Shown: in pieces, positions 1-64,000 of the stretch
Numbering within the stretch: the stretch's first letter is position 1
How the letters are laid out: the number at the start of each line of letters is the position of its first letter
IMG/VR virus record: IMGVR_UViG_3300008267_000092
Coordinates: 24,022-88,021 of that record
DNA from: a virus
Taxonomy: Duplodnaviria > Heunggongvirae > Uroviricota > Caudoviricetes > Crassvirales
Length of the DNA stretch: 64,000 nucleotides
Reading direction: 5' to 3' (one strand)
The notes under the pieces: model-generated
Seen by the model: the letters and a program-made list of their open reading frames with translations, nothing else
Database searches by the model: none
What the model was told of the DNA's origin: nothing
Translations under genes and position numbers: made by a program

Positions 1-4
1 TAAA

Positions 5-3000
5 ATGTTTACAGGAGATGTTGCATTTTATAAGAATATGATTGATTATAAAAAACGTGTACCTGCAACATATACGGATGGATTACAGTTGCGATTGAAA
101 AAAGGTGAAGAACATTTTACAGTAGCTACAATTGATAAGGTAGAAATAGGTTCACCATACCATAAGGAATTAGTTGAAATGTTAGGTGTTGAAGGTGCTA
201 AACCATATAGTGAAGGTAAGATAAATTCTGCGGATGCTCAAGCTTGGATAACACCTAAAAGGTGGAAGTTTTTAGTTGAACGTTTAGGTAAATGGACTTC
301 GGATCACGACTCATTGTACACTAAAATGATGTCTGATGGTGATCAGTCTTATACAGCTAAAGAATTAAAGATTGCAGCGCAACCTTTAAAAGGTGTATAT
401 TTTTATATGAACGGTAAAACACCAACGTATCTTAAATACTCACAAGCTGTATTGACACCTAGTATGTTAAAAAACTCACCTGGTTTACGATCTATTTATA
501 GTCAAATGGATAAACAAGGTGTTGACGAATTAATTACATTAGATGGCTTTAAAACAGGTTCTCCAAGACCTACAAGAGTACATAATGTTGACGGTACAGT
601 AAAATCTGAAATATCATTTAATACTGAACAGTTATCAAACTATGGTTGGAAATTACAACAAGATTTACCTGTTAAAACATTTAAACAAACTGACGTAGGT
701 TCTCAAATTCAAAAAAATATTTTTGCAGGTTTAATTCACAATTTAGAATTAGCAGGATTTAATTTAGATGGTTCTGAAACAAACGGACAAACAATCTCAG
801 ATAATATTGTAAATATTGTTTCAGGTTTAGTAGATAAAGGTATTTTAGACATTAAAGAGGAATTTGATGTATTTAGAAACGGTGAAATTAAAAACATTAA
901 GGGTTTTTATAAAGCACTTGTTCGTGAGTTGGAAAAAAGAGGTGGTTCTAAGAATGTTATAGACGCTTTAAATAAACAAACTGCATTATATGGTATGCCA
1001 CAATCAATGGATAAGATTGTTAGTGTATTTTCATCTATAATGAATGATCGTTTAATTAAAATTAAAACAAACGGTGGTGCATTTATACAAATGTCTAACT
1101 TTGGTATATCTAAAGAAGAAGGTGATAGTAAAGGTATTTTATGGAACCCTGATATTGAAAATGGTAGTACAACTTATGAACCACGTATTTATACTAAAGA
1201 AAATGGTCGTAAAAGTATAAAACCTGCAGGTATATTAATTTCAGGTTCATTTATTGCAAAATATATTCCTGATTATAAAAAATATAGTGCTGAAGAACTT
1301 TTTAAAGGTAAAGATGGTAATCCACCTATTATTGATAAAAAAATATTAGAAAATTTAGTTGGTTATAGAATTCCTAATCAAGGACTGTCATCAAATGATG
1401 CTTTAGAAATTATAGGTATTTTACCTGAAGAAAACGGTGATACTATTGTAGCATATACAGGTATTACAACTAAGACAGGGTCGGATTTTGATATTGATAA
1501 GATGTACTTAATGATGCCTAATTATTCTTTAGAGGATGATAGATTGGTATATACTACATACGATTCAACGTTATCAAATAAAAAACAATCTAAAGAAGCA
1601 TTACAAAATAGGTTAATTGAACTATATAAATCAGTTTTAACACATCCAAAAGTTATTAAAGATGTAATGACACCTTTAGATAATGATGTCTTAAAAGACG
1701 ATATCGTAGACTTAATACCTTCAGAGTCTTCAGGAACAATGTTTCATTTTGACGCATTTAATGATATTAAATTACGATATGAGTTTATTAATGGTAAAGC
1801 AGGTGTTGGTCAAGAAGCTAATGCTGTAGTTGATGTTAATAGACCTGGTAATTTAAGTATTAATAAATATAATATTGGATGGGGTCATGTTAATGAAAAA
1901 GGTGATACTAAATTAGATAACGAGTATTCTGAAGCATTATCTGAACAAGATTTAAATTATTATAAAGATGCACTTGTTGATATAAAAATAAAAGAGCTTG
2001 AAAAGAAACAGATGCATGTTAATAACGATGTTAGAGAAAAGATAAAAAAAGAGGTTTCTAACTATGTTAATAACGCAGTTAAAAAAATAAAAGTTGGTGA
2101 TTCATTAACTGCGATTCTTAATGCATTTGTGGATATTGCAAAAGATCCTTATATTACAAGAGGTAACTGGACAACATCTACTACAAATACAGGTAACTTA
2201 CTTATACGTGCAGGTGTTCACCCTTTATATGTTACGTCATTTATGGCACAACCTATAATTAAAGAATATATTGAGTATCAAGCAAGTAAAGAATCTATTA
2301 TTACAAAGAATACAGGTGATATTAAAAATAAATTTAAGAAGAATTTAGCAGTAAAGAATCTTGAAAAATTAAACGATAAACATCCTGAGTTATTGAAACC
2401 TTTAGAATTGATTTATCAAAAATTTGCTAAGTCTAATGGTGCTATAAATCCTTTTACAGCATCAAACGCGGCAGAAAGACTTCAAAAAATGTTAGGTAAA
2501 AAAAATACACTATCTGGTGAAGAATTAGAAAATGTATTGATAACATTAAAACGTGAACATGATAGAGTATTTAATGCTGAAAAATTAAATATTACAGATA
2601 GAAAAACTTATAATTTACAACATTATCGTGAACAAATAAAGAATGAGGCTTCTGCAGATTTTCAAATTGCGATATTAGATAAGTTTTACGAATTACAGAC
2701 CGTTAGTAAAGTAGTTAAAGAAAATGTAGATATTTCTAAATTAGATACTAATGGTATGGGTAAAAATGTTAATTCATTATTTAGCACCTTTAATTTAATT
2801 AAACACGTTTTAGATAAGGAGAAAACAGATAGAGTTGGTGTACTTAACGGTTTGGAATCTAAATTTGAAAATACAACTTTAGCTGTATATCATAAAGGAT
2901 TAAAAGAAATTTTAAGAATTGTTCAAGCAAATCCTTTATTATTTCCTCAAGCGGATAATAAAGTTCAAACAATGTTTAATGAGATATCTAATGACCTATA

Positions 3001-6000
3001 TGACACACCTGCAATTGATAAAGATTTAGTAAATGATTTAGAAAAAGAATATTATACTTATGTAATGTCTAATTTTACACCATTTAATTTAAGTTCTGTT
3101 GAAATAAGAAACTTATTAAGTGAATTACCTGTTGAATTTGAAAATTTTAAAAAGGCAAATAAAGGTAAATATGTGGTTATAGATGAGCTTCTAAATAAAT
3201 TTGATAAAAATTTTAAGTTAATAACTTTAAATAACAGAAAAAAATCAAGTTCTTTTGAAGAAAAGTTTACAGATTCTTGGAGAGATTTAATTACAGATCA
3301 TCCTGAATTTGCAGAAAATTTAATTAAATATTCATTTTTAACTTCAGGTTTTCAAATGAATACTAATCAGTTTTTTACATATATTCCCCATGAGTATTTA
3401 TTACAAAATAACATAAATCAATTTATTGTTAATTTTTCTAGACAGGATCAATTCGATTTCCTTGATAAATTTTACTTAAATAACACTGATAATTATAAAT
3501 ATGTACCTAAAGTATTTGATTCTGAAATTCAATCTGAAGATTTAACATCAGGTTTCACTTTAAAACAATCTGATAAAAGTGAAACAGGTAAAGCTCGTTA
3601 TTACGTATCGAGAGATGCTGGTGGAGGTATTTATAAACTAGAAGGGTATGATTCATTTAATAGAGCAATTTATACAAGAATTAAAGCATTAGGTCAAAAA
3701 CGTAAAGGTAGTACAATTGTTGAATATGGTGATCAATTTACAAAATCAAATCTTGAAACTAGTCCTGAATATATCACAAGATTAAAAAATTCAGTAGTTA
3801 CTGAACGTGATAAATATAATCCTAATTTTACTTTAGATAAAATTGCAGATAGAGAAGAAGATGATTCAACTAACGGATTAACTATAGAAGAACCTACTCA
3901 ACCATCTACTAGTATTTCTGAGTTTGATATAGCTGATAAATTATCACCTATAGAACAAAACTTTAAAGATGGTACAGGTGGTAGAAAAATGCAACCACAG
4001 TTTAAAGGTAAATCTACTATGGATCTTATTATATCAGGAGATAGAACTAGAACTACTAGAGCTAAAACTGATATACAAAGAATGACTAAAGATTATGGTT
4101 TATCTAAAATATCAGATCTTGTTGGTAAAGTTATAAGAATGACTGATAATACAGGAAGACAAGTATATACTATGATTACTAATGTAGTTCCATTTACACA
4201 AGAATATCAAGATGCTACGTGGCAAAATGAAGGTTGGGAAAAGTCTGTAACAGATAAACATGTAAATGATTATCCTTATGCAATTGAATTTAAAGTTGTA
4301 GATAAACCTACTCAACCATCTACTACTCAGGTAGAATCAGTTACGACTGAATTAACTCCAGGACAATATGTTAAATATAATGGTGAAACATACATTATTG
4401 TAAAACAGAATGCAAATGGAACATTTCAGATTTTAAATCCTACTTTAGAAGGTCCTTTATCTAAAATATCAGTTTCAAAAGAAAAACTTCAAGCAATCGG
4501 TAAAGAGGCAAAATTGGTTACCTATAAAGGTGTAGAATATTTAGTTACACCTAATAATACAATTATATCTACAGTTACCAATAAGGCGATGAATTGGACT
4601 GAAAATGATGGTAATAGACGTGCTATTTTAGAATTAGCTAATAACAATATCAAATCGTCCGATAAAATTGAAATTCCAACTGTTGAAAAAACTGTAGTTA
4701 GTAAACTTCAAGAAGTTACGATTTTTAAACCTGCAAATAAAGAGCAAGAGGTTGCAATTGAAGCTATTAAGGATTTTATTGAAAATGGTAATCCTAAAGA
4801 GATATTTACTTTAGAAGGTAAAGCTGGTACTGGTAAAACAACGTTAGTTCAAGAGGCATTAGCAGATTCTGTAGAAAAAGGTAAAAATATTCACATTGCG
4901 GCATTGTCACATAAAGCAAAATTAGTTTTAGCTCAAAAATTAGAACAAAGATTTCCTAAAAAAATAAGTAGTAGTAGTATTGCTGGTTTATTAGGAATGA
5001 AAATGAATGAGGAAACTGGTGAGTTTGAAACAGGATTTAGTGAGTTTGAAAGACCTGTAGAATCTGCAGATATTATTGTTATCGATGAAGCATCAATGGT
5101 AAATGAAGAAGCATTATCTTTAATTATGAGTGAAAAAAGATATGGTACTAAAGTTATATTTCTAGGTGATAGAGGTCAATTACCTCCTATTAGAAAATTA
5201 TCGAGTGATGAAATAAGTACAGTATTTGAATCTTCAAACAAAGCAAGTTTAGTTGAACGTGTAAGACAAGGTGAAGAATCTCCAATATTACCATTTGCTG
5301 ATTATTTTTGGGATAATTCAGAATCTGATAAACCTAAAGCGAATCCTATTCCTGAAGGTCAAATAAAAGATTCTTTAACAAGTAAAGGTAATTTAGTATT
5401 TGTAAATAATTTATTTGATGTGTTTGAGGATGTTGTAAGTAGTTTTAAACAGGGTATAGATTCTGGAAACTTCAACATAATTAAAATTGTAACATATAAA
5501 AATGCTACTAGGCAAAATTATAATAAGCAAATTAGAAAATCAATATTTGGAGAAGATGTACCTCAATTTGTGGTAAAAGATCAAATTATGTTTCAAAATA
5601 ATTACATGTCACAAGGTGTTGAATTTTCTAACAGTGATGAATTTTCAATTGAAGCCGTAATAACTTCTGAAAAAAATGGATATAAGGTATTCGATATAGG
5701 TGTTAAAGTAGATCCTACTAAAGATATAATTACTTATTTTTCAGTATTAGCTGAAGAAGATAAGTCTAAATTTAACGAAGAAGTGGCTAGATTATTTGAA
5801 GTGGCTAAAAAAATGGCACCTGGACAACTTAGGAAAATGGCATATAAAAGTGCATGGGCACTTAAAGCTACATTTGCGGAAATAGATTACTCTTATGCAA
5901 TAACATCACATAAATCACAAGGTTCAACATACGATAATGTTATTGTTGATTTAAAAGATATTTATTCTGTAGGTGCAACCACAAACGCATCTAAATCTCG

Positions 6001-6175
6001 TAGTGCTTATACAGGTTTAACAAGAGCTAAAAATACAGCAATTATTATAACAAGTAAGGCTGAAACTAATAGTGACAATGTTAAAAAAGCTTTAAACACA
6101 ATACCTCAAACAACTTTAACTAAAGAAGAGCAGACAAAGGCTGAAGAATTAAAAAAATATTGTAACCCAAGTTAA
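5..6175 (+). CDS. giant multidomain protein (5' partial, >=2056 aa): N-terminal/central region with RNAP-like DxDxD loop, C-terminal RecD/Pif1-like SF1 helicase domain
   Basis: uninterrupted ORF starting at window edge; SDFDIDKM (nt ~1480-1503) resembles the NADFDGDQM catalytic loop of two-barrel RNAPs; C-terminal GKAGTGKTT (Walker A, nt ~4820-4846), IVIDEASMV (Walker B), GDRGQLPPI, SHKSQGSTYDNVIV (SF1 motif VI-like, nt ~5905-5945). Confidence 0.6.
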   Translation: MFTGDVAFYKNMIDYKKRVPATYTDGLQLRLKKGEEHFTVATIDKVEIGSPYHKELVEMLGVEGAKPYSEGKINSADAQAWITPKRWKFLVERLGKWTSDHDSLYTKMMSDGDQSYTAKELKIAAQPLKGVYFYMNGKTPTYLKYSQAVLTPSMLKNSPGLRSIYSQMDKQGVDELITLDGFKTGSPRPTRVHNVDGTVKSEISFNTEQLSNYGWKLQQDLPVKTFKQTDVGSQIQKNIFAGLIHNLELAGFNLDGSETNGQTISDNIVNIVSGLVDKGILDIKEEFDVFRNGEIKNIKGFYKALVRELEKRGGSKNVIDALNKQTALYGMPQSMDKIVSVFSSIMNDRLIKIKTNGGAFIQMSNFGISKEEGDSKGILWNPDIENGSTTYEPRIYTKENGRKSIKPAGILISGSFIAKYIPDYKKYSAEELFKGKDGNPPIIDKKILENLVGYRIPNQGLSSNDALEIIGILPEENGDTIVAYTGITTKTGSDFDIDKMYLMMPNYSLEDDRLVYTTYDSTLSNKKQSKEALQNRLIELYKSVLTHPKVIKDVMTPLDNDVLKDDIVDLIPSESSGTMFHFDAFNDIKLRYEFINGKAGVGQEANAVVDVNRPGNLSINKYNIGWGHVNEKGDTKLDNEYSEALSEQDLNYYKDALVDIKIKELEKKQMHVNNDVREKIKKEVSNYVNNAVKKIKVGDSLTAILNAFVDIAKDPYITRGNWTTSTTNTGNLLIRAGVHPLYVTSFMAQPIIKEYIEYQASKESIITKNTGDIKNKFKKNLAVKNLEKLNDKHPELLKPLELIYQKFAKSNGAINPFTASNAAERLQKMLGKKNTLSGEELENVLITLKREHDRVFNAEKLNITDRKTYNLQHYREQIKNEASADFQIAILDKFYELQTVSKVVKENVDISKLDTNGMGKNVNSLFSTFNLIKHVLDKEKTDRVGVLNGLESKFENTTLAVYHKGLKEILRIVQANPLLFPQADNKVQTMFNEISNDLYDTPAIDKDLVNDLEKEYYTYVMSNFTPFNLSSVEIRNLLSELPVEFENFKKANKGKYVVIDELLNKFDKNFKLITLNNRKKSSSFEEKFTDSWRDLITDHPEFAENLIKYSFLTSGFQMNTNQFFTYIPHEYLLQNNINQFIVNFSRQDQFDFLDKFYLNNTDNYKYVPKVFDSEIQSEDLTSGFTLKQSDKSETGKARYYVSRDAGGGIYKLEGYDSFNRAIYTRIKALGQKRKGSTIVEYGDQFTKSNLETSPEYITRLKNSVVTERDKYNPNFTLDKIADREEDDSTNGLTIEEPTQPSTSISEFDIADKLSPIEQNFKDGTGGRKMQPQFKGKSTMDLIISGDRTRTTRAKTDIQRMTKDYGLSKISDLVGKVIRMTDNTGRQVYTMITNVVPFTQEYQDATWQNEGWEKSVTDKHVNDYPYAIEFKVVDKPTQPSTTQVESVTTELTPGQYVKYNGETYIIVKQNANGTFQILNPTLEGPLSKISVSKEKLQAIGKEAKLVTYKGVEYLVTPNNTIISTVTNKAMNWTENDGNRRAILELANNNIKSSDKIEIPTVEKTVVSKLQEVTIFKPANKEQEVAIEAIKDFIENGNPKEIFTLEGKAGTGKTTLVQEALADSVEKGKNIHIAALSHKAKLVLAQKLEQRFPKKISSSSIAGLLGMKMNEETGEFETGFSEFERPVESADIIVIDEASMVNEEALSLIMSEKRYGTKVIFLGDRGQLPPIRKLSSDEISTVFESSNKASLVERVRQGEESPILPFADYFWDNSESDKPKANPIPEGQIKDSLTSKGNLVFVNNLFDVFEDVVSSFKQGIDSGNFNIIKIVTYKNATRQNYNKQIRKSIFGEDVPQFVVKDQIMFQNNYMSQGVEFSNSDEFSIEAVITSEKNGYKVFDIGVKVDPTKDIITYFSVLAEEDKSKFNEEVARLFEVAKKMAPGQLRKMAYKSAWALKATFAEIDYSYAITSHKSQGSTYDNVIVDLKDIYSVGATTNASKSRSAYTGLTRAKNTAIIITSKAETNSDNVKKALNTIPQTTLTKEEQTKAEELKKYCNPS

Positions 6176-6177
6176 TT

Positions 6178-6681
6178 ATGGAAAATAATAAGAAAAAATT
6201 ATTAAACGATAAAGTTATTAAAACTTTAAATTACAGAATACAACAAGAAGAATATTCTTCAAGAATTTACGAACAATTATCATTATGGTTAAACAATAAA
6301 GGATATTTAAATTTTGCAGAGTTGTTTAAGAAATATTCAGAAGAAGAATTAGTACATGCTAAATTTTCTAAAGATTTTCTATTAGATTATGGTATTACAC
6401 CTTGTCTTGAAGCGTTACCTTCTCCTGAAATGGAAATAGAGTCATTATTAGACGTTTTAGAAGCAGCTTATGAACATGAGCTATTAGTTACTCAACAATG
6501 TGAAGAACTTGCCTCTATGGCTTTAAAAGAAGGTAATCACGTGTTATATCAATTAGCATTAAAGTACTGTGCTGAACAACAAGAAGAGATTGGTAAAGTT
6601 ATTACAAATTTAGATATTTATAAACTAAGTACTGACATGTTGGTTATTGACCATTATGTAGGTGAAAAACTGTTAGGATAA
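6178..6681 (+). CDS. ftn: ferritin (FtnA-like non-heme ferritin, ferroxidase-centre residues conserved)
   Basis: 167 aa; collinear similarity to E. coli FtnA from memory (LNYRIQQEEYSS / SEEELVHAKF / YEHELLVTQQCEELA / AEQQEE), with the ferroxidase-centre positions (E, ExxH, E, QxxE) occupied. Confidence 0.8.
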   Translation: MENNKKKLLNDKVIKTLNYRIQQEEYSSRIYEQLSLWLNNKGYLNFAELFKKYSEEELVHAKFSKDFLLDYGITPCLEALPSPEMEIESLLDVLEAAYEHELLVTQQCEELASMALKEGNHVLYQLALKYCAEQQEEIGKVITNLDIYKLSTDMLVIDHYVGEKLLG

Positions 6682-6682
6682 T

Positions 6683-9600
6683 ATGGTGTGTCCAAATAAA
6701 AGATTAAAGGCTTGGAAAGATTTAGTTAAAGTTGTAGGGGAAGATAAAGCTTATCTTTTATGGGATACCCATGAAGGAAATGTCCCACAACAATATTACA
6801 ATGAACAAAGTATTAATGAATCTGCTACTTTGGTAGCAGGTTCTAATATTTCTGAAGAAAATTTATTTCAATCTACTGTAGATTTTAATGATTTAATTGG
6901 AAATACCAACGAATCTATTTTTACAGATGGTTTTGAAAATAAATCAATTGATTCTGATTTAGGTAAAATAACTGATATTTTATTTAATGGTAATGTTGGT
7001 AATTTAAGAGTTGAACATATTTTAAATAATATTATAGAAAATGTACCTGATATTACAGAACATACTGCTGAAATTATTAACAGGTCTAAAAAACTTTTAA
7101 CTCGTGCAAATGTTAAAGTTGAATTAGTTAAAGATTCAGAAATGGTGTCTAATAATACTGTAATGCAGTATGAAGCTAATACAAATACTATTCAAATATC
7201 TTTAGATAGAATAAACCAATTTGATTCTAAAACTGTAGTTGTTGGATTTTTACACGAAATTGTACATAGTTTAACGGTACAGGCATTAGCTAAAGATCCA
7301 TCTAAAAGAACATTTTCAGAACAAGAATTAGTTGATGTTGTTGAAAACTTTTTAAAAAAATATAAAGACAGTAAATTAACTGAAGAATACGGTTTTAAAG
7401 ATAGGTTTGAATTTGTTGCAGAATTTTACGCAAATCCTGAATTTAGAGATGCTGTTAAAGCTGAATCAGATATTTGGTGGAAAAAAATAGTTGATGCTAT
7501 TAGGAGATTATTTGATGTTGCTAAAAATCCTGAATACACTAAATTATTTGACACTATTATTAAATATGTAGAAAATGATAATGTTGATTTAGAACATATT
7601 GAAAATTTAGATATAATATTTAGAAAAGAAGCAGAATATAAAAAACCTGAATTTGTTACATTTCAAGATAAATTAGATCGATTAAGTGGTAAAGCTATTG
7701 ATAATATTGCACAAGCTAGAGCTCGTACAGCAGCTTCTAAGAAAGCTAAATCTAAGAAGGATCAAAAGACTCATCTAAAGAATATTGATGACTTAATTGA
7801 GGAAATGGATAAGCTTAGTGAGATTAATAAATTACAAGTAATTGCTCAATATACAAATACATTAGCTAAAACGATTTATCAAATAGATAATGGTATGAAA
7901 CGTCTTTATACTAAAACTAAAGATTTTAGAAAAGAGGATTTACTTCCATTATTACAGAGTTATGAAGAGTACTTATTAGCTTACGATTTAACGAATGAAA
8001 TTAATGAACTTCTTGCTGCTTCTCGTAGAGAACTTAAAGTATTATCTGAAGAAGATCAAAAGTCATTAGATGAGATACGTAAAACACTTTCTTATGCTAT
8101 AAGTAGACGTGATGAGCTTGTTAAAGAATTTGTTGATTTAAAAAGAGAACAAGCGGTTAAGGTTTTTGCTAAACCTGAATATAATACCCAAGTTGAAACT
8201 GATTTTAGAAATAGATTATACAAGGAATATGCACAATTAAATATTCAAGGTGAATCGCGTGATCAGTATGTATCACGAATGTTAGCTACAAGAGATAAAG
8301 ATGAATATGAAAAAGCATTAGTTGCTTCTGCTGAAAAAATGATTAACAATCCTTCTTTAGATATAAGTTCTTTTAAAGCAAAATTTTCGGATCATTTAAA
8401 TATTAGTAGTAAACTTATTCAAATTATAACCAATATTACAAGTGCAGTAAGAGAAAAAATTACATCACAGTATAAGGATTATGATTTAATGTTAAATGAC
8501 CTGTTTAAAGATTTGGTAAAAGAAAAAGGTAATAAAAAACCTTCTGAGGCATTTAAGAATATATATGAGCAAGATAAAGACGGTAATTATTTCTTTAAAG
8601 GTGTGTATAGCATTAAATTTAGAGATATTTATTTAGAAGAATACATTCCATTAAAACAAGCGTTATCTGAAATTACTGAAAAATTAAAATTGCAGGGATT
8701 AACTAAAAAAGAATATCTTACAAATGATGAATATAAACAAGCTGATGCAAATGCAAAAGCTTGGATGAAAAAACATACACTTAAAGATCACAATGACCCT
8801 ACAGGTAAAGCTTGGTATCCTAGACCTATTTATAAGAATGCTGAGGTTACAGGTATGGATAAACAAGTTTTAAAAGAAGCAATCGCTTTAGCTAAACTCG
8901 GACATAAAGAATTTAAAGGTAAAAGGTCGTTAATTAGAAAAACAGGTAATGTCCAATTTTATAAGTTTCCAGCTATTACAAAATCTAATTTTGAAAGAGC
9001 TGTTGAAATGGATGCAAAAGGTATTGTTAAAGATATAAAAGCTGATTTAACTGAAATTAGACCTGATGATATAGGATATGGTGAACCTGTATCTAAAACA
9101 GGTGAATCTTTAAAAAGTATTAAAGTGCATTTTAGAGGTGAATTGAGTCCAGACCAACAATCTTTAGATGTTCTTTCAATACTTCGTAAAGAATATTTAA
9201 ATGTTATTAGTTATAAAGAAAAGTCAAAAGAAGAGGCTTCTATCTTATTAGTTGCTGATATTTCTAAAAATAAAGAATATCTACAAATATCTAAAAAAAC
9301 AGGATTACCATTATTAAATGCTTTTAATAAAAATGAACCTATTGAAACAATGTCAGGTGAATTTACAAATGAGTATTTGAAAATTAAAGGTATTATTGAA
9401 AGAACGGTATATGATACATTTCACGAACATGGTGGTAATTTTAGTGGTGTAGATATAAATAAAATTACAAGTTATGTCAATGGTATGACAGCTACAATCG
9501 CGATGTCTTTTGATATCGCATCAGGTACAGCAAACGTACTTAATGGTTTTACACAATTATTTATTGAATCCGTAGGTGGTGATGTATTTAGTACAAAATC

Positions 9601-10804
9601 ATTACTAAAAGCAGAGGCTAAATATACTTCAGATATGCCTAATATTTTACGTGATTTAAGTAGCCCTGTAAAAACTTCATTTACAAATCAATTATTAGAA
9701 ATGTATGATGTTTTTGGTGGGTTTGACCCTGCAACTCAAGAGTTTATTAGAAATAGTGTTGCTAAAAAATTAGCATCTAGACAAACATTAAATGGTTTGA
9801 ATGAGATGGGTGAACATGCTATGAACTCTGTAGTAACAATGAGTGTATTAGATGGTCTTAAAGTAATGAATGCTGAACATAAATATATTGACAAAGATGG
9901 TAAAATTGTAGATTCTGAAAATGAAGCAGCATCGTTACTTGATATGCTTATATTTAATGACAAAGGTAAGTTGGTAATGAGTGATAGTGTTAAATTTACT
10001 AAACAAAATTTAACTGTCGATTATCATAAGGGTGGTAAAGTTCACGTTAACTTATTAATCAAAAATAAAATATTTGATGTATTTGGTGTATATGATAACA
10101 ACTTTAAAAATGAATTTTCAAAAACTGTATTAGGTAAACTTACGATGATGTTTAAAAACTTTTTCCTAAGTGCTGCACAATATAGATTTACAGGTATTCA
10201 AACATCTTTAAAAAGTAAAGAAGATTTAACTGATGATGATTTAAATTATAACACAGCTAAAAAAGAATATACTGAAGGTACTTATGTCACGTTAATTCGA
10301 TATTTTAAAGAAGCTGTCATACCTGCGTTAAAAAATCTTGAATTAATGTATGTTAAAGAGGTATATAGTGGACTATCTGATCATGAAAAAGCAAACCTTA
10401 AAAAAGTAACGGTTGAAATAATGTTAACGTCTATTATTATACCTGCAATAGGTGCATTGATTGCATCGGCTGCAGGACCAGATGATGATGAAACATGGTT
10501 TATGGTTTATCAATTACGAAGACTTGAATCAGAATTATCTCAATTTAGAAACCCAATTGAGGCAGGTAAGATTATTACAAATCCTATTGCTGCAGTAAGA
10601 TTACTTCAACATGGTTTAAGTTTTGCGTATGAAGTTGCAACACCTTTGGATTTTGCACCAGATAAAGGTGATCATTTCTTTTCATATTTAAATGAAGATT
10701 CTAAACATCAAAACATTTTACTTAAAAAAGGTAAAAAAATAGTTCCAATTTGGTCAAAAATGGATCGTGATTATAAACAACTTTATTCACTTATTAATAA
10801 GTAA
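6683..10804 (+). CDS. giant protein (1373 aa) with HExxH zincin-like metallopeptidase motif and C-terminal hydrophobic segment; probable virion/ejection protein
   Basis: long ORF; VVGFLHEIVHSLT (HEIVH) at nt ~7250-7270; predicted TM helix IMLTSIIIPAIGALIASAAG near C-terminus; coiled-coil-rich central part. Confidence 0.5.
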   Translation: MVCPNKRLKAWKDLVKVVGEDKAYLLWDTHEGNVPQQYYNEQSINESATLVAGSNISEENLFQSTVDFNDLIGNTNESIFTDGFENKSIDSDLGKITDILFNGNVGNLRVEHILNNIIENVPDITEHTAEIINRSKKLLTRANVKVELVKDSEMVSNNTVMQYEANTNTIQISLDRINQFDSKTVVVGFLHEIVHSLTVQALAKDPSKRTFSEQELVDVVENFLKKYKDSKLTEEYGFKDRFEFVAEFYANPEFRDAVKAESDIWWKKIVDAIRRLFDVAKNPEYTKLFDTIIKYVENDNVDLEHIENLDIIFRKEAEYKKPEFVTFQDKLDRLSGKAIDNIAQARARTAASKKAKSKKDQKTHLKNIDDLIEEMDKLSEINKLQVIAQYTNTLAKTIYQIDNGMKRLYTKTKDFRKEDLLPLLQSYEEYLLAYDLTNEINELLAASRRELKVLSEEDQKSLDEIRKTLSYAISRRDELVKEFVDLKREQAVKVFAKPEYNTQVETDFRNRLYKEYAQLNIQGESRDQYVSRMLATRDKDEYEKALVASAEKMINNPSLDISSFKAKFSDHLNISSKLIQIITNITSAVREKITSQYKDYDLMLNDLFKDLVKEKGNKKPSEAFKNIYEQDKDGNYFFKGVYSIKFRDIYLEEYIPLKQALSEITEKLKLQGLTKKEYLTNDEYKQADANAKAWMKKHTLKDHNDPTGKAWYPRPIYKNAEVTGMDKQVLKEAIALAKLGHKEFKGKRSLIRKTGNVQFYKFPAITKSNFERAVEMDAKGIVKDIKADLTEIRPDDIGYGEPVSKTGESLKSIKVHFRGELSPDQQSLDVLSILRKEYLNVISYKEKSKEEASILLVADISKNKEYLQISKKTGLPLLNAFNKNEPIETMSGEFTNEYLKIKGIIERTVYDTFHEHGGNFSGVDINKITSYVNGMTATIAMSFDIASGTANVLNGFTQLFIESVGGDVFSTKSLLKAEAKYTSDMPNILRDLSSPVKTSFTNQLLEMYDVFGGFDPATQEFIRNSVAKKLASRQTLNGLNEMGEHAMNSVVTMSVLDGLKVMNAEHKYIDKDGKIVDSENEAASLLDMLIFNDKGKLVMSDSVKFTKQNLTVDYHKGGKVHVNLLIKNKIFDVFGVYDNNFKNEFSKTVLGKLTMMFKNFFLSAAQYRFTGIQTSLKSKEDLTDDDLNYNTAKKEYTEGTYVTLIRYFKEAVIPALKNLELMYVKEVYSGLSDHEKANLKKVTVEIMLTSIIIPAIGALIASAAGPDDDETWFMVYQLRRLESELSQFRNPIEAGKIITNPIAAVRLLQHGLSFAYEVATPLDFAPDKGDHFFSYLNEDSKHQNILLKKGKKIVPIWSKMDRDYKQLYSLINK

Positions 10805-10810
10805 AAGTCA

Positions 10811-10855
10811 AAAAAAAAGGGGTAGTCTACTTAATTGTAGCTACCCCTTTTTTCA
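10811..10855. terminator. bidirectional rho-independent terminator at the convergent junction of + and - blocks
   Basis: aaaaaaaaGGGGTAGtCTACttaattGTAGCTACCCCtttttt: GC stem flanked by A-run and T-run. Confidence 0.65.
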
Positions 10856-10857
10856 TT

Positions 10858-11028
10858 TTATTTAATTTGTATCTTTAATTCGTCAACAATCATCCATTGA
10901 CAATCATTAGAATTAAGATTTACTTCTTCAGATTCTATAAAATCTTCACCATTTTCCCATATATTAATATCATAATCATAAACAAATACATCAGATGTTC
11001 TAAAATCTAAAATTATAATTTTTTTCAT
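10858..11028 (-). CDS. small hypothetical protein (56 aa), start overlaps thyX stop (ATGA)
   Basis: unlisted ORF read from reverse complement; translational-coupling geometry. Confidence 0.3.
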   Translation of the reverse strand: MKKIIILDFRTSDVFVYDYDINIWENGEDFIESEEVNLNSNDCQWMIVDELKIQIK

Positions 11029-11678
11029 AGTTTAAATGCGTTAATAGTGTGTTTAAATGGATTACCTTCTATATTCTTAACAAGTTCTAACATTTCTGTT
11101 ACTATATCCCTAGTTTCTTTTTGTGTGTCTTCTTTTAAACGAAGATTACACATGTGAAAAAATGCCAATAAACTACCAGTCCATATAAACTCAGTTTCTA
11201 AAGATAAAGGTAACACAGAACGAGCTTGTTCTTTTGATATACCTAAATCAAGCAAGTCTATGTACGCTTTTTTACACCACTCTATAACTTTAGATTGTAT
11301 TTGCTTAGCGTGTTCATTATCAGCACCGTTTAAATTTTCTCCTGAACCTTGCTTACTACTTTTTGACTGTAATCTAAATTGTTCAATCTTATAGTAACTA
11401 TCTGAGAAATCCACATAACGACCTGATATACTATTTACAGAAATACCTACTTGATGTTTATGCAATTGTCTTTCTACATATATAGGACATTTAATCCTAA
11501 ATTGTAGTTGGGGATGTCTAAATGGACTTGTGTGTTTGTGATTTACTAAATAGTTAATTAATTTAGCATTTTGTTCTTCTTCATAGTTAGAAGACTCTTT
11601 TCCGTAGCTAACACGAGCTACATTTGAAACCATTTCATCACTTCCATAATGTGATAACAGTTCTACTGTATTATTCAT
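11025..11678 (-). CDS. thyX: flavin-dependent thymidylate synthase ThyX
   Basis: ARVSYGK N-terminal motif, RHPQ...S, SVNSISGRYVDF (ThyX S-x-R-Y signature). Confidence 0.8.
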   Translation of the reverse strand: MNNTVELLSHYGSDEMVSNVARVSYGKESSNYEEEQNAKLINYLVNHKHTSPFRHPQLQFRIKCPIYVERQLHKHQVGISVNSISGRYVDFSDSYYKIEQFRLQSKSSKQGSGENLNGADNEHAKQIQSKVIEWCKKAYIDLLDLGISKEQARSVLPLSLETEFIWTGSLLAFFHMCNLRLKEDTQKETRDIVTEMLELVKNIEGNPFKHTINAFKL

Positions 11679-11937
11679 TTAAATATTTTTTAGTTAATAA
11701 CCAGTCTATCTCTTCAATATTCCAAATTTTACATTCAGTATCAATACTTGTAACATATCTTAAAGTACACAATAATTGACCAAATCGCATATCTGGATAT
11801 TTTAACCATTCTTCTTTTACATGCTTGTAGTGTTTTAAAAATTTACGATATAACACTTCATCATCTGTAAATTCTAAAAATATAGATTTCCGTCTAAATA
11901 ATATTAGACATTTTGGTATTCTTTCAATATCTCTCAT
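11671..11937 (-). CDS. hypothetical protein
   Basis: ORF in operon context. Confidence 0.4.
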   Translation of the reverse strand: MRDIERIPKCLILFRRKSIFLEFTDDEVLYRKFLKHYKHVKEEWLKYPDMRFGQLLCTLRYVTSIDTECKIWNIEEIDWLLTKKYLNE

Positions 11938-12278
11938 TAAAAAGGTAGTTTTTGATTTTCAATCTTATCTATTATAGATGCTTTCTCTAAAATTAAATAG
12001 TTAATTGCGTCACCATATTTTTCATTAAGTAAATCTATAGAAGGTAATTTACCATTCTTAACATCATTTCTAATATCTTGTATTGAAATAATATGTTTTA
12101 AAGCCATACCGTAGATTATTTCTTCTCTACTTGATACATTATTAGACATTGCAACCCCTACATCAAAATTATGTAAAGGGTTGTTATTTCTACGATATTC
12201 TTTAGCTTTAATACTTAACACTTCTTTAATACTATCACAAATATTATCTACTTCGTGGTCAAATCTTTTTTCTGTCAT
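11937..12278 (-). CDS. hypothetical protein
   Basis: ORF in operon context, overlapping start/stop with neighbours. Confidence 0.4.
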   Translation of the reverse strand: MTEKRFDHEVDNICDSIKEVLSIKAKEYRRNNNPLHNFDVGVAMSNNVSSREEIIYGMALKHIISIQDIRNDVKNGKLPSIDLLNEKYGDAINYLILEKASIIDKIENQKLPF

Positions 12279-12469
12279 TTATTTAAATTATTTTTATTAT
12301 TATGTACTTCTTTTTCCATAATTTTATAAAAGGCTTCAATTTTGTCAATTTCATTTTGACAATTATCACAATATAATTTATCTACTTTTTTACCAGTAGC
12401 TATAATTGTACGACATCTGTTACAAATTGTAGCTCCATTACCATTGTTAAATTTATATATTGGTGTCAT
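12275..12469 (-). CDS. small zinc-ribbon protein
   Basis: CNRCRT...CDNCQ (two CxxC pairs). Confidence 0.4.
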   Translation of the reverse strand: MTPIYKFNNGNGATICNRCRTIIATGKKVDKLYCDNCQNEIDKIEAFYKIMEKEVHNNKNNLNK

Positions 12470-13143
12470 ATTTCTAATATATTACCGTTACTTGTTAATT
12501 TTCCAAATTTACCATCAGTAACTACACTACCATTACTAAAAATAGTTGGATAATTTGATAATTTTAACGTACCTGCATTTATAATATCTTCAGTATTATG
12601 AATATGACCAAAGCATACTAATTTAGGTTTAATTCTACCCAATATGTGCGTTTTAAGTGCATTACAACCACAATATTCTAAAACACCTTCTCTACTATAG
12701 GATAAATCTAATATTCCTTTAGGAGGTCCGTGAACGACAAATATGTCAACATCATCGTCCACTTTCTCCCAAACTTTATTAATCTTACTACGGTCTTTCA
12801 TGAAAGCCCAGTTACCAAATTGTGGTGTATGTGGTGAACCAAATATTTTAATCCCCTCAATAGTCACATAATCATTTTCTAAATAAATAATATTGTAAGC
12901 TTCAAAATCTTTTTTAGTTATTAAACCTTTTTCAATACTGGTATCATGATTACCTGCAACATATATTTTATGTTTAATTGGTAATGATTTAAACCAGTGA
13001 ATAAAATCTCTTACTTCAGGTTCATTAGTGTAGGGATCTCGTGGATTACTACAATCACCAGAGTGTATAATAACATCACAGGATTCGTCTATTTTTATTA
13101 ATGTGTGATAAGAGTGTGTATCACTGATGTGATGTATTTTCAT
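12466..13143 (-). CDS. calcineurin-like metallophosphoesterase
   Basis: HISDTH, GDCSNPRD, GNHD, GHIH motifs in canonical order. Confidence 0.7.
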   Translation of the reverse strand: MKIHHISDTHSYHTLIKIDESCDVIIHSGDCSNPRDPYTNEPEVRDFIHWFKSLPIKHKIYVAGNHDTSIEKGLITKKDFEAYNIIYLENDYVTIEGIKIFGSPHTPQFGNWAFMKDRSKINKVWEKVDDDVDIFVVHGPPKGILDLSYSREGVLEYCGCNALKTHILGRIKPKLVCFGHIHNTEDIINAGTLKLSNYPTIFSNGSVVTDGKFGKLTSNGNILEI

Positions 13144-13296
13144 TTTTAACTTTTTTATAAATTAATATTATTATTAAAATTAAAACAATTCCTGACAGAA
13201 TTCTATTTTCTATCGGGAGAGCTTCAACACATGATGGGTGATTAGGACGGGTTGTACACCAACATTCTGTTTTTGGAAGACAAGGAGGTTTCATAA
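13144..13296 (-). CDS. small Cys-rich membrane protein (~50 aa), unlisted
   Basis: MKPPCLPKTECWCTTRPNHPSCVEA + hydrophobic helix ILSGIVLILIIILIY; read from reverse complement. Confidence 0.3.
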
Positions 13297-14016
13297 TTAC
13301 ATTAAGTTTAATTTATTAACATATTCATCTATTCCAAAATTATGAATTTGACTAGAAGTTTTTATATTTAATTCATCATAATTAATTTTATGAAATTCAA
13401 CTTTATTAAGATTGTTGTAAAATCTTAAAATTGGAGATTTCATAAAATTATCATCATCAATAAAACACTTATGTTTTTTAATCATATTCACCACATCTTC
13501 ATCATTGACTGATTCATTATCAACATTGAAAAAGCATCTAATAATCAATGTGTAAACACTAATTAGTGCTGTAGTTTTATTCCAATATGCAGGAACTTTA
13601 AAAATTAACACATCTTCATCTACTGTAATTAATGTTTTGTTTTTTAAATTTAACACGTCTTCAATTTTATTTATAAATAATTGTAAATTGACATAATTAC
13701 TTATTAAAATTTCAGAAGCTTTACTTTTAGGTGTCCAGTTAGTATCACTTTTAAAATTTAAAGTATTTACTCCTAAATAAAAGTATTGTTTACGATTAAA
13801 ACAATTTAAAAGTTTATGATTATAACCATAAACACTACCTATTTCTTTTTTAGTATGTTCAACATAACTAAAATCATTTAAATAATCTCTACATGCTGTA
13901 AAAGGTAAATATGTTTCGTAGTTAGATTTAATTTTATTTAAAATTGTAAAACCTATACCAAAACTTCTACCTTCATTTAATTTACTCCTTTTTTGTAATT
14001 CTTTAATTTTTTTCAT
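13297..14016 (-). CDS. hypothetical protein
   Basis: 239 aa ORF overlapping helicase gene start. Confidence 0.45.
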   Translation of the reverse strand: MKKIKELQKRSKLNEGRSFGIGFTILNKIKSNYETYLPFTACRDYLNDFSYVEHTKKEIGSVYGYNHKLLNCFNRKQYFYLGVNTLNFKSDTNWTPKSKASEILISNYVNLQLFINKIEDVLNLKNKTLITVDEDVLIFKVPAYWNKTTALISVYTLIIRCFFNVDNESVNDEDVVNMIKKHKCFIDDDNFMKSPILRFYNNLNKVEFHKINYDELNIKTSSQIHNFGIDEYVNKLNLM

Positions 14017-15205
14017 TTTCTACATATTTTTTAATACATTCGTCAACATCTTTACAATACACAAATGTAAAGTCTGTTAAATTTTCAATCATTTTTGAAA
14101 ACCACACTTCTTCTTGTGTGTCTTTAGTTAATAATATAAACGCACTACCTACTTTATCTTTATTTTTACGCATTCGACCTAATCTTTGAATAATATCCTT
14201 TTCAGAACTATAATAAGACATCAATACACAATTATCTAAGTTCTTTAAATTGGCTCCCTGAAGAAGCTTTTTAAATGAACCGATAGTATTTATCTTACCA
14301 CTATCAAAGTTAGCTCTAATGGCTTTATTTTGATCCTCAGAGTATCTTGATGATACTGTATTACTTGTTATTTTTAATAATGAATCTAAACTATTACCAA
14401 ACACGATTGTTTGACCTTTAAGATATGTTAATAGTTTAGTAACTGTTCCTATTTTAGATGGTAAATTAAATAGTAAACTACTTCGTTTAGTAGATGTAAC
14501 TCTAATCTTTAAAGACTTTAGTTCTTGGTCTTCAATAAACCAAGATTTCTTATGTTCTCTATCCCAATAATCGTAAGCACTTTTTTCTGTTTGAAAGAAT
14601 TTCTTTTTAGCACTTCCTGCTTCAATAGTTTTATTTACAGCATCTAATTCTTGATAGATTACATAAATATTTAATTCTCTACCAATACCATCTTTTTTAG
14701 CTTGTTCTAACGTGTATGTAAAACATACAGGTGCAATATTATCTAATAACTCACCTTTTGTAAACGTATTAAAACCTTCTTGATAAGATGTAGTTCTATT
14801 TATTGTTGCAGATAATCCTACAATTGCGTCATAATGATTATTTAAAAAGAATTTACTATATTCAGGAGATAATGCAAAATGCAATTCATCCGCAATTACT
14901 AATCCAAAATCATAATTTTCTAACTTATAAACACCTTGATATGTTTTAAATTTTAAATTATAGTCTTTAAATACGTCCTTATTAAACAGTTCTTTATATA
15001 GTGTAATATCATCTAACAAATCCTTTTCTCGCTCAATAGTTTCTGCTAAAAATAAATGTAATTTACCGTCTTTTTTAGGCATTGTGTAGAGACAGTGCAA
15101 TGCTGCGATGGTTTTACCTGTACCTGTAGCGAGTTCTAATGTACCTTTTTTATTATTGTTAAGCCATGCAGTTACGCTTTGCTCTTGAATATCATTTCTT
15201 GTCAT
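14003..15205 (-). CDS. superfamily-2 DEAD/DEAH-box-like helicase
   Basis: ATGTGKT (motif I), ADELH (II), SAT (III), QRLGRMRK (VI). Confidence 0.7.
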   Translation of the reverse strand: MTRNDIQEQSVTAWLNNNKKGTLELATGTGKTIAALHCLYTMPKKDGKLHLFLAETIEREKDLLDDITLYKELFNKDVFKDYNLKFKTYQGVYKLENYDFGLVIADELHFALSPEYSKFFLNNHYDAIVGLSATINRTTSYQEGFNTFTKGELLDNIAPVCFTYTLEQAKKDGIGRELNIYVIYQELDAVNKTIEAGSAKKKFFQTEKSAYDYWDREHKKSWFIEDQELKSLKIRVTSTKRSSLLFNLPSKIGTVTKLLTYLKGQTIVFGNSLDSLLKITSNTVSSRYSEDQNKAIRANFDSGKINTIGSFKKLLQGANLKNLDNCVLMSYYSSEKDIIQRLGRMRKNKDKVGSAFILLTKDTQEEVWFSKMIENLTDFTFVYCKDVDECIKKYVENEKN

Positions 15206-15316
15206 TTATTTTATATAAATCCCTCTTACAGTCGATCTTAATGGGTATTTCAGGGTTTCTGAGAGGGATTAATTTAACTTACTACAAACCCTTTTTCAGT
15301 TATAATTTATTTAAAC

Positions 15317-17044
15317 TTATCCTTCACACATTACACATTCAGAATATAAATCTCTTTGTTGTGCAGAATCTGCTCTCAAATTAGATTCACTTCTAAAATA
15401 ATAAAGTGATTTTAAACCAACTTCCCATGCTCTATAATGTACTAAATTAATAAATTTAGCGGGAGCATCTTGTGAAAATGCTAAATTTATAGATTGTCCT
15501 TGATCTAAATATTGTTGTCTAAGACCCGCTTGATTTACCAATTCTAATTGGTTAATTTCCTTAAATGTTCTGAAAACTTCTTTTTCTTCATCTGATAAAC
15601 ATCGTACATTTACCACAGAACCTTTATCTTCAATGATTTGGTCCCATACTTCAGGAATATTACGTTCTTTACGTTCAAGTAATTTTACTAATTCAGGATT
15701 TCTTCTAATATGTAAACCTTTAGCATCGTCATCAACATAAATGTTTGCTGCGATTGGTTCTACACCTTGTGATAAACCACCTGCAAGTTTTGATGAGCTT
15801 CTGTTAGGTGCAATTGCAAGTAGTGTAAGATTTCTTTTACCTGTACCTTTACACCATTCTGGTTCTCCATATATTTCAGCTAATTCTTTAGATGCTTCCT
15901 CAGCTTGACTACGAATCTGACCAAATATTTTATTAGTTTGACCATTTGCATATATCGAAATAAAAGGAATATTTTTAGATTGTAAATATGTATGATAACC
16001 TAATGTCCCTAAACCTAATGCTCTACTTTTAATTGCAAATCTTGTAGCATCTTCAATACCTTTAATATGTTGTGATTTTTGAATAAATTCTTCAATTACA
16101 GCATCTAGAAAATAAGTTGCTAATTTTACAGTGTTTGTATCTTTCCATTCATCAAATTTGTATAAATTTAACGAACTTAAACAACATACTAATGTGTGTT
16201 CACCGTCTGTTGGTAAAAATATTTCACTGCAAAGATTTGAATGTTTAATTTTTAAATTGTTTCTTTGCCAATTTTCAGGTAAATTACGATTTGCATTGTC
16301 AATAAACATCACATAAGGTTCACCTGTTTTAACACGTTTTTTAAGTGTGTCAGTCCATAATTTACGTTCACGACCATCTGATGCTTTTACAGCACGCATA
16401 AAGTTATCTGTAACTACTGCACCTTGATGAATATTATGACATTGTCTATTAATATCACCTTTAGGTTCTCTAATTTCAAGAAAATCAGGATATTCTTTAT
16501 GCTCAATGTCTAAATACATTGCTACAGCACCACGTCTTAATTTACCTTGTTTCGATGATATAATTGTACTATCGTAAGATTTCATAAATGGTATAATACC
16601 ATCAGATGTACCTAATTCACCATTTTTAATAGGTGTACCGATAGGTCGGACAGCACTAAAATCATATGCTGTACCTCCACCATGTTTAGATAACATACGC
16701 ATTTCCAATTCTTTACGTCCAATATCGTACATATCGTCAGGAACAACCCCACTAAAACATGAAATTGGTAATCCTTTATTTGTACCAAAACTAGACATTA
16801 CAGGTGTTGAAGGTATTAACCAACCATTCCAAAATATAGTAAAGAAATCCTCATATAATGCATCGTTATTTAAAAAATGACATGCTGTTTTAGCTAGTCT
16901 TTCATACGCGATACGAGGTGTTTCATTTTTTTGAAGATAACCTCCTTTTATAGTTGTTAAATATAAATCATTATTACCCCATTCAGGATAATCTTTTCCT
17001 ACATTCCATCCTAATTCTTTAGCTATCTTATGTTCTTCAATCAT
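15317..17044 (-). CDS. nrdA: ribonucleotide reductase large subunit (class I, no ATP-cone)
   Basis: NLCSEI, CCLSSLNL, YYFRSE, C-terminal CVMCEG (CxxC tail). Confidence 0.85.
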   Translation of the reverse strand: MIEEHKIAKELGWNVGKDYPEWGNNDLYLTTIKGGYLQKNETPRIAYERLAKTACHFLNNDALYEDFFTIFWNGWLIPSTPVMSSFGTNKGLPISCFSGVVPDDMYDIGRKELEMRMLSKHGGGTAYDFSAVRPIGTPIKNGELGTSDGIIPFMKSYDSTIISSKQGKLRRGAVAMYLDIEHKEYPDFLEIREPKGDINRQCHNIHQGAVVTDNFMRAVKASDGRERKLWTDTLKKRVKTGEPYVMFIDNANRNLPENWQRNNLKIKHSNLCSEIFLPTDGEHTLVCCLSSLNLYKFDEWKDTNTVKLATYFLDAVIEEFIQKSQHIKGIEDATRFAIKSRALGLGTLGYHTYLQSKNIPFISIYANGQTNKIFGQIRSQAEEASKELAEIYGEPEWCKGTGKRNLTLLAIAPNRSSSKLAGGLSQGVEPIAANIYVDDDAKGLHIRRNPELVKLLERKERNIPEVWDQIIEDKGSVVNVRCLSDEEKEVFRTFKEINQLELVNQAGLRQQYLDQGQSINLAFSQDAPAKFINLVHYRAWEVGLKSLYYFRSESNLRADSAQQRDLYSECVMCEG

Positions 17045-17059
17045 ATATTATTTGTTTAA

Positions 17060-18019
17060 TTAAAATAAATCATCATTCCAATCCTCATTGGGTTTTGCAT
17101 AACCTGTTTCCCTATTAGCAAAAAAGTCTGTTTGCTGTTCACCTGAAATCATAATATAAAACCAACTCATCCTGTCTAATAACTCTTTATCTACAGCATA
17201 TTTAGGTTTTAAATTTAATTCTACAAGCTTTCTATTAGCTCTATCATACATAAAATTCTTCAATTCGTCTTTAGTTATTGTATCTAAATCACCCATTTCA
17301 AAAATCTTATTAATGTATGAGAACTCGTTACGAATTGCTAATTCTACACCTTCATATAAATCAGCACGTAATTTATCTGTCCATAATTCAGGATTTTCTT
17401 CAATAACCGTTCTAAATAATTTACATCCTGCTTCAGAGTGTAATGACTCATCACGACACGAAAAAATCATTTGCTGACCTATTCCTGTTAAACGGTTAGA
17501 TCTTCTAAATGATAGTAATACTGCAAACGAACTAAATAATTGAACACCTTCAGCACACGCACTAAATAGAGCAATGCTTTTTACAATTTCAGATAAATCT
17601 GTAGTATTAGGGTTTATAGACATTAAAACTTTAAGTTTATTCATTATAGTTTCATCTTCGAGAAACGCTTCAAAATCATCTAAACCTAATGTATCATTTA
17701 AATAACTATATGCTGTAGCATGAATATCTTCCCATGAACCAAAACCTTTAGACATCATTTTAATTTCAGGTATGGGGAACCATTTTGGAACATACGATGA
17801 CCAATAATCACCTACTTCACATTCCGTTTGAGTAAACCCTTTAAGAATATTACCAATAACGTTTTTTTCATTTTCGTTAAGATTTTCATTCCAATCTTTA
17901 ACATCTTGTTGCATGTTAATTTCTGTATGTAACCAATGTGCATTTTGCTGTGCAAACCAATAATCATAAGCCCACTGATATTCAAAAGGTTTAAAAGCTA
18001 TTCTTTTTTTATTTATCAT
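17060..18019 (-). CDS. nrdB: ribonucleotide reductase small subunit
   Basis: ferritin-like diiron motifs (DESLHSEAG), C-terminal aromatic tail ...WNDDLF; adjacent to nrdA. Confidence 0.8.
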   Translation of the reverse strand: MINKKRIAFKPFEYQWAYDYWFAQQNAHWLHTEINMQQDVKDWNENLNENEKNVIGNILKGFTQTECEVGDYWSSYVPKWFPIPEIKMMSKGFGSWEDIHATAYSYLNDTLGLDDFEAFLEDETIMNKLKVLMSINPNTTDLSEIVKSIALFSACAEGVQLFSSFAVLLSFRRSNRLTGIGQQMIFSCRDESLHSEAGCKLFRTVIEENPELWTDKLRADLYEGVELAIRNEFSYINKIFEMGDLDTITKDELKNFMYDRANRKLVELNLKPKYAVDKELLDRMSWFYIMISGEQQTDFFANRETGYAKPNEDWNDDLF

Positions 18020-18028
18020 AAATATTTA

Positions 18029-18457
18029 TTAGTTAGTACTACCGTATCCACCCTGACCTCGTTCAGTATTTGATAATTCTTCAACTTCTTCAAATATAAC
18101 ACTTGGATAAGGTATTATTATTAGTTGTGCAAATCTATCACCGACGTTGTACACATCTGTATTAGGGATAGCTTTAAATCTAGCTTTAATAGAGCCTCTA
18201 TATCCAGAATCTATAACTCCTACAGAATTACTCATTATTAAACCTTTATCAGATATACTACTTCTCGGATAAAGTAATCCTACATATCCTTCAGGTATTT
18301 CAATTGCTAAACCTGAATCGTATTCAATATAACCATAAGTTTTATGATCTTCAATACTTACAGATATTGCTGTCAAATCTAATCCTGCATCTCCAGGTTT
18401 TGCATATTTAGGTATAACACTATTAAAATGTAACCTTTTTATTTTTACATTAATCAT
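18029..18457 (-). CDS. dut: dUTP diphosphatase
   Basis: GDAGLDL, GVIDSGYRGSI, RGQGGYGSTN motifs. Confidence 0.85.
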   Translation of the reverse strand: MINVKIKRLHFNSVIPKYAKPGDAGLDLTAISVSIEDHKTYGYIEYDSGLAIEIPEGYVGLLYPRSSISDKGLIMSNSVGVIDSGYRGSIKARFKAIPNTDVYNVGDRFAQLIIIPYPSVIFEEVEELSNTERGQGGYGSTN

Positions 18458-19002
18458 TGTACATTAATTGTTTCGTTTTTAATGTCAATTGCATCACCTA
18501 ATTCTGAATTGTCATCAAGTTTAACCTTCAATTTCTTTTCAAGATCTTCTTTTAGACGTTTATCCTTATATAATATTTTTTTAACACTTAATACAAAGTT
18601 AACACCTACATGATTTTTACCATATATTTCTGTCCAAAAAGATAAAATTTGTTGTTTAGCATCTTCTTTAAATTCTGAATATCTACCGTCAATAAAGGAT
18701 CTGTATTCATGTAAATATTCTTTAGGGAATTTGAATATGTATAACACTTGATTGTTAGGTAGATCTATTGATTTTTGAAACAATTCATTATTTATTAAAC
18801 GATGCTCATACGCTGTAAATTCAGGATTTTTAAATTCAAAATCATGTGTTATAAAAAAACAATCAATGTAATCATCACCGTCATTTATTAAATATGTATT
18901 ATCAACATTATCAAAAAACTTTTTTTCAATACCTATTAAAGGTGCAATTAGTGGTAAGAGATATGTCTTACTCTTATTATATTTAGGTTTACTCATTAAC
19001 AT
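18454..19002 (-). CDS. hypothetical protein
   Basis: 182 aa ORF. Confidence 0.4.
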   Translation of the reverse strand: MLMSKPKYNKSKTYLLPLIAPLIGIEKKFFDNVDNTYLINDGDDYIDCFFITHDFEFKNPEFTAYEHRLINNELFQKSIDLPNNQVLYIFKFPKEYLHEYRSFIDGRYSEFKEDAKQQILSFWTEIYGKNHVGVNFVLSVKKILYKDKRLKEDLEKKLKVKLDDNSELGDAIDIKNETINVQ

Positions 19003-20017
19003 CTATAAAATCATCATTTAAATTTAAACTTCCTTTATTTTCATATATTTCTTGAGCATAATCAAATTGATTTGTTTTCCAATGAAAATATATTTTTTCA
19101 ATATTCTCATTTAGACCTACATATTTAAAACCTGATCTCGTTTTAAAACCATTTATAGCTGCATCATACCATTTATCAGTTAATGTATATATAAACGGAA
19201 TGTTTTCAGATTTACCTAAGTAAATATATTTAAACGGTAATAATGTGTAATTTTTTAATTTAAATTGTTCACATATTTGATTAAATGCTAGTGTATATAC
19301 TGCTCCTTGATAATAGTATCTATAATCAATGAAACTTTTCATAAAACTTTCACCTTTACCTGAACCCGTTTTTAAATCGTAAAATTGTACGGTTTTATCG
19401 GTGTGATTAATTGTTAACTTATCAATATACCCTCTAAATACAAAATACATATACTTATTTTCAAAATATACCTGATAATGATTTTCTAAATCATTGTTAA
19501 ATATATCTTTAGAATGACTATGTGTAAGTAATGTATCTACAGCTAATTCCGCAGACGCATATTCTGAAGTTGTTACTACTAACTTATCTTTAATACTTAA
19601 TTTTGTTTTAACATATTCCCAAAATTCAGGTTTATCAAAGTTTGCAATTAATTTTACTTCATCTTTAACATTACTCCAAAATGTGTTATTTTTTACAATT
19701 TTTAAGACGGTTGTTAAATCTGGTGTACTATCATAATTCTCAATAATTATGTCGGCTAATTGACCTAACATTGCTGACGGTTTATTACCATTAAACAATG
19801 CATATTTATCATTAAACAATGTTGAACCCGTCATTCTATCTGTTAAAATATCATCAACTAATGAACCATGTTTAATACCTTCGTTTTCTACAAACGATCT
19901 TCTAATTAAAGCTTGAGGTCCATTTCTATCAAAATCAGACACTCTTGTGTAACTTAACTGTAAGTCTATTTTTTCAGTATCACTAAGTAGTGAATCTAAC
20001 TTACTTTCTATCTCCAT
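18989..20017 (-). CDS. PD-(D/E)xK RecB/Cas4-like nuclease
   Basis: GYIDKLT (motif II), FYDLKTGSG (D-x-K-T-G motif III), QGAVY (QxxxY). Confidence 0.55.
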   Translation of the reverse strand: MEIESKLDSLLSDTEKIDLQLSYTRVSDFDRNGPQALIRRSFVENEGIKHGSLVDDILTDRMTGSTLFNDKYALFNGNKPSAMLGQLADIIIENYDSTPDLTTVLKIVKNNTFWSNVKDEVKLIANFDKPEFWEYVKTKLSIKDKLVVTTSEYASAELAVDTLLTHSHSKDIFNNDLENHYQVYFENKYMYFVFRGYIDKLTINHTDKTVQFYDLKTGSGKGESFMKSFIDYRYYYQGAVYTLAFNQICEQFKLKNYTLLPFKYIYLGKSENIPFIYTLTDKWYDAAINGFKTRSGFKYVGLNENIEKIYFHWKTNQFDYAQEIYENKGSLNLNDDFIDVNE

Positions 20018-20020
20018 TTA

Positions 20021-20467
20021 TTAGTTTATTTTAATATACACACCAGATTTTTCTTTATCTATTGTGTAAGCGTGATTGTTAATTTTTAAAGGATATGGTA
20101 AAAGATATCTCATGTTGTCATCTTCAATAATATTGTGTGCAACCATTAAATCTTGTATAATTTGTGTTGCATTATTAAAGTCAAAATCTCTTTTACTATC
20201 TCTTACAAAATGAAAACCTACATCAAAAGGTTCCTTTTTACCTTTCATAGCTTTTTCAAATTGAGGTCTTAGTTTTTCAAACTCATTAGGTCTTGTAGCA
20301 TAACCTTTTACTGTCTTTTTACTAGAAGAGTATTGTTGAATGCCAAGTAATCTTAAATATTTAGTAACAGTTGTTGATGCAAAAATACCTCTTGAGGTTT
20401 TTATTTTACTATTTTTTAACGATGGTACGTTATATGGTATAAAAATTAAATTTTCATATTCATTCAT
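20021..20467 (-). CDS. hypothetical protein
   Basis: 148 aa ORF. Confidence 0.4.
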   Translation of the reverse strand: MNEYENLIFIPYNVPSLKNSKIKTSRGIFASTTVTKYLRLLGIQQYSSSKKTVKGYATRPNEFEKLRPQFEKAMKGKKEPFDVGFHFVRDSKRDFDFNNATQIIQDLMVAHNIIEDDNMRYLLPYPLKINNHAYTIDKEKSGVYIKIN

Positions 20468-20528
20468 TTATTTATTAGGTTAAAACTACACCCTGAAAAC
20501 AAGGTGTAGTTGATTTAATACAAAATTT

Positions 20529-21998
20529 TTATATAAAAGGGTTAGATAAATAATCCGAAATGAGATCTTCTACACTTGTTGTAGTTGAAATTTCAGATAT
20601 TTTACTATACCAGTCAAAATAACTATGATTACCATAGTCTTCCTCATCAAATAATACACCTTTTAATTTTGAAAAATGGCAAGTATTCTCTTGTCTAGTT
20701 AAAATATAGTTGACCAGTCTATCATATATTGAGTATCTGTAAGATATATTATTTCTATTACAGTAATCTTTAATAATATACATTAAGCGATTTTGATTCT
20801 CACTACAATTTAATGCATTACCTTCTAGAATATTTTTAGTGTTTATTTTAGCATAATCTACAAGTATTGTACTTAATAATAAAAACATTGAAATTTTAGA
20901 CATATCATATGTTGGAGTATGAATTCTAAATTCAATTGTAGTTTTATTACCAAAAATTAAAGGTATTAAATTATGTATGAAATAACGATGTTTTATATTC
21001 CACTTTTGATTACCACTTGGATCATTTGGGTGATGAGTAACATTATTTAAATCGTTATTAAAATCATAAAATGAAACACCTCCTGACAAATAACTAAATA
21101 AAACATTAAAGTTATAATCAATATTTTTAGAAGTTATTACAGGATCCATTTTTGAAATTAAAGAATATGTAGGATAAGGTTTACTATAATTCTTATTTTT
21201 AATATTAAAATTATATTTTTTATATAACGGAAATAATTCAAAAATGTCGTCTTGTATAAAAGTTGTTAATTTAAAAAATGCTAAAATAAATTCTTTTGTT
21301 CTAGGTACATTTCCAATATGCATATGAAGAGCACAGCTATTATCAAATTCAGTTCTTTCTTTTAGAGCTTTTGTTGTATCAAATAGTGTCTGCACCCCTT
21401 TTACACCTTGTAATGGAATTGTTACATATTCAATACCTGAAATACTACCGTCACGTAAAGGAATTAATCCTAATTTATCTGTAATTCTTTGAGGTATGTA
21501 ACCTTTAATTGTTTCAAATTCAAGTCCAAAAGTGTAATCTTTTAAAGCTTTTCCAACCTCATTAGAGCCATGTAATACTTCAAATTCATATTTTGAGTTA
21601 TATCTCTGAATGTGTGAAATGTGAAAATAAAGACCCGATGATAATTCTTCACGATATTTTTTATTTTGAATTAAAATGTTTTCATTCATCGCAGGTATCA
21701 CGATTCCGTGTTTATTTTCAAAATACATAACGTGATTTGATCTCTGGAACCAACCTATTTTGTCATTTTCAATTAAACCTGAGAGTAAATTTGCATTTTT
21801 AAGAGTGTATTTCTTAAATGTATTACAATATACAATATTACCTTTTTCAACACGGTAATACTTATCATTAATTTTATAACAATCCCCTGAATTTTCAATT
21901 TCAGGATCTCCGATTTTATAATATTTACCTTCAAAAATTCTTGTTTTAGAAATAGGTAGAGACTCACCACTTACAGTTGTTACTATTTTTTCAATCAT
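20529..21998 (-). CDS. GCS2-like carboxylate-amine (COOH-NH2) ligase / amidoligase paralog with ~145 aa N-terminal extension
   Basis: FGLEFET (GvEeEf-like N motif) and ALHMHIGN (GxHxH motif), same motif pair as 23889-24686. Confidence 0.45.
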   Translation of the reverse strand: MIEKIVTTVSGESLPISKTRIFEGKYYKIGDPEIENSGDCYKINDKYYRVEKGNIVYCNTFKKYTLKNANLLSGLIENDKIGWFQRSNHVMYFENKHGIVIPAMNENILIQNKKYREELSSGLYFHISHIQRYNSKYEFEVLHGSNEVGKALKDYTFGLEFETIKGYIPQRITDKLGLIPLRDGSISGIEYVTIPLQGVKGVQTLFDTTKALKERTEFDNSCALHMHIGNVPRTKEFILAFFKLTTFIQDDIFELFPLYKKYNFNIKNKNYSKPYPTYSLISKMDPVITSKNIDYNFNVLFSYLSGGVSFYDFNNDLNNVTHHPNDPSGNQKWNIKHRYFIHNLIPLIFGNKTTIEFRIHTPTYDMSKISMFLLLSTILVDYAKINTKNILEGNALNCSENQNRLMYIIKDYCNRNNISYRYSIYDRLVNYILTRQENTCHFSKLKGVLFDEEDYGNHSYFDWYSKISEISTTTSVEDLISDYLSNPFI

Positions 21999-22005
21999 TG
22001 TTTAA

Positions 22006-23877
22006 TTATATTTTTAAAAAGTTATTCATTTGGTGTAAAGAATCATCAAGAAAATCAATTATATGTCCTGCTACATAATTATCTTTATATTTTTCTAATT
22101 TACTTTTAAGTTTTTGAAAATCTGAAAAACTTTCAGCTAAGTCTTCATCTGCAAGATTTAAAACTAATTCAGAAATTGATTCTTCTTCATCAATTAAAGT
22201 ATTTAATATGTCTTCATCAGAATCAGGTTCTACTACAACTTTCATAAATGAAGGATTATCCCAAGCATCTAATTTTGCTAATTCAGCATCTATAACTTTA
22301 TCAATTTCAGAAACTTCTTCAACAGGAAGTTCTTTTGAAAGATATGTATTTACAGAAGAACTTACAAGATTACCTAAACTTATAACATATTTCTTTTCGG
22401 AACCTAATGGACAAATTTGACCACTAAAAGGTTTTCCATTAAATAATATATTTTGATGTTTCACATCACAAACATCTTTATCTAAATCAATTACAGGGTG
22501 TGTTGATAAGCTTGATAAAGTGTGAAAATCTAAATACTTTCTATTTTTACCTAAATATCTAGTATATGCAATATTATAATCAATCGAAGTTCTTAAATTA
22601 ACACCTTCTACAAAATAAAATAAACTTGGATTTAGGCAGTTTTCACTTTTAAATGGTATAAATTGATTTTTAAGATTTGGATTAACTGCTTCAAACGCAC
22701 CATTAATAAATACTTTATCAATATGAAAATAAAAACGTTCCGTTGCCTCTTTAATATTAGATTCTAAATAATGAAAACCATAACCAGGTATCCATGTATA
22801 AATACCTGTAATAGGTAAACCTTTTTTTAAATATCTTAATTTATTAAAATATACCTTGTTATCATAACTACCAAGTGATTGTAAAGTGGTTTCGTTATAA
22901 ATATTAGAAGTTACAACCTTACTTTCAATAACAGAGTTAGAAGGACTTATAGTTTTTGTAGATTCATTACTTTTGTAACCATAATCGTAGTCCCAATCTT
23001 CATATCCATAATTATGTCCTGAATAGTTTCTTCCTGAATATTGTTTATTATAATTTGTAGAATAATCTTCTTTTTGATACGCTTTTTTACGACTAACTTT
23101 AATTTTTTTAGCGTTTTTAAAATCTCCATCTGTAATAACATATACTGTATTACTGTCTATCGCTTTAATTTTAGTATCATCATCACTAATTGTTTTCAAT
23201 GCTGATTCTAATGAAGACACGTACATACTATTATCATTTTCAAGATATACAAATAATGGACGTTCTTCTACCATTTTTGAATCATTATCTGAAGATAAAC
23301 TTTTTGAAGCACCTTTCCATAAATAACCTACATTGGGTGTATCTGTGTCTGTCCAAAATAAAGCAGCACCTCCAATATATTCACTCAAAACTTTAAAATT
23401 ATTTGAACGATATAATATTTCCAATAATAATTCAGAATCAATTTTAGTTCTAACTGAATCTACAATATTATTTTGATAAGTTGTTAATTTATAATCTGCA
23501 GTTAATTCAACATTGTATTTTTTAGCTAATTCTGTATGATTTGAAAGTGTTCCATTATGACAACCTATAAATTTAAAACCTGAATTAACATTATTTACAT
23601 CAAACCCAAAAGGATGGGCATTATAAGAATTTACCGCACCTACACTTGATTGGCGAGTGTGTCCAATTACAATAGGGTATTCAAAAGGTTTAATATTATT
23701 TTCAACTATAAAATCATAATATAATTTATTTTTATCTAAACCTATATAAATTTCTCCATCATAAGATACACCACAAGAACTTTTACCTCGTTCTACATTA
23801 TATATACCTAATTTGTCAAATTTATCTTTATTAAAATCTTTAGGATCTTTTCCTAAATAACCAAATATTCCACACAT
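22006..23877 (-). CDS. class-II glutamine amidotransferase (Ntn hydrolase) domain protein with Tyr/Asn-rich linker and acidic C-terminal tail
   Basis: N-terminal MCGIFGY (Cys2 nucleophile hallmark of GATase-II/Ntn); no PP-loop SGGxDS so not AsnB/QueC; C-terminal DSDEDILNTLIDEEES. Confidence 0.65.
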   Translation of the reverse strand: MCGIFGYLGKDPKDFNKDKFDKLGIYNVERGKSSCGVSYDGEIYIGLDKNKLYYDFIVENNIKPFEYPIVIGHTRQSSVGAVNSYNAHPFGFDVNNVNSGFKFIGCHNGTLSNHTELAKKYNVELTADYKLTTYQNNIVDSVRTKIDSELLLEILYRSNNFKVLSEYIGGAALFWTDTDTPNVGYLWKGASKSLSSDNDSKMVEERPLFVYLENDNSMYVSSLESALKTISDDDTKIKAIDSNTVYVITDGDFKNAKKIKVSRKKAYQKEDYSTNYNKQYSGRNYSGHNYGYEDWDYDYGYKSNESTKTISPSNSVIESKVVTSNIYNETTLQSLGSYDNKVYFNKLRYLKKGLPITGIYTWIPGYGFHYLESNIKEATERFYFHIDKVFINGAFEAVNPNLKNQFIPFKSENCLNPSLFYFVEGVNLRTSIDYNIAYTRYLGKNRKYLDFHTLSSLSTHPVIDLDKDVCDVKHQNILFNGKPFSGQICPLGSEKKYVISLGNLVSSSVNTYLSKELPVEEVSEIDKVIDAELAKLDAWDNPSFMKVVVEPDSDEDILNTLIDEEESISELVLNLADEDLAESFSDFQKLKSKLEKYKDNYVAGHIIDFLDDSLHQMNNFLKI

Positions 23878-23888
23878 AATTTATTTTT

Positions 23889-24686
23889 TTAATTTGTTAA
23901 AATGTAACTATCTTTTTCAATTTGTCTAAGTAGTAGTTTTGCTAGTTTTCTATCATTGTTATCAATTGCTTCCACTACTTGAGCTGAATATTTATCAATA
24001 TAGTGGGTATGCTTACCGTCTAATACGTGTTCTACAGCTTTTATTGTTTGATCAAATACCCATTTAATCAATGTGTTGTCGTGTATCCAAAAATTAGATA
24101 ATTGACGACATTCTAATCCAAAAAGTTTAGGTCTAAAAGAACCAGCTTTACCATATAGTTCTCTTCTTCGTTCATCGTTATCCAATAATAATGAAGGTAA
24201 TGTTACAAAAATATCAAACATTTTTACAATATTGACAGTTTTTTCAAATTCAGGATCTGGATAACCTATATGAATATGTCCGCCCACACATCTCAAATTA
24301 GTATTTGTATCAGGTTTAGGGTTTATCATTTCCGTATATACGTTGTAATCAGGTTCACAACCAAATAATTGTGCTTGTTCAGATTGCAAATGTATAGGGT
24401 TTATTTCATCTGAAGCTTTTGTAGATAGTTCAAATCCGTGTGAATTTGCAATGACTTCAAGATATTCTTTAACATAATTAATGTTTTCAATATATTCATC
24501 TGCAGTACTACAAGGAGGAATGTTAAATTCAAATGCAATATTATCGGTTTGAATGAAATGACCCTTATCTGTAATTGGATAAGGATCATCTTTAGTTCCA
24601 GGAATTAATCCTACTGCAGATACAATTTCAGTATCATTTTCAATAAATACTTCAGGGTCACTACCTAATTTAATGTCGTATTTCAT
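23889..24686 (-). CDS. GCS2-like carboxylate-amine ligase (amidoligase)
   Basis: KLGSDPEVFIE N-terminal motif and VGGHIHIGYP (GxHxH) typical of glutamate-cysteine-ligase family 2 / phage amidoligases. Confidence 0.5.
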   Translation of the reverse strand: MKYDIKLGSDPEVFIENDTEIVSAVGLIPGTKDDPYPITDKGHFIQTDNIAFEFNIPPCSTADEYIENINYVKEYLEVIANSHGFELSTKASDEINPIHLQSEQAQLFGCEPDYNVYTEMINPKPDTNTNLRCVGGHIHIGYPDPEFEKTVNIVKMFDIFVTLPSLLLDNDERRRELYGKAGSFRPKLFGLECRQLSNFWIHDNTLIKWVFDQTIKAVEHVLDGKHTHYIDKYSAQVVEAIDNNDRKLAKLLLRQIEKDSYILTN

Positions 24687-24705
24687 ATTTTTAATAATGT
24701 TTAAG

Positions 24706-25398
24706 TTATAGTAATTTTGAGTTTAAAAGTTTATCGTTAATTAAATTTAAAGTCATTTTGACTGTAGCATGTTCTTCACTCATCCATTCAGGATGACCTT
24801 GTATTGCCAAAGCTCTTGAATTAGGATACATTACAATTTCAGGTTCTACAAAGTTAGAAGGTAATTGAATTTCTTCATTATCCCCATTCAAATAAGTATC
24901 ACTATTAAAATATGTTGAATGATAAAGAATTTCATAAAATTCACTTTTAAGTTTAAAAGGGTACATCATTTGATGATGATCTCCTGACATTGTATATTCT
25001 TCAGCTCTACCATTAGATTTTGAAATTGTATGTGTGCAATTTCTATGTCCTGTTGTATGTTGGATTAACGCACCACCTTCCATCACTGTTAACAATTGAG
25101 CACCTCTACAAATTCCTAAAAAGGGAACCATTCCTCTAAAGTTAAGATATACAGTTCCTTCAACTAAATCTCGTTGTGTATCACAATTTGTGTATTTACC
25201 CTTTTTTTCTTCATATTTTCGAGGTTCTACATCTGCACCTCCTGTAAAAACGATTAGTGAAGGAGTATTTTCATAATCTACATCTGTTGTAAAATTTAAA
25301 ACTTCAACATCAAACATTACGTTTAGGTAGTTGACACAGGATTTATCTGTGATACCATCCGCAAACATTATTTTTAATTTTTGTTTATTACTTTCCAT
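24706..25398 (-). CDS. class-I glutamine amidotransferase-like / peptidase C26 (gamma-glutamyl hydrolase-like)
   Basis: GICRGAQLL (nucleophile elbow Cys), QGHPE (His-Glu). Confidence 0.65.
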   Translation of the reverse strand: MESNKQKLKIMFADGITDKSCVNYLNVMFDVEVLNFTTDVDYENTPSLIVFTGGADVEPRKYEEKKGKYTNCDTQRDLVEGTVYLNFRGMVPFLGICRGAQLLTVMEGGALIQHTTGHRNCTHTISKSNGRAEEYTMSGDHHQMMYPFKLKSEFYEILYHSTYFNSDTYLNGDNEEIQLPSNFVEPEIVMYPNSRALAIQGHPEWMSEEHATVKMTLNLINDKLLNSKLL

Positions 25399-26290
25399 TT
25401 TTAATTGCTTTTTTAATTATTAATTTTGGTAACATTTCAATATATTTTTGAGCACATATTGAAATATCTTCATTTTCTAAATTACCCATAGAACTTGCAC
25501 TATTACATTCTAAAAGTATGTAATCTTGATATTCTCTAGGTTCACCTTTTTTAGTATAGGGTGTTTGTACTTTAACATCAAATGATAAAATATCAGCACC
25601 TATACTAATCAGAGCGTTTACACAGTCATTAACAATATCATCCCAGCTATTTGGTTTATGGAAAGATTCATTTTCCTCTAAAAACCATACGCAGATATCG
25701 TCATGTCGTCGCCATTTTTCATTTTCAGGAACATTTTCCTTCAATGCTTTTCTACAGGTATAGAAGCAACCATCTTCTGTTACATGCAATCTAAATTCAT
25801 GACCATAGTTTACAAATTTTTCAAAGATATAATTACTAAGATTTTTACCTTCCATCCAAGATTCTAATTCTTCTTGAGATTTAATTAAAGTATTACCTTT
25901 ACCTTTAGAACCATAATGAGCTTTAGCTACAATAGGAAAAGGTAAGTTTTCAATTTCTACACGAGAGCTTTCAATATTTACAAAAAAATTTTGAGCATAT
26001 ATAAACATTTCTGCAGTTTTAACACCTGCTTCAGTAAACTTCTGTTTCATTAGAAGCTTATTTGCAGATATTTTAACTGCTTGAATGGTATTAATTTCAA
26101 TACGATTACCTCCATTATCAATAGTATCTTCTACCTCTGTAGATGATCCAAATCTTATTACCGATTTATATGGTAGCAAATTAAATTTTTTAAATTTAGA
26201 TCTGAATATATCATGACTTGGATGTCTTGATAAAATCATAGGTCTAAATAATGTAAACTTACTTTTACGACGTGTCATTAATTTGTTCAT
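25388..26290 (-). CDS. ATP-grasp ligase (RimK/glutathione synthetase-like)
   Basis: FPIVAKAHYGSKGKGNTLIKSQEEL, EFRLHV, ILLECNSASSMG (Mg-binding E-x-N). Confidence 0.7.
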   Translation of the reverse strand: MNKLMTRRKSKFTLFRPMILSRHPSHDIFRSKFKKFNLLPYKSVIRFGSSTEVEDTIDNGGNRIEINTIQAVKISANKLLMKQKFTEAGVKTAEMFIYAQNFFVNIESSRVEIENLPFPIVAKAHYGSKGKGNTLIKSQEELESWMEGKNLSNYIFEKFVNYGHEFRLHVTEDGCFYTCRKALKENVPENEKWRRHDDICVWFLEENESFHKPNSWDDIVNDCVNALISIGADILSFDVKVQTPYTKKGEPREYQDYILLECNSASSMGNLENEDISICAQKYIEMLPKLIIKKAIKNGK

Positions 26291-26961
26291 TATAAAGTTA
26301 ATAAGTGATTAATTAATTTGATAGCAAATTCATCGTGAATTTCTTCTGGATGATATTGTACAGTGTGTGCAGGGTAATAAGGATAATATGAAAGAGCTTC
26401 AACTTCTCGATCTTTTTCATGTACAGCTAAAACTGTAGCCGTGGTCGGTACTCTATCAACTGTTTGATGATGAATACTATTAATTTTAAATTTTGTAGGT
26501 ATTTCATTTAAAAATTTAAAATCTTCAATTTTTCTATTTATTAATGACACTTCATGTACTAATTTTCCACGATCAGAATCATTTGTTTCGTGATACATAT
26601 CTTGAACGAGTGTACCTCCAAAGTGAACTGCTAGAGATTGATGACCTCTACATATTCCAAATATTGGAATACCATCTAAAATATATTTAGGTAATAATAC
26701 ACGATCAAATCGCTCTCTAAAAGGACACGATTTACCCATATATAATGAAAGTTCATCACTTTCTTTTAAATATCTTGAAGGGTCCACATCTGGTCCTCCA
26801 GGTAATACTAATAAATCTAAATCTTTACGAGTTTCCATTTCATTATGGACAATCATTGTAACATAGCCAAATTGACTAAAAAAGTTTAAGTATGCTTCAG
26901 GTATTCCATATCCTCCAGCTACAGGGTATGCTACAATTCCAATATTTTTTAATGATTTCAT
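26290..26961 (-). CDS. class-I glutamine amidotransferase-like / peptidase C26
   Basis: GICRGHQ nucleophile elbow, QYHPEE His-Glu dyad. Confidence 0.7.
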   Translation of the reverse strand: MKSLKNIGIVAYPVAGGYGIPEAYLNFFSQFGYVTMIVHNEMETRKDLDLLVLPGGPDVDPSRYLKESDELSLYMGKSCPFRERFDRVLLPKYILDGIPIFGICRGHQSLAVHFGGTLVQDMYHETNDSDRGKLVHEVSLINRKIEDFKFLNEIPTKFKINSIHHQTVDRVPTTATVLAVHEKDREVEALSYYPYYPAHTVQYHPEEIHDEFAIKLINHLLTL

Positions 26962-26972
26962 GTTTATTTATT

Positions 26973-27395
26973 TTAATAGGTTAAATGTTTTGTTTCGTGA
27001 TAATCTTTCCAATCTCCAGATTCTACAATCTTTTGTAAATTTAAATTTTCTAATACATCGTTGTATAGATATACATAAATTTCACCATAAGGTGAATCAA
27101 TTTTACGACGATTATAATGATTTGTTGCAGAATTAAAAGAGTAATACCCTTCTAGACAATCTAATTTTTCTAAAGTATTTTCTGTAACTTCATAAACTTC
27201 AACGCTTATAGAAGTGTTACCTTTATTAATAATTGCAGGGTATGATCCTAAATCATACATTGAAAATTCAGGTAACGTTTGAAACGTACCCACTAATTTA
27301 GAATTACCTAATATTTTATGATTTGATAGTCCTTCACGAAGACTACCATACACCCCTACTAATATAGGGGAATTTGTTTGTTTGTTATTGTGCAT
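26973..27395 (-). CDS. gamma-glutamyl cyclotransferase (GGCT/AIG2-like)
   Basis: VGVYGSLREG, VEVYEV, LDCLEGY (catalytic Glu) signature. Confidence 0.75.
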   Translation of the reverse strand: MHNNKQTNSPILVGVYGSLREGLSNHKILGNSKLVGTFQTLPEFSMYDLGSYPAIINKGNTSISVEVYEVTENTLEKLDCLEGYYSFNSATNHYNRRKIDSPYGEIYVYLYNDVLENLNLQKIVESGDWKDYHETKHLTY

Positions 27396-27411
27396 ATTTA
27401 TGTTAATTTAA

Positions 27412-28428
27412 TTAGAATGGTAACATCATTTCCGTTAATAATATTCTAGATGCTTCTTTTATAGATGTGTTTTTAATTAGGTCACTAAAATCTTTAGATT
27501 TATATTTATCATCAATATAAATATCTATTAATCCAAATTCTGTAGCTAACTTGTCACCAAATTGTCTACCCCAATTTATTTCTTTGTCAAAATCGTTATC
27601 ATAAAAAGAATAAATGTCAATAAATCTTTCATTTAATTGTTCAAACACATGTCTTTTTGGTAATACATTTTCACATTGTAAGGCTACAGCAGGTATTTTA
27701 GCATTTTCATAAATAGCCATTACATCTTTTAAAGATTTAGTAATGATTAAATCAGTACCTTTATCAGGTAATTGTGACCACCCTTGCCAAATAGTATTGT
27801 TGTGACTATTTAACCATTTGTATGAACTATTATGTGGTTGATAAATTTTATAAGTTTCAACACTATCCTTATATTCAATAAACACATACGCGTATTTATC
27901 TGCAGTAATTATCTTACCGTTTATAAAGAAATGTGAAATTGGTTGTACATTAAATTTTTCTAATGTGGTTCGAGATATACCAAATTGTTGCCAAAATAAT
28001 ATATCGTGAGTTAACCAATTACGACTTTTTTTCAATAACTCAAATGTTGTAGCATTAGCTAAAAATTCATCACGATTGATACTTTTAATACTATTAGTAG
28101 GAGACTTTACAATTTGTTTAACTATAAAGTCATTTTCCATATCAAAATCAATTGCGATTTTACTTAACGCTTCAAAATAAGTCATATTAAATTTCATTTG
28201 TACAAATTTAATACAATCACCTGAACCTAATACGAAATCTTTAAAACATATTTCACCACTCTGACCTTTAAAGAATCCAAATGAAGGATTTCTTTCATTT
28301 CTTAATGGTGAATAAATCAACCGACCTGGTATAATTTCTTCATCAATATACTTTTGAAATATTTCAATATCTGTTACATATTTTAATAAATCTTGTTTAG
28401 TAATCATTTGTTTATTCAGATTTATCAT
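27412..28428 (-). CDS. DNA primase-like protein (degenerate CHC2 zinc finger + TOPRIM-like region)
   Basis: SPLRNERNPSFGFF...ICFKDFVLGSGDCIKFV resembles DnaG zinc-binding segment (CPFHxExTPSF...CFGCG..GDvIkFv) with Cys/His losses. Confidence 0.45.
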   Translation of the reverse strand: MINLNKQMITKQDLLKYVTDIEIFQKYIDEEIIPGRLIYSPLRNERNPSFGFFKGQSGEICFKDFVLGSGDCIKFVQMKFNMTYFEALSKIAIDFDMENDFIVKQIVKSPTNSIKSINRDEFLANATTFELLKKSRNWLTHDILFWQQFGISRTTLEKFNVQPISHFFINGKIITADKYAYVFIEYKDSVETYKIYQPHNSSYKWLNSHNNTIWQGWSQLPDKGTDLIITKSLKDVMAIYENAKIPAVALQCENVLPKRHVFEQLNERFIDIYSFYDNDFDKEINWGRQFGDKLATEFGLIDIYIDDKYKSKDFSDLIKNTSIKEASRILLTEMMLPF

Positions 28429-28502
28429 AATTTTAAGTGCTATTATTCATATTTACAGTATTTAATTTCTTTTTCTCTAACTTCTTCTTTGTACCGTACC
28501 AA

Positions 28503-28874
28503 TTAATCTTTTAAGTTCTGCTTCTTAACAATTTCAATCAACTTGACCAAACAAGCAAGTTCTGCTTCTTCGTAGGTATAAAAATCACCTTTTGAAATAT
28601 TTGATTGATGTAAACCATTTATATGATATGCAGATATATTTCCACCATAACTATATTCTGTCATTATACAAGAAAATATTTTATACTTCTCTCTAAACCA
28701 TTTAAATGCTTGTGAAAATGTTGGTGCTGAACAATTTAATAATAGTTCTTTTTCTTGTTTACTGTCATGCCAAAAAACAAACTCACCATTCTCATAATAA
28801 CCAAAACAAGGTTCATCAAAACCCAATTCTTTCAACTCCAACGCAATCTCGTAAGGTACAACTTCTTTTTCCAT
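28503..28874 (-). CDS. hypothetical protein
   Basis: 123 aa ORF. Confidence 0.4.
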   Translation of the reverse strand: MEKEVVPYEIALELKELGFDEPCFGYYENGEFVFWHDSKQEKELLLNCSAPTFSQAFKWFREKYKIFSCIMTEYSYGGNISAYHINGLHQSNISKGDFYTYEEAELACLVKLIEIVKKQNLKD

Positions 28875-29027
28875 ATTACTGTTGTTTTATTATTACTTTA
28901 TTTATTGAACTGCAAGTAGGACAAGTTGAATCACCACAGATAGATAAAAGAGTATTTTTATTTGAAATTTTAATCTTCCCTTTATTTTTACAATTTACCA
29001 CTACCATAAACTTCTTTTCTTTATCCA

Positions 29028-29267
29028 TTAGTTCTTTTTACATTTATTACATTCAACATAGTGCATTATAATATAACCATGGTCTCCATTACTCTCTAAG
29101 TAATCATGTCCATCAGAACATTTAATTACTTGCCAACTCCAAGTATCTGCTTTACTATAACTAGGAAATGTTATTTCTTTTGATGGTTCAGATTCAGAAA
29201 TTGTTACTCTTTTTTCTACACAACTTACTATAGTTAGTAACATTGTAAACATTAAAATTTTTTTCAC
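29028..29267 (-). CDS. small lipoprotein
   Basis: MKKILMFTMLLTIVSC lipobox-like signal; Cys-rich. Confidence 0.4.
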   Translation of the reverse strand: MKKILMFTMLLTIVSCVEKRVTISESEPSKEITFPSYSKADTWSWQVIKCSDGHDYLESNGDHGYIIMHYVECNKCKKN

Positions 29268-29575
29268 AATCCTTTTTCTTTTTTATAGATTTCTAATAGT
29301 TCTTTTGATGTGTATTCATCAAATATAATATCTTCATTATATCTAATTACTAACCATTCTGCAAATTTAATGGCAAAATTATCGCATATTTCTATACAAT
29401 CATTTGTGTCAAATTTTAAAAAATGAGGTTTAGAATTTTTTAATACTTTTTCAAACTTAATTATAGGAGCGTGTAGGCTGGCATCTACAAGCACCGAAAC
29501 GTTAGGCGTAATTTTTACCACACCTACTACATTTTGAAACTTTTGGCATTCTGCCATCATTAGGTATAAATCCAA
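29264..29575 (-). CDS. hypothetical protein
   Basis: 103 aa ORF. Confidence 0.35.
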   Translation of the reverse strand: MDLYLMMAECQKFQNVVGVVKITPNVSVLVDASLHAPIIKFEKVLKNSKPHFLKFDTNDCIEICDNFAIKFAEWLVIRYNEDIIFDEYTSKELLEIYKKEKGL

Positions 29576-29702
29576 ATTCGTCTATACAATCTTGCATTTT
29601 ACAAGTGAATTGATGCCAACCTATTTTGCAAAGTAATCTACCAATAAAACTACGCCTAACATCAGGTTGCTTCAATGGCTTGGTTACGTTTTCTTTTGAC
29701 AT
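29502..29702 (-). CDS. small zinc-ribbon protein
   Basis: C-x-W-H...CSRCGKNY. Confidence 0.3.
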   Translation of the reverse strand: MSKENVTKPLKQPDVRRSFIGRLLCKIGWHQFTCKMQDCIDEFGFIPNDGRMPKVSKCSRCGKNYA

Positions 29703-29778
29703 ATTTTCGTTTATTTAAAGTTTTTAATTCTAATTAAGTTTATCGGTTAAAGTCGCCACTAAAGCAACCTGCGTACCG

Positions 29779-30015
29779 TTATAAGATAGCCACACAATCA
29801 CGTAGATAATGAGAATTGCAATTATTTACACCTTCTAATTCTGAAATACAATACCCTTTTTCGTCTGAAAAATAAGCAGACAACTGACCATCGTCAAAAG
29901 ATAAAAAACCTATTTTCCCATCAGGCATTTTTAACTTTGTTGTTTCAAAAAATATTTCAATTCCGTTTTTATCTAATTCTTTTGTTGATATTCCATACAT
30001 AATTGATTTTCTCAT
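29779..30015 (-). CDS. hypothetical protein
   Basis: 78 aa ORF. Confidence 0.35.
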   Translation of the reverse strand: MRKSIMYGISTKELDKNGIEIFFETTKLKMPDGKIGFLSFDDGQLSAYFSDEKGYCISELEGVNNCNSHYLRDCVAIL

Positions 30016-30142
30016 AATAATTCTAATTTAAAGCCATCATATAACAAGTGTTTGCCATCAGTGGCAGGCTTGGGTTTTATTTAATTTTAATTCGGAAATA
30101 TCTAAACTTCCTTTGTATTTGTTGACTTTGTTGTTTTATTTT

Positions 30143-30166
30143 GTCCCCGACATCAATGTCGGGGAC
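30143..30166. terminator. GC-rich perfect hairpin GTCCCCGACAT-caa-TGTCGGGGAC
   Basis: 11-bp perfect stem in AT-rich intergenic region just downstream of 30183..30467 gene. Confidence 0.5.
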
Positions 30167-30182
30167 ATTTAAGTTGTAAATA

Positions 30183-30467
30183 TTACATCATTTTCTCAAT
30201 TATAGCTTCTATTCTGCCTTTCATTCCGTGACCTGTAACTTTAAGTACTTCGTGAACTTTCCAAAGTTCGTCTATAATTTCGTTTCTAATTTTATTAATT
30301 TCATGCAAATTTTCAGTTGCTAATGCTTCTGAAAGGTTCTCAATTTTTTTAGTTTCTGTTTTCATATTAGTTTTTGTTTCGTGAATTTCTCCGTTTTTTA
30401 TGTAGTACTTAGGAATATTGTGAGTTGGTATCAATCTTCCTTGCCATTTTTTAGGGAATATACACAT
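30183..30467 (-). CDS. hypothetical protein
   Basis: 94 aa ORF. Confidence 0.4.
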   Translation of the reverse strand: MCIFPKKWQGRLIPTHNIPKYYIKNGEIHETKTNMKTETKKIENLSEALATENLHEINKIRNEIIDELWKVHEVLKVTGHGMKGRIEAIIEKMM

Positions 30468-30638
30468 ATTAAAAGTATTTAGTTTTGTGCATTGATTTGT
30501 AGGCTACTTCGTTATCGTAAATGCTGCTATATCTATTTTACCTGTATTACCAAGTTCATATTCTTTTAAAAATTCTTCTGCTGTTGGTATTGTGTTTAAA
30601 TTTTCCATAACTTCTATTTGTTTTAAATTAATATTTAG

Positions 30639-30713
30639 TGGTCAGAATGGGACTCGAACCCATGTAACAGTCTTCCATGCAGTGTCTGTACCTTGCCACT
30701 CAGTCACCTGACC
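30639..30713 (-). tRNA. tRNA-like gene (75 nt), canonical acceptor stem and T-arm but non-canonical D/anticodon arms; possible tRNA-Pro(UGG)-derived pseudogene
   Basis: reverse complement GGTCAGG...ATGGGTTCGAGTCCCATTCTGACCA: 7-bp acceptor helix, perfect T-stem with TTCGAGT loop; anticodon stem does not pair cleanly in my manual fold. Confidence 0.4.
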
Positions 30714-31075
30714 ATTTTCTTCATGTGAGGACACTTATTTATTAGCACCTTTCTCTTATTAAAATACCTTGTTTACTGCTCAGTGTGGTATCAACTGTAA
30801 TAACTAATAAGAGTTAAGGTCACGTAGTTAATTCGCAGAAAGTTTCTAATGTTTCAGTTCTACCTTATAACTACTTGCTGAGACTCATTTGTGTTGTGTG
30901 GAACCATTCATTATCCACCTTAACTCGCATATTCCTTTCTCAAGGGAACAACACATCTAGGATTTCTCCATTACTACCAGAATTGACTTGTTACAGCCTA
31001 TCTTCATAATACCCTGTAATTCAGGATTAGTATCTTTATGTAAATTTAAAAGTTTTGCTTTTATTAAACTACCGA

Positions 31076-31102
31076 CCCACTAAGTAGACCCACTAAGTAG
31101 AC
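31076..31102. repeat. tandem direct repeat 2x CCCACTAAGTAGAC
   Basis: exact 13-14 nt unit repeated head-to-tail, followed by hairpin + T7 at 31106-31129. Confidence 0.6.
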
Positions 31103-31105
31103 CAG

Positions 31106-31129
31106 GTGAGATTAGAACTCACTTTTTTT
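31106..31129 (+). terminator. short hairpin GTGAG-attagaa-CTCAC followed by TTTTTTT
   Basis: 5-bp stem + T-run. Confidence 0.35.
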
Positions 31130-31204
31130 AAATTTACAAACCATCAATGTTTAGGGTATATTTTAACTATTTTACATTTTTTACAAACGGTAAAGTACTC
31201 CCAT

Positions 31205-31360
31205 TTACTTTTTATTTTTAAATATTAATTTTGCTGAGATATACATCCCAAATATAAAAATTCCTATTCCTAACCATGCGTCGATATGGTTAAAACTCCA
31301 GATTGACGTAAATATCAAAAATACTGTTGTTAATGTAATTTTTGTAAATTTATTTACCAT
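31205..31360 (-). CDS. small membrane protein (51 aa), paralog of 32414-32566
   Basis: MVNKFTKITLTTVFLIFTSIWSFNHIDAWLGIGIFIFGMYISAKLIFKNKK; shares IW(S/I)FNH(I/V)DAW(L/V)GIG..(F/V)..G.YISAKL core with the second copy; unlisted (<60 aa). Confidence 0.55.
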   Translation of the reverse strand: MVNKFTKITLTTVFLIFTSIWSFNHIDAWLGIGIFIFGMYISAKLIFKNKK

Positions 31361-31378
31361 AATTTATTTATTATTAAA

Positions 31379-31584
31379 AACCAACACATCCATCAAGATT
31401 GGGATAAGTTAGAAGTTTTACGTTCAATATTAGTAGGAATTATTGAGCACTGCTCCACCATACTTTTCACTTATCTTACTCAATAAACATAACACTTCTT
31501 GTAGCGTTAGTGATAGTGAGCTACAGCATTTTATCTCACAGAGCTGTTATCACTTTGTCTACCTTTCTATGTGTTGGTTTATTT
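31379..31584 (-). repeat. conserved ~200-bp intergenic element, copy 1, bounded by 11-bp inverted repeat AACCAACACAT / ATGTGTTGGTT
   Basis: blocks CCAACACATCCATCAAGATTGGGATA, AACATAACACTTCTTG, TCTATGTGTTGGTTTATTTT shared with copy 2. Confidence 0.6.
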
Positions 31585-31585
31585 T

Positions 31586-32395
31586 TTATCTTACTGTCTT
31601 AACAAATGGTAAACCACTACCACCAGCATAGGTTGATGGTAAAACACCATTCCAACGGTTAATTGTTTTTTCTTGTAACACTTCTGGTGTTAAACCTCTA
31701 GAACGAATAATAGATTGTTCTGTTTTTAAAATTTCCAATTCATTCTTTTTCTTTTGTTCTGAAATTAATTGGTCCAATACTGAAATATTTGTATTTACTT
31801 CATTACGATTATCAATTTTTTCTTTAACTTTCTTAGAGAAATCTAAATTTAAACTGAAACTGATTAATTCTAAACCAGATTTTTCAAATTCTTTTTTAAC
31901 AATATCTTGTACATATTGTTCAAATTTTAACGAACCTCCATTCGCCATTAATTGTTCTGTTGTGTAACTTCTAGAAGCCTCTTTAATTACATCATAAATT
32001 CTTGGTTCTAGTACGTTATCTTGCAAAGCGGACATAAAATTATCTCCAGAACCTAATCTAGAATTTTGAAATACAACGTCTACTACCCTAGTTTCAATAA
32101 CTTTAAACGAATATAAAGGTTTTGATGTAAATGCTGTATTATCAGCAGCCTTGATATTTAAAATTCGTTCAGTTCCTTCATCAGTTGTATACTGTCCTCT
32201 CTGTTCCCACGCTGGTACTTGGAATAATTCAGTTCCAGGAGCAATCGTAACAACCTTACCTTGTTGTTTAGAATAATCTGATTTACCATTCTTACCATAA
32301 TTTTCCATCAACACCCCATAATAATTAGGGGCAACCCTTGTTGTACATGAAGTTAACAACACAAAAACCAACATAACACTTAATAATTTTTTCAT
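31586..32395 (-). CDS. SPFH/band-7-like lipoprotein
   Basis: lipoprotein signal MKKLLSVMLVFVLLTSC; central SPFH-like region, C-terminal coiled coil. Confidence 0.4.
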   Translation of the reverse strand: MKKLLSVMLVFVLLTSCTTRVAPNYYGVLMENYGKNGKSDYSKQQGKVVTIAPGTELFQVPAWEQRGQYTTDEGTERILNIKAADNTAFTSKPLYSFKVIETRVVDVVFQNSRLGSGDNFMSALQDNVLEPRIYDVIKEASRSYTTEQLMANGGSLKFEQYVQDIVKKEFEKSGLELISFSLNLDFSKKVKEKIDNRNEVNTNISVLDQLISEQKKKNELEILKTEQSIIRSRGLTPEVLQEKTINRWNGVLPSTYAGGSGLPFVKTVR

Positions 32396-32413
32396 TTTTT
32401 TTTCATTTTTTTT

Positions 32414-32566
32414 TTATTTTAATTTTTTTATTAATAATTTTGCTGAGATATATAAACCTAACACAAAAACACCTATCCCAACCCAAGCGTCAACGTGATT
32501 AAAAATCCAAACAGTTCCGTAAAGGTATAAAAACGATACAATTACAACTTTAAATACTTTTTCCAT
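32414..32566 (-). CDS. small membrane protein (~50 aa), paralog of 31205-31360 (ORF track start at 32614 likely too far upstream)
   Basis: MEKVFKVVIVSFLYLYGTVWIFNHVDAWVGIGVFVLGLYISAKLLIKKLK. Confidence 0.55.
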   Translation of the reverse strand: MEKVFKVVIVSFLYLYGTVWIFNHVDAWVGIGVFVLGLYISAKLLIKKLK

Positions 32567-32589
32567 TTTTTTATTATAATTAATAATTA

Positions 32590-32812
32590 ATAAAATAAAT
32601 AACACATCCATCAAGATTGGGATACAGCATTTAAGTTAGAGTTTTAAGAAGGATATTACTCCTTACACCATTGCTTTTATCATACTCAACAAAACATAAC
32701 ACTTCTTGATAGTGTTTATAATACGCTAAAATGGATCTTGATACTTGATTCGCCCTTTAGCTTCGAGTATCCTATATTATATTGTCTGTTTTTCTATGTG
32801 TTGGTTTATTTT
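32590..32812 (-). repeat. conserved ~200-bp intergenic element, copy 2
   Basis: same three sequence blocks as copy 1 in the same order, upstream of the paralogous small membrane protein gene. Confidence 0.6.
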
Positions 32813-32820
32813 AATTTATT

Positions 32821-33396
32821 CTACCATGCTGAAGCTTCAGATGATGTACTAGAGGTTGATTGTGTAGGTGCATCAGCAACTAATCTTTCCATCATATCTC
32901 CATTTTTACGATTTAATTTTGATGGTGAAGTCTCTGCAGATTCTACAAAATCAAAATATCTTAATCCGATATATTGAGATGGTTTTTGAATAGTACCATA
33001 GGTAACAAATACATTTAAAGATTTACCTTCTGAATTATCTTTAATAAGCTTAAATAAGCTATCTAAAGCTTCTTTAGAAGTAGACACTTCAGGAAATACA
33101 AAATCTTTAGCAACTACAGCTTTAGCTGCAGATAATACTCTACCTACTGTCCAACGTTCAAGGTCTGCATTTCTTTTAGCGTCATACATTTCATTATTTT
33201 TATGATAGTAAAAACCTTGATTTACAAGACCACCATTTACATCTTTAAAAATAAGTTTGTAATCAGGTACATTATCTGCGTCACCTGGTTGTTTTTTCTC
33301 AACCGACATTGTTACATTCTCTACTTTACCTGCTACACCATTGTTGAAAATTACAACACTACTTTCGAAACTTGAATCATTTAAATTGAAACTCAT
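32821..33396 (-). CDS. hypothetical protein, possibly ssDNA-binding protein
   Basis: 191 aa, Ser/Thr/acidic C-terminal tail, position next to recombination ATPase; weak. Confidence 0.3.
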   Translation of the reverse strand: MSFNLNDSSFESSVVIFNNGVAGKVENVTMSVEKKQPGDADNVPDYKLIFKDVNGGLVNQGFYYHKNNEMYDAKRNADLERWTVGRVLSAAKAVVAKDFVFPEVSTSKEALDSLFKLIKDNSEGKSLNVFVTYGTIQKPSQYIGLRYFDFVESAETSPSKLNRKNGDMMERLVADAPTQSTSSTSSEASAW

Positions 33397-33564
33397 ATTA
33401 ATTATTATTTATTGATTATTAAAATTATTTTTTGTTAAAAACTGTTTCTATTTTTAGAAAATACCCTTCTTGGAAACAGTCAAAGCAAGACGCCAACCTA
33501 CGATTTGGAGATTTAGTGGCACTAAGTTGTGACTTATCTGTCTTCGATCCTTTGTACTTCAGGC

Positions 33565-34335
33565 TTATTCTTTTACAAAAATCTTATCCCAATGAGATGT
33601 GAATTTACCAGTTTCATCAGATTCTAGTACCACGATTTCTCTATTTTTAAGATGCTCAGGTCGAGCACCTACAGTTAAAGATTCTGCAGGTTTAAAGTTG
33701 GCAATTGTTTTATTATCTTTTCTATAAAGATATGCAATGGCATCAGATTGTGAACATACAATAGATGACAGTTTACCCGCTAAATCTAAACCTCTTGCTG
33801 TCATTTCTTTACCTTCATGCTCAATGATTTTATCTTTAGTATGTCCTGCAATAATCAATGTATCACATAATTGTTCTAATTCATTAAGAATGATTAAAAC
33901 TGCCTCCCTGAGGGGTCCGTAGCCAGCGCCATTTGCAAGCGTTCTAACATCTGTACCTTTGAAGTTTTTACCCATTGGTGTATCTAAATACAGTTTTAAT
34001 GCTAAATCTGTAGCATAGTTTTCTTCTAATGCTGAAATAGTATCAATAGTGATGTATTTATATGTGTGACTTTTATTTGATGTGTTAGATTCTTTTAATT
34101 TGTCAATAACCATCTTTAAAGCTGCAATAGGTTTTACATTTTCTTTACGAGCAATGTCTAACACATTGATTTTTAAACCTGATACAAACCCTGAACCATC
34201 TTCTAAATCTAAAATTAGATTATTTTCAAGACGGCTCAAACTTTCTGTTTTACCACATTTAGGTTGTGAAAATAATATTAACCTTTTAGGGTTAACTCTT
34301 GTAGGTTTTGTAACCTTACTTGGTAATTCTACCAT
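33565..34335 (-). CDS. RecA-superfamily P-loop ATPase (Sak4/AAA_24-like recombination protein?)
   Basis: N-terminal Walker A SQPKCGKTE, Walker B-like LIIAGH; size ~250 aa. Confidence 0.4.
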   Translation of the reverse strand: MVELPSKVTKPTRVNPKRLILFSQPKCGKTESLSRLENNLILDLEDGSGFVSGLKINVLDIARKENVKPIAALKMVIDKLKESNTSNKSHTYKYITIDTISALEENYATDLALKLYLDTPMGKNFKGTDVRTLANGAGYGPLREAVLIILNELEQLCDTLIIAGHTKDKIIEHEGKEMTARGLDLAGKLSSIVCSQSDAIAYLYRKDNKTIANFKPAESLTVGARPEHLKNREIVVLESDETGKFTSHWDKIFVKE

Positions 34336-34336
34336 A

Positions 34337-35245
34337 TTATACGTTTCTTATATTGTTAATAAATTGTTTAACTTTACTTATTCCCTGACTATCATCAGGA
34401 AGTGGTAATTCTTTAAAATAATTGACAGCTCCGTCAAAATACAAAGGACATATTGCACCAGCACCGCCTTCACGACCACCTAATATTTCTAAAAATCTGA
34501 TATTATCTTTAAAGAAAGTTATATCATATCCATAATAGTCAGGTATTTCGTGTCTAAACGGACTAAATAATCCTAAAATTACGTTTGCATCTCTAGCTGT
34601 TAATTTATTATCGGCAAGACCGTCTAATGTAGGTTTAAGTTTGTTAAACTTTTTGTTTTCAATTGATTCTTGAGCCGCGCTCTGCTGTTGAATTACTACA
34701 GGTATATAATTAAATCTATTTCTTAATTTAATTAAATAATCTGACGATAATACAGACATACTTTCATGTAATGATAATTGTACACCGTTACGTTTTTCAC
34801 TTGATATCAATGAAATGTGATCAACTATAATCATAACATATTCATCAGGATCGTTTGGTTCATAATAATCATTTACTTCTGTAAGCTTACCTTCTATTTC
34901 AATCGTACGTTTGTGTAATTTACCATTCGCTAATGCATAATCTCTTACAAGATTAAACATTCCAAAACCATGACGTATGTCATCAATAAATTCAACAATT
35001 TCTTCTATTTTATCAAAATAAACTTCATATTTTGCAATAATGTCTAATATTCCTTGAGATAAAACGTTATCTGCTTTTGTACTTTTAAGGTCTTTTGGGC
35101 TGATTCGTAACCCTTCTTTAACATATAAAATGTTTGCAAATGCGGATAACATCTTTTCTTCTTTAGACATTTCTAATGTAAAATAGAAGATTTTTAATCT
35201 AATATCTAGTTTATTATCTATTATTTGTTGTATTGTATTATACAA
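34337..35245 (-). CDS. DnaB-like replicative helicase, C-terminal portion (motifs H1a-H4) lacking Walker A
   Basis: IFYFTLEMS (H1a), YVMIIVDHISLI (Walker B/H2), QQQSAAQES (H3), ARDANVILGLFSP (H4). Confidence 0.6.
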   Translation of the reverse strand: MYNTIQQIIDNKLDIRLKIFYFTLEMSKEEKMLSAFANILYVKEGLRISPKDLKSTKADNVLSQGILDIIAKYEVYFDKIEEIVEFIDDIRHGFGMFNLVRDYALANGKLHKRTIEIEGKLTEVNDYYEPNDPDEYVMIIVDHISLISSEKRNGVQLSLHESMSVLSSDYLIKLRNRFNYIPVVIQQQSAAQESIENKKFNKLKPTLDGLADNKLTARDANVILGLFSPFRHEIPDYYGYDITFFKDNIRFLEILGGREGGAGAICPLYFDGAVNYFKELPLPDDSQGISKVKQFINNIRNV

Positions 35246-35281
35246 AAATAACCAATCCGCAATTTGTGTTTTCTTTTGAAA

Positions 35282-35752
35282 TTATACAAACCATGTAGTT
35301 TCATCATGACCCATTAACGTTAAAATGTCTTTTAATGAACGTTCACCATTACCTTTTTCTTCAAATTTTGATTTACTATTATTAAAATCAACTAAGTATA
35401 TATAATATTCTGAAGTGTTATTACCAGACTCATACATTACCCATTTTTGTACATCTGGACAAAATAAAAATCTTAAATGCATTTTATTACATATGGATAA
35501 AGGTTTTGTTAACTTTTCAATTTGTGAAGCAATATGTTTTTTTGAAGCATGTGGGTAATAGGTTTTTACAACTGTTAACAATTCATCAAAACTTCTTCTT
35601 TTTTTACCACATTGTGAATTTGTACAATGTACATCGTGATAGGTTTCACAAAAAGTATAATTGTAACTGTGTTGACCCTCATCATAACATCTTTTTAAAA
35701 AAGAAACAATTTTTTCTCTGGGGTGTTTTTCAACGTTTACATATAATTTCAT
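35282..35752 (-). CDS. Cys/His-rich ORF inside the helicase-interrupting insertion (candidate intron-encoded endonuclease)
   Basis: 156 aa, CYDEGQHSYNYTFCETYHDVHCTNSQCGKKRR; located between helicase fragments. Confidence 0.35.
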   Translation of the reverse strand: MKLYVNVEKHPREKIVSFLKRCYDEGQHSYNYTFCETYHDVHCTNSQCGKKRRSFDELLTVVKTYYPHASKKHIASQIEKLTKPLSICNKMHLRFLFCPDVQKWVMYESGNNTSEYYIYLVDFNNSKSKFEEKGNGERSLKDILTLMGHDETTWFV

Positions 35753-36012
35753 ACTATAATTTAATAATTAATTTAACTTGTTTTATTTATTTAATTTTGG
35801 TAGTCGTGGTTATAAAATTAATATTTTATATTTATAGCCTGGACTATCTCTTCATCCACGTAGGATGCTGGACGCTAATAATGTATTACATAACACGCTT
35901 GTTAAACCATTTAGTCTCTACACCTTCCTTATAAGATCGTATAAGGCTTGGCACGGTATTGTCATCTTTCAATGAGTTTCACCGTTTTCATCCAGTTTTC
36001 ATCTAAATATTA
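35753..36012 (-). ncRNA. GC-richer structured segment, candidate group I intron core interrupting DnaB-like helicase gene
   Basis: CCTGGACTATCTCTTCATCCACGTAGGATGCTGGACGCT and CTTATAAGATCGTATAAGGCTTGGCACGG paired-looking segments in otherwise AT-rich DNA. Confidence 0.35.
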
Positions 36013-36219
36013 CTATTTAGCGGAGCAAAACATACCCACTTTACTATTTGCCGAGATAAGGTAATACTTACCTTGTTCTATACCTGGTGATTCTTTCTCA
36101 AATCTTGGAAAACCCCATGGTATGCAGTTAATTTTACCTGATAATAATCTATCTCTACGTTCAGTAATAGATTTAAATACTCTATTATAAAGGCTTTTTG
36201 GTTTATTTAATAAATCCAT
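36013..36219 (-). CDS. DnaB-like helicase N-terminal fragment up to (degenerate) Walker A region
   Basis: SGKINCIPWGFPRFEKESPGIEQGKYYLISANSKVGM aligns to DnaB G..GIPTGF..LD..TGG...G.LIIIAARPSMGKT; ORF stops immediately after. Confidence 0.5.
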   Translation of the reverse strand: MDLLNKPKSLYNRVFKSITERRDRLLSGKINCIPWGFPRFEKESPGIEQGKYYLISANSKVGMFCSAK

Positions 36220-36222
36220 ACA

Positions 36223-36819
36223 TTATTTAAGTTGTGAGGTCCATCCCTCTGATTTTGTTTCAATCTCATCAATAAAAGCACTTAATTTTGAAGATTCACC
36301 GTGAGCATCTTTTTTATAAATAAAATAATCTGCCGCCTGTAAATAAGTGTAATTATTTAATGATTTAATATAAATGTCTGCCGCTTTTAAGATTTGTTCT
36401 CGACTGTATGACGGATTTTCACGCATCCATTTTAACATCTTATCTGTACAAGCACCAACACTACCCATACTACCAGGTTTCAAACCTTTCCATTTATTTC
36501 TAAATGTTTCTACAAAATCATTTAAATCTGTATTTAAAAGTCTTTCAGATTTTTTTACAACTCTTTTATTTGAAATACTCCCTACTCGATCTATAGATAC
36601 AAAATCTATAAATAACTTACCTTTTTCTCTAAGTACTACTTCATCTTTATTGTTTTGATTAATTTTAATAAATTGTTTTTTTTCTAATGATTCTAAATGA
36701 TCAAACGAGTTTTCACGAATTACACTGTCATTTAAATATAACAATGTTGTAAATTCATCAAGACTTAAATCTTGCTCGTTTAATAATTTAAAATCTAATA
36801 CGAACGCGTGGTTCTTCAT
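36223..36819 (-). CDS. hypothetical protein
   Basis: 198 aa ORF upstream of helicase. Confidence 0.4.
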   Translation of the reverse strand: MKNHAFVLDFKLLNEQDLSLDEFTTLLYLNDSVIRENSFDHLESLEKKQFIKINQNNKDEVVLREKGKLFIDFVSIDRVGSISNKRVVKKSERLLNTDLNDFVETFRNKWKGLKPGSMGSVGACTDKMLKWMRENPSYSREQILKAADIYIKSLNNYTYLQAADYFIYKKDAHGESSKLSAFIDEIETKSEGWTSQLK

Positions 36820-36905
36820 AGGCTTATTCTTTATCTATTTTACATATTACACAACCACTAATAATTAAAAACAATATTAAAAATATTGCAAACATAATAT
36901 TATGA

Positions 36906-37088
36906 TTATTCATCTAAACCTTCGTCTTCATTTAATGAAAATACAAAATCTTCAGCTAACTCTATAGTAACGTGACCTGCACCTTTACAAAGATTACATG
37001 TTGTTTTTTCTAATTTTTTATTATTTTCAGAAGGTTCAAGTGTTTCACCAACACCCATACATTTAGGACATACAATTAAGTTTGACAT
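36906..37088 (-). CDS. small DnaJ-type zinc-finger protein
   Basis: CPKCMGVGE...CNLCKGAGH (two CxxCxGxG). Confidence 0.4.
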   Translation of the reverse strand: MSNLIVCPKCMGVGETLEPSENNKKLEKTTCNLCKGAGHVTIELAEDFVFSLNEDEGLDE

Positions 37089-37291
37089 ACTTTTAAATTA
37101 TTAGTTTTTAATTTTTGATAATTGGTTTTTATTCTATTTATATCTAAATAGTCACTAATTGCATGAATACTTAATTCCATATCCAAATCTTGTTGAATAT
37201 ATTCTGCAATTAGTAATGGGTTACTTGTTTGATAATGATTCATTACCAAGTCAACAGCTAAGGCTTGTTCACTATATTTGTGATACGACAT
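37076..37291 (-). CDS. hypothetical protein
   Basis: 71 aa ORF. Confidence 0.3.
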   Translation of the reverse strand: MSYHKYSEQALAVDLVMNHYQTSNPLLIAEYIQQDLDMELSIHAISDYLDINRIKTNYQKLKTNNLKVCQT

Positions 37292-37293
37292 AA

Positions 37294-38199
37294 TTAAAAA
37301 AGTGACAGTTGATTAAAATTATTTACTTCGTCTATTATTTCTTGTGTTTTACGAATATAATATGAATAATTTATTTGATATTCGTCAAATGGTTTTTCTT
37401 TATACTCGTTAAAGATTTCAACACCTTCTCCCACATTAACATGTTGCATTGTACCCATACCATGCTTTTGTTTGAATAAATATGGTTTATTCTTGCTGAA
37501 ATAATACCTATTAAGTTGTTGCTGAATTTCGTTATTCCAATATACCACATAGTCTTTACTTATTTTATTAGATTTACAATAGTCATAGATGTGTAGGTTG
37601 TGTTTATCAGGATTTGATATATATTCATTAGGGGGTATCCCTCTAATATAATATTCATTCAATGCCTTAGATATAATTAATTCATTACATGAATCACCTA
37701 ATGGTATTTCTCTTTTATTGTCCTCATTAAAAGGTAATTTGAAAAAACCTTTACGTTTTATTTTACCACCACCTGTTTCACAAATATAATTATTGACATT
37801 TTTATAAATGATTTTATTATAATTCTCATGTTCAAATTCAAGATTAAATTTTCGAGCTGTAATATCTAAAATATCTTGATATTGTTTTAACATATGCATA
37901 GGTACTAACACTTCAATTCCGTCAGTATTTGCAGAGACAACTTGCCATTTGTTAATAATACAAATTTCAATACATTTAGTTAAAAATATTTGACCTATTA
38001 ATCGTAATCTCATTGCACCTTCAGGATAATATAACCAGCTATGGGAATTATCCAATAAACCTGATGTTGAATTAAGAATAAGTTTAAGAAATGAATCTTT
38101 AGCTTTATTTTTATTACGTTTAGCCTCAATACGTTCTGTTTTTACTTGTCTGTATCGATCTAACACTTCAGGTTGTCTAATACATCCATAATTTAACAT
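37294..38199 (-). CDS. family-B-like DNA polymerase, C-terminal fragment (motifs B and C)
   Basis: KLILNSTSGLL (KxxxNSxYG-like motif B), SANTDGIEVL (DTD motif C). Confidence 0.5.
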   Translation of the reverse strand: MLNYGCIRQPEVLDRYRQVKTERIEAKRNKNKAKDSFLKLILNSTSGLLDNSHSWLYYPEGAMRLRLIGQIFLTKCIEICIINKWQVVSANTDGIEVLVPMHMLKQYQDILDITARKFNLEFEHENYNKIIYKNVNNYICETGGGKIKRKGFFKLPFNEDNKREIPLGDSCNELIISKALNEYYIRGIPPNEYISNPDKHNLHIYDYCKSNKISKDYVVYWNNEIQQQLNRYYFSKNKPYLFKQKHGMGTMQHVNVGEGVEIFNEYKEKPFDEYQINYSYYIRKTQEIIDEVNNFNQLSLF

Positions 38200-38225
38200 T
38201 ATATTTGGATATAGTGCTTATATCC

Positions 38226-38966
38226 TTAATCCAGTATGTTTCCATCTGGCTGGACTATATCATTATTTAAAACTTTAACCCATTTAAAACCATACATTGA
38301 TGGTTTTTCACCACTACAACACGCGTAAATATTATGTACTTTATAGGTGGGATTATCAATTATAATATCCTTTACCTTTTTCCATTCTTTTATTAGTGTT
38401 GTACCGTTTTTAGAATATTGTAAAATTGTGTATTTTGTGTGAATATCCGATACCTTTTTCTTCATTTGTTCTTTTATTTCTGGATTTTCTTTCCAAAATT
38501 TAGATGAAGATTTACTTATTTTAATTCTTTCTTCAGGATTTTCATATCTTTTTTTATGTGAAATACTCATTTTAATACGTGTATTTTCATGACAAATCAT
38601 ATTTGTAGAAGAATCTCTTCTCAAATTGTATCCTAATTTAGAATCTGTTGTTTTGTAAAAATCTATCCAAAACAATTCTTTTTCTTTAATTATTGATTCA
38701 AAATCTTTAATATTTTTATCAATAATTTCAAGTACAAAATATTCAAATTTTTCTTTTCCGTATTTCCACCACGCATTTATAAAATATTGATTTTCTCTTT
38801 TGGGGTCTTTAGCGTTAAGTCCTCCAATATGATTATATATTCGTTGTCTAATATTTATAGATTTTCCAATATATTTTTTATCCGTTTCAATATTTCTAAT
38901 GCAGTAAATACCACAAAGACCCTCATGTAATTTATTTGTTTTCATATAAAATTTTATTTTATACAA
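38226..38966 (-). CDS. GIY-YIG homing endonuclease
   Basis: GIYCIRNIETDKKYIGKSINIRQRIYNH (GIY..YIG..R..H). Confidence 0.8.
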   Translation of the reverse strand: MYKIKFYMKTNKLHEGLCGIYCIRNIETDKKYIGKSINIRQRIYNHIGGLNAKDPKRENQYFINAWWKYGKEKFEYFVLEIIDKNIKDFESIIKEKELFWIDFYKTTDSKLGYNLRRDSSTNMICHENTRIKMSISHKKRYENPEERIKISKSSSKFWKENPEIKEQMKKKVSDIHTKYTILQYSKNGTTLIKEWKKVKDIIIDNPTYKVHNIYACCSGEKPSMYGFKWVKVLNNDIVQPDGNILD

Positions 38967-39222
38967 AGATACATTATTTTGAGGTAATATCCTAATTAAT
39001 TAGGGTAAATTTTACATAAATTTTATATTACTATAGCGTTTATGTGTTTTAAATACTTCCTGTTTAGTCTCTGAACCTTTATCCCATTAGGACACTTGGC
39101 TGCGGATTGACCAATCTTTATCTTTTTTACTATACTGAGGTAATTATTCTCACCACATAGTATGTTACCACCTATGTTTAGTAGATAAAGCTCTAAGGTT
39201 ATTCCCGTCAATTTAAGAAGTT
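38967..39222 (-). ncRNA. GC-richer structured segment, candidate group I intron core upstream of the GIY-YIG ORF
   Basis: GGACACTTGGCTGCGGATTGACC, GCGCCACTTTAACGC; the 70-aa ORF 39023..39235 here is probably not coding. Confidence 0.35.
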
Positions 39223-40194
39223 TTAATTGCGCCACTTTAACGCAATATCTGAGGTCATAATTTGTAAATCATTATCTGTATAATATTGTTCATTTTCATT
39301 AACAGAATGAAGACCTCCAATACCATATGTTAATCTAATATTTGTATTATTGTAATTAACTAAAAGTTCTTTACTGAATGTATCTTTACCATTTAATATT
39401 TCTAACCATAAATTTTGAAATATTGGTAATTTAAATTCAGGGTCAAAACCTTTTAAGATTTCATTTAAATACAATGTAGGTTTTTCATATCTTGTATTTC
39501 TGACTTCATTTATCTTTCTAGATGTTATCTTACAATAATCTGATAATAAAGCTTCTGATGCAATTTTTGGTGCATCCCAAGACCAACAATTTAAATTATA
39601 CTCTTTAATAATATTACCTCTTAAACGAATTTCTCCCTCCATTTCTAAAGTTAATAATTCTAATATACCTAAGTCGTGGGTATAATTATAATATCTTAAC
39701 TTAGGGAGATCTTCTAAAGATAATATAGAGTTTGGTTTAAATGGTAATTCTTGTACAACAGGATAACCTAATTGAATACCTAAAGATTTTAAACTTATCT
39801 TTTTAGAAATTCTTAACATTTTTGACCAATATGCAAACAAATCTATATCAATCCATTTAGATTTCATATATTTAATTTGTTTAACATCTTCGTCAAAAAT
39901 GTCATCTATTATTTTATCTGAGAAATATTTTAATTCTAGACATATATTTGAATATCCTAAGTACTTCAAATTTTCATAATTTTTAACTAAATACTTGACA
40001 ACCATGTTATCGTAATGTAATCCGTTAAAACTTATTAAAAATCCAGTATAACTTTTAAAAAATCCATATATTTTATCTATATCGTTTCTTTCTTCAGATA
40101 TTTCATAAAATGTAATTTCTTTAGTGACGAAATCTTTTATACCAACACAGAAATAATTTTTGTAACATTCTATATCGTATAGTTTTTTATTCAT
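39223..40194 (-). CDS. DNA polymerase N-terminal fragment with 3'-5' exonuclease motifs
   Basis: YDIECYKNYF (Exo I DxE), FNGLHYDNMVV (Exo II N..YD). Confidence 0.55.
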   Translation of the reverse strand: MNKKLYDIECYKNYFCVGIKDFVTKEITFYEISEERNDIDKIYGFFKSYTGFLISFNGLHYDNMVVKYLVKNYENLKYLGYSNICLELKYFSDKIIDDIFDEDVKQIKYMKSKWIDIDLFAYWSKMLRISKKISLKSLGIQLGYPVVQELPFKPNSILSLEDLPKLRYYNYTHDLGILELLTLEMEGEIRLRGNIIKEYNLNCWSWDAPKIASEALLSDYCKITSRKINEVRNTRYEKPTLYLNEILKGFDPEFKLPIFQNLWLEILNGKDTFSKELLVNYNNTNIRLTYGIGGLHSVNENEQYYTDNDLQIMTSDIALKWRN

Positions 40195-40319
40195 CGTAGT
40201 GGTGTAATACTTCTTAAATCATATTTTATTAATTTAGCTTTTGAGAATTTCTCAATTAAATAACTTCTCACTTCTTTTTGAGTTTTAAAAGGTTTAACAA
40301 ATTGTTTTTCGAACATATA
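40194..40319 (-). CDS. small ORF (41 aa) whose TGA overlaps the polymerase ATG
   Basis: MFEKQFVKPFKTQKEVRSYLIEKFSKAKLIKYDLRSITPLR; ATGA overlap. Confidence 0.25.
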
Positions 40320-40609
40320 TAATTATTTAAAGGTTACTTAATAAATAATAGAGCTTAACATACTACTTATCCTACTCTATTTGGTAACACTGAGCTGTTA
40401 CAGGGAAATCCGTGAGTTGTAAACCTCCGATTTCATGATAGTATATTTGTTTACACTCAACTATCCCATACTTTTAATAAAATAATAGTGTAGGTTGTTA
40501 ATCTACATTTCCGTTAGGGTTTTACACTTAAACTAACTATTATTTCTCACCATTTACACGGATGGTTGTATTTTTGATTTAATTTGTATTTCCATATATA
40601 ACTATATGA

Positions 40610-41143
40610 TTATCTTATAATATTTTTTATTATTTCTTCAATTTCAGATCGTTGTTCAGTTGTAAATAATGGTTGTTTAATTTTAGACCATTGATTTAAA
40701 CTTTGATTTAAAAATTCACCATACCAACCACTCAAGTTTCCTTGAATAATTTCAAAATCTAAAGAATTATTTTTAACTCTAAAAGATTTTATTTTACAAT
40801 CTTTTTTACCCCAACCTTCATTTAAAGCTACAATATCACCAACTGTAAATATTTCACCGTCACTTAAACGTTTAATTGAATGTATTCTAGCATTATCACA
40901 TTTTAACATAGCTTCAATATATCCACAACCATAATTAGAAACATCTGTTATTGTAGGCTTTATTGTACATAATCTAGCTAAAGATAATATTTCATACTCT
41001 TTTTCAATAACTTCTTCCCAAAATTCAGGATAATCACAACATTTTAAAAAGATAACACCATTACTAGTATAATTTTCAGTGGTAATGATATATCCTAATT
41101 TAGGGCTTCCTGGATAGGTTTTAATTAAAATGTATTTTTTCAT
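40610..41143 (-). CDS. hypothetical protein
   Basis: 177 aa ORF. Confidence 0.4.
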   Translation of the reverse strand: MKKYILIKTYPGSPKLGYIITTENYTSNGVIFLKCCDYPEFWEEVIEKEYEILSLARLCTIKPTITDVSNYGCGYIEAMLKCDNARIHSIKRLSDGEIFTVGDIVALNEGWGKKDCKIKSFRVKNNSLDFEIIQGNLSGWYGEFLNQSLNQWSKIKQPLFTTEQRSEIEEIIKNIIR

Positions 41144-41195
41144 TGTTATTTGTTTTAAATGTTATTATTTAATTCGTGGAGACGATATTTTAATA

Positions 41196-41696
41196 TTATT
41201 TATTAATGTAAGTTCTACCACAAGAAATATCTCGAATTGTAGTGTATGGTAAATTATATTGAATTGCTAAATTTCTTAAATTTAACTTTTCATTATTTTT
41301 TCTACGAGTTTTAATAATATTGTAAATAGTTAAAGCTATTTCATTATTTATTAACATGTTTGGTGGTGTATTTCCTTTTTCAAATCTTTTACCTATTGGT
41401 ACAATCATTCTGTTTTTATTATAACAATCTTTCATATTTTCACTTTGTGTACCTAAAAATAAATGATTAGGATTGACACATTTACGGTTATCACATTTAT
41501 GACAAACATTTAATGTTTTATCTGTAATTATACCATACGTTAACTCATAAGATAATCTATGAGAACTATGTGTTTTTTCTTTTGTTTTAAACGCACCGTA
41601 TCCATTTAATCTGCATGATGCAGTCCATTCCCAACAATCATCTTCTGATTTAATATTTACTTTATCCCAGAATTTTTTAATTTGTTGTTCATTCAT
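41196..41696 (-). CDS. HNH homing endonuclease
   Basis: [23 protein letters not shown] (His-Me finger). Confidence 0.8.
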
Positions 41697-41730
41697 AATT
41701 TATTAAATTTTAATTATTAGGGTGTTATTT

Positions 41731-41788
41731 CGTCTCCAAACATCATAGGATATACCCTGAGTTTGGAGACGGTGGGATTCGAACCCAC
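41731..41788 (-). pseudogene. tRNA 3'-half remnant (T-arm + 3' acceptor strand) fused to an 11-bp hairpin in the 5' leader of the HNH gene
   Basis: reverse complement GTGGGTTCGAATCCCAC-CGTCTCCA...; CGTCTCCAAAC pairs with downstream GTTTGGAGACG; no D/anticodon arm upstream. Confidence 0.5.
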
Positions 41789-42207
41789 GTCGATCAATGC
41801 GTTTGTTATATAATTTTATACAGCTTTTTGTAGTATTTAATCTTTAATGTCCCTTAAACACTACTAAATGTGGACAGCTATGGCAATGTTATACTCTAGC
41901 CAGTGTTGAGTTTGATTTGGGATTAGCGCACACGCGAATTCTAATTTACCAAATCATTTTAAACTATGCTGCCATTAATACTTCTTCTTTAGAAGAGTTA
42001 ATCAATGAAAAAACTTTAGCCATATTGGCTTTTGCTTGATTTTTGCCGTTTAAAATATTCACCTTAGTTTACAGTTATCTCTCTGGCTGAATTATATAAT
42101 TACTGACACAACCTCAAAGCCAGTCGTCCCCTTATTAATTGTTTAAAGTACAATCATAAACTTATTATTAGAAGGTGACACTTAATGTAATCACCTTCTA
42201 TAATTTA

Positions 42208-42531
42208 TTATCTTAATGAATCTAACAAGCTCAAACCAATATGTTGAGGTTTTAATTCAATGTCTGATATTTTAGCACTTGTTAGTTTTTTAGATTTGTC
42301 ATCAAATCTATAATCATTCAATACAAAGTTCCAATATATATTCCACAGAAGATTCATTTCTGGTTTGGATATATAACCTGTTTTAAAGTATTTGTTATTG
42401 ATTTTAGATAACGCATCTAATTGTACAAGTCTTAAATGTGGTTTCATTTCCACACATAAACATGCTTTTAACATAGATGTTACTTTTAATCCTCTGTATC
42501 CTTCTTTTTGTAAATTTGTTACTGTTTTCAT
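42208..42531 (-). CDS. hypothetical protein
   Basis: 107 aa ORF followed by AGAAGGTGA...TCACCTTCT hairpin. Confidence 0.4.
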   Translation of the reverse strand: MKTVTNLQKEGYRGLKVTSMLKACLCVEMKPHLRLVQLDALSKINNKYFKTGYISKPEMNLLWNIYWNFVLNDYRFDDKSKKLTSAKISDIELKPQHIGLSLLDSLR

Positions 42532-42534
42532 TGT

Positions 42535-42909
42535 TTAATTGTTTATGTTTGAAAATTCAATGTAATTTTGACCTTCGTGTATTCTAAAATAGTTTTCAAA
42601 TAATTGTAATGCTACTTTAGCACCATCTTTTTCTGAAATACATTCAAATACTTGGTATTCATAACCACCTTTTGTTTTACCCTTGACCACTTCACTTATT
42701 ACATGATATCTGAACACTTCTGTATCAATATACATCGCGATAGTAGTTTGATTGTTTTCATTAAATACAACTGTCACATCGGTTTCTAATGATTTAGATT
42801 CGACGTTTTCAACACTTGTAAAATAACTTGTATATTTTCTTACAAATGTGGATTGTGCGTTTACAGTGATGCATACTAGCAACATTGTAATAGTAATTAG
42901 CTTTTTCAT
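42535..42909 (-). CDS. secreted hypothetical protein
   Basis: signal peptide MKKLITITMLLVCITVNAQ. Confidence 0.4.
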   Translation of the reverse strand: MKKLITITMLLVCITVNAQSTFVRKYTSYFTSVENVESKSLETDVTVVFNENNQTTIAMYIDTEVFRYHVISEVVKGKTKGGYEYQVFECISEKDGAKVALQLFENYFRIHEGQNYIEFSNINN

Positions 42910-43148
42910 AATGTTGCTTTTATAATTAGTTTTAAATCATCTGGATCAGCATCTAGAATAGAAACCATTAGTTTATCTTCAGATTCTGAAGTTTCTAATA
43001 TATTACTCAAAATTCTTATTTTATCATAAGATAATGTTTTACCTTCTGCAAATACATGAATCTTTTTTATTATTTTAGATAAATCTTTTTTTTCAAATAT
43101 TGACAAATCAGTATTATCCGATTGCCATCTTCCGTTTGCTATTTTCAT
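42906..43148 (-). CDS. hypothetical protein
   Basis: 80 aa ORF. Confidence 0.35.
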   Translation of the reverse strand: MKIANGRWQSDNTDLSIFEKKDLSKIIKKIHVFAEGKTLSYDKIRILSNILETSESEDKLMVSILDADPDDLKLIIKATL

Positions 43149-43200
43149 CGTGTTTGTGTAAAATGGTTATAATTATTGCGAATACTGTAGTTAGCAGTAA

Positions 43201-43515
43201 TTATTCCAAAATACGCTCAACCAAATCTTCTGCTAATTCTTGTCCGTAAACTGAAAGCATATTTTCAGAAATAAATCTTTGCAATAGTTCAAGCATTTTT
43301 TTTGAGTTTGCAAATAATTTAGCATTTGCCATTACTTCTTCTTGTGATAATCCAAAAACGTGAGCAACATTATGCGTATTTACTTCTTTTGAAAATATAA
43401 TTATTTGCATTAATTCGTCATTGTGTCCTAACAAATCAATTCCTAAATCTTCTTTAAAGTTTCCTTTTGTTCCTTTGAAATCCATCTCGTTTAGTATTAT
43501 AACTACTGCTAACAA
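43201..43515 (-). CDS. hypothetical protein
   Basis: 104 aa ORF. Confidence 0.35.
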   Translation of the reverse strand: MLAVVIILNEMDFKGTKGNFKEDLGIDLLGHNDELMQIIIFSKEVNTHNVAHVFGLSQEEVMANAKLFANSKKMLELLQRFISENMLSVYGQELAEDLVERILE

Positions 43516-43675
43516 CGGTTATACAATAGTTGGGTTAATTTATTAATTTAAAGTCTGTTTTGTGTCGGGATAATTTGTGTTTTCGAAAAAATTACGGATA
43601 TATTATCCCAACCATCGTATAGCCGTCGAACGTTATTAGTGTTAGTGTTAAAAATAGTTTAATTTCGTACATTGT

Positions 43676-43864
43676 TTAGTTGTTTTTCCTGTTGTTAATA
43701 ATCGCAATAATGAATAATACTGGTAATGATATTGGAGCTGTTAATAATAAAAATATTGATTCTGCAGCTTCTTCTTCTGTGATATGTTTATAGTTTATTG
43801 TTGATGTTATAAATGCACACATCGTAATATAACATATCCCCGCGTATAAAAGTAATAAAAGCAT
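43676..43864 (-). CDS. small membrane protein
   Basis: two hydrophobic helices. Confidence 0.35.
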   Translation of the reverse strand: MLLLLLYAGICYITMCAFITSTINYKHITEEEAAESIFLLLTAPISLPVLFIIAIINNRKNN

Positions 43865-43888
43865 AATTATTTGTTTTAGTTGTTTAAT

Positions 43889-44377
43889 TTATGATAATAA
43901 TAATCTGATATCATATGTAAAATGTTTTACAATTGGTTGTAAATTTATTTCCACATTTACAGTTGTTTGTTCGTGTGATGTAGGTACATCCTGTGCAATA
44001 ATAAATTCATATATTTCATGACTTGTACCACCAAGACCTGTTATCATACCATTTGAAATGTCTGTACGATAAAAATTATTTTCACCTTGTTTGTTGGTGT
44101 ACATTAGATAAATTTTCTTTTTTAATTTTATCGCAATTTCTAATTCTTTTTTTACACCTGAAGGTAACATATTTATAGGTTGTATCCAATTATTTGTAAC
44201 ACCTGTAAAAATAAATATATCACAATTTTCAACACGACTTTCATTGTAAGGAAAACCTTGTCTCCACATATATGTAGAAATTAAATTATTTGTAGAATTA
44301 TCTAATTTATATACACAATGATTATAAGATTTTTCCCTGTCAACCATTGCGACAGGGAAGCTGAAATAGACATTCAT
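43889..44377 (-). CDS. hypothetical protein
   Basis: 162 aa ORF. Confidence 0.4.
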   Translation of the reverse strand: MNVYFSFPVAMVDREKSYNHCVYKLDNSTNNLISTYMWRQGFPYNESRVENCDIFIFTGVTNNWIQPINMLPSGVKKELEIAIKLKKKIYLMYTNKQGENNFYRTDISNGMITGLGGTSHEIYEFIIAQDVPTSHEQTTVNVEINLQPIVKHFTYDIRLLLS

Positions 44378-44700
44378 TACTTTTTATCTTTAAAGTACTT
44401 GTTATACGAATCTTGTTTGATTTTTAATTCTCTTTCAAGTAATTCTTTTTCGTATTCTAATTGAATTATTTGTTCAAATCTTTTTTGACATTCGGTCATT
44501 GTTAGAGCTTGTTGTCCTTGATTTAGATTTGTGTTTAAAGAGAAGTCTTTAGCTTCTAAAATCTGATCGTTTTTTCTTTCTACTTCTTCTTCAAGACCAT
44601 CTAATAATGTTTTTTGAAGATTACGTTTAATACGTTTGAAAAAGTCTTCAGCTCTTTCTGATACAGATTGTGATCTCGATAAAATGTTTTTTGCTTCCAT
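44377..44700 (-). CDS. coiled-coil hypothetical protein
   Basis: 107 aa, heptad-rich. Confidence 0.4.
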   Translation of the reverse strand: MEAKNILSRSQSVSERAEDFFKRIKRNLQKTLLDGLEEEVERKNDQILEAKDFSLNTNLNQGQQALTMTECQKRFEQIIQLEYEKELLERELKIKQDSYNKYFKDKK

Positions 44701-45720
44701 GATTATTTATTTGTTAAATTGTTTTTGTTTATAATTATAATTAAATGAATTAGTTAATATGTAATGAATAATAAATAAAATACATTATAAGATTTACTTA
44801 ATAGTTATATCTTTCAAATGTTCTTGATATGGAATTTATGCAATTTATATCAACTCATAATGTATTTTAATTTTAATATAATCAGTCAACCCAGCATAAC
44901 CTGTAATTGACTGACTAAAGTGTTGTTATTAATCCTCTGTTAAAGGATTATCATGAATACAATCTTCTGAATTGTATACCATGCATATTTCACAATAATA
45001 ATCATTTTCCATAATTTTGTTATTTAGTTAGTTTAATAATAATGGTAATATATACATTGAATCTAATAGTGCACATATTGCAAAACAATATGTTTTTTGT
45101 AAAATAGACATCTTCTCGTCTAAAGCTGGTATTACACAGATTGTAATCATGATTTTGTTATTTAGTCAGTTAATAATTTGTTTTAAAAATAAACTCTACA
45201 AGGTTGCACCTTGAATTACACCAGATATAACTATACAGACTGTATTGTGTTACCAGCAATTGGATAGAGTTTTGTTAAACATATAACATCTCCAGGAGAA
45301 ATACTACACTACTAGACTTAATCTAGGTTCAAAAGAGTGCTGATTATATGTTTTATTGTAAATAATTAGTATCTAAATACTATTTGTAGGATGAAATATG
45401 CAATAATACACACACCCAATGCAATCTGATTATTCTGTTTTGAAAGTAATTGTTTTAACATAATAGCTATATTTAATTATTGAATGATTAATTAATTGTG
45501 TGAGAGTAATGGTTGAAATGTTGTGTGGAGTTTTAACACAACATATACAACATCACTTTTATTGTGACAACATATAACTTATAAAGTGACAAACACTAAT
45601 ATTTTTTTGTGAGACGTTTTACATAGGTACGCTAAACATACGCAAACAAACTAACGTAATGTAAATAACATAACGATAAACGCAACCAAAATAACTCAAT
45701 ATATTACGTACTAAAAGTCA

Positions 45721-45748
45721 AAAAATATAAGGCACCCGAAGGTGCCTA
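45721..45748 (-). terminator. rho-independent terminator GGCACC-cgaa-GGTGCC + U-tract (minus orientation)
   Basis: perfect 6-bp GC stem, tetraloop, reverse complement followed by TTATATTTTTT, immediately after stop of 45754..46215. Confidence 0.7.
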
Positions 45749-45753
45749 TATAT

Positions 45754-46215
45754 CTATGCTTCAGCCTTAACAGTACTTGCTTTAGCAAGAATGTCTGTAA
45801 GACTACGTTTCTTCGCAACAACTGCTTTAGCAGGAGTGTACGATTTAGGCATAAGAACCTCTGTCTCAACACCCTCAATGTCAACAGTAACCATATGACA
45901 TACAAGTGTTCCAGGAACACCTTTAGCTAAATCCTGCGCTTTGTCAATAGACATACGCATAGTAAGCTTATGGTTAGAAGCAGACTCGAAATCTTCATTC
46001 TTGAAGTCCTCTACAGATTGTTGAAAACCATATTCACTAACAGCTTTGAAGCTAACAATAGCAAATTCAGTACCGTCTTCCCAAACAAATGGTTCTCCGT
46101 CTCCGTCAGTATAACCAACGTGAGTTACTTCAATACCTTTATAAGGCACCATAGCTTGTTCAATTACAGGTTTAGATTCAATGATTCTTAACGCAATTTC
46201 TTGAGTAATTTCCAT
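45754..46215 (-). CDS. GC-richer, probably highly expressed early protein with Lys/Ala-rich C-terminal tail (possible DNA-binding)
   Basis: 153 aa; local GC clearly above genome background; strong terminator; C-terminal PAKAVVAKKRSLTDILAKASTVKAEA. Confidence 0.5.
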   Translation of the reverse strand: MEITQEIALRIIESKPVIEQAMVPYKGIEVTHVGYTDGDGEPFVWEDGTEFAIVSFKAVSEYGFQQSVEDFKNEDFESASNHKLTMRMSIDKAQDLAKGVPGTLVCHMVTVDIEGVETEVLMPKSYTPAKAVVAKKRSLTDILAKASTVKAEA

Positions 46216-46743
46216 AATATAACAGCTTTACGTCCTGCCGACGTTGTTTGTATTGGAAGTGCTGAGTCATCGCTACATTCCAAGATTAGACATATTTTAG
46301 GTATCTCGTAGCAATAAGCCACGGGTATATCCCAAAATTTAAAAAGGGTCGGGGCATGATCTTGGGTTATCCCACACTCACATCAACAATAAAAATTTTC
46401 AAAAATTTTAAAAAAAAATATTTTTCAATTCATCCATTTTAAGACACTATTTATACCTCAGATAATAACTAATACCAGACATGCTATTACAGTGTCTTAA
46501 ATCAAACAAAACACATCAAATTTTAGATGTTGCAAAGTTACGTAACATCGTTCAGGTTATATAATACAAAATATCCACCTAAACTAATTAACAAATCATT
46601 TTCTGCTAAGAAGAAAAGAAAGTAACCAAAGAAAAGAAGAATATATATAATATATTCTCCAATTGCGCGTACACGCGCGCGTATTTATATAGCTTTTATG
46701 TGTCAATAAAAAATATTTTAAAAATAACTGTTAAAAAATTAGG

Positions 46744-46770
46744 AATTGTCATTTATTTTTCGTATCTTTG
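46744..46770 (+). promoter_or_regulatory. Bacteroidetes-type promoter (weaker -33, TATCTTTG -7)
   Basis: aTTG...19 nt...TATCTTTG. Confidence 0.4.
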
Positions 46771-46890
46771 TAATGTTATAAACAACACGACAAAAACACA
46801 ACAGAGTCGGACCGAGAGGCATAAAGGTTTTGGCAGGGAGGTGTATTATAAAAGAGGAGGGTTACCTTTAGTAAAATAATTAAAAATAAA

Positions 46891-46922
46891 TTTGCATATT
46901 TTAAAAATATTTCGTATATTTG
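46891..46922 (+). promoter_or_regulatory. Bacteroidetes sigma-A-type promoter TTTG-N20-TATATTTG upstream of first + strand early gene
   Basis: TTTGCATAT...TTCGTATATTTGTA; matches -33 TTTG / -7 TAnnTTTG consensus; ATG at 46946. Confidence 0.55.
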
Positions 46923-46945
46923 TATAAAATAAAAATAACAACTTT

Positions 46946-47134
46946 ATGACAAGACCTAAGTTTAATATTGGTGAAAAAGTGTATCATAATACACCAGACT
47001 CCGATGAAGCTATTGTAGTAGATATACTTTATTCACATCTACTAGATAAAACAACATACATTGTATCTACAGGATTTGGTGCTGAATTTGAATGTATGGA
47101 ACACGAATTAACTGATGAAAAATTATTATTTTAA
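46946..47134 (+). CDS. hypothetical early protein
   Basis: 62 aa ORF after promoter. Confidence 0.4.
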   Translation: MTRPKFNIGEKVYHNTPDSDEAIVVDILYSHLLDKTTYIVSTGFGAEFECMEHELTDEKLLF

Positions 47135-47139
47135 ATAAC

Positions 47140-47364
47140 ATGGATAATGAAACAAATGGGGTTTGGTTTGAACCTACAATAATTTATAGTAACGATCAAC
47201 CTGCAGGATTTAAAGAGTGGTCTAAAGGAATCATCTATAATAAATACAAAATCACATTACCAGATGGTACATCTATGAATGCTAAAATGTTCTTAGATCT
47301 ACAACAAAGATTTGAATCAGGTAATTATACAACATATTTGGTTAACAGATATGTTGAACAATAA
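47140..47364 (+). CDS. hypothetical early protein
   Basis: 74 aa ORF. Confidence 0.4.
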   Translation: MDNETNGVWFEPTIIYSNDQPAGFKEWSKGIIYNKYKITLPDGTSMNAKMFLDLQQRFESGNYTTYLVNRYVEQ

Positions 47365-47391
47365 AATAATTTAAAAAAAAGTTACTAAAAG

Positions 47392-47422
47392 TTTGCATAT
47401 GTCAAATATTATTCGTATCTTT
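47392..47422 (+). promoter_or_regulatory. Bacteroidetes sigma-A-type promoter TTTG-N19-TATCTTTG
   Basis: GTTTGCATATG...ATTCGTATCTTTGTA, same extended motif as 46891 copy; ATG at 47449. Confidence 0.55.
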
Positions 47423-47448
47423 GTAGAGAATTTAAAATACATATAAAA

Positions 47449-47715
47449 ATGGTAGATACGATACACGAAGTAATAAGAGAAGATTTATTATCAAATCAAA
47501 AAGAATTATTCAATTTATATAATTATTACACACATAAATATAGAAGTAACGATAGATTATTAGACATTAATGTTGGGTTATTTATTAATGATAAACAACA
47601 ATTTGTAGCTCAAATTTATGTTGCTGATAAACATACTAAAATAAGAGAACAATTAATTCTGGATGAAAACCACACAGTTAAAGATACTAATATTATAGTT
47701 AAAAGATATGAATAA
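47449..47715 (+). CDS. hypothetical protein
   Basis: 88 aa ORF. Confidence 0.4.
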   Translation: MVDTIHEVIREDLLSNQKELFNLYNYYTHKYRSNDRLLDINVGLFINDKQQFVAQIYVADKHTKIREQLILDENHTVKDTNIIVKRYE

Positions 47716-48001
47716 AGATAAACACATTCACGTAAGTTCAACTGTCAATATCCCATGTAGCAATGGGATATTAGATGAAACAGTTGACTTTTATAAAAGG
47801 ACATTATTGTTTGATGCCGTCCGTAATGAAATTAATCTGGTCAAGTCAAAACAGAGTTACCCTCTAGATAACAGATCAGATGTAGAATTAACACTAGATG
47901 TAGTAATTGTATCTAAAGCTAGATACAATAGGTTAATTGAATTAGAAAAAGTTAATGAGCACACACACGAACAATTTAAAGAACTTAAAGTAAATGAGTA
48001 G
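47708..48001 (+). CDS. hypothetical protein
   Basis: 97 aa ORF. Confidence 0.4.
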   Translation: MNKDKHIHVSSTVNIPCSNGILDETVDFYKRTLLFDAVRNEINLVKSKQSYPLDNRSDVELTLDVVIVSKARYNRLIELEKVNEHTHEQFKELKVNE

Positions 48002-48254
48002 TTTTAATACATCCTCTCGTAAAAAAAGTCTTATGTCTGATGATCGTAAGATTAAAAAACACGTTACAGCTTTTTACAAAATCATAGATGAAATTGAAGC
48101 TTTAGCTGTTAAAATTAAAGAATTAAATCTTGAAGTTACAGAAGAAAATGTAAAAGACATTGCTTCAGATATTATGGGTAGAGATTTAGATTCAATGGAA
48201 ATCTTTTTATTAATGGGTAAATTAGAATCACATGTTGAACAAAGTGACAATTAA
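47994..48254 (+). CDS. hypothetical protein
   Basis: 86 aa ORF. Confidence 0.4.
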   Translation: MSSFNTSSRKKSLMSDDRKIKKHVTAFYKIIDEIEALAVKIKELNLEVTEENVKDIASDIMGRDLDSMEIFLLMGKLESHVEQSDN

Positions 48255-48507
48255 AAATGTATCTGCTTTTCTAGAAGGTAATTCTAAACAAATATTAGCA
48301 GGAATGGGATTACAACCTAAACATATTGAAGAGCAGGTTATGTACAGAGCATCCGTTTGTTCAGATTGTATGCAGGTAGGTAAATGTAAGATGTGTGGAT
48401 GCTCACTACCTGGTAAATTACATGTTGCAAAATCATGTAATCCTGAAAGATTTCCAGATTTAATGAGTAGTAAAGAATGGGAAGAATTTAAAACAAAATT
48501 AAAATAA
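48232..48507 (+). CDS. Cys-rich zinc-binding protein
   Basis: CSDCMQVGKCKMCGC...C; co-directional with operon (antisense ORF 48228..48530 rejected). Confidence 0.4.
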   Translation: MLNKVTIKNVSAFLEGNSKQILAGMGLQPKHIEEQVMYRASVCSDCMQVGKCKMCGCSLPGKLHVAKSCNPERFPDLMSSKEWEEFKTKLK

Positions 48508-48737
48508 TGATTAAAGAATATATAATACATAATGAACCTTTAAATGTTATTTTAGATAAGATTGCTACGTTTATTAAACATGTAACTAAGTTTGATGAAT
48601 TACATGGTAATTATAATTACGAAGTATCAATATCTAAAAATAGAGATTTATGGAGTGCAAAATTAAAAATTGACAATGAAACGAAACATGACACTAAAAT
48701 ATCTAAAACAATTACTGAAGCACCTTCAGTATTATAA
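48507..48737 (+). CDS. hypothetical protein
   Basis: 76 aa ORF. Confidence 0.35.
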   Translation: MIKEYIIHNEPLNVILDKIATFIKHVTKFDELHGNYNYEVSISKNRDLWSAKLKIDNETKHDTKISKTITEAPSVL

Positions 48738-48990
48738 TGATATGGCACCTTTCCCTGTATATGATACAGAATATGTTGAGGAGGTGAAAACTAAAATAAA
48801 AGAAATGGAAGAAAAAAGTAATGAATACGATGAGTTACCTGTAGTAGCTTGTAGACACTGTAAAAGTTTACATGTTGTATCTGATGAGTTAGACAATTCA
48901 ATATGCATGCGTTGTGGTTCTGTAAATGAATTACAGGAGTTTGAAAATATTTATAAATATAAAGAATTTAAAGATGGCGAGAATTCCTAA
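48670..48990 (+). CDS. zinc-ribbon protein
   Basis: CRHCKS...CMRCGS. Confidence 0.4.
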   Translation: MTMKRNMTLKYLKQLLKHLQYYNDMAPFPVYDTEYVEEVKTKIKEMEEKSNEYDELPVVACRHCKSLHVVSDELDNSICMRCGSVNELQEFENIYKYKEFKDGENS

Positions 48991-49639
48991 TACCGAGAAG
49001 AGAACATTAAAGACTGAGCCAAAATTAATGGTTGATCTTAATTTTGAACAGAAAGAATTTGTAGAATTGTTTTATCAGTACGATGTTAATTTCTTATTAG
49101 GAGATTTTGGATCAGGTAAGTCATTAGCTGCTGTACATACAGCATTAAAAGCTTTTAGAAAAAAGCAATTTAATAATATTTGGATTACTAGACCTATGAT
49201 TAAAAATAATCTAGGAGCTTTACCTGGGGAGATTGAAGATAAATTAAGTCCTTACATATTCCCAATTATTCAAAATTTAGAAGTTTGTCAAGGTAAGGAA
49301 ATGACTGAAAAGATGCAGAAAGAAGGTTTAATTAAGATTATGCCAATAGAGGTTGCCAAAGGTGTAACATTTATGAAATCTGTAGTTATTGTTGATGAAT
49401 TTCAAGATATGGATTACGAAGATTTTAGAACAATTTTAACTAGATTGGGTAATGGAAGTAAAATGATATTTTGTGGATCCACCCAACAAGTAGCAAGACA
49501 AATTGGTAAAAACAGTTGTATTGAAAGAGTTGAAACTTTAAAAAATTCTAATCTTGTAGGTTTTAAAACACTAACTTCAAATCATAGAAATCCAATATTA
49601 ACTGAAATAATTAAATATTTAGAAACTAAAAATGAATAA
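48926..49639 (+). CDS. phoH: PhoH-like P-loop ATPase
   Basis: LLGDFGSGKS (Walker A), VVIVDEFQDMD (Walker B), FCGSTQQV. Confidence 0.55.
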   Translation: MNYRSLKIFINIKNLKMARIPNTEKRTLKTEPKLMVDLNFEQKEFVELFYQYDVNFLLGDFGSGKSLAAVHTALKAFRKKQFNNIWITRPMIKNNLGALPGEIEDKLSPYIFPIIQNLEVCQGKEMTEKMQKEGLIKIMPIEVAKGVTFMKSVVIVDEFQDMDYEDFRTILTRLGNGSKMIFCGSTQQVARQIGKNSCIERVETLKNSNLVGFKTLTSNHRNPILTEIIKYLETKNE

Positions 49640-50027
49640 TACTAAAATTGCGAATCTTAATGTTAAATTAAAAGATTTATTCTTTAAATGGTTGGATGTA
49701 ACTAAAGCGTGGCATAAACTAAATAATCAACAACAGCAAGTATTAGCACTTTTATTATATTATCATTATCGATACAAAAAAGATATAACAAATAATAAAG
49801 TTCTTTGGAGACTTTTATTTGATTACGATACAAAAATTAAAATAAAAGAAGATCCTGTATTTGAAAAAGAATTGAGTGATAGTGCTTTAAATAATATTTT
49901 TTCAATATTAAGAAAAAAGAAGATTATTATAGATGGTGAAATATCACCATTGTATATTCCCGAGTTAGCATCTAAAAGTAATAATTTTAAAATCATTTTT
50001 AATTTTAACATCATAGACAATGACTAA
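49632..50027 (+). CDS. hypothetical protein
   Basis: 131 aa ORF. Confidence 0.4.
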   Translation: MNNTKIANLNVKLKDLFFKWLDVTKAWHKLNNQQQQVLALLLYYHYRYKKDITNNKVLWRLLFDYDTKIKIKEDPVFEKELSDSALNNIFSILRKKKIIIDGEISPLYIPELASKSNNFKIIFNFNIIDND

Positions 50028-50295
50028 ATCAGACAATGATAAAATTAAAAAACTTATACATCGTATAGGGTTAAAGTATAATCTTAGAGATGAAGATGTA
50101 AATAAAATAATAACTTCACCATACATATATGTTAGACAGATTATCACAAATATGGAAATTGAAGAGAATATAACAGAAGACGAATTTAACAAATTAAAAA
50201 CAAATTTTATATTTCCAAATATTGGAAAATTATATATTAAATACGGTACTGTATTGAGGTACCAAAATCAAAAAAAACATGATAGAACAAAGTAA
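50020..50295 (+). CDS. hypothetical protein
   Basis: 91 aa ORF. Confidence 0.4.
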   Translation: MTKSDNDKIKKLIHRIGLKYNLRDEDVNKIITSPYIYVRQIITNMEIEENITEDEFNKLKTNFIFPNIGKLYIKYGTVLRYQNQKKHDRTK

Positions 50296-50644
50296 TTTTA
50301 CGCAGGAAGAAGTATTAAAAATCGCTAAAGATTTTAACATTGAACCAATGTTCAATAAAGTGATTATCACATTAAACAAATTAGAAGAAGATGGTAATCT
50401 TGTATTATCTGAAAACATGTTGTCTGAAGAACAATATATTGTATCTAAGGGTGATACGGTTCGAGGTTTAGAAATTGGTCAAAAGGTAATTATTGATATT
50501 GAAAGAATGATGATTACTGTAAAATCAGAATCTGTAAATGCTTATGAGGATGTAAAACAAATTAAAATTGAACCTATATTGTATAATCATACAATGTTTG
50601 CAATCATTGAAGATAGATTAATTAAAGCTAAATATAAAAACTAA
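50279..50644 (+). CDS. hypothetical protein
   Basis: 121 aa ORF. Confidence 0.4.
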   Translation: MIEQSNFTQEEVLKIAKDFNIEPMFNKVIITLNKLEEDGNLVLSENMLSEEQYIVSKGDTVRGLEIGQKVIIDIERMMITVKSESVNAYEDVKQIKIEPILYNHTMFAIIEDRLIKAKYKN

Positions 50645-50645
50645 T

Positions 50646-50921
50646 ATGGAATTATTTTTACACATTATTGTAGGTCTAGCAATTGTAGGTCTTATTTATG
50701 AATATATACGATTACTTAAAGGTTATGAAAATCTTGCAGAAGTATTTGTAGATTCTGAAGCGGAATATTTTTATAACGAAAAAGAACTTCAGAAAACAAT
50801 TGAAGAATTAAAACTTGAAATTGAATTACTTAAAACAGAGTCTGAAAAACAAACTCTTGAAGTAACACCTAAACCTGTAAGAAAGAAACCCGTTTCTAAA
50901 AAAATACCAAACGTAGAATAA
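50646..50921 (+). CDS. small membrane/coiled-coil protein
   Basis: N-terminal TM helix IIVGLAIVGLIY, coiled coil. Confidence 0.4.
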   Translation: MELFLHIIVGLAIVGLIYEYIRLLKGYENLAEVFVDSEAEYFYNEKELQKTIEELKLEIELLKTESEKQTLEVTPKPVRKKPVSKKIPNVE

Positions 50922-51181
50922 TGAAATTATTTGAAATGCGTGACTTCAATCTCCAAGTGATTCCAGAAGCTTGGGGATTGTTGCCGTTTAAGGCAATACT
51001 TAAACGAGATAAAAACCGTAATAAAGAAACTGCATTTAAGGAAATGTTATTTATATATTTTTATTGTGATATACGATCAGATTATGTTTATATAACAGAC
51101 AATGTAGTTAGAACTACAGAAATTAAAAAAGATATTGGACTTTCTGAAGACTGGAAAATAGATGATGTAATCAATCGTTAA
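50921..51181 (+). CDS. hypothetical protein
   Basis: 86 aa ORF. Confidence 0.4.
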   Translation: MKLFEMRDFNLQVIPEAWGLLPFKAILKRDKNRNKETAFKEMLFIYFYCDIRSDYVYITDNVVRTTEIKKDIGLSEDWKIDDVINR

Positions 51182-51430
51182 AAGCTGCGGATGATATATC
51201 TAAATATCTTGAAAAAACAGATGCATTATTAGATGAGAGAACGATTAATGGTGGTACTGTTACAACATTGGCTACAATTACAGCATCGCTTAAATCTGTC
51301 CCAGTAATTATGCGAGATCTTAAAGCAGCATATAAAGAAGTTTTAAGTGAACAAAAAGAAATGGAAGGTAGAACTAAAGGAAGTAAAACGATGGGACTTT
51401 TTGAGGATGGTCTTGGTGAAATAGGATAAT

Positions 51431-52897
51431 ATGGAAGAAATATATTTTAAAGAGGAAGCTAGAAATAAACTTTTAAGTGGTATAAATAAATTACACGATG
51501 CTGTAGCATCTACAATGGGACCAAATGGTAAGACGGTTATTATAAGTGATGTGTATGGTAAACCTAAAGTAACTAAAGATGGTGTATCTGTTGCAAGAGC
51601 GATTTCATTTAAAGATCCTGTTGAAAATATGGGTGCAGAATTAATCAAAGAAGTAGCAGAACTTACTGTAGATATCGCGGGAGATGGTACTACTACAGCT
51701 ACAGTTTTAGCTACTGCTTTTATTAACAATTTAATAACCTTTGAATCTAAAGACATTAATAAAGCCTTTGATGAAATAATACCTAAAGTATTAGAACAAT
51801 TAAAAATAAATTCTAGAACATTGGAACGTGATAATATTAAACACGTTGCTACAATTTCTGCAAACAACGATATAACTATAGGTGAGGTTATTCAAAACGC
51901 ATATAACCATTCAGATATTATTAAAATTGAAGAATCAACATCTAATAGTGATATATTGGAATTAGTTGAGGGTATGCAGTTAGATGTATCTTATTTATCA
52001 AAAGCATTTGTAAATATTGATCGTAAAGCAGAATGTGAATTGACTAATCCACATGTATTAATTATAGATGGTAAACTTGAGAACTTAAAAGTTTTTGAAC
52101 AATTATTAAACACTGTTGCTGCAAACAACGAATCATTATTAATTATAACAGAACATGTTTCAGAACAAGTATTAAGAATGCTTGAAACAAATGCATTAAG
52201 CGGTAATATTAAACTATGTGTAATTAAATCACCTGGATTTGGACAACATAGAAAAGATTTACTGAAGGATATTGCAAAGTTTACACAATCTACAATTATA
52301 ACAGATTTAAGCAAACCTTATACGTTAAGTATTGCAGGTAAACTGCAGTCTGTAAGAGTTACTAAAAATAATTCTATCTTGGTTAAGGATTCATCAATAG
52401 ATGTTACAGAAGCAATTGCAGATTTAAATGAATTGTCTAAATCTATAGATCTATCTGAACACGATAAGGATTTGATTATCCAACGAAGAGATAGACTTAC
52501 AGGTAAGATATCAATCATTAAAGTTGGAGGTGTTTCTGAGATTGAGATGAAAGAACGTAAAGATAGATATGATGATGCGGTATTAGCTGTAGCCTGTGCA
52601 TTAGAAGAAGGAATTGTACAAGGTGCGGGTTTAGCATTATATCACAGTATTCAAAATGTTTATGATGTAAAATATGATGAAAAAACACCATATCATTTTA
52701 TAATGAAAAGTCTACTTTCACCATATGATAACATTTGTAAAAATGGGACATGTATTCCTGTAATGAGTAATATGTTTGATCAAAACATTATAGATCCACT
52801 TAAAGTTACAAGATGTGCATTAGAGAATGCAGTATCTGTAGCTAAAACAATATTATCAACAGACACAATTATTTTAAATGAGCGTCAATGGAGTTAA
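51431..52897 (+). CDS. groEL: GroEL/Cpn60-family chaperonin (488 aa, lacks C-terminal GGM tail)
   Basis: ARNKLLSGINKLHDAVASTMGPNGKTV...VTKDGVSVARAI...GDGTTTATVLA collinear with GroEL N-terminus/ATP-binding loop. Confidence 0.85.
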   Translation: MEEIYFKEEARNKLLSGINKLHDAVASTMGPNGKTVIISDVYGKPKVTKDGVSVARAISFKDPVENMGAELIKEVAELTVDIAGDGTTTATVLATAFINNLITFESKDINKAFDEIIPKVLEQLKINSRTLERDNIKHVATISANNDITIGEVIQNAYNHSDIIKIEESTSNSDILELVEGMQLDVSYLSKAFVNIDRKAECELTNPHVLIIDGKLENLKVFEQLLNTVAANNESLLIITEHVSEQVLRMLETNALSGNIKLCVIKSPGFGQHRKDLLKDIAKFTQSTIITDLSKPYTLSIAGKLQSVRVTKNNSILVKDSSIDVTEAIADLNELSKSIDLSEHDKDLIIQRRDRLTGKISIIKVGGVSEIEMKERKDRYDDAVLAVACALEEGIVQGAGLALYHSIQNVYDVKYDEKTPYHFIMKSLLSPYDNICKNGTCIPVMSNMFDQNIIDPLKVTRCALENAVSVAKTILSTDTIILNERQWS

Positions 52898-55149
52898 ACA
52901 ATTATCAAACACCTATAGATGATAAACTGAAAGCGTCATTACATAAAGAAATATATGGTGACATTTTAGAATATGTATCTAGTGTTAAGTTTATACAAAG
53001 ACTTGTTGCACCTGAAAGCATTAGAGGGTTTGCTAAAGATAGGGAAAAAGAAGTTGAGTTTTATAATGATGGTAGAATTAAAATTGATTTAACAAACCCT
53101 CACATTCTTGAAGATATGGACTTTTTTAGAGAAAAGGCTTTATTTTTTGAAAAGAATGGTAGATATACAAATATACCTCCTAATAGTAATCCTAAGTCTG
53201 AGTATGCTGAGTTTTGGAAAGAAGAACTTCGTAAATGGAAACATGGTGTTGTGAGACCTAGTGATGGTGAATGGATTCCAGGAACATTATATTTTTATTG
53301 GAACTACAGTCCAATATGGTTAGTTGAAAAGGTAGGTAAGGAATCTGCAAACAAGAAGACTAAGGGAGAACGTCTTCGTAAGTTCCCTAAACCATGGTTA
53401 GGTGATTACTTATATTTTCATTATACACAACAAGCTAAGGATAACGGTAAACATGGTAAAGTATTAAAGACTAGGGGAATTGGTTTCAGTTTTAAAAATG
53501 CTGCAGAATCACCAAGAAATATGTATGTATATCCTGGTTCAGGTAATCCTAATTTTCACTTAGCTTCAGATAAAACCTTTTTATCAGGTGATAAAGGTAT
53601 ATGGGGTAAAATCTTAGATGTTTTAGACTGGGTTGCAGAACACACACCTTTACCAAAGATGAGAATTGTCGATGGTAAAAAAGCAATGGAACTTCAACTT
53701 GGTTACCCTGATGAGTATGGTAACCGTAAAGGATTGTTATCTTCTGTATTTGGAATATCCTTAAAAGATAATCCTGATAAAGCAAGGGGTATTCGTGGAC
53801 CACTTATTCATTATGAGGAAGACGGATTATTTCCTGACTTAGAAAAAGCATGGAACGTAAATAGAAAAGCGGTAGAGGATGGTGATGTTGCATTTGGATT
53901 TATGTTGGCAGGAGGTACAGGTGGTACACAAGGTGCATCATTTGCAGGATCTGAAAAGTTATTTTATAAACCTGATGCATATAACATTTATGGTTTACCA
54001 AATGTATATGATAAAAACAATAATGGTGAAACAGAATGTGGTTTCTTTTGGGGAGCATATTTAAATCGAAATAACTGTTACGATGAAACAACAGGAGAAC
54101 CTGATGTAATCAAGGCTTTAGTGGAGATACTTTCTGATAGATTTGTTGTTAAATATGGATCATCAGATTCATCAGCAATTACACAAAAGAAAGCTGAGGA
54201 ACCTATTACACCACAAGAGGCAATTATGCGTACTGAAGGTACTGTATTTCCTGTTGCAGATATTAAAGAATATCTTGAAAGTGTGGCTCCTAAAAAAGAA
54301 TCATTTTTAGCAGAACATTATGTTGGAGAATTAGTTCTTAATAACCTAGGTGATGTAGAATGGAAACCTAATGGAGATATACATCCATTGAGAGCATACG
54401 ATTCATCTGATGGTAATAAAACTGGATGTTTAGAGATATTTGAGATGCCTCGAAAAAACGCTAATGGTGATATCCCTAGAGGTAGATATATTTTTGGTAT
54501 TGACCCTATTGATGCCGATACAGGTACATCATTATTTAGTATAATTGGTTTAGATACATTTACAGATAGAATTGTGTGTGAATATTCAGGTAGACCTAGA
54601 TTAGCTAATGAGGCTTACGAAATCGCGTTACGTACACTTAAATTTTATAATGGTGAAGCAAATTATGAAAGTAACTTAAAAGGTTTATTTAGTTACTTTG
54701 ATAGTAAAAACTGTTTACACTTTTTATCAGATGTACCTCAAGTATTACGTGATATGGATATGGTTAAAGCAACTAACCTATATGGTAATAAAGCTAAAGG
54801 TACACACGCAAATAAAGAAATTAATAAGTGGGGTAGATTGTTACAATCACAATGGATGCAAACTAAAGCCCACGGTGATGATGAAGATAATAGACTTAAT
54901 CTTCATCGTATTCGAAGTATTCCTTATTTAGAAGAATGTATTGCCTGGAATAGTGATGGTAACTTTGACCGTGTATCTGCAATGGGTATGTTGATGATTT
55001 TACGTGAAGATAGATTTAAACGTACTAATTCTTTAAAAGGAAACGTAGATAAAACTGTTAAAAAATTATCAAATGATTCGTTCTTTAATAAAAATTATCA
55101 AACGTCAAACACAATAGCTATTACTAATACTTTGAATTTCAATAAATAA
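52888..55149 (+). CDS. terminase large subunit (putative)
   Basis: 753 aa; C-terminal RNase-H-like nuclease motif FGIDPIDADTGTSLFSIIGLD; deviant Walker A-like KTRGIGFS; position immediately upstream of portal. Confidence 0.5.
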   Translation: MELNNYQTPIDDKLKASLHKEIYGDILEYVSSVKFIQRLVAPESIRGFAKDREKEVEFYNDGRIKIDLTNPHILEDMDFFREKALFFEKNGRYTNIPPNSNPKSEYAEFWKEELRKWKHGVVRPSDGEWIPGTLYFYWNYSPIWLVEKVGKESANKKTKGERLRKFPKPWLGDYLYFHYTQQAKDNGKHGKVLKTRGIGFSFKNAAESPRNMYVYPGSGNPNFHLASDKTFLSGDKGIWGKILDVLDWVAEHTPLPKMRIVDGKKAMELQLGYPDEYGNRKGLLSSVFGISLKDNPDKARGIRGPLIHYEEDGLFPDLEKAWNVNRKAVEDGDVAFGFMLAGGTGGTQGASFAGSEKLFYKPDAYNIYGLPNVYDKNNNGETECGFFWGAYLNRNNCYDETTGEPDVIKALVEILSDRFVVKYGSSDSSAITQKKAEEPITPQEAIMRTEGTVFPVADIKEYLESVAPKKESFLAEHYVGELVLNNLGDVEWKPNGDIHPLRAYDSSDGNKTGCLEIFEMPRKNANGDIPRGRYIFGIDPIDADTGTSLFSIIGLDTFTDRIVCEYSGRPRLANEAYEIALRTLKFYNGEANYESNLKGLFSYFDSKNCLHFLSDVPQVLRDMDMVKATNLYGNKAKGTHANKEINKWGRLLQSQWMQTKAHGDDEDNRLNLHRIRSIPYLEECIAWNSDGNFDRVSAMGMLMILREDRFKRTNSLKGNVDKTVKKLSNDSFFNKNYQTSNTIAITNTLNFNK

Positions 55150-55214
55150 TAAATAATTATTTGGAATAATTAATAAAATTTGTTATATTAGCAAGTTATA
55201 TAAAAATAGAAAAA

Positions 55215-57608
55215 ATGCCAAGAATAAATAACTTAACATTACCTCTGCAGAGATTAGCTTTTAAGAAAAAAGATAAACAGTGGAGGACGGATTGTATTGA
55301 TTATGCAGATCGACATTCCTTCTATAACAATGAAAGAGTTCGTAAAAGTTTACAAAATAAGATTATAAATCTTAATCTTTATAATGGTATTGTAGATATT
55401 AGAGACTTAACTAATGTTGTAAACCCACATCAGGTTGATGCAAGTTTTGTACCTGATAATATCCCACACCACCCAATACTCGTCCCTAAAATTGATCTTT
55501 TAGTGGGTGAAGAAATAAAACGAAGATTTGATTATTCAATCATTGTTACAAATCCTGATGCTATTACCAAAAAAGAAGAAGATAAGAAGGAGTTTTTAAA
55601 ACAGAAACTTGTTGAATTTCTTCAGAGTCATTATTCAGATGAGGAATTGAAAGTTAAAATGGAGGAGTTGGAAAAACACATGAAATATAATTGGCAAGAC
55701 CTTCGTGAAAAAACAGCTAATCAAATATTAAAACATTACAGTCAAGAACAACGTTTTGACCTCACATTTAATTTAGGATTTAAAGATGCCTTAATCTTCG
55801 CAGAAGAAATTTATCAATGTGATATTATACACGATGAACCTGTATTGCTTAAACTTAACCCTTTAAAAGTACACTCTGTAAGATCTGGTAATTCAGATAG
55901 AATTGAAGATTCTTCTATAATTATTATACAAGATCACTGGAGTCCAAATAAAATTGTAGATGTATATCACGATGAGTTAAAACCTGAAGATATTGATTAC
56001 ATTTTAACATATAGTACAAATTCATCTAAAGGATCTTATTCAGATGATCAAAATAACCACGTACTACTTCGCGACGCATTGAATACAGGGGTTGAGGGTA
56101 TGTATGATACCATTTTTAATTTAGCAGAACTTAACGGGCACTTTTTTGGGTCTAACTACACCGATGACACAGGAAACATTAGAGTACTTAAAGTATTTTG
56201 GAAATCAATTAAACAGATTAAAAAAATTAAGTATTACGATGAATATGGTGAAGAACAATATAAGATAGCGTCTGAAGAATACATTCCTAATAAGGATATG
56301 GGTGAAGAAGTTACTACCATGTGGGTTAATGAATGGTGGGAAGGTGTTAAGGTAGGTAAAGATATTTATTTAAATATTAGACCTCGAAAAGTTCAATATA
56401 ATAAAATACATAATCCTTCACTCTGTCATCCAGGAATTGTAGGTCAAATTTATAATACAAGTCAATCTAAAGCTGTTTCATTAGTTGATAGATGTAAAAA
56501 CTATCAATACATGTATGATGTAATTTGGGATAGACTGAATAAAGCTATTGCTACAAACTACGGTAAGATATTTGAATTAGACCTTGCTAAAGTTCCTGAA
56601 AACTGGGAAGTTGAAAAATGGATGCACTTTGCTGTAGTAAATAAGATTGCAGTTATTGATTCATTTAAAGAGGGTCAACAAGGTGCAGCTACAGGTAAAC
56701 TTGCAGGTTCTATGAATACTCAAGGTGGACGTGTGATGGATATGGAAACAGGTTCTTATATTCAACAACACATTCAATTATTGGAGTTTATTAAAATGGA
56801 AATGGGTGAAATTGCAGGAGTATCTGCTCAACGTCAAGGACAAGTTTCAAATCGAGAAACTGTAGGTGGTGTTGAACGATCTGTAAATCAATCTAGTCAT
56901 ATTACAGAATGGTGGTTTATGTTGCATGAACAGTGTAAAATTCGTGTACTTGAAACATTTATAGAAACTGCTAAAGTTGCATTAAAAGGGAATAATAAAA
57001 AAGTACAATTTCTTTTAGATGATCAATCAATACAAGTTTTAAATTTAGAAGATAATGATTTTTCAGAACAAGACTACGGAATTGTAATTACAACTTCTGG
57101 TAAGACAATGGAGCTTGAACAGATGATTAAACAAAATGCTCAAGCATTTTTACAAAATGGAGGTTCTATGTCTACAATCATGGATATATATTTTAGTTCA
57201 TCGTTAATGGATATGCGTAGAAAACTTGAAGATGCTGAAGAGCAAATGCATCAACGACAATCTGAACAATCTCAAGAAGCTAATAAAATTCAACAAGAAC
57301 ACAATCAGGCATCTATTGATTTAGAAAATAGAAAACTTGAACTTGAAGATTTGAAAAATCAACGAGATAATCAGACTAGATATGATATTGCACTTTTATC
57401 ACAAGAAACTAATGCTGGTGATTTAAATGGTGATGGGGTTGAAGACCCGATGGAGCGTGAAAAATTTAATCTGAGTGTAGATCAAAAGCGTCAAGATTAC
57501 ATTTTAAAAATGAAACAACTTGAGAATGATATGAGTAAACATAAGGATAACGTAGCATTAACTAAGGAAGCACACGCAATTTCAAGAATAAAAAAGTCAA
57601 CAAAATAG
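55215..57608 (+). CDS. portal protein (putative)
   Basis: 797 aa, follows terminase; long C-terminal coiled-coil/charged region. Confidence 0.45.
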   Translation: MPRINNLTLPLQRLAFKKKDKQWRTDCIDYADRHSFYNNERVRKSLQNKIINLNLYNGIVDIRDLTNVVNPHQVDASFVPDNIPHHPILVPKIDLLVGEEIKRRFDYSIIVTNPDAITKKEEDKKEFLKQKLVEFLQSHYSDEELKVKMEELEKHMKYNWQDLREKTANQILKHYSQEQRFDLTFNLGFKDALIFAEEIYQCDIIHDEPVLLKLNPLKVHSVRSGNSDRIEDSSIIIIQDHWSPNKIVDVYHDELKPEDIDYILTYSTNSSKGSYSDDQNNHVLLRDALNTGVEGMYDTIFNLAELNGHFFGSNYTDDTGNIRVLKVFWKSIKQIKKIKYYDEYGEEQYKIASEEYIPNKDMGEEVTTMWVNEWWEGVKVGKDIYLNIRPRKVQYNKIHNPSLCHPGIVGQIYNTSQSKAVSLVDRCKNYQYMYDVIWDRLNKAIATNYGKIFELDLAKVPENWEVEKWMHFAVVNKIAVIDSFKEGQQGAATGKLAGSMNTQGGRVMDMETGSYIQQHIQLLEFIKMEMGEIAGVSAQRQGQVSNRETVGGVERSVNQSSHITEWWFMLHEQCKIRVLETFIETAKVALKGNNKKVQFLLDDQSIQVLNLEDNDFSEQDYGIVITTSGKTMELEQMIKQNAQAFLQNGGSMSTIMDIYFSSSLMDMRRKLEDAEEQMHQRQSEQSQEANKIQQEHNQASIDLENRKLELEDLKNQRDNQTRYDIALLSQETNAGDLNGDGVEDPMEREKFNLSVDQKRQDYILKMKQLENDMSKHKDNVALTKEAHAISRIKKSTK

Positions 57609-57612
57609 CTAT

Positions 57613-57660
57613 TAGTGACAATCTCAATTTAAAAGGTTGTCACTAATTAATTTGCTTTTA
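57613..57660 (+). terminator. rho-independent terminator
   Basis: TTAGTGACAA...TTGTCACTAA stem followed by T-rich tract. Confidence 0.5.
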
Positions 57661-57709
57661 AATAAAAAAAACATTATATTTGCAAACTTTATAACATAGG
57701 GAGAAAATT

Positions 57710-58789
57710 ATGGAAGATGAAAACGATTTAATGTCAATTTTTGGTTCTAATCAAGAACTTAATTTTGACGGTGATTTTACAAATACACTTGATGAAGATC
57801 AAGTAGATGAAGGTGATCAAGATGACACCTTAGATATGAATAAACAACCTGTCGAGGAAGAAGAAGATTCTCCAGAGGACGTAGATGGGGATGAAGACAA
57901 CACTGATGAGGGTGACGATTCCTCTGATGAAAATTCTCCCAACCTATATTCTTCCATCGCAGATGTTCTTTTTGAACAAGGAATTATACCCTCATTGGAG
58001 TCTTCACAAGAAATTAAATCCGTTGACGATTTTGTTGACGTGTTTAAAAAAGAAATAGGTGTTCAAGCAGATCGAAAACTTGAAGAGTATTTAAACAATT
58101 TAGATTTAGAAAAAATTGCTACATCTCGCAAAACACAACTTGAATTAAATAGTATTGACGAAGATTATTTAAAAGATAATTTGGAAATCGCTAAAGATAT
58201 TATTTTTAGAGATTATTTAAATCAAGGTTTGTCAGAAGATCGCGCTCGTAAAATGTTACGAAAAACAATAGATCTAGGTGAAGATACTGTTTTAGAGGAT
58301 GCCCTGGAGTCTGTTCAAAGTTTAAAAGAGTTTGAAGCTAAACAAGAAGAAGTTGAAAGAGCTCGTTATACTCAGTCATTAGAAGAGCAACGAAAACATC
58401 AGGAACAGTTAGATACAACTATAAAGAATTACATTTATAATTCTAATGAAATTGTTAAAGGTATTCCTAATACTAAAGCCTTACAAGAAAAAGTCTTTAG
58501 AACAATGACTGAAGTTGTTTCTAAGAATCCTCAAACAGGAGAATTAGAAAATAAATTAATGAAAGAACGTTCAGCTAATCCTATTGAGTTTGATACAAAA
58601 ATGTATTACCTCTACGAATTAACAAATGGTTTTTCTGATTTAAGTAAAATTTCAAACACTGTAAATTCAAAAGCTGTTAAAAAATTAGAAACAGTTTTAC
58701 GTAAAACAAAGTTTGAAGATAATGGTACTCCAGGGTACATGCAGGATCCAAATAGTTACAATGGTTTTGGGTCAGAATTAGTTTTATAA
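57710..58789 (+). CDS. highly acidic protein (scaffolding-like?)
   Basis: N-terminal DEDQVDEGDQDD...EEEDSPEDVDGDEDNTDEGDDSSDE; position between portal and putative capsid gene. Confidence 0.35.
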   Translation: MEDENDLMSIFGSNQELNFDGDFTNTLDEDQVDEGDQDDTLDMNKQPVEEEEDSPEDVDGDEDNTDEGDDSSDENSPNLYSSIADVLFEQGIIPSLESSQEIKSVDDFVDVFKKEIGVQADRKLEEYLNNLDLEKIATSRKTQLELNSIDEDYLKDNLEIAKDIIFRDYLNQGLSEDRARKMLRKTIDLGEDTVLEDALESVQSLKEFEAKQEEVERARYTQSLEEQRKHQEQLDTTIKNYIYNSNEIVKGIPNTKALQEKVFRTMTEVVSKNPQTGELENKLMKERSANPIEFDTKMYYLYELTNGFSDLSKISNTVNSKAVKKLETVLRKTKFEDNGTPGYMQDPNSYNGFGSELVL

Positions 58790-58814
58790 AGTATTAATAA
58801 TTAAATAAATAAAT

Positions 58815-60320
58815 ATGTCTTTAGGTAAATTTGTAATGACCAAGGGTAAAGCTTGGTCAGGATTGACTCTAAAAAATCACATCGGTGCTATTTTTGGAAG
58901 TCAGCCACAATTAATCTCTCCACTAACAACTGTGTTGTTACAAAATTCAGGAATGAAAAATTTAGATACTACGTTATCATTATTTCCTGAAAAAGTTTTA
59001 AATACTGCTGACGATTTCGTTTGGAAAGTTGTAGGTAGTGATGAGAGAAATATTCCACTTGTTGAAGCAAGATTTCAAGGTGCTGTAGTTAACGGTGCTA
59101 GTGTAGGTGTGGGTGTTGCTAGAACAAAATTTCAATTAGTATTTGCTGAGAAGTGGTTTACTAAAATGCACGTAATTGCAGGACCTCGTCCAGATGTATA
59201 TCAAATCAGAATTCTTGAAGATGCGTATGAAGAAGGTACTAACTACATTTATGATTGTGAAGTTTGGGGTGGTCAAGAATCATTAGCTGGTATTCCTGGA
59301 GATGAACTTTTACCAGGTAACAGATTCTCTATCGAGGGTGCTCCTGTTGAGGATGAACTTTCTATCAAAGGTGCAGGTATTCAATTTACTTCTCCATACT
59401 TAATTAGAAACTCAGTTTCTACAATGCGTGTTGAGCATAAAGTATCTGGAGCAATGATTGATTGTAAAGTAGAGCCTGTATATTTTGCAGGTATTGAAAC
59501 AAGAGATCCTAACACTGGAAAAGTTCACAAGTCAAGCACTTGGATGCAGGAAGTTTACTGGCAGTTTGAAAAAGCATTCTCTCGTATTAAATCACGTACA
59601 ATTATGTTTGGTAAAACAAACCGTGATGAAAATGGTCGTTTCTTAAACAAAGGTAATGCTAACATTGAGATTAAAGCTGGTTCAGGTATTCGTGAGCAAA
59701 TGGAAGTATCTAATACAATTACTTACAACCGATTCTCTATGCGTCTTTTAGAAGATGTATTGTCTGAATTATCTGAAGGTAAATTAGATTGGACTGAAAG
59801 AAAGTTCATGTTGAGAACAGGAGAAAGAGGAGCTGCTCAATTTAATAGAGCTGCAACTGCTGCTGCTTCAGGATGGAAAGCTATCTTTGATAACACTAAC
59901 CAAAACGCAGTTAAACAAGTTTCATCTAAATTTAGTGAGAACGCATTTAAAGCAGGATTCCAATTTACAGAATGGATAGCACCTAATAACATTCACATTA
60001 TGTTAGAGGTAGATCCAATGTATGATGATAAAGTTCGTAATAAAATTTTACATCCTGATGGAGGAGTTGCTGAATCTTACAGATATGATATTCTTTATAT
60101 CGGTTCTATGGAAGAACCTAATATCCAAAAAGTAAAAGTACGTGGTGATGATGAATTACGTGGTTATATGGCAGGTATTAGAGATCCATTCTCTGGACGT
60201 AGAGGTGGTGTTATGCAATTGATGGAAGACTCTGCTACAATGACTGCAATGTGTGGTACTGGAGCAATGGTTAAAGATCCATCAAGAACAGCTACTTTAA
60301 AACCAGCGTTGTTAGATTAA
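58815..60320 (+). CDS. major capsid protein (putative)
   Basis: 501 aa, elevated GC/codon bias, strong terminator downstream, canonical position after portal/scaffold. Confidence 0.4.
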   Translation: MSLGKFVMTKGKAWSGLTLKNHIGAIFGSQPQLISPLTTVLLQNSGMKNLDTTLSLFPEKVLNTADDFVWKVVGSDERNIPLVEARFQGAVVNGASVGVGVARTKFQLVFAEKWFTKMHVIAGPRPDVYQIRILEDAYEEGTNYIYDCEVWGGQESLAGIPGDELLPGNRFSIEGAPVEDELSIKGAGIQFTSPYLIRNSVSTMRVEHKVSGAMIDCKVEPVYFAGIETRDPNTGKVHKSSTWMQEVYWQFEKAFSRIKSRTIMFGKTNRDENGRFLNKGNANIEIKAGSGIREQMEVSNTITYNRFSMRLLEDVLSELSEGKLDWTERKFMLRTGERGAAQFNRAATAAASGWKAIFDNTNQNAVKQVSSKFSENAFKAGFQFTEWIAPNNIHIMLEVDPMYDDKVRNKILHPDGGVAESYRYDILYIGSMEEPNIQKVKVRGDDELRGYMAGIRDPFSGRRGGVMQLMEDSATMTAMCGTGAMVKDPSRTATLKPALLD

Positions 60321-60336
60321 TAATATGTAGGTTTTT

Positions 60337-60368
60337 AGAGGTGTACCTTAAACACCTCTTAATTTTAA
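60337..60368 (+). terminator. rho-independent terminator AGAGGTGT-accttaa-ACACCTCT + T-tract
   Basis: 8-bp perfect stem. Confidence 0.6.
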
Positions 60369-60375
60369 TAAATTA

Positions 60376-61245
60376 ATGGGAGAAATAATGGGAGAAATTA
60401 CAAAAGAAAAAAAGTTTACTTTACCTGAAAAAATAGTTACAGTAAAATATATTCCTCGTAAAAAAGGAATGGCATCAAATGTTGGCGAAGATCACGTATT
60501 AGCTGGAGGAATGTTGAGTGGTTCAATAAAAAAGTTCCAAGCACCCTTGTTGAGAAATGGTTCAATTGTAAACATTTTAACGTCTGAAGAAAAAGAATAT
60601 CTTGAAGGAGTTACAGGTTTAAATTTATCAGTTTATGGTGAATTTTGGACAACACATTTTGTATCACTATTTAAAGACGATAATAGATTTGATTTAGGTA
60701 ATCCGATGGATTATATTTCATATAAAATTTTAACGTTTTTAAAAGATGATATATCACCTAATTGGGCAGATCGTAATAAAAAACAAACCTACCAATTTGT
60801 TGTTACAGATAGTGATGAAGAACTTTCTGAAAGAAAACAAACTTTTGACTTTAAGAAAAATGCTTTTAAACTTTATGGTAAAATTGAGGATGATAAAGAA
60901 AAACTTCTTAGTATTTTAAAACTTCTCACAAATAAACCAGTGTCTGAAGATACTTCTTTAAAATGGTTACAAACTAAAGTTGAGGAGCATCTAGATAAAG
61001 AACCAAAATCATTTGTAGAATTAATGACAGATTCTAATTTAGAAACTAAAATGTTAATTCAACTTGCTGAGGATAAAGGTGTTATCATTAAAGCTGGAAA
61101 TAAATATGCTACGGTAGATGGTTTAGATTTATGTGAAAATGGTCAAACCGCTTCTTTTGAAAATACTGTTACATATTTAAATAACCCAAAACATCAAGAA
61201 GTTAGAAGTCTAATTGAGGCTAAGATTTTAAAATCTAAAAAATAA
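60376..61245 (+). CDS. structural-module hypothetical protein
   Basis: 289 aa ORF. Confidence 0.45.
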   Translation: MGEIMGEITKEKKFTLPEKIVTVKYIPRKKGMASNVGEDHVLAGGMLSGSIKKFQAPLLRNGSIVNILTSEEKEYLEGVTGLNLSVYGEFWTTHFVSLFKDDNRFDLGNPMDYISYKILTFLKDDISPNWADRNKKQTYQFVVTDSDEELSERKQTFDFKKNAFKLYGKIEDDKEKLLSILKLLTNKPVSEDTSLKWLQTKVEEHLDKEPKSFVELMTDSNLETKMLIQLAEDKGVIIKAGNKYATVDGLDLCENGQTASFENTVTYLNNPKHQEVRSLIEAKILKSKK

Positions 61246-61247
61246 CT

Positions 61248-61985
61248 ATGACTACTGCTGAATTTAAAAATGAGTTTCAAATACACTATAATGCAATAGC
61301 ATCACAAAGTGCACCAGGGTTAGATGATTATGAAATAAGTCTTTTTCTAACTAAGGCTCAATTGGAAATTGTTAAGAATTATTATAATACCCTAGGTAAT
61401 AAGTATAAGAAAGGATTTGAAGGTTCAGAAAAAAGAAGAGTTGATTTAAAAGAACTTATTAAAACATATGAATCATCAACAATCATTTCCTCTACAGAGG
61501 GTATTGTGGATACTTCTAAATTTTTTAAAATACCCGATGATGTATTTTTAATTGTATATGAAAATGCAACATTAGGTGAAGATGTGTGTTACAAAGATAA
61601 ACAAATTAAAGTTATTCCTAAAACACATGATGAATTTAATATTCAATATAATAATCCTTTTAAACAACCTGATCATACTGTAGCATGGAGATTAAACGTG
61701 TCTAAAATAAATAATAATAAAGTTGTAGAATTAGTTTCTAAATATACAATTGACAAATATCAAATACGATATATTAAGTATCCAAGACCAATAATTCTAT
61801 CTAATTTTGACACAACATTTCCTAATGAGAATATTTCTATAGATGGTTATAAATTAGCTTATAGTTGTGAATTGGATGATAGTATCCATCGCGAAATAAT
61901 AGACCGTGCTGTAGAATTAGCGTTAAGGGATTATAAACCGTCTAACCTAGAAAGTAAAGTTCAGTTAGATCAACGAAATGAATAA
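61248..61985 (+). CDS. structural-module hypothetical protein
   Basis: 245 aa ORF. Confidence 0.45.
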   Translation: MTTAEFKNEFQIHYNAIASQSAPGLDDYEISLFLTKAQLEIVKNYYNTLGNKYKKGFEGSEKRRVDLKELIKTYESSTIISSTEGIVDTSKFFKIPDDVFLIVYENATLGEDVCYKDKQIKVIPKTHDEFNIQYNNPFKQPDHTVAWRLNVSKINNNKVVELVSKYTIDKYQIRYIKYPRPIILSNFDTTFPNENISIDGYKLAYSCELDDSIHREIIDRAVELALRDYKPSNLESKVQLDQRNE

Positions 61986-62011
61986 ATTATAAATAATAAA
62001 AATAAAAAATT

Positions 62012-63034
62012 ATGTTTGGACCAAATCAAGTTGGTGAATTAATTATTGGGGCAACCGCTTCTTCAAGCACTACCACACAAGATTTTGTAGCTAATGCTGC
62101 AGATAAAGCGTTGGTTGTACATTCTGAAAATGGTACAGTTGCTGCTGCAAATATACCATTTAGAGTATTACAAAAAACAGCAGGTGACGCAGGTAAGGGA
62201 TTAAATTACGAATTTTCAGATGTTGTAATTCCTAGAAATGTGGAGAAAGTAACAGTTGCTACATATGCACCTGAAATTCAAAAATCTGTAACTGTTTCAG
62301 GTTTTACAGGTAATGTACTTGCAAATACAACTTATGTTGCTGAAATTAGATTATATAACGACGGTGGTTCGTTATCACCTGAAAACTTTACAATCATTCA
62401 AGGATTTTATGTTACAGGTGCTTCAGTAACTGCTGAAACTGCAACTACAATTCGTGATGGACTATTGTCTTCTTTAAGAAAGAATATCATCAGAAGAGGT
62501 GATTTCGAATTTGCAACTGCTACAGTTGCATCACCTATTGGATTTACAATTGCAGGTAAAGTACAAAAAGTTGTTCCTGGTAAAATCATTGGTAAGCAAA
62601 TTGAATTTGATGTGACTGCTAAGACATATCAAAATCTTCAAGATTTAACACAACCTCAACAAAACTTAGGTTTACTTACAGCTGTAACTACAGCTAATAA
62701 CAACCCTGGTTCAGGTACTGCAAAAGCAGCTATCAATTACGAATGGTTTGTTAAAGGTGTTAAATATGAGCCTTACAGAGCAACAGGATATCCTGCAGAC
62801 TTTAATACACCGTATTATGCATCTGCTGCTGGATTGTATAACACAATTCAAGTTGTTTATTTTGCGGATCGTAAAGAAACTTCTGTTGAAAGACAATACA
62901 AAGTATTGACTATCATGGTTGATAAAGTAACTGATACTTTAGCAAACAACGCTGCAACAAACACTATCCTTACAAGTATTCGTACGGCTGTAGGAAGTAA
63001 TGCGGTAGTTCCTGCTAACTTAGCTGTAGCATAA
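62012..63034 (+). CDS. Thr/Ala/Val-rich abundant structural protein (major tail or head-decoration candidate)
   Basis: 340 aa, beta-rich low-charge composition, strong terminator directly downstream. Confidence 0.4.
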   Translation: MFGPNQVGELIIGATASSSTTTQDFVANAADKALVVHSENGTVAAANIPFRVLQKTAGDAGKGLNYEFSDVVIPRNVEKVTVATYAPEIQKSVTVSGFTGNVLANTTYVAEIRLYNDGGSLSPENFTIIQGFYVTGASVTAETATTIRDGLLSSLRKNIIRRGDFEFATATVASPIGFTIAGKVQKVVPGKIIGKQIEFDVTAKTYQNLQDLTQPQQNLGLLTAVTTANNNPGSGTAKAAINYEWFVKGVKYEPYRATGYPADFNTPYYASAAGLYNTIQVVYFADRKETSVERQYKVLTIMVDKVTDTLANNAATNTILTSIRTAVGSNAVVPANLAVA

Positions 63035-63053
63035 ACATTATAAAATTAACCTT

Positions 63054-63088
63054 AAAGGAAGAAGACATAAATCTTCTTCCTTTTTTTA
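63054..63088 (+). terminator. rho-independent terminator AAAGGAAGAAGA-cataaa-TCTTCTTCCTTT + T7
   Basis: 12-bp stem + U-tract. Confidence 0.7.
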
Positions 63089-63098
63089 TATCTATAAA

Positions 63099-63674
63099 AT
63101 GGTAAAAATAAACAATTTTGAAATATTAGAAGAAGGTGGTAAATTGGCAATTGATGTTGAAACTACTGTGGGATTTAGTATCACTTCTATTTTACTATGG
63201 GATAGTACAACTTTTAAAGATTATACAGCCGCAGTAGATTTATCATATAAGTTGGTAAATATTAATAATAAGGAAGTATTTTTTGTAACCGCTATAGAAT
63301 TAGGTATTACATCTTTTGATAATGTTAATTTTATAGAAGTTGAAACAAATGACACTACAGACACAAGTTGTGATACATGTCAACTTCCAACATTGGGAAT
63401 TACTTATAATTTAGCAGAATTTAAAACCTGTTTAATTAATTATATACTAGAACTTAAAAATACAGGATGTCCTACCTGTAATGGAGCTATGTTCAATGAC
63501 ACAGTGTTAATGATTAACCTCCTAATAGAAACAATAGAGAATTGTTTTGAAATAGGTTACTATACACAAGCTTTAGATGCGCTTGTAAAATTAAAAAAGA
63601 TATGTTCATTCAATACTTGTAAAGATTGTAAGACTGTAGCTTGTGCGTCTTGTAATAAATTTAAACAACACTAA
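63099..63674 (+). CDS. Cys-rich hypothetical structural protein
   Basis: 191 aa; CDTCQ, CPTCNG, CKDCKTVACASCNKF. Confidence 0.45.
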   Translation: MVKINNFEILEEGGKLAIDVETTVGFSITSILLWDSTTFKDYTAAVDLSYKLVNINNKEVFFVTAIELGITSFDNVNFIEVETNDTTDTSCDTCQLPTLGITYNLAEFKTCLINYILELKNTGCPTCNGAMFNDTVLMINLLIETIENCFEIGYYTQALDALVKLKKICSFNTCKDCKTVACASCNKFKQH

Positions 63675-63676
63675 TA

Positions 63677-64000
63677 TGTTACCAGTTAATGATAAAAATC
63701 ATACATCATTAGTAATAGGTTCAATTGAAAAGATTTACAACAAATCTAAAATTTATGGTAAGTTTAAAATTAAAAATTTATACTTTATAGATATAATTTC
63801 AAACTTATTAAAAAGTAAATGTGTAACACTAACTAATGAACAGACTAATGAATTATTATCAATTTATTATGCTGTAACTTTTCAATCTGATGAAATTTGT
63901 AGACCTACAATTTGTAAAACATATCAAACTTCAGCAAGACCTAAATTTATACAAGCCGATAGTGAAGATTGTAACGATGTACCTGCTTTTCCTAAAATAT
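63677..64000 (+). CDS. hypothetical protein (3' partial, runs off window)
   Basis: ATG at 63677, 108 codons with no stop to window end. Confidence 0.4.

Follow-up and report, generated by a model that had tools for sequence, protein, structure and literature searches.

Domain Organization of the Protein

Within a 64,000-nucleotide stretch of a crAss-like phage genome (hereafter, the window), one ORF joins a glutaminase-like head to a long C-terminal part. The ORF (position 22006–23877, minus strand, as are all features described below) starts with ATG, ends with a stop codon at 22006–22008 and encodes 623 aa beginning with MCGIFGY. Given the base composition of the region, 623 consecutive codons would lack a stop with a probability of ~6e-28. 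Homologs of the protein (n = 455) were found at E ≤ 1e-3, and its full-length relatives are ~580–730 aa long. The protein consists of a class-II glutamine amidotransferase (GATase-II) head, a linker, a new domain, an acidic linker and a helical hairpin.

The head (aa 1–268; 23074–23877) contains the sole Pfam match of the protein, GATase_6 at aa 68–181. NCBIfam, PDB sequence and Foldseek searches grouped aa 1–~268 with the glutaminase domains of PurF, GlmS, AsnB and EgtC, which bears out the Ntn/class-II assignment made in the initial annotation. The AlphaFold model of aa 1–270, with a pLDDT mostly above 90, showed the four-layer alpha-beta-beta-alpha Ntn fold, and Foldseek matched it to GFAT/GlmS (E 2e-11) as well as to PurF, AsnB and EgtC (E 5e-8 for EgtC). 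Among 60 family members, GATase_6 was matched by 59, GATase_7 by 40 and GATase_4, weakly, by 20; the head is thus closer to the synthetase-coupled GATase_6/7 than to the stand-alone GATase_4 enzymes. No synthetase or PP-loop domain was found in the protein (Pfam at E ≤ 10, PDB profile search) or in the 60 family members, and the C-terminal region matched no known synthetase. A covalently fused acceptor domain of the usual kinds (PRTase, sugar isomerase, PP-loop synthetase or FMN domain) is likewise missing. Two further early observations, the lack of a PP-loop partner and an architecture unlike that of GlmS, PurF or AsnB, are therefore upheld; the protein sits instead among separate ligases.

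Predicted Catalytic Residues of the Glutaminase-like Head

The Cys2 codon (23872–23874) specifies the predicted nucleophile, which would become N-terminal once Met is removed. The Cys-Gly pair is invariant in 120 homologs and in 74 loci; a non-conserved Cys, which would have refuted the initial annotation, was thus not seen. A further 23 head residues are invariant, the PurF/GlmS catalytic set included, and the invariant positions comprise C2, G3, R30, G31, H73-T74-R75, H107-N108-G109 and D147-S148-E149. HMMER alignment to E. coli PurF equated C2 with C1, R30-G31 with R26-G27, R75 with R73 and N108-G109 with N101-G102; the oxyanion-hole Asn-Gly and the substrate-carboxylate Arg are thus present, and all are invariant in the family. 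The family profile aligned aa 1–175 to GFAT1. An invariant K-I-D147-S-E motif was also found in the head, and D147 is presumably the alpha-amino-binding Asp (PurF D127, GlmS D123), judging by motif resemblance only. Taken together, Arg75, D147-S-E, the Asn108-Gly109 oxyanion hole and Arg30-Gly31 would form a canonical glutamine/gamma-glutamyl pocket around Cys2. These residues fit both glutamine and gamma-glutamyl-amide substrates and do not discriminate between them. Two positions set the head apart: Gln76 occupies what we take to be the ammonia-channel gate position (Tyr74 in PurF, Trp74 in GlmS), and a further invariant residue, Cys35, lies within an R-G-x-S-S-C-G motif.

Invariance of the catalytic residues holds across sequences only 36–66% identical to the window protein. 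Together with a Cys that is always positioned as residue 1, it shows the Ntn mechanism to be under strong purifying selection.

N-terminal Cysteine and Propeptides

The sequence context of the Cys was read from the DNA of 74 loci, which ruled out gene-calling artefacts as the source of the differences described here. The Cys directly follows the start codon in 32 loci and a propeptide in 42 (~57%); anything else was found in 0/74. In every locus, then, the Cys must end up N-terminal, as expected of a class-II GATase. The window copy is of the Met-Cys type, without a propeptide. The propeptides of the orthologues are hydrophobic and membrane-helix-like, an uncommon feature among such enzymes; a propeptide requiring removal is also known in some PurF and GltB enzymes.

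A lipoprotein signal peptide was ruled out as the identity of the propeptide: charged K-P-K residues separate the Cys from the hydrophobic stretch, the lipobox is a misfit (P1 is N or S, P3 mostly T) and the Cys is the Ntn nucleophile. The autoproteolytic role suggested in the initial annotation thus gains support at the level of the family, because 42 of the 74 loci encode a propeptide ahead of the Cys that needs removal, but it does not apply to the window copy with its Met-Cys start. The hydrophobic propeptide offers a simple self-processing assay.

C-terminal Linkers, Middle Domain and Hairpin

The C-terminal ~370 aa had been described as a low-complexity linker and an acidic tail. The Tyr-rich stretch and the acidic end are indeed present, but a folded domain of 185 aa between them had been overlooked.

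Linker 1 (aa 269–324; 22906–23073) is Tyr/Gly/Asn/Asp-rich and then Lys/Glu-rich. It has low conservation and a pLDDT below 50 at aa 274–322, and its only semi-conserved positions are Tyr297 (70%) and an I-x-x-P motif at aa 310–313. Its Tyr-rich low-complexity stretch YSTNYNKQYSGRNYSGHNYGYEDWDYDYGY (aa 272–301; 22975–23064) has 9 Tyr in 30 residues, an enrichment that is marginal in a single sequence (P = 1.6e-4 per window, ~0.09 corrected). Tyr/Gly-rich linkers of a similar kind recur in the orthologues, including the distant cr108_1.

The middle domain (aa 325–510, ~185 aa; 22348–22905) is conserved, confidently modeled as an alpha/beta fold and not of low complexity. It has invariant R348, G358, F395, G425, D433, S455, P461, Y497 and G502 and near-invariant H460 and Q475. 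Neither this domain nor the other C-terminal parts had detectable relatives in PDB or Pfam. A profile search of 1.84e9 proteins gave 222 matches to the middle domain, all within this same fusion, the short ones being gene fragments; hhalign revealed no similarity to the C-terminus of the GATase-II protein of podophage CVT22. The match to cr108_1 is weak but real, and that in cyanophage Lbo-JY46 is partial or uncertain. Some of the "invariant" middle-domain residues are absent from cr108_1, which argues against catalysis by this domain and says nothing positive about its role. In general, the C-terminal 355 aa appear to hold no recognizable catalytic function.

Linker 2 (aa 511–553; 22219–22347) is disordered and acidic, with a pLDDT below 50 at aa 515–526 and 532–552 and a family mean net charge of −4. 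It leads to a predicted acidic two-helix hairpin (aa 554–623; 22009–22218) with helices at aa 554–597 and 601–622. The net charge of aa 511–623 is −19, and acidity is a family trait (mean tail charge −8). Judged by the searches above, probably only the crAss-like lineage has the 185-aa domain and the acidic hairpin, Lbo-JY46 offering a partial match at best. Compact and without known relatives, the middle domain is well suited to structure determination and to the search for the substrate.

Gene Neighborhood

The gene belongs to a module with the order GGCT, C26, ATP-grasp, C26, COOH-NH2 ligase, target gene, Amidoligase_2, which is conserved in 70+ loci and near-invariant in the early/replication block of Steigviridae-type crAss-like phages. 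The ligases that the initial annotation saw next to the gene are thus real members of one module: Amidoligase_2, the COOH-NH2 ligase and the ATP-grasp. Amidoligase_2 (PF12224; 489 aa; 20529–21998), a carboxylate-amine ligase of the glutamine-synthetase (GS) fold, begins 7 nt past the target stop codon. In all related loci where the contig extends far enough, it is the next gene downstream, separated by a median of ~2 nt (range −26 to +23), and fusions of the two genes were found in 0/74 loci. On the other side, a phiEco32-like, GCS-like COOH-NH2 ligase type 2 (PF14395; 265 aa; 23889–24686) ends 11 nt before the target ATG and occupies the adjacent upstream position in 69/69 full-length loci. 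Sequence searches of both flanking ligases against PDB gave no matches. Farther upstream are a C26/GATase-I protein (24706–25398), a RimK-like ATP-grasp (25388–26290), a second C26/GATase-I protein (26290–26961) and a GGACT/GGCT cyclotransferase (26973–27395), so that all six enzyme types of the phiEco32-like module lie within 20529–27395. GGCT was found in 65/69 loci and C26 in 63/69, with one or two of each per module. PADLOC analysis of the seven module proteins revealed no defense or anti-defense matches.

The amidoligase module was reportedly predicted bioinformatically in 2009 by Iyer, Abhiman, Burroughs and Aravind. The papers found here, which run to 2025, offer only speculation on its function. 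Several abundant groups contain the module, namely crAss-like phages, LUZ24-like therapeutic Pseudomonas phages, Zobellviridae, OM43 phages and archaeal viruses. Podophages of the LUZ24-like group and of Zobellviridae have shorter GATase-II forms together with these enzymes, and the set also occurs in CVT22 and UFV-P2. In the OM43 phages, nothing of the set but the GATase-II and amidoligase pair is reported (PMC10580990). In the phage phi14:2, the whole replicative module belongs to the early class and includes the orthologous cluster g037–g041, in which g040 is a direct orthologue of the target (33.8% identity over aa 2–513); phi14:2 is cultivable, which opens the system to experimental study. 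The target appears to be a variant form within a known, uncharacterized system.

Proposed Function and Alternative Explanations

The explanation that we favor, though with slightly less than even confidence, is that the target is an active Ntn glutaminase/gamma-glutamyl amidohydrolase which works with the co-translated amidoligase, the C-terminal parts being docking or recognition elements. Removal of Met1 would expose Cys2, which would attack the gamma-carboxamide of glutamine and form a gamma-glutamyl thioester with release of ammonia. The ammonia would then pass to Amidoligase_2, as the adjacency of the two genes suggests, and serve to amidate an ATP-activated carboxylate. The two proteins together would constitute a split glutamine-dependent amidotransferase. 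The linkers, middle domain and hairpin are putative lineage-specific docking or recognition elements that may hold the glutaminase to the ligases or to the substrate, and the module would be expressed early, along with the replication genes. On this explanation a fused synthetase domain is not expected, because the separate GS-fold amidoligase 7 nt downstream would be the partner, and it is the translational coupling to this ligase that suggests a split enzyme of the class-II-glutaminase/GS-fold type. The recurrence of the GATase-II and amidoligase pair in unrelated phages is relevant here, since a lone ligase and amidohydrolase make sense as an amidotransferase, whereas adding a group and then removing it would be a futile cycle. 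No characterized system is known to us in which a GS-fold amidoligase has a class-II Ntn glutaminase as its partner. The lack of fusions between the two genes in 74 loci counts against this explanation. Gln76 at the aromatic channel-gate position would count against a split amidotransferase, and GGCT and C26 in the module imply gamma-glutamyl-amine conjugates as intermediates, which a pure ammonia supply leaves unexplained.

Gln76, GGCT and C26 lend some weight to the main rival, an EgtC-like deprotection, which we regard as distinctly less probable and which corresponds to the earlier "tag-processing" idea, the tag being a gamma-glutamyl group. Here a flanking ligase, most obviously the GCS-like COOH-NH2 ligase, would gamma-glutamylate a substrate amine, and the target would later remove the group with the assistance of C26 and GGCT; an amine, not ammonia, would leave, and recognition of the conjugate would fall to the middle domain. 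The constant position of the COOH-NH2 ligase directly upstream, the frequency of GGCT and C26 (both enzyme classes cleave gamma-glutamyl-X bonds), the EgtC and GATase_4 matches of the head and Gln76 in place of the aromatic gate residue are all consistent with such a role. Transient gamma-glutamylation also has precedents: the gamma-Glu-Cys ligase EgtA has as its partner EgtC, which is of class-II GATase fold and removes the glutamate (PMC5790434), and BtrG is a cyclotransferase that takes off a protective gamma-glutamyl group (bioRxiv 10.1101/2025.01.15.633182). However, PurF, GlmS and AsnB were stronger matches than EgtC by both sequence and fold, and the gene is coupled most tightly to the amidoligase downstream of it rather than to the upstream ligase. 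In addition, phages for which the amidoligase and GATase-II alone are reported would run the futile cycle, and three other dedicated gamma-glutamyl-cleaving proteins in the module would make a fourth redundant.

An improbable combination, taken as a whole, is that the family protein is a membrane-primed zymogen which, in most orthologues, sheds a transmembrane-like propeptide by self-cleavage at L-N/S|C, that its domain of unknown fold recognizes a replication-linked macromolecule and that the early-expressed six-enzyme module modifies phage DNA or its nucleotide precursors with an amide or a gamma-glutamyl-derived group. Uncharacterized amidoligase and amidotransferase genes reportedly lie beside thymidine-hypermodification genes, according to the Weigele group. 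Among the ORFs scanned in the replication block of the window, none carried markers of thymidine hypermodification (5-HMUDK, aGPT-Pplase, hydroxymethylase, TET/JBP), which makes the DNA-modification idea speculative. If true, Steigviridae crAss-like phages, and the podophages that correspond to them, would possess a new route of hypermodification.

It was also proposed initially that the protein itself is the acceptor of a modification. The Tyr-rich linker or acidic tail would be modified, for instance glutamylated, by the ATP-grasp or GS-like ligases in the style of RimK acting on ribosomal protein S6 or of pupylation, and the head would process the tag. This is very doubtful. In its favor, family members keep the general character of the two long disordered segments and of the acidic tail, E578 in the hairpin is 87% conserved and a RimK-like ATP-grasp is present. 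Against it, Tyr297 and I-x-x-P are almost the only positions in the linkers with any conservation, and the model folds the tail into a helical hairpin instead of leaving it free. The C-terminal residue varies (K 24, N 14, E 10 and others; n = 75), only 19% of members ending in an acidic one, and among the module proteins none ends in a conserved acidic residue or Gln. A conserved C-terminal Glu/Gln (or Gly-Gly-Gln/Glu) is the ligation point in such acceptors, and a RimK-type or Pup-type acceptor was therefore rejected. Moreover, cr108_1 and one other locus (L075) lack the tail and keep the ligases, while four loci without the ATP-grasp keep a tail-bearing protein. Finally, a catalytically dead scaffold, in which the GATase fold is kept only as a structural module that organizes the ligases, would suit the long non-catalytic extensions and linkers, but it is scarcely credible given that every catalytic residue is invariant and the Cys is always set to become residue 1.

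Comparison with Known Systems

The target shares the fold, the N-terminal Cys, the substrate-anchoring Arg, the Asn-Gly oxyanion hole and, judging by motif resemblance, presumably the anchoring Asp with PurF, GlmS/GFAT and AsnB. These enzymes have a fused acceptor or synthetase domain, whereas the target carries a new domain and an acidic hairpin on disordered linkers, and its putative synthetase is the separate GS-fold amidoligase; Gln at the aromatic channel-gate position and the extra invariant Cys35 are further differences. The phiEco32-like modules of LUZ24-like phages, the zobellvirid CVT22 and phi14:2 (g040) have the same enzyme set in an early block beside primase. However, the podophage GATase-II proteins are shorter (392–486 aa), and the C-terminus of the CVT22 protein is zinc-ribbon-like, unlike the middle domain.

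EgtC is similar: it has a class-II GATase fold with no fused synthetase, its gene neighbors that of a GCS-type carboxylate-amine ligase, and in the ergothioneine pathway it hydrolyzes a gamma-glutamyl amide after the gamma-Glu-Cys ligase EgtA has acted. It is a single domain of ~230 aa from the GATase_4 group (YafJ/EgtC), whereas the 623-aa target matches GATase_6 only and has 355 extra residues. In the split amidotransferases GatD/MurT and CarA/CarB, the glutaminase and the ATP-dependent ligase are separate subunits. The split amidotransferase proposed here would follow the same logic of separate co-translated subunits, although the glutaminases of GatD/MurT and CarA/CarB are of class I (triad) and their partners are Mur-ligase or ATP-grasp enzymes.

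Sequence and domain organization of the GATase-II protein

The gene is located at positions 22006-23877 on the minus strand, starts with ATG and encodes a 623-aa protein with the N-terminus MCGIFGY. At the local G+C content of 26%, a stop-free run of 623 codons would arise with a probability of about 6e-28; the G+C content of the window, which comes from a crAss-like phage, is low overall. Among annotated relatives the best is g040 of Cellulophaga phage phi14:2 (Crassvirales, Steigviridae), an orthologue that shares 33.8% identity with the protein over aa 2-513 and already carries an amidotransferase annotation. The observations of the initial annotation were confirmed: Cys2 is present, a Pfam search found no synthetase domain, a Tyr/Asn-rich stretch is located at aa 272-301, and the net charge across aa 511-623 is -19. 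The interpretation that accompanied them was partly supported.

Five parts were delimited by aligning the protein with 60 full-length homologs, to which it is 36-66% identical, and by an AlphaFold model whose pLDDT averages 84. The Ntn domain (aa 1-268) is highly conserved, with pLDDT mostly above 90. It is followed by linker 1 (aa 269-324), which is disordered, poorly conserved and rich in Tyr/Gly/Asn/Asp, then in Lys/Glu; a conserved middle domain (aa 325-510) with invariant R348, G358, F395, G425, D433, S455, P461, Y497 and G502; a disordered acidic linker 2 (aa 511-553); and an acidic hairpin of two long helices (aa 554-623). The folded middle domain had been missed because everything after the head was treated as linker plus tail.

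Catalytic head and propeptide

The protein matched GATase_6 in Pfam; family-wide, GATase_6, GATase_7 and GATase_4 were matched by 59, 40 and 20 of the 60 members, respectively. PurF and GFAT/GlmS were the PDB matches of the family profile, and a Foldseek search with the head model found the glutaminase domains of GFAT/GlmS, PurF, AsnB, EgtC and TsnB9. In the residue alignment with E. coli PurF, C2 corresponds to Cys1, R30-G31 to R26-G27, R75 to R73, and N108-G109 to the oxyanion hole N101-G102. All these residues, and also the D147-S-E motif, are invariant in the family. Together, the matches, the aligned residues and their invariance identify the head as a canonical Ntn hydrolase of the class-II glutamine-amidotransferase type that is subject to strong purifying selection, and clearly point to a Cys enzyme whose catalytic machinery is intact and which has a predicted glutamine/gamma-glutamyl pocket. 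Note that a second invariant cysteine, Cys35 (23773-23775, minus strand), is located near the active site, in a motif R-G-x-S-S-C-G that differs from R-G-x-D-(S/A)-A-G in PurF/GlmS.

The N-terminal state was compared among 74 related loci (from the set L001 and L003-L077). In 32 of them, the gene in the window included, Cys directly follows the start codon (ATG, twice GTG) with stops just upstream; no propeptide was found at 23878-23888. The other 42 loci, in which Cys has no adjacent start codon, encode a propeptide of 26-48 aa with its own ATG, for example at the N-terminus of phi14:2 g040 (L001) and at L003:8001-8084. Its hydrophobicity is at the level of a membrane helix (mean Kyte-Doolittle 2.2 over 19 residues), and the junction K(P6)-x-N(P4)-x-L(P2)-N/S(P1), followed by C-G, is conserved. 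On the neighbour-joining family tree the two states must have interchanged at least 11 times; therefore, the propeptide is dispensable and was gained or lost repeatedly. In every locus, Cys would have to become residue 1 of the mature protein, and the polymorphism supports the predicted Ntn mechanism. The proposed autoproteolytic role is thus supported for the family but does not apply to the copy in the window, which needs only Met removal.

Linkers and acidic tail

The Tyr content of linker 1 is mildly elevated family-wide (9.3% vs 5.6-7.5% in folded parts) and strongly elevated in the protein's own clade; for this sequence alone the enrichment is marginal (P about 0.09 after correction). 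A Tyr-rich linker 1 recurs in cr108_1 (YYESGYSSSYGYEKAY...KKATKEEEE). Linker 1 also holds a semi-conserved I-x-x-P (aa 310-313; 22939-22950, minus strand; I 60%, P 72%), with Ser at the Pro position in the protein studied, and Tyr297, which is 70% conserved in the otherwise unconserved disordered linker. Together they may serve as a short linear motif for docking. An acidic tail is shared by the family, with a mean net charge of -8.

Organization of the amidoligase module

In more than 70 crAss-like contigs the module order is near-invariant: primase, GGCT (one or two copies), [C26], ATP-grasp, [C26], COOH-NH2 ligase, the GATase-II gene and Amidoligase_2, then RusA, PD-(D/E)XK exonuclease and dUTPase. 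The GATase-II gene is fixed between two carboxylate-amine ligases: its immediate upstream neighbour is the COOH-NH2 ligase in 69/69 full-length loci, and the amidoligase lies directly downstream in every locus whose contig continues; the gap has a median of about 2 nt and measures 7 nt in the window.

ATP-grasp and C26/GATase-I are jointly absent from four loci (L063, L064, L065 and L069), which suggests that they form a functional pair; an exception is phi14:2, with ATP-grasp and no C26. GGCT was found in 65/69 full-length loci; 16 loci carry two GGCT genes. The only two complete loci without it, cr108_1 (L005) and L075, encode short GATase-II proteins (487-492 aa) without the acidic hairpin. 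This joint absence probably goes back to a single evolutionary event, but it still hints at a link between tail and GGCT. In several contigs (L014, L017, L019, L021, L022, L024, L026, L028, L051 and L056) the COOH-NH2 ligase, C26 or amidoligase gene appears as two adjacent ORFs, which could result from frameshifts, assembly errors or stop-codon recoding. Such recoding occurs in some crAss-like phages.

Other genes of the window

The DNA polymerase is split (37294-40194, minus strand): ORFs 39223-40194 and 37294-38199, both on the minus strand, match positions 54-357 and 377-654, respectively, of the phrog_1252 profile. The GIY-YIG endonuclease ORF that separates them (38226-38966) makes either a split gene or an intron with a homing endonuclease likely; an HNH endonuclease ORF (41196-41696) is nearby. 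Two giant plus-strand ORFs at 5-10804 encode 2056-aa and 1373-aa proteins. In the former, the Dda-like helicase region is confined to aa ~1537-2036 and the first 1500 aa match nothing; the latter (6683-10804) had no PHROG match at all.

Possible function

We tentatively favor, at somewhat below even odds, a split amidotransferase, in which the protein would be the glutaminase half and the co-translated GS-fold amidoligase the synthetase half, with the middle domain and acidic hairpin serving as docking or recognition elements. This reading is based on the universal tight coupling of the two genes, on the reappearance of GATase-II and amidoligase as a pair elsewhere among phages, and on the closer similarity of the head to synthetase-coupled GATases. 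In OM43 phages, this pair is the sole part of the enzyme set reported. The main rival, an EgtC-like removal of a gamma-glutamyl group installed by the upstream GCS-like ligase, is less likely; GGCT and C26 enzymes in the same module speak for it, as do the precedents EgtA/EgtC and BtrG. The predicted pocket residues of the head do not separate it from the split amidotransferase. That the protein is itself modified, as the initial annotation suggested, is very improbable: family conservation revealed no conserved ligation site of any kind (tail residue E578 is 87% conserved, the C-terminal residue is not conserved). A dead scaffold without catalysis is hardly credible, being contradicted by the invariant catalytic set.

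Comparison with known phage systems

No known thymidine-hypermodification markers were found in the scanned ORFs of the window's replication block, and no defence-related families among the module proteins. In viral contigs, thymidine-hypermodification genes have been reported to have amidoligase and amidotransferase genes of unknown role as neighbours (PMC8989533). The whole replicative module of phi14:2 falls into the early class, for which the virion RNA polymerase, injected with the DNA of the phage, is responsible. Zobellviridae (CVT22) and LUZ24-like phages carry the same enzyme set in an early block beside primase, although their GATase-II is shorter than the crAss-like protein. The protein thus belongs to a known phage amidoligase system, the one that Iyer et al. 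reported in 2009. Later papers have only repeated speculations on cell-wall modification or superinfection immunity. What is new here is that the protein has a domain without relatives and an acidic hairpin, that its gene is translationally coupled, and that the family is polymorphic for a membrane-helix-like propeptide.

Follow-up and report, generated by a model that had tools for sequence, protein, structure and literature searches.

The stretch of DNA analysed here (the window; 64,000 nt) belongs to a crAss-like phage, and every gene at the locus of interest has the minus strand as its coding strand. Two conserved non-coding elements, e1 and e2, each stand ahead of a gene for a two-helix membrane protein of ~50 aa, and the two units bracket a gene for an SPFH lipoprotein (Table 1), a layout that a preliminary description of this DNA had given correctly. 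Both elements fit closely between coding sequences, starting 8–17 nt past a stop codon and ending 20–32 nt ahead of the next start codon, and no promoter or terminator is recognisable around either copy.

Table 1. Genes, RNA elements and predicted RNA helices at the e1/e2 locus (window coordinates).
Feature	Coordinates	Strand	Remarks
191-aa ORF	33396-32821	minus	first in 5′ to 3′ gene order
Element 2 (e2), diverged copy of the structured RNA	32812-32590	minus	covariance-model core 32599-32804
e2 P1	32796-32804; 3′ strand 32599-32607	minus	3′ strand AUGUGUUAU
e2 J1/2	32791-32795	minus	
e2 P2	32783-32790; 32688-32696	minus	
e2 V1	32717-32781	minus	
e2 P3/L3	32698-32716	minus	
e2 J2/4	32683-32687	minus	
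e2 V2	32621-32681	minus	
e2 P5/L5	32608-32620	minus	
Small membrane protein 2	32566-32414	minus	50 aa, MEKVFKVV...; ATG 32 nt past e2 P1 stem
SPFH/Band-7 lipoprotein	32395-31586	minus	269 aa; Pfam PF01145, PHROG 200 'lipoprotein'
Element 1 (e1), structured RNA copy	31584-31379	minus	covariance-model core 31381-31577
e1 P1	31569-31577; 31381-31389	minus	CCAACACAU pairs with AUGUGUUGG; equals the inverted repeat
e1 J1/2	31564-31568	minus	AGAAA, opposite GAGUA (31477-31481); invariant columns
e1 P2	31556-31563; 31482-31489	minus	GGUAGACA pairs long-range with UGUUUAUU
e1 variable arm V1	31509-31554	minus	base helix P2a, GUGAU/AUCAC
e1 hairpin P3	31491-31508	minus	AACGCU/AGUGUU; loop L3 ACAAGA
e1 variable arm V2	31403-31475	minus	base helix P4, GAUAA/UUAUC
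e1 hairpin P5	31390-31402	minus	CCA/UGG; loop L5 AUCUUGA, complementary to L3
Small membrane protein 1	31360-31205	minus	51 aa, two predicted hydrophobic helices, FNHIDAW motif; ATG 20 nt past e1 P1

Pairwise alignment of the two elements, each described earlier as ~200 bp long with three conserved blocks, confirms these blocks: AAATAAACCAACACATAGAAA, CAAGAAGTGTTATGTTT..TTGAGTA.GATAA and TATCCCAATCTTGATGGATGTGTT are exactly the same in both copies, and the sequence between them has diverged. The 24-mer and 21-mer that the copies share occur exactly twice each in the window, even when three mismatches are allowed, against a chance expectation of 0.00–0.02. The 11-bp inverted repeat noted earlier in the outer blocks of e1 is present (AACCAACACAT/ATGTGTTGGTT, at 31379-31389 and 31570-31580); its counterpart in e2 comprises 7 bp, then a 2 × 2 mismatch and then seven A-U pairs.

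Exact searches with the conserved blocks returned 7, 39, 42 and 44 IMG/VR loci and 52 metagenome loci. The family spans ~90 viral and metagenomic loci, which yield 56 distinct complete sequences of 132–278 nt. Its carriers are uncultured Bacteroidetes-type phages of freshwater and marine origin, with contigs that are crAss-like, mid-sized or jumbo-sized. A covariance model built on the RNA core only (CM R1; ~110 nt, full length 1–107) has e1 and e2 as its only matches in the window, both over the full length (84.2 bits, E = 9e-17 for e1; 72.5 bits, E = 4e-14 for e2), and e1 possesses every invariant column of the family.

The two elements are structured RNAs with seven covarying helices, which bears out one of the readings offered earlier; across the 56 homologues this covariation is strand-specific and tolerates G-U pairs. 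In the alignment of the 56 cores from which the variable arm tips were cut out (A4), the 43 pairs of the seven helices are 95.5% paired, against at most 47% in slid controls, and for the 27 full-length sequences the share of paired cells is 98.6%, with slid controls reaching at most 46%. Both-sided (compensatory) changes affect 20 base pairs of the core, and the 167 compensatory cells observed, as opposed to 49 ± 6 after shuffling, are matched in none of 500 shuffles. RNAalifold recovers P1, P2, P3 and P5. Folding and covariation had both been named as checks in the preliminary description; covariation is as given above, and single-sequence folding is moderate for e1 (z = −2.9) and unremarkable for e2 (z = −0.5). 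The RNA strand is fixed as the minus strand because G-U pairs, which are abundant (e.g., 40 of the 56 sequences at pair 16/67), would be C-A mismatches on the opposite strand.

In the fold that covariation supports, P1 pairs the 5′ and 3′ ends of the RNA and opens into a junction with P2, P4 and P5; P2 (8 bp) encloses a second junction, with the variable arm P2a/V1 and hairpin P3, and P4 bears V2, the other variable arm. Hairpins P3 and P5 end in complementary loops of 7 nt (AUCAAGA and AUCUUGA, respectively), which kiss over 5–6 bp, and the junction strands AGAAA and GAGUA are opposed at the foot of P2. P1, which in e1 reaches 12 bp through flanking AAA/UUU, shows compensatory changes in 14–30 sequences at each of three pairs, and all five pairs of both P2a and P4 covary across the family. 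The L3/L5 core (CAAGA/UCUUG) is invariant in the 56 sequences, and its sixth pair is U-A in 28 of them, C-G in three and mismatched in none. Both junction strands, AGAAA (J1/2) and GAGUA, are likewise invariant in all 56 members; variation in block B is under-sampled because the homologues were gathered through this conserved block. P2 is the weakest-supported helix: four 3′-strand variants (L049, L050, L051 and L054) are uncompensated, and most of its variation is a purine transition facing a U, a kind of change that carries little information; in e1 it has a U-A pair in place of the usual C-G. The kissing loop is taken to be intramolecular because P2, P3 and P5 never change length, covariation reading the same for contacts within and between molecules.

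The same covariation weighs on the suggestion that the elements are mobile DNA. A MITE-like unit with terminal inverted repeats, or the remnant of a recent tandem duplication, is highly improbable, even though the terminal repeats of 7–12 bp, the size of 130–280 bp, the variable interior and the many unrelated contexts would suit a MITE. The inverted repeats form an RNA stem in which G-U is tolerated on one strand only and changes covary pair by pair, and five internal helices and the loop-loop contact covary too; moreover, no target-site duplication is visible in 56 flank pairs. Among 94 related loci, the core model gave 90 matches, with a single copy per locus in 90 of the 94; the window has two copies, but these are diverged. 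An exact-19-mer scan of 185,579 species genomes did not find the family, its one match, in Serratia symbiotica, failing the covariance model where about four matches are expected by chance. Nor are e1 and e2 mutual nearest relatives. The variable arms of e2 resemble those of L022, L045 and L048, not those of e1, and both the RNA copies and the small proteins are each nearer to homologues in other phages, which therefore speaks against a recent tandem duplication and makes the term 'duplicated module', used in the preliminary description, misleading. The two window RNAs are instead old paralogues.

Comparison with known RNAs points to a new family. At the gathering threshold, Rfam 15 has nothing overlapping e1 or e2, tmRNA and tRNA being the sole matches; relaxing the threshold to E ≤ 10 for 30400-33700 brings overlapping scores of 13–21 bits at best, against cutoffs of 75–85, and six typical members match no family at E ≤ 1. 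ARAGORN reports a tmRNA alone over the window, and e1 and e2 are not tRNA-like. In blastn searches of the GenBank phage collection, neither e1 nor a typical member gave matches above chance level, and the covariance model finds no copy of the RNA in the whole genome of phi14:2, the closest cultured relative, whose major capsid protein (MCP) is 63% identical to that of the window phage. The e1/e2 family is likely to be a previously undescribed non-coding RNA; a catalogue of 10,006 csRNAs may list the motif anonymously.

Several specific candidates were rejected. The AGAAAG...UGUUUG likeness to P4 of RNase P RNA is superficial, the CR-V ACAGAA/CUUA being absent and Rfam giving no match; 6S, SRP and Y RNAs also have no Rfam match, and C/D-box and K-turn motifs give partial matches only. 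A tiny open reading frame with the block B AUG as its start codon is interrupted by GAGUAA variants, and complementarity to the 790-loop or 3′ end of 16S rRNA amounts to 7–9-nt matches, which is chance level. For the ncRNA arrays that template UG27 reverse transcriptases, both the reverse transcriptase and a tandem array are missing. Mimicry of CRISPR repeats was dropped, since we know of no repeats that the element resembles.

The usual genomic setting of the family is the phage tRNA gene cluster. Same-strand tRNA or tmRNA genes lie within 3 kb at 27 of the 56 loci, and opposite-strand ones at none, in line with the RNA strand given above; 11 elements are at most 20 nt from a tRNA, some of them 3–4 nt past tRNA-Leu and others 4–16 nt ahead of a tRNA, mostly tRNA-Cys. 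At nine loci, P1 is preceded by a TAnnTTTG box that ends 7–13 nt before it (mostly 11 nt), and a TTG lies ~20 nt further up; in 25 of the 56 members a run of at least four U residues directly follows P1. What lies downstream varies: it may be tRNA-Cys, tRNA-Thr, a tmRNA or the RNA-2 motif, or among protein genes that of the small membrane protein or an ORF resembling RNA ligase, to name some. The element thus holds no constant position ahead of one functional class of gene, as a cis-regulatory leader or riboswitch would. Clustering of neighbouring genes reveals no recurrent protein family (maximum 6 of ~31 loci) and no reverse transcriptase, nuclease or RNA-binding partner that recurs beside the element; repeated neighbours are limited to a GNAT acetyltransferase (six loci) and a DUF559 endonuclease (three loci). 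The same-strand tRNA/tmRNA setting, together with either tRNA abutment or an own Bacteroidetes-type promoter and U-run, therefore indicates a free-standing RNA gene.

This setting also bears on three readings that would make the element part of the expression of its neighbours. An element that acts in cis, folding in the operon transcript ahead of the small membrane protein ORF and tuning its translation, read-through or half-life as a leader, an attenuator or a stabiliser of the mRNA, would fit the spacing of 17–32 nt between the end of the element and the start codon in the window and at L004 and L005, and the U-run could then serve as a leaky terminator; the window small genes are without a separate promoter, and a cis role in the window operon is conceivable because both copies sit tightly between stop and start codons. 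For the family such a leader is nevertheless quite unlikely. At most loci the element is followed either by an RNA gene (a tRNA 4–16 nt on, a tmRNA or another ncRNA) or by an ORF that is unrelated; at L046 and L095 a full second promoter stands between it and the small gene; at L014/L055 it comes after the SPFH gene with no small gene following it; and LoVEphage has the small-protein and SPFH pair and lacks the element. A strong middle or late promoter region acting as a DNA-level signal is scarcely credible: the element is an AT-rich conserved non-coding block upstream of genes, but no sigma-70-like or Bacteroidetes-type promoter matches within or before the window copies, a canonical promoter lies elsewhere upstream of the element, which it would transcribe, and compensatory base-pair changes are meaningless for a promoter. 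The 'promoter-leader' of the preliminary description is not upheld by other phages, in which the element comes after a promoter of its own or a tRNA and is followed by varying content.

Small ribozymes occur in phage tRNA regions, and the element might be a self-processing RNA, cleaving itself as a new ribozyme or serving as the dedicated substrate of an RNase, that punctuates polycistronic tRNA/mRNA transcripts and defines the ends of its neighbours. An invariant junction of ~10 nt with a pseudoknot-like tertiary contact is typical of catalytic cores, and some elements lie flush with tRNA ends or between cistrons. We regard self-processing as very unlikely, however: the ribozyme families in Rfam give no match, beyond P1 the sequence is A/U-rich and varies, so that no conserved nucleotide that might mark a cleavage site is evident there, and a member equipped with a promoter and a U-run of its own would have no need of it.

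Each element is thus most probably the gene, on the minus strand of the window, for a structured non-coding RNA of a new family. A stable free RNA would be released by means of its own promoter and terminator or, where the RNA abuts tRNAs, by RNase P and 3′-end processing; in the window phage it may be cleaved out of the SPFH operon transcript. During infection it would work in trans, either as RNA alone or as an RNP, compact in both cases; the core of the kissing loops and the invariant junction would make up its functional surface, and the two variable arms would be dispensable decoration. An unlikely variant of this scheme is a self-organising RNA machine, in which either L3 and L5 pair between molecules to give a ring or cage, or the loop-E-like junction docks onto a host component of translation or RNA processing that is reprogrammed during infection of Bacteroidetes. 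If the intermolecular or the docking reading were true, this would be a compact tRNA-island RNA of ~150 nt whose function is solvable.

Among known RNAs, ROOL/GOLLD-type tRNA-island RNAs offer the nearest analogy. ROOL and GOLLD are phage-encoded, often in or beside tRNA islands, and have no known protein partner; the question of what they are for dates from 2009 and is still open. The present element resembles them in its same-strand tRNA/tmRNA islands, its want of a recurrent neighbour protein and its conserved loop-loop contact, but it matches neither Rfam model in sequence or structure. With 132–278 nt (core ~110 nt), it is also 3–5 times smaller than these RNAs, which exceed 500 nt and measure 600–800 nt, and they are found in prophages and bacterial genomes, whereas the element is in none of the species genomes scanned. 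The folds of ROOL and GOLLD are held together by kissing loops (PMC12286853). They form homo-oligomeric cages.

The closed architecture is reminiscent of the pRNA of phi29. This small phage RNA has a helix closing its 5′ and 3′ ends, a multi-helix junction and two mutually complementary loops. Pairing of these loops from one molecule to the next produces the ring that sits on the portal in terminal-protein phages. Correspondingly, L3 ((A)UCAAGA) and L5 (AUCUUGA) of the element are complementary in all 56 sequences and P1 joins both ends. In contrast to phi29, the window phage is crAss-like, with an ordinary large terminase (TerL) and portal; the Rfam pRNA model gives no match, and the fixed lengths of P2, P3 and P5 suggest pairing within one molecule. 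The species 1 and 2 RNAs of T4 are stable RNAs from a phage tRNA cluster. They and the abundant early non-coding RNAs of the crAss-like phage phi14:2 (10.1101/2020.03.07.982082) are released by tRNA-type processing and share with the element RNA genes that are co-located and co-oriented with tRNA/tmRNA genes, but no homology to the element was detected in either; the phi14:2 RNAs correspond to the neighbouring 'RNA-2' region and a tmRNA. The junction strands 5′-GAGUA-3′ and 5′-AGAAA-3′ fit, in antiparallel register, the AGUA/GAA consensus of the sarcin-ricin/loop-E (bulged-G) motif, a likeness that is a match of sequence pattern only. This motif is a building block of many RNAs and does not define a family.

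The RNA adds a much smaller family to the genomic niche of GOLLD and ROOL, and a very well-defined one, whose ~110-nt core combines seven helices with a kissing loop and a junction that does not vary; its small size makes structure determination, mutational analysis and pull-downs practical, as compared with RNAs of 600–800 nt. It accounts for conserved 'non-coding gaps' in the genomes of crAss-like and other Bacteroidetes phages, and the covariance model is available for marking it in genome annotation.

The small membrane proteins and the SPFH lipoprotein emerge as a separate conserved phage module. Small proteins 1 and 2 are 44% identical, and the motif proposed for them (IWxFNHxDAWxGIGxFxxGxYISAKL) holds in both copies from FNHxDAW onwards, its IW being present in copy 1 only and replaced by VW in copy 2. 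Neither window protein matches Pfam at E ≤ 0.01, and their family (65 clusters of 43–95 aa, most of them 49–60 aa) consists entirely of unnamed proteins with no Pfam domain. The middle gene matches PF01145 (Band_7/SPFH) over residues 20–213 with 40.5 bits (cutoff 23.6), and its product carries a signal peptide ending in a lipobox-like LLTSC. A small-protein gene followed by an SPFH gene recurs at L001, L004, L005, L014/L055 and L021; this synteny is conserved in six phage lineages, some of them without the RNA, and supports the earlier suggestion that the small proteins are partners of the SPFH protein. The two genes are an independent conserved pair to which the RNA is merely adjacent in the window lineage, and the SPFH gene is not considered to be functionally tied to the RNA. 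Bacterial SPFH-NfeD operons are similar in that an SPFH gene lies directly beside a small membrane protein gene; in the window phage, however, the small protein has ~50 aa, which leaves no room for the OB-fold of NfeD, matches no Pfam family and is encoded ahead of the SPFH gene. With regard to the holin- or antiholin-like role suggested earlier for the small proteins, these have no Pfam match, and their genes sit in the replication/early part of the genome, with Sak4-like and helicase genes as neighbours and no adjoining lysin.

On comparative evidence, the two non-coding elements of the crAss-like window phage (e1 and e2) are copies of one structured RNA, transcribed from the minus strand, which carries every gene within 29.5–35.3 kb of the window. 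Terminase, portal and capsid are encoded at 52.9–60.3 kb, and the major capsid protein shares 63% identity with its counterpart in Cellulophaga phage phi14:2. Pairwise alignment bears out the preliminary description of two elements with three conserved blocks each and an 11-bp inverted repeat; a conserved 21-mer and a conserved 24-mer each occur exactly twice in the 64 kb with up to three mismatches allowed (expected, 0.00–0.02).

Features of the window discussed in the text; rows from the Sak4-like gene to the tRNA-like gene run 5′ to 3′ on the minus strand, and side observations follow.
Feature	Coordinates	Strand	Remarks
Sak4-like annealing protein	34335–33565	minus	PHROG 124, Pfam AAA_24
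191-aa ORF		minus	between Sak4-like gene and e2
Element 2 (e2)	32812–32590	minus	predicted non-coding RNA copy
50-aa membrane protein (small protein 2)	32566–32414	minus	
SPFH/Band-7 lipoprotein	32395–31586	minus	PF01145, 40.5 bits
Element 1 (e1)	31584–31379	minus	predicted non-coding RNA copy
51-aa membrane protein (small protein 1)	31360–31205	minus	
Further non-coding sequence, ~480 nt		minus	3′ of small protein 1
tRNA-like gene	30713–30639	minus	Rfam tRNA model, 40.5 bits, permissive scan only
Gap between Sak4-like gene and 191-aa ORF	33397–33564		168 nt, non-coding; only weak similarity to related loci L013 and L037
RNA-2, conserved non-coding region	30730–31190	minus	directly 3′ of small protein 1
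Perfect tandem direct repeat, CCCACTAAGTAGA ×2	31076–31103	plus-strand coordinates	inside RNA-2
Hairpin and T-run	31104–31134	plus	follows the tandem repeat
tmRNA	41763–42131	minus	Rfam, 55.3 bits

RNAalifold predicts four helices from 27 full-length members: a closing stem that pairs both ends (P1), a long-range helix (P2; GACAAACA/UGUUUGUU) and two hairpins, P3 with loop AUCAAGA (L3) and P5 with loop AUCUUGA (L5). Inspection of 56 cores adds P2a (GUAAU/AUUAC) and P4 (GAUAA/UUAUC) at the bases of variable arms V1 and V2. When the 56 cores were aligned with the variable arm tips cut away, 95.5% of positions were paired over 43 pairs in seven helices, a value that fell to 35–47% when the 3′ partners were slid by 1–3 columns. 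Both sides change at 20 pairs, and the 167 compensatory cells compare with 49 ± 6 in column shuffles, none of which (0/500) reached the observed value; the unedited 27-sequence alignment agrees (98.6% paired, 0/500 shuffles). As many as four or five pair types occur per position in P1, and covariation extends to each of the ten pairs in P2a and P4. Five pairs of the L3–L5 contact are invariant; the sixth, with zero mismatches, is either U-A (28 sequences) or C-G (three: L025, L041, and L048). P2 is less secure, with an altered 3′ strand left uncompensated in four variants, and variation within block B is under-sampled because homologues were collected by that block. Single-sequence folding energies are unimpressive (z = −2.9 for e1 and −0.5 for e2). 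G-U pairs are common, which establishes the minus strand of the window as the transcribed one, and neighbouring tRNA and tmRNA genes all lie on the strand so indicated.

Of the readings proposed earlier for the element, the structured RNA is the one favoured by these compensatory changes. A promoter did not survive inspection of the window copies and of the flanks of related loci, and a MITE-like mobile unit is contradicted by the strand-specific RNA covariation, the lack of a target-site duplication and the single copy per locus.

Along the RNA the order is 5′-P1, AGAAA, P2, [P2a-V1], P3(L3), A, P2′, GAGUA(U/A), [P4-V2], P5(L5), P1′-3′. P2, P3, and P5 are fixed at 8, 6, and 3 bp, and P4′, P5, and P1′ are contiguous without spacers, whereas the lengths of V1 and V2 differ by over 100 nt among members; these constraints lead us to infer that the core is rigid, with P3 folded back along P2 and L3 meeting L5 within one molecule. 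The AGAAA and GAGUA strands, opposed at the foot of P2, are invariant in 56/56 sequences. The sarcin-ricin/loop-E consensus is AGUA/GAA, and these strands contain it as a match of sequence pattern alone.

Both e1 and e2 retain all helices and every invariant position; P2 has a U-A in place of a C-G pair in e1 and a single additional U in e2. The variable arms of e2 resemble those of L022, L045, and L048, and those of e1 match none. The arrangement had been taken for a duplicated module, yet both elements and both small proteins are nearer to versions in other phages than to each other: small protein 1 shares 55% identity with its L014 homologue and small protein 2 shares 57% with that of L004/L005, against only 44% between the two. 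These comparisons argue that the RNA copies and small genes are not recent duplicates; the window stands out by carrying an RNA copy at each of the two positions together with one additional small gene.

The exact 24-mer of block C was found in seven IMG/VR contigs, block B with two degenerate versions in 39–44, and a 19-mer core in 52 additional metagenome contigs (fresh-water series and TARA ocean samples). Contigs carrying the family span 1 kb to 430 kb, and in all of them the three blocks keep a constant order, with two spacers very variable in length and sequence. From these, 56 distinct complete elements of 132–278 nt were extracted. A covariance model built on the conserved core detects 90 elements among 94 loci, no locus with two; in the window it finds only e1 and e2 (84.2 and 72.5 bits; next best, 12 bits). 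The exact 19-mer gave a single match, at chance level, in a set of 185,579 bacterial and archaeal genomes, one per species, blastn against 50,697 GenBank phage records gave no real match, and the covariance model found no element in phi14:2; on these searches the family seems restricted to uncultured phages. These phages are probably lytic, and their promoters and relatives point to Bacteroidetes hosts. Rfam 15 has no family for the element (window scans and typical members), and no description of the motif was found in Rfam or the literature searched, which did not extend to a catalogue of 10,006 anonymous candidate RNAs from viruses.

In related loci, ARAGORN places the element inside tRNA arrays (up to 20 genes) or beside tmRNA, always co-oriented. 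It starts 3–4 nt 3′ of tRNA-Leu in L007/L008, L065, L076, and L089, the anticodon being UAG where ARAGORN gave one, and directly abuts tRNA-Leu(UAG) in L011, L027, and L038; it ends 4–16 nt 5′ of a tRNA, most often tRNA-Cys, in L015, L026/L036, L041, L064, and L078, and also in L060 and L082. The Bacteroidetes-type promoter consensus is a TAnnTTTG −7 box with an upstream TTG. In nine loci TAnnTTTG ends 7–13 nt (mostly 11 nt) 5′ of P1, with TTG about 20 nt farther upstream. At least four U follow P1 immediately in 25/56 members, and in L046 and L095 a second promoter of this type follows and serves the next gene. No recurrent protein family adjoins the element among neighbour genes of related loci. 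Together, the tRNA islands, the dedicated promoters and U-runs and the lack of a recurrent neighbour protein indicate an RNA gene that would be independently expressed or processed in the manner of a tRNA, not the leader of a particular gene.

The fold is conserved, compact and pseudoknotted, its context is that of RNA islands, and some members have promoters of their own. The family appears to be an orphan structured RNA of phage tRNA islands, a known kind, with strong comparative support. We infer that it would be released as a stable molecule acting in trans, its working surface being formed by the invariant junction and the kissing-loop core; in the window phage it may be cut out of the SPFH operon transcript or stay within it. 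The best analogy is ROOL/GOLLD, phage RNAs near tRNA islands with function likewise unassigned, which are built with kissing loops, some proved intermolecular (PMC12286853). The RNA may assemble hand in hand as pRNA does, dock onto a host factor, or act as a ribozyme.

The small membrane protein has an invariant FNH..AW and two hydrophobic helices; its unnamed family comprises 65 clusters of 43–95 aa (mostly 49–60 aa), none with a Pfam domain. Its gene lies directly 5′ of an SPFH gene in the window, L004, L005, L014/L055, L021/L030, and Bacteroides LoVEphage. The RNA is 5′ of the small gene in L004, L005, and L046, 3′ of the SPFH gene in L014/L055 and 6 kb distant in L021, and the covariance model detects none in the LoVEphage loci; the two proteins thus form a conserved pair in their own right, of which the RNA is only a frequent neighbour in the lineage of the window phage. 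L001 (LoVEphage OY725593) has an unannotated 53-aa homologue (3712–3870, minus; MKTVKKYW...FNHINAWLGI...) directly 5′ of an annotated ‘lipoprotein’ (SPFH), and a tRNA/tmRNA-like T-arm sequence at 2340–2700, within a 535-nt downstream gap. In L055 (115.9 kb), which of the long contigs is the closest relative, the pair is immediately preceded, at 3283–5972, by genes for a bpMoxR-type AAA+ ATPase and a 471-aa protein.

Other RNAs were noticed nearby. RNA-2 begins with CCTAAACATTGATGGTTTG, has no Rfam match, and contains blocks 76–100% identical to sequences adjoining the element in 12 or more related loci; in 15/56 loci, its start motif TAAACATTGA occurs no more than 300 nt 3′ of the element. It matches phi14:2 (NC_021806) at 2905–3589 (80% identity across roughly 100 nt at 3114–3214), an intergenic region whose rightward transcription is reported to exceed that of most genes, already at the earliest time point and thereafter (10.1101/2020.03.07.982082). 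ARAGORN identifies as a tmRNA the other ‘long non-coding RNA of unknown function’ reported for that phage (10.1101/2020.03.07.982082), in the g005–g006 intergenic region (4031–4500). The window tmRNA has a long tag, GKNQAKANMAKVFSLINSSKEEVLMAA, and tmRNAs with similar tags (ANM.KVFSL...) occur in L014, L017, and L020; in L046, the Rfam permuted tmRNA model matches 3075–3335 (57.3 bits; cutoff, 47), inside a tRNA cluster some 1.7 kb 3′ of the element. The tRNA-like gene of the window, missed by ARAGORN at default, is called tRNA-Ser(ACU) under relaxed settings, its anticodon stem being mismatched; its loop region, CUGCAUG, makes the isotype uncertain, and the gene may be unusual or degenerate. 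An Rfam scan of L011 gave no match adjoining the element. Two more non-coding motifs, ...CTCCTTAAACAACGTGGGAACTGCGGTTCTCCCAATGTGGCC... and ...CCCGCTACGTAGTCACGGCCGGATAACACGTACAGACAAGG...GGTCAGTCCGGG..., recur in the same RNA islands, in L011, L027, L035, and L038 (just downstream of the element) and in L013 and L025/L040.

Follow-up and report, generated by a model that had tools for sequence, protein, structure and literature searches.

The DnaB-type helicase gene of a crAss-like phage is very probably interrupted by a mobile, self-splicing group I intron which carries, as its cargo, an open reading frame (ORF) of 156 aa. All positions given here refer to the window, i.e. the whole stretch of 64,000 nt of viral DNA that was analysed (IMGVR_UViG_3300008267_000092:24022-88021), and all features of the split gene are on its minus strand. 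The insert itself is almost certainly a group I intron, which, to judge from the sequence, separates the codon for G from that for K in the Walker A motif GKT. An earlier note had described a DnaB-like helicase split at Walker A, and all the elements of that description are present.

By its sequence relationships, the source phage is crAss-like, Steigviridae-like, and related to Cellulophaga phage phi14:2 (Crassvirales, Steigviridae). Phage phi14:2 is the only named, cultured phage with a relative of the intron ORF. In a search of 5.8 billion proteins, one homolog of the spliced helicase carries the label "Steigviridae replicative DNA helicase". Among 50,697 phage records, megablast found no match to the region, and thus no close relative in these deposited phages.

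Exon 1 of the helicase gene (36219-36034; 62 codons) ends ...S A N S K V G, has U36034 as its last base, and aligns residue for residue with the N-termini of uninterrupted homologs. It is followed by the intron (36033-35273), which extends from A36033 to G35273 as delimited by the Rfam match (RF00028) and the junction; the insertion had been estimated at ~770 bp and proved to be 761 nt in length. The ribozyme core (P1-P9, 36033-35826), assigned from the Rfam model alignment and from pairing in six related sequences, occupies the 5' part of the intron. The 156-aa ORF (35752-35282) is downstream of P9, and its stop codon lies 9 nt before the 3' splice site. Exon 2 (35272-34337; 311 codons plus stop) starts K T Q I A D W and contains the remainder of Walker A plus all later motifs.

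In the ORF listing for the minus strand, the N-terminal part of the helicase is seen as a 68-aa ORF (36219-36013), which is separated from the 156-aa ORF by a non-coding stretch, and the C-terminal part as a 302-aa ORF (35245-34337). The helicase sequence of the 68-aa ORF does end ...ISANSKVG as previously reported, but the stop does not directly follow the next residue, M; six insert codons are read before it (...YYLISANSKVG-MFCSAK-stop). Likewise, the 302-aa ORF had been correctly taken for the C-terminal 302 aa of the helicase, but the open frame of the helicase actually reaches 35272, where the exon 2 frame starts with the Walker A codons AAA ACA (K T). This frame remains open further upstream to a TAA at 35284-35282, and the upstream extension of the 302-aa ORF encodes F Q K K T Q I A D W L F L.

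Each exon consists of a whole number of codons, and the joined exons code for a helicase of 373 aa which shows no frame shift and is collinear with uninterrupted homologs. The spliced junction (...SANSKVG/KTQIADW...) is identical to that of uninterrupted homologs having 75-80% sequence identity. The spliced protein reads SANSKVGKTQIADWLFLYN, as do the intron-less homologs P0001 and P0004, and the best full-length homologs (75-80% identity, 368-374 aa), which are uninterrupted, read ISANSKVGKTQIADWLFLYN, which equals the predicted ligation product. At the DNA level, intron-less alleles read ...AAAGTTGGT followed by AAAACACAA..., the predicted ligated junction in the window is ...AAAGUGGGU followed by AAAACACAA, and the intron-less helicase site of the related locus L015 is TCAGCTAACAGTAAAGTTGGT followed by AAAACACAAATAGCTGATTGG. 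There is only one junction which yields K-V-G-K-T with U at position -1 and G as the last intron base. This sets the end of exon 1 to U36034, the start of exon 2 to A35272, and the insert to its 761 nt.

The homology searches identify the host gene as that for a DnaB-family (SF4) replicative helicase, predicted to have an intact Walker A GKT once spliced. The spliced protein matches uninterrupted homologs with an E-value of about 1e-198 and the Pfam domain DnaB_C with 35.6 bits (cut-off 27); a Pfam scan of either helicase fragment alone gave no match. DnaB/G40P helicases from the PDB align across the junction, with the GKT matched. A DnaB N-terminal domain is absent from the spliced helicase. 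More than 2,000 helicase homologs were found in the search of 5.8 billion proteins. The closest relatives of the helicase (89-94% identity) are annotated solely as C-terminal pieces of 301-302 aa and are thus split in the same way as in the window.

The segment which the earlier note had called GC-rich and pairing-prone is the ribozyme core; its G+C content is 36%, compared to 28.6% for the window. Rfam model Intron_gpI (RF00028) matches at 36044-35826 with 67.1 bits (E = 1.7e-16; all 253 model positions matched) in a local scan with laxer filters. This exceeds the gathering score of the model (50) and answers the proposed check of the insert against group I intron models. The intron of the related locus L013 attains the same Rfam score. 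When the whole window was scanned against Rfam with default filters and gathering thresholds, only a tmRNA was reported, and both introns of the window (the other being in the PolB gene, see below) were missed.

According to the Rfam model alignment, the core has the following helices, all on the minus strand: P2 (36018-36014/36009-36005), P3 (35995-35989/35874-35868), P4 (35985-35980/35958-35953), P5 (35975-35971/35966-35962), P6 (35952-35950/35924-35922), P6a (35946-35942/35931-35927), P7 (35916-35913/35845-35842), and P8 (35867-35863/35857-35853). A variable insert (35912-35875) is found between P7 and P3'. This insert has 35-38 nt, its length varying among relatives, and sits exactly where P7.1/P7.2 of subgroup IA would be. 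The P1-P8 structure was drawn by hand on six related sequences, with slid partners and 500 shuffles serving as controls. In this alignment, 97.7% of the cells are paired, compared to 33-48% when the partners are slid. Compensatory changes, affecting both sides of a pair, occur in eight pairs (two each in P3, P5, and P6a, one each in P6 and P8); P4 and P7 are invariant and therefore uninformative for covariation. None of the 500 shuffles attained the observed pairing/compensatory result, and RNAalifold agrees with the hand-drawn structure. The suggestion of a self-splicing intron is thus supported by the Rfam score, by helix covariation, and by an exact junction which restores the GKT.

The internal guide region (36032-36022) was read directly from the sequence and provides strands of both P1 and P10. 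P10 consists of 6 bp, formed by intron nt 2-7 (UGUUUU, 36032-36027) and the beginning of exon 2 (AAAACA, 35272-35267). For P1, intron nt 8-12 (GCUCC, 36026-36022) are available, of which bases 8-11 (GCUC) pair with the end of exon 1 (GGGU). This places U36034 (U-1) opposite G36026 (G8), i.e. the canonical U.G at the 5' cut. The U.G pair and the three neighbouring P1 pairs are kept in all five sequences. P1 of the window is short, with 4 bp in the canonical register; a competing register of 6 bp, preferred by the Rfam alignment, leaves U-1 unpaired. In L018, the guide is GCCCA rather than GCUCC, which results in a perfect 5-bp P1 with the same U.G. At its 3' end, the intron reads ...CAAAAG, as it does in L003, L010, L013, and L002, and that of L018 ends ...CAUACG, followed by AAAACA. 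A helix closing the ~550-nt 3' extension across the ORF was also searched for; duplex energies were no better than those of shuffles.

In the proposed mechanism, the transcript of the replication module would fold, free guanosine would attack after U36034, and the freed end of exon 1 would then attack after G35273. The ligated mRNA would be translated into active helicase, and the cargo ORF would be translated on its own. From unspliced RNA, only a 68-aa stub devoid of the catalytic lysine would be made. As exon 2 has no start codon before L72, the catalytic lysine is untranslatable without splicing.

An intein, a group II intron, translational bypass, and a helicase made of two polypeptides were considered and rejected. 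The helicase frame stops six codons into the insert, and a match to a Hint domain, as expected for an intein, is missing. The insert has a complete group I core, and the break is inside the P-loop, ahead of the codon for the catalytic lysine.

Relatives of the intron were gathered from metagenomic phages (L013, L003, L010, L012, L002, L005, and L018); related loci had been retrieved with a profile built from a 5-sequence alignment. The same intron is present at the same site in L013, L003, L010, L012, and L018. L013 and the window show 92-99% sequence identity over 7 kb, with the core 97.7% and the intron ORF 95.5% identical, but the first 840 nt of exon 2 are only ~83% identical, after which identity returns to ~100%. 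Correspondingly, dS between L013 and the window is 0.074 in the intron ORF versus 0.84 in exon 2. Because the divergence of the intron is far below that of the exon, its history is separate from that of the exon and more recent, an indication of mobility. A young intron shared by two old helicase alleles would be the signature expected of horizontal spread.

The cargo has been subject to exchange of its own. L003 and the window are 94.6% identical in exon 2 and 94.9% in the core, but their intron ORFs share only 71.7% nucleotide and ~54% protein sequence identity. As exons and core are ~95% identical, replacement of the ORF has taken place without that of the ribozyme. For L002 and L005, the intron's 3' extension contains both an ORF of 197 aa and a member of the family to which the intron ORF belongs, and L002 has an additional family member upstream of P3. 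In L018, the intron extends over ~2.46 kb and has four ORFs. One family member is placed between P2 and P3, the P5 loop contains an ORF of 224 aa, and P9 is followed by an ORF of 199 aa and a further family member. A Pfam scan of the co-occurring ORFs (197-199 aa and 224 aa) and of longer or fused family members gave no informative domain; the 197-199-aa ORFs have a match to DUF6501 which is sub-threshold only.

L013 has a second intron, which is devoid of any ORF, has a complete core of its own, and varies in presence. As this ORF-less intron is also polymorphic, an ORF is not needed to explain such polymorphism. The lineage thus offers a natural series for ORF acquisition, with states having no intron, one ORF, an added ORF-less intron 9 nt upstream, and two to four ORFs.

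The helicase insert had been introduced as the second intron-like interruption in the window, and this is correct. In the PolB gene, the interruption is an insert of 1,023 nt with a GIY-YIG ORF. In the local scan, this insert has group I matches at 41.4 and 21.6 bits, both sub-threshold, and it is missing from a near-identical relative.

The 156-aa ORF had been considered possibly novel, and indeed no known family contains it. Searches against Pfam, PHROGs, NCBIfam, and PADLOC gave no match, a profile search of PDB sequences with the ORF family gave none at E <= 10, and scanning of 66 family members singly against Pfam and PHROGs returned nothing consistent. A word-indexed protein search identified only four relatives. 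An exhaustive profile search revealed at least 647 cluster representatives at E <= 1e-3 (140 of them at E <= 1e-10), clusters being defined at 50% identity. Family members mostly have 135-180 aa. A search with the family profile gave no further member inside the window.

Across 145 members, the conserved positions are Y4, T37, D40, C48, R53 (100%), S54 (99%), D/E57, C98 (98%), and K103. The encoded protein had been described as Cys/His-rich, and this copy does have 6 Cys and 8 His. However, the family as a whole does not share this richness: the conserved columns of the 145-member alignment include no His, and only three Cys are common (C43, 72%; C48, 90%; C98, 98%), so that the description fits the copy and not the family. 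A zinc-finger or His-Cys box protein was rejected for the same reason, its His residues being outside the conserved columns. A conserved acidic or histidine cluster typical of nucleases was not found in the family, and there was no motif or profile match to the known homing endonuclease families (LAGLIDADG, GIY-YIG, HNH, His-Cys box, PD-(D/E)xK, EDxHD). The ORF is constrained, but moderately, with omega values of 0.37-0.54 versus close relatives.

An AlphaFold model based on a 66-sequence alignment reached a pLDDT of 94.9 and a pTM of 0.89; this alignment was adopted because an earlier 5-sequence prediction was unusable (pLDDT 49.9). Foldseek of the model against the PDB returned nothing, and a nuclease fold was not found in the structure searches. 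The earlier proposal that the intron might encode an endonuclease had named HNH, LAGLIDADG, His-Cys box, and PD-(D/E)xK proteins for comparison; neither for these nor for GIY-YIG was a signal obtained in sequence or predicted fold. The model resembles only winged-helix DNA binders and regulators, and these weakly. Its only convincing structural neighbour is g061 of phage phi14:2 (YP_008242285.1, hypothetical protein; Foldseek E = 3.9e-10, TM 0.71), which is also found by tblastn (E = 3e-8). From this confident model, the predicted fold appears to be essentially new, and it is plausible that its core is a winged-helix-like nucleic-acid binder.

In intron-less relatives, the family is free-standing and multicopy around the helicase gene. 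There are three or four copies in L015, of which one overlaps the helicase stop; in L017, the helicase gene is flanked by copies on both sides, and L006 has two upstream of it. In phi14:2, the family member is among nucleotide-metabolism genes. This pattern, with multiple copies which are swapped and stacked, resembles the behaviour of selfish mobile genes, although the sequence evidence for this is circumstantial.

Several readings compete with an intron whose cargo serves mobility. We regard it as extremely improbable that splicing does not occur, with the helicase being either an assembly of two polypeptides or a decaying pseudogene with an insertion. The gene callers used for public assemblies do annotate both halves as separate proteins. 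However, the break is inside the P-loop, between G and K of the GKT, and the insert matches a complete group I core with covariation. Both circumstances which the earlier note had named as counter-evidence to an intron also turned out otherwise: all 12 intron-less homologs that were aligned are single chains across the junction, and the omega values of 0.08-0.10 for the helicase exons indicate strong purifying selection, which excludes a pseudogene. Within a functioning intron, the ORF might code for a maturase-like RNA-binding protein which aids intron folding and makes up for the remoteness of the 3' splice site from the core; a closing RNA helix was not detected in the 3' extension. We consider such a role improbable, as most family members examined are free-standing where the helicase has no intron, relatives with the same core carry ORFs with only ~54% protein sequence identity, and the neighbouring ORF-less intron of L013 has a complete core.

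The intron may be real and the ORF may nevertheless code for an ordinary small DNA-binding protein of the early or replication module, such as a regulator or host-takeover factor, which entered the 3' extension by recombination and is tolerated there. We give this somewhat less than an even chance. It agrees with the family being mostly free-standing in replication or early modules (phi14:2 g061, L006, L015, L017, and L020), with a fold model resembling winged-helix regulators only, and with the lack of nuclease motifs in the family; moreover, in relatives, unrelated ORFs (197-199 aa and 224 aa) are also present in the same intron, which seems to collect neighbouring genes. On the other hand, there are several paralogs per genome which shift positions beside the same target gene, ORFs are exchanged independently between introns which are otherwise 95% identical, and the same ribozyme has been invaded repeatedly in three different loops, as would be expected of selfish mobile genes. 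Our tentative best guess is that the cargo ORF acts as a homing protein of a new kind and promotes, at the DNA level, its own spread or that of the intron, although we would lean slightly against this if forced to choose; that the protein would be a novel endonuclease, as had been suggested, is about as likely. The most far-reaching version is, on balance, unlikely: that the ORF represents a new, widespread phage class of homing or mobility proteins, with a winged-helix-like fold and a Y/T/D/C/R-S/C/K constellation, which spreads both itself and crAss-like group I introns. If it were true, intron surveys based on domains would overlook this class, which would also explain introns with a stack of up to four such ORFs.

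For genome annotation, the split gene has practical consequences, as public assemblies list the helicase as a pair of "hypothetical proteins" and the intron escapes a default Rfam scan. Should the family mediate mobility, a new class would be added to the short list of homing proteins, and intron counts in crAss-like phages which are based on endonuclease domains would be underestimates.

Phage genes for DNA metabolism are classical hosts of group I introns, which interrupt them in conserved motifs. The introns of T4-type phages, in td, nrdB, and nrdD/sunY, belong to subgroup IA, and the closest parallel to the helicase intron among them is the nrdD/sunY intron, which has its ORF 3' of the catalytic core. 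As in T4, a lytic phage has a group I intron, here predicted to be self-splicing, in a gene of nucleotide or DNA metabolism, inserted in codons of a highly conserved active-site motif and differing in presence among close relatives; the compact core does not include the ORF, and P7 and P3' are separated by an extra segment. Unlike in T4, it is a DnaB-type helicase gene, from a crAss-like phage, that is interrupted; the ORF is neither GIY-YIG nor HNH and matches no endonuclease family, and in relatives between two and four ORFs are distributed over three different loops of the helicase intron.

[quoted passage not shown] In the parts of that report on which our comparison draws, the introns were detected through endonuclease domains, and DnaB is not among the intron hosts named. 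The helicase intron shares the phage order with these introns, but its source phage is nearest to environmental/marine Steigviridae such as phi14:2. A survey by endonuclease domains, as described in these parts, would therefore miss an intron whose ORF has no recognisable domain. Inteins are known to insert into the P-loop of DnaB as well (insertion point b; Novikova et al., 2016, PMC4760082). Unlike these inteins, the helicase insert is predicted to be spliced at the RNA level, with stops in the helicase frame and no Hint domain.

The cargo family may be compared to the seg/mob genes of T-even phages, free-standing homing endonuclease genes which, in the model of Bonocora and Shub, invade introns. 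Like such genes, the family occurs both free-standing beside the target gene and within the intron of that gene, and it is multicopy, patchy, and exchanged independently of the ribozyme. It differs from them in being devoid of a known nuclease domain or activity. The phi14:2 protein g061 (184 aa) differs from the intron ORF in being encoded by a free-standing gene among nucleotide-metabolism genes, and not in an intron. Taken together, the ribozyme and its placement are an ordinary new member of the classical phage group I introns. What departs from known systems is its cargo: the family lacks any annotation, its predicted fold is essentially new, and several members are stacked in related introns.

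A 1,023-nt insert (38217-39239, minus strand) interrupts the family-B DNA polymerase (PolB) gene of the window and contains a GIY-YIG ORF (38226-38966, minus strand). In a local scan, the insert yielded two half-matches to the Rfam group I model, both of which are below threshold (39261-39049, 41.4 bits, E = 7e-9; 38340-38232, 21.6 bits). Together with the precise absence of the insert from locus L013, a near-identical relative of the window, these matches bear out the hint at another intron in the window made in the earlier note, which we assign to the PolB insert.

A default-filter Rfam scan of the complete AT-rich window (1-64000) missed both of its group I introns, which were picked up by local scans. 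We consider whole-window Rfam negatives not trustworthy for introns in such AT-rich genomes.

Related metagenomic phages also have introns in the DnaB-type helicase gene. An additional group I intron, about 291 nt long and devoid of an ORF, is found in L013 (2917-3208; Rfam, 90 bits) and also in L003 (1-98). It is inserted 9 nt upstream of the site of the helicase intron of the window, so that a 9-nt mini-exon (AAAGTGGGT) is left between the two introns, within the Walker A codons. The window is devoid of this additional intron. In L018 (JGI Ga0377190_000106, a 101.6-kb contig), the site used by the intron of the window holds an intron that spans about 2.46 kb (L018 about 1509-3965) and is invisible to the default Rfam model. 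It carries four ORFs (142, 224, 199, and 152 aa) which are spread over three parts of the ribozyme (the P2-P3 interval, the P5 loop, and the region 3' of P9); a recognisable domain was found in none of the four.

The family of the 156-aa ORF in the helicase intron is accompanied by a second unannotated family (197-201 aa), both when intron-borne and when free-standing. Its members (L002 507-1100; L005 312-905; L018 2875-3474; L015 5578-6183; L006 5877-6476) show a sub-threshold match to DUF6501 at the N-terminus; none is encoded in the window.

A tmRNA gene is present in the window (41764-42131, minus strand; Rfam RF00023, 55.3 bits vs. a threshold of 47), with GKNQAKANMAKVFSLINSSKEEVLMAA as the tag peptide predicted by ARAGORN, which reported no tRNA genes in the window. 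Downstream of a Sak4-like gene, the related phages L001 (3237-3343 and 3389-3510) and L005 (4068-4170) carry tRNA-like genes that contain long insertions and measure 103-122 nt (Rfam tRNA, 31-40 bits).

The helicase coding sequence is only about 80-85% identical between the window (34430-36219) and L013, the divergent island comprising exon 1 together with the initial ~840 nt of exon 2, whereas both flanks and the intron show 96-100% sequence identity. Such divergence between otherwise highly similar phages suggests that the helicase gene is a recombination hot spot.

Follow-up and report, generated by a model that had tools for sequence, protein, structure and literature searches.

In a 64,000-nucleotide stretch of viral DNA (here called the window), a single gene for a 625-aa family B DNA polymerase is, with very high probability, interrupted by a 1023-nt group I intron (39239..38217) that carries a GIY-YIG endonuclease gene inside its P8 loop. 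The polymerase gene spans window positions 37294-40194 on the minus strand and presents itself as three open reading frames (ORFs), 39223-40194, 38226-38966, and 37294-38199, all on that strand. A group I intron with a homing endonuclease had already been proposed here by a sequence-only reading of the region, and this proposal was borne out by an Rfam match, by a P1 helix with its U·G pair, a P10 helix, and a terminal G that together give an in-frame product, by an uninterrupted allele in contig L001, and by covariation among related introns. The parts of the gene are as follows.

39240..40194, minus strand: exon 1 of the family B DNA polymerase, with the exonuclease domain and the first half of motif A (from the in silico splice and the end of the L001 blastn alignment)
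38217..39239, minus strand: group I intron, 1023 nt, first base U39239, terminal G38217 (from Rfam, absence from L001, and covariation)
38226..38966, minus strand: GIY-YIG homing endonuclease ORF, in the P8 loop (from Pfam and PHROG)
37294..38216, minus strand: exon 2 of the polymerase, starting CA CTA TAT CCA, with motifs B and C inside

Polymerase gene and spliced product

As the sequence-only reading had stated, motifs Exo I (DIE) and Exo II (NGLHYD) are encoded by ORF 39223-40194, which also holds Exo III (YNYTHD), and motifs B (KLILNSTSG) and C (SANTDG) are encoded by ORF 37294-38199. Motif A had been found in neither fragment, and it had been suggested that a further piece of the gene might be missing. 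In fact, the motif is split: exon 1 ends with the codons for D-I-A and one additional base (...GAT ATT GCG T), while S-L-Y-P-N-I is encoded by the 17 nt preceding the downstream ATG, the first bases of exon 2 being the remainder of the Ser codon, followed by L-Y-P. Joining the exons in silico (...GAUAUUGCGU joined to CACUAUAUCC) gives GAU AUU GCG U|CA CUA UAU CCA (D-I-A-S-L-Y-P) in the ligated mRNA and rebuilds the motif as DIASLYPN, with the codon of Ser318 split as U|CA; because the intron splits the codons of motif A, the motif is present only after splicing. Nothing else is missing from the gene, as the joined exons form a 1878-nt ORF (625 aa) without stops. The annotated ORFs had been suspected to contain the splice boundaries. 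This was correct for the 5' site, which falls 17 nt (including the stop codon) before ORF 39223-40194 ends; the 3' site is located 17 nt upstream of the ATG of ORF 37294-38199. Where gene callers report two polymerase fragments seemingly without motif A, the exact splice sites restore a normal 625-aa family B polymerase, and the same correction to the annotation applies to more than 40 related viral contigs.

The consensus motifs of family B polymerases are DxxSLYPS (A), KxxxNSxYG (B), and DTD (C); motif C of the spliced polymerase reads NTD, not DTD. A single-sequence search against solved structures returned noise only, and profile and fold searches were needed. In a profile search (E = 0.0027), motifs A, B, and C aligned with those of the KOD and Tgo polymerases, and a Foldseek search of the PDB with an AF2 model of the spliced protein (pLDDT 89.1, pTM 0.82) retrieved archaeal PolB, Escherichia coli Pol II, and pol alpha (E about 4e-13 to 1e-10, TM about 0.5). 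No Pfam family matched the spliced protein at E <= 0.01; PHROG 1252 ("DNA polymerase") matched it as one stretch, over residues 3-618 (E = 8e-103). The polymerase is, in summary, a distant member of family B that is recognized only by PHROG 1252 and by its fold. Its nearest annotated counterparts are polymerases of crAss-like phages, at 27-30% amino acid identity, and a megablast search of positions 37000-40400 against the phage collection gave no match. The sequence-only reading had allowed that exonuclease and polymerase might naturally be encoded by separate genes in homologs; however, more than 70 of the 120 best homologs listed are single full-length proteins of 612-679 aa, aligned over 98-100% of the spliced query.

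Splice sites and ribozyme structure

The long complementary stretches noted earlier between the two polymerase fragments turned out to be ribozyme helices, P1 to P8. Rfam model Intron_gpI (RF00028) matches positions 39261..39049 on the minus strand (E = 1e-8; 41.4 bits, below the curated cut-off of 50), with a 3' fragment at 38265..38234; the match is split into two pieces because an ORF of ~0.8 kb occupies the P8 loop. For L044, an ORF-less intron of the same family and site, the full model is matched at 79.7 bits, above the cut-off of 50. The 5' splice site follows U39240, which stands in a U·G pair (U39240·G39232) of a 7-bp P1, and the last base of the intron is G38217, next to a 4-bp P10 with the first exon-2 bases. 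The frame of exon 1 runs into a stop codon at 39225-39223, 14 nt into the intron (intron bases 15-17). All 14 helices are intact in the window copy, from whose sequence the RNA structure was read directly; P2 and P7.1/P7.2 are absent. The elements, all on the minus strand, are listed below.

39046..39246: 5' part of the ribozyme, P1 through P8 5'
39246-39240 paired with 39232-39226: P1, 7 bp
39236-39233: P10 guide bases, pairing with exon-2 bases 38216-38213 (CACU)
39220-39215 and 39061-39056: P3 5' and P3 3'
39211-39204 and 39106-39100: P4 5' and P4 3'
39199-39197 and 39112-39110: P5 5' and P5 3'
39190-39183 and 39123-39116: P5a 5' and P5a 3'
39176-39156 and 39152-39136: P5b and P5c
39099-39076: P6/P6a
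39069-39065 and 38257-38253: P7 5' and P7 3'
39053-39046 and 38273-38266: P8 5' and P8 3'
38217..38273: 3' part of the ribozyme (P8 3', P7 3', P9, tail, terminal G)
38249-38231: P9 hairpin, with a GAAA loop
38225-38219: 3' tail GGAUAUA, then terminal G38217

The intron core had been thought to be confined to a GC-richer segment, 38967-39222. Such a confinement does not hold, since the 3' strands (P8', P7', and P9) and the terminal G occupy 38273-38217, a stretch largely within the last part of the endonuclease ORF; the enrichment itself is real but modest (GC content of 0.31-0.32 at 39000-39300, versus about 0.22-0.27 on either side).

Scanning the whole window with Rfam, in both gathering and E-value modes, missed the polymerase intron as well as a second group I intron, located in the helicase gene. 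As the helicase intron reached 67 bits when a small region was scanned, a negative scan of a large region is no evidence of absence in DNA this rich in AT. Structure prediction for a 156-aa ORF within the helicase intron was unusable (pLDDT 49.9).

Intron family and covariation

The same intron core occurs in 47 viral contigs. In 44 of them, the exon next to the 5' splice site has the same context (codons for D-x-x, ending in U), and all 37 contigs that include the 3' end confirm that the Ser codon is divided as U|C. The window copy has the very P, Q, R, and S core sequences of family members in more than 40 contigs, and natural ORF-less derivatives of the intron measure 272-291 nt. An Rfam scan of contigs L110, L116, and L117 was empty, a result to be read with caution because the whole-window scans missed real introns; P/Q/R/S-like elements are visible there by eye.

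Covariation was evaluated over 27 sequences and 74 pairs in 14 helices. With the structure drawn by hand from the window sequence, the window pairs are true by construction, and only the other 26 sequences test it. Paired cells amounted to 94.1%, versus 76.9% in shuffles and about 40% with the partners slid; compensatory (both-side) changes were seen in 50 of the 74 pairs, and the covariation score (0.452 versus 0.152) was reached by none of 500 shuffles. P7 and P6 are uninformative in this respect because they never vary. At the 5' splice site, the U·G pair is present in 27/27 sequences, and both-side changes affect five of seven P1 pairs and three of four P10 pairs, tracking synonymous changes in the exons.

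In many members of the family, the 3' tail of the intron pairs with bases 4-14 of exon 2, by which the 3' splice site comes to lie in a hairpin loop. Some compensatory changes are seen in this hairpin (GGAUAUA/UAUAUCC in the window versus GGGUAUA/UAUACCC in L027, and GGCAGGA/UCCUGCC in L029 versus GGCUGGA/UCCAGCC in L033), and shuffles of individual sequences were not significant (89/500 for the window). We speculate that the hairpin could be an unrecognized element for the choice of the 3' splice site.

Endonuclease gene

The middle ORF had been read as a GIY-YIG endonuclease, and Pfam agrees (PF01541, residues 18-106, 38.1 bits against a cut-off of 22.6, E = 2e-9), as do PHROG homing-endonuclease families (E = 2e-19); by eye, G-I-Y is followed by Y-I-G 11 residues on and then by R, E, and N. 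An ATG at 38945 gives a protein of 239 aa, the mechanical start of the ORF being a TTG at 38966, and the stop codon is at 38228-38226. Ribozyme strands P8', P7', and P9 lie within the bases that also form the final 16 sense codons plus the stop (38276-38226), and translation through these strands would compete with ribozyme folding. A search against solved structures gave no match, and an exact look-up of the protein gave no record.

Seventeen homologs of the endonuclease are all found within polymerase genes, at motif A, and homologous endonucleases occupy the same motif in polymerases that are only 25-33% identical. The predicted endonuclease family, targeting a very conserved polymerase-coding sequence, could serve GIY-YIG engineers. 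Two different ribozyme lineages, whose insertion points differ by 5 nt, carry GIY-YIG endonucleases that are homologous to each other (39-52% identical). One lineage is inserted after GCG U (the window type) and the other, with P7.1/P7.2-like extra sequence, after GAY GU; a rough tree does not sort the endonucleases by ribozyme type. Tentatively, and at less than even odds, endonucleases and their targets may be in continuing conflict at the motif A codons.

Intron-less alleles in near-identical relatives

Presence and absence of the intron were observed directly among near-identical genomes. Contigs L001 and L002, both 97-99% identical to the window, lack the polymerase intron, which among these three is present in the window only, and an extra helicase intron is present in L001 only. 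Such absence from close relatives, like the natural ORF-less derivatives and the homologous endonucleases at one motif of very divergent polymerases, is a sign of mobility. The sequence-only reading had named alignment to an intact gene as a way to locate the insertion, and L001, a metagenomic contig with an uninterrupted polymerase gene, provides it: the blastn alignment of exon 1 stops at 39240, and the break falls at window 39240|38216, corresponding to L001 2813|2814. The intron-less protein (P0001, 625 aa) is 99% identical to the spliced product, without gaps, and reads TSDIASLYPNIM across the junction.

A different situation is seen in L002: motif C holds another intron, and the site in motif A is recoded. 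The insertion-site sequence is GATATTGCGTCACTATATCC in the L001 type and GACATCAGTAGTTTATATCC in the L002 type; in this 99% identical phage, the 14 nt spanning the insertion site contain eight substitutions, and the 280 nt around them contain none. At the protein level, the only change is A to S, with the split Ser codon changed from UCA to AGU and the splice-site U lost. Judging by this pattern of substitutions, the recoded site looks like a repair scar or a cleavage-resistant allele. Exact 20-nt searches of IMG/VR for intron-less alleles gave no match for either the L001 or the L002 type. With the window, L001, and L002, nature provides a series in which the homing of introns and the escape of target sites can be studied in uncultured crAss-like phages. 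Missing from L002 is also a free-standing endonuclease gene of the window, HNH ORF 41196-41696.

Alternative explanations

Gene callers give two polymerase ORFs, each with its own start and stop, as would be expected of a naturally split polymerase, of which the exonuclease and polymerase products assemble and between whose parts a free-standing homing endonuclease gene is situated. A split gene 43 occurs in some T4-like phages, and free-standing endonuclease genes do exist in this genome (the HNH ORF). However, the break lies inside a codon (Ser318) and inside a catalytic motif, and with the downstream ATG placed after S-L-Y-P-N-I, neither product would have motif A. Moreover, a complete and strongly covarying ribozyme core surrounds the endonuclease gene, a 99% identical protein is uninterrupted, and single full-length chains make up more than 70 of the 120 best homologs listed, which led us to regard a natural split as hardly credible. 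We also consider it very unlikely that the intron has decayed and splices inefficiently, leaving the polymerase a pseudogene or dependent on a host or phage protein or a co-infecting helper. While the Rfam score below the cut-off, the absence of P2 and P7.1/P7.2, and the overlap of the endonuclease ORF with core strands might be taken as signs of decay, 14 of 14 helices are intact, the P, Q, R, and S core is the one found in more than 40 contigs, the exons (at 99% protein identity to the uninterrupted allele) are free of frameshifts and stops, and the phage can probably not do without its polymerase gene. An intein was rejected, since the exon-1 frame stops at 39225-39223 and the endonuclease ORF is in a different frame.

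Proposed splicing and homing

For a polymerase gene interrupted by a group I intron, the reading that we prefer, we propose the following course of events. The gene would be transcribed as a single pre-mRNA, in which the intron guide GCGCAAU would pair with the last exon-1 bases, AUUGCGU, as P1, with U39240 as the wobble partner of a G. A free guanosine, docked in P7, would attack after U39240; the adjacent guide bases AGUG would hold the first exon-2 bases, CACU, as P10; and the freed 3' OH of exon 1 would attack after G38217, by which the exons would be ligated. By analogy with I-TevI, the endonuclease would cut intron-less polymerase alleles of co-infecting phages near the insertion site, and repair with the intron-bearing allele as template would then propagate intron and endonuclease gene as a unit. 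That the intron splices itself in vivo, that the endonuclease is active, and where it cuts are all inferred. The window intron leaves the view of how group I introns work unchanged.

Comparison with known systems

The T4 td gene contains a group IA2 intron that encodes the GIY-YIG homing endonuclease I-TevI, with the ORF in the P6 loop. The two systems share a group I intron in a protein-coding phage gene, a GIY-YIG endonuclease in a peripheral loop, homing (presumed for the window intron), and similar core elements (AAUUG(A)CGGGAA, AAUCCGCAGCC, GUUCAGAGACUA, and GAUAUAGUCC). They differ in the host gene (polymerase here, thymidylate synthase in td), in the place of the ORF (here in the P8 loop, running into P8', P7', and P9), and in the periphery of the ribozyme, the window intron being without P2 and P7.1/P7.2 and having a large extension on P5 (P5a, P5b, and P5c).

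Archaeal family B polymerases harbor inteins in motifs A and C. These, too, are selfish elements with homing endonucleases, and they occupy the catalytic motifs and the enzyme family concerned here; relatives of the window phage carry a group I intron in polymerase motif C. Unlike inteins, which are in frame and removed at the protein level, the window element is out of frame, contains stop codons, and would be removed at the RNA level.

The polymerases of Bacillus phages SPO1 and SP82, T7-like phages, and cyanophage Pf-WMP3 belong to family A, and the endonucleases in the polymerase introns of these phages are HNH enzymes. The abstract of PMC3428280 describes group I introns in the polymerase genes of these phages and I-PfoP3I of Pf-WMP3 as a nicking HNH enzyme in a group IA2 intron. 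The window resembles them in having an intron with an endonuclease in a polymerase gene but differs in combining a family B polymerase with a GIY-YIG endonuclease.

Closest to the present case, group I introns in crAss-like PolB have already been reported: according to Yutin et al. 2021 (PMC7886860), PolB is one of the core genes that group I introns interrupt in the Delta and Zeta groups. The window intron, probably an instance of the same phenomenon, adds a member, from a phage only distantly related to those genomes. Whereas the introns described there were recognized by protein domains, the window intron has been mapped with its splice sites and RNA structure.

A group I intron splits motif A of the polymerase gene

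Every gene between 35 and 43 kb of the window lies on the minus strand. The three open reading frames (ORFs) named by a sequence-only reading are all present, at 39223-40194, 38226-38966 and 37294-38199; the exonuclease motifs (DIE, NGLHYD and YNYTHD) do lie in the first and motifs B (KLILNSTSG) and C (SANTDG) in the last, and Pfam agrees on the GIY-YIG identity of the middle ORF (38.1 bits; cutoff, 22.6). The stretch separating the endonuclease ORF from the upstream one, described as GC richer, is so, but modestly (G+C content, ~0.31 versus ~0.25). Motif A, reported to be absent, is in fact rebuilt at the exon junction when the transcript is spliced in silico after U39240 and after G38217, which removes 1,023 nt and leaves an open frame of 625 amino acids. 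The junction reads GAT ATT GCG T^CA CTA TAT CCA (D-I-A-S-L-Y-P, where ^ marks the insertion point), so that the serine codon of motif A is split U^CA; the motif arises only on joining of the exons. The residues L-Y-P-N-I are encoded in the 17 nt upstream of the ATG of ORF 37294-38199. In unspliced RNA, the frame of exon 1 runs past the guide sequence to a UAA stop codon at 39225-39223, where ribosomes, having crossed the guide, would halt.

Features of the interrupted polymerase gene (window coordinates, minus strand)
39240..40194: exon 1
39261..39049: 5' match to Intron_gpI (Rfam scan of 37900-39600; 41.4 bits; E, 1e-8)
39246-39240 and 39232-39226: P1, exon AUUGCGU with guide GCGCAAU (from sequence reading)
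39236-39233 and 38216-38213: P10, guide AGUG complementary to CACU, which directly follows G38217
38945 (ATG) to 38228-38226 (stop): GIY-YIG endonuclease ORF, starting in the P8 loop
38265..38234: second Intron_gpI fragment from the same scan, covering the 3' end of the model
37294..38216: exon 2

These boundaries are supported independently by homologues. The spliced protein aligns to PHROG 1252 ("DNA polymerase") in one stretch (residues 3 to 618; E, 8e-103) and has 941 homologues, with single proteins of 612 to 679 amino acids, spanning 98 to 100% of the spliced sequence, accounting for more than 70 of the best 120 listed; the proposed intron survives this check. The top match, P0001 (625 amino acids, encoded on the related metagenomic contig L001), is 99% identical without gaps and carries the junction sequence TSDIASLYPNIM. 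L001 itself matches the window in three pieces with 94 to 98% nucleotide identity, and alignment to this uninterrupted allele maps the break to 39240/38216 of the window, equivalent to 2813/2814 of L001. Since the bases flanking the insertion differ, the position of the indel cannot be slid; on this alignment, the insertion is exactly 39239..38217.

Pfam recognized no family in the polymerase. A profile of 30 homologues aligned motifs B and C to the KOD, Tgo and 9°N polymerases (E, 0.0027), with the alignment of motif A below threshold. An AF2 model (pLDDT, 89.1; pTM, 0.82) retrieved archaeal family B polymerases, Escherichia coli Pol II and pol alpha with Foldseek (E, ~1e-13), and among annotated phage polymerases, crAss-like phages supply the closest (27 to 30% identity).

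Structure and covariation of the ribozyme

The Rfam check suggested by the sequence-only reading returned Intron_gpI; the score, short of the curated 50 bits, is lowered by an ORF of ~0.8 kb that divides the match. U39240 sits in the U·G wobble of P1, the mark of a group I 5' splice site. P2 and P7.1/P7.2 are absent from the architecture, P5 bears a three-way extension with GNRA loops, and the short P9 hairpin ends in a GAAA loop.

A 21-nt P7/P3' element, AAGGTTCAGAGACTAAACAGG, is contained in 47 viral contigs, 44 of which share the exon context GAY NTN NNN U-[intron]-C(A/G/U) NNN UAY CC, encoding D-x-x-S-x-Y-P. The 3' junction is readable in 37 of these 44 (the DNA ends short of it in four, and three were unplaced by the search patterns); in the other three contigs, the intron core lies in other genes. 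The majority of the family carries an ORF of 0.7 to 0.9 kb between the 5' and 3' strands of P8. ORF-less derivatives exist as well, on contigs L044 and L059 (272 nt) and L026 (291 nt), with that of L044 scoring 79.7 bits across the full Rfam model.

For 27 distinct members, the 5' and 3' core parts were joined in an alignment, A1. The structure was drawn by hand on the window's row and then mapped to the columns of A1 (P1, P10, P3, P4, P5, P5a-c, P6, P6a, P7, P8 and P9); as it derives from the window, only the other rows constitute the test.

Pairing in A1 (27 members)
Cells paired: 94.1% observed; 76.9% in shuffles; 36 to 42% with pairing partners shifted
Pairs altered in both bases: 50 of 74 observed; 36.5 in shuffles
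Covariation score: 0.452 observed; 0.152 in shuffles
Shuffles as high as observed: 0 of 500

Throughout A1 the U·G pair is invariant, and the remaining P1 pairs and the P10 pairs track synonymous exon changes (P1 variants include AUUGCGU/GCGCAAU, GUUUCGU/GCGAAAC and GUUGGGU/GCCCAAC). P6 and P7 are also invariant and therefore uninformative for or against pairing. The 3' tail GGAUAUA can pair with UAUAUCC of exon 2 (38207-38225, minus strand), so that the 3' splice site would fall within a loop of 5 nt, and similar pairings, some with compensatory changes, recur in roughly one-half of the family members (L027, L029, L033, L035, L041, L026, L028 and L037); per-sequence shuffles gave no significance for this tail/exon 2 pairing.

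Occupancy and recoding of the insertion site

The intron is polymorphic in presence, and among 50 IMG/VR polymerase relatives, the motif A site is uninterrupted in 46 and holds the window's intron in four. Relatives on contigs L110, L116 and L117 have insertions elsewhere, in Exo II (residues 59/60), in motif B (367/369), in motif C (~416) and at 548/551. Inspection by eye found P, Q, R and S elements of group I type in all of these insertions except that at residues 59/60, and an Rfam scan of 22 kb from the three contigs gave no match.

Contig L002, 99% identical and intron-less, is recoded at the insertion site: its positions 2381-2400, corresponding to window 39252-39240 plus 38216-38211, read TCG GAC ATC AGT AGT TTA versus TCA GAT ATT GCG TCA CTA in the window. 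This amounts to eight substitutions in 14 nt, versus none within 140 nt on each side (280 nt in total), and its sole protein-level effect is A to S. With the split serine codon changed to AGT, L002 has lost the splice-site U; AGT is likewise found here in 13 intron-less relatives that are more distant.

In both L002 (2684-2818) and L067, close relatives without the motif A intron, the polymerase ORF stops within motif C (SANTDGIE), at residue 421. The L067 insertion (4207-4520) is a group I intron (94.1 bits), and on another contig a 421-amino-acid N-terminal polymerase part is followed by a 261-amino-acid GIY-YIG ORF.

The endonuclease gene and probable mobility of the intron

The endonuclease ORF matches PHROG homing-endonuclease families, and G-I-Y, Y-I-G and then R, E and N residues are visible by eye. 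Its final 16 sense codons and stop codon (38276-38226) span P8', P7' and P9, the stop lying 8 nt ahead of the terminal G38217. All 17 of its homologues on viral contigs (39 to 55% identical) reside within polymerase genes, whose products are 25 to 33% identical to that of the window, and the exon break falls at query residues 317/318 in every case.

A distinct, related ribozyme occupies contigs L003 to L017, 5 nt upstream of the window's motif A site at GAY GU^N GCA UCU (placed from P1 and P10 by eye), with additional, P7.1/P7.2-like sequence after P7. These introns carry a homologous GIY-YIG endonuclease (up to 52% identical), and in a rough tree, drawn without support values, the endonucleases are not sorted by ribozyme lineage.

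Sequence evidence, as far as it reaches, excludes a natural split of the polymerase with a free-standing endonuclease gene, a reading that we consider extremely improbable: the break falls within a codon and within motif A, neither ORF would contain that motif, and the endonuclease gene is enclosed by a complete ribozyme with covarying helices. Only marginally more credible is a decayed intron that no longer splices, given that no helix or conserved core base is disrupted and that the exons are clean. An intein was ruled out by the frame and stop codons.

If the intron behaves like known group I introns, splicing would be guanosine initiated and proceed in two steps, with P1 and P10 as guides. 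T4 td with I-TevI is a textbook case of a mobile group I intron with a GIY-YIG enzyme; by analogy with enzymes of that type, the endonuclease would cut intron-less alleles during mixed infections, and repair would then copy the intron into the cut allele. Phage polymerase genes with introns are already known, for example, from Pf-WMP3 (PMC3428280), and portions of Yutin et al. 2021 (PMC7886860) describe group I introns, recognized by protein domains, that interrupt core genes, including PolB, in crAss-like Delta and Zeta phages. Added here are a map exact to the base, an RNA structure backed by covariation and a survey of the intron family.

Other RNA elements and introns nearby

A tmRNA gene (41763-42131, minus strand; Rfam, 55.3 bits; ARAGORN tag peptide, GKNQAKANMAKVFSLINSSKEEVLMAA) is found in L001 and L002 too. 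The region adjoining it (40582-41693, minus strand) holds an HNH endonuclease ORF (41196-41696; Pfam HNH_3) and a 177-amino-acid ORF (40610-41143), both present in L001 and replaced by 48 nt in L002, a difference suggestive of a polymorphic, free-standing endonuclease cassette. A tRNA candidate (30639-30713, minus strand; 40.5 bits in E-value mode Rfam) was absent from the gathering-mode Rfam scan and from the ARAGORN results.

A second group I intron, missed by both whole-window Rfam scans, interrupts the Walker A codons of a DnaB-like helicase gene.

Features of the helicase intron (window coordinates, minus strand)
36013-36219: ORF of exon 1, which ends ...ISANSKVG at U36034
35276-36044: region of the intron
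36044..35826: Intron_gpI match (Rfam, 67.1 bits; E, 2.6e-16)
35282-35752: 156-amino-acid ORF inside the intron, downstream of the ribozyme core and ahead of the 3' splice site
34337-35245: ORF into which exon 2 continues from an apparent start, AAA ACA CAA, near 35275 (KTQIADWLF...; 3' splice site located by eye alone)

The 156-amino-acid ORF had no match in Pfam or PHROG and only four homologues among 5.8 billion proteins, and its predicted structure was unusable (pLDDT, 49.9). On contig L068, its homologue again directly precedes the same 3' splice site, with the intron core and another ORF, of 197 amino acids, ahead of it; it may represent an undescribed intron-borne protein family. In L001, 94 to 98% identical to the window, positions 4984-5492 (window ~36043-35826) contain two Intron_gpI matches in tandem (90 and 67 bits). 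The intron common to both follows GGU (U36034), and the additional one, 291 nt and ORF-less, follows AGU (U36043), leaving a 9-nt micro-exon, AAAGUGGGU, between the two.
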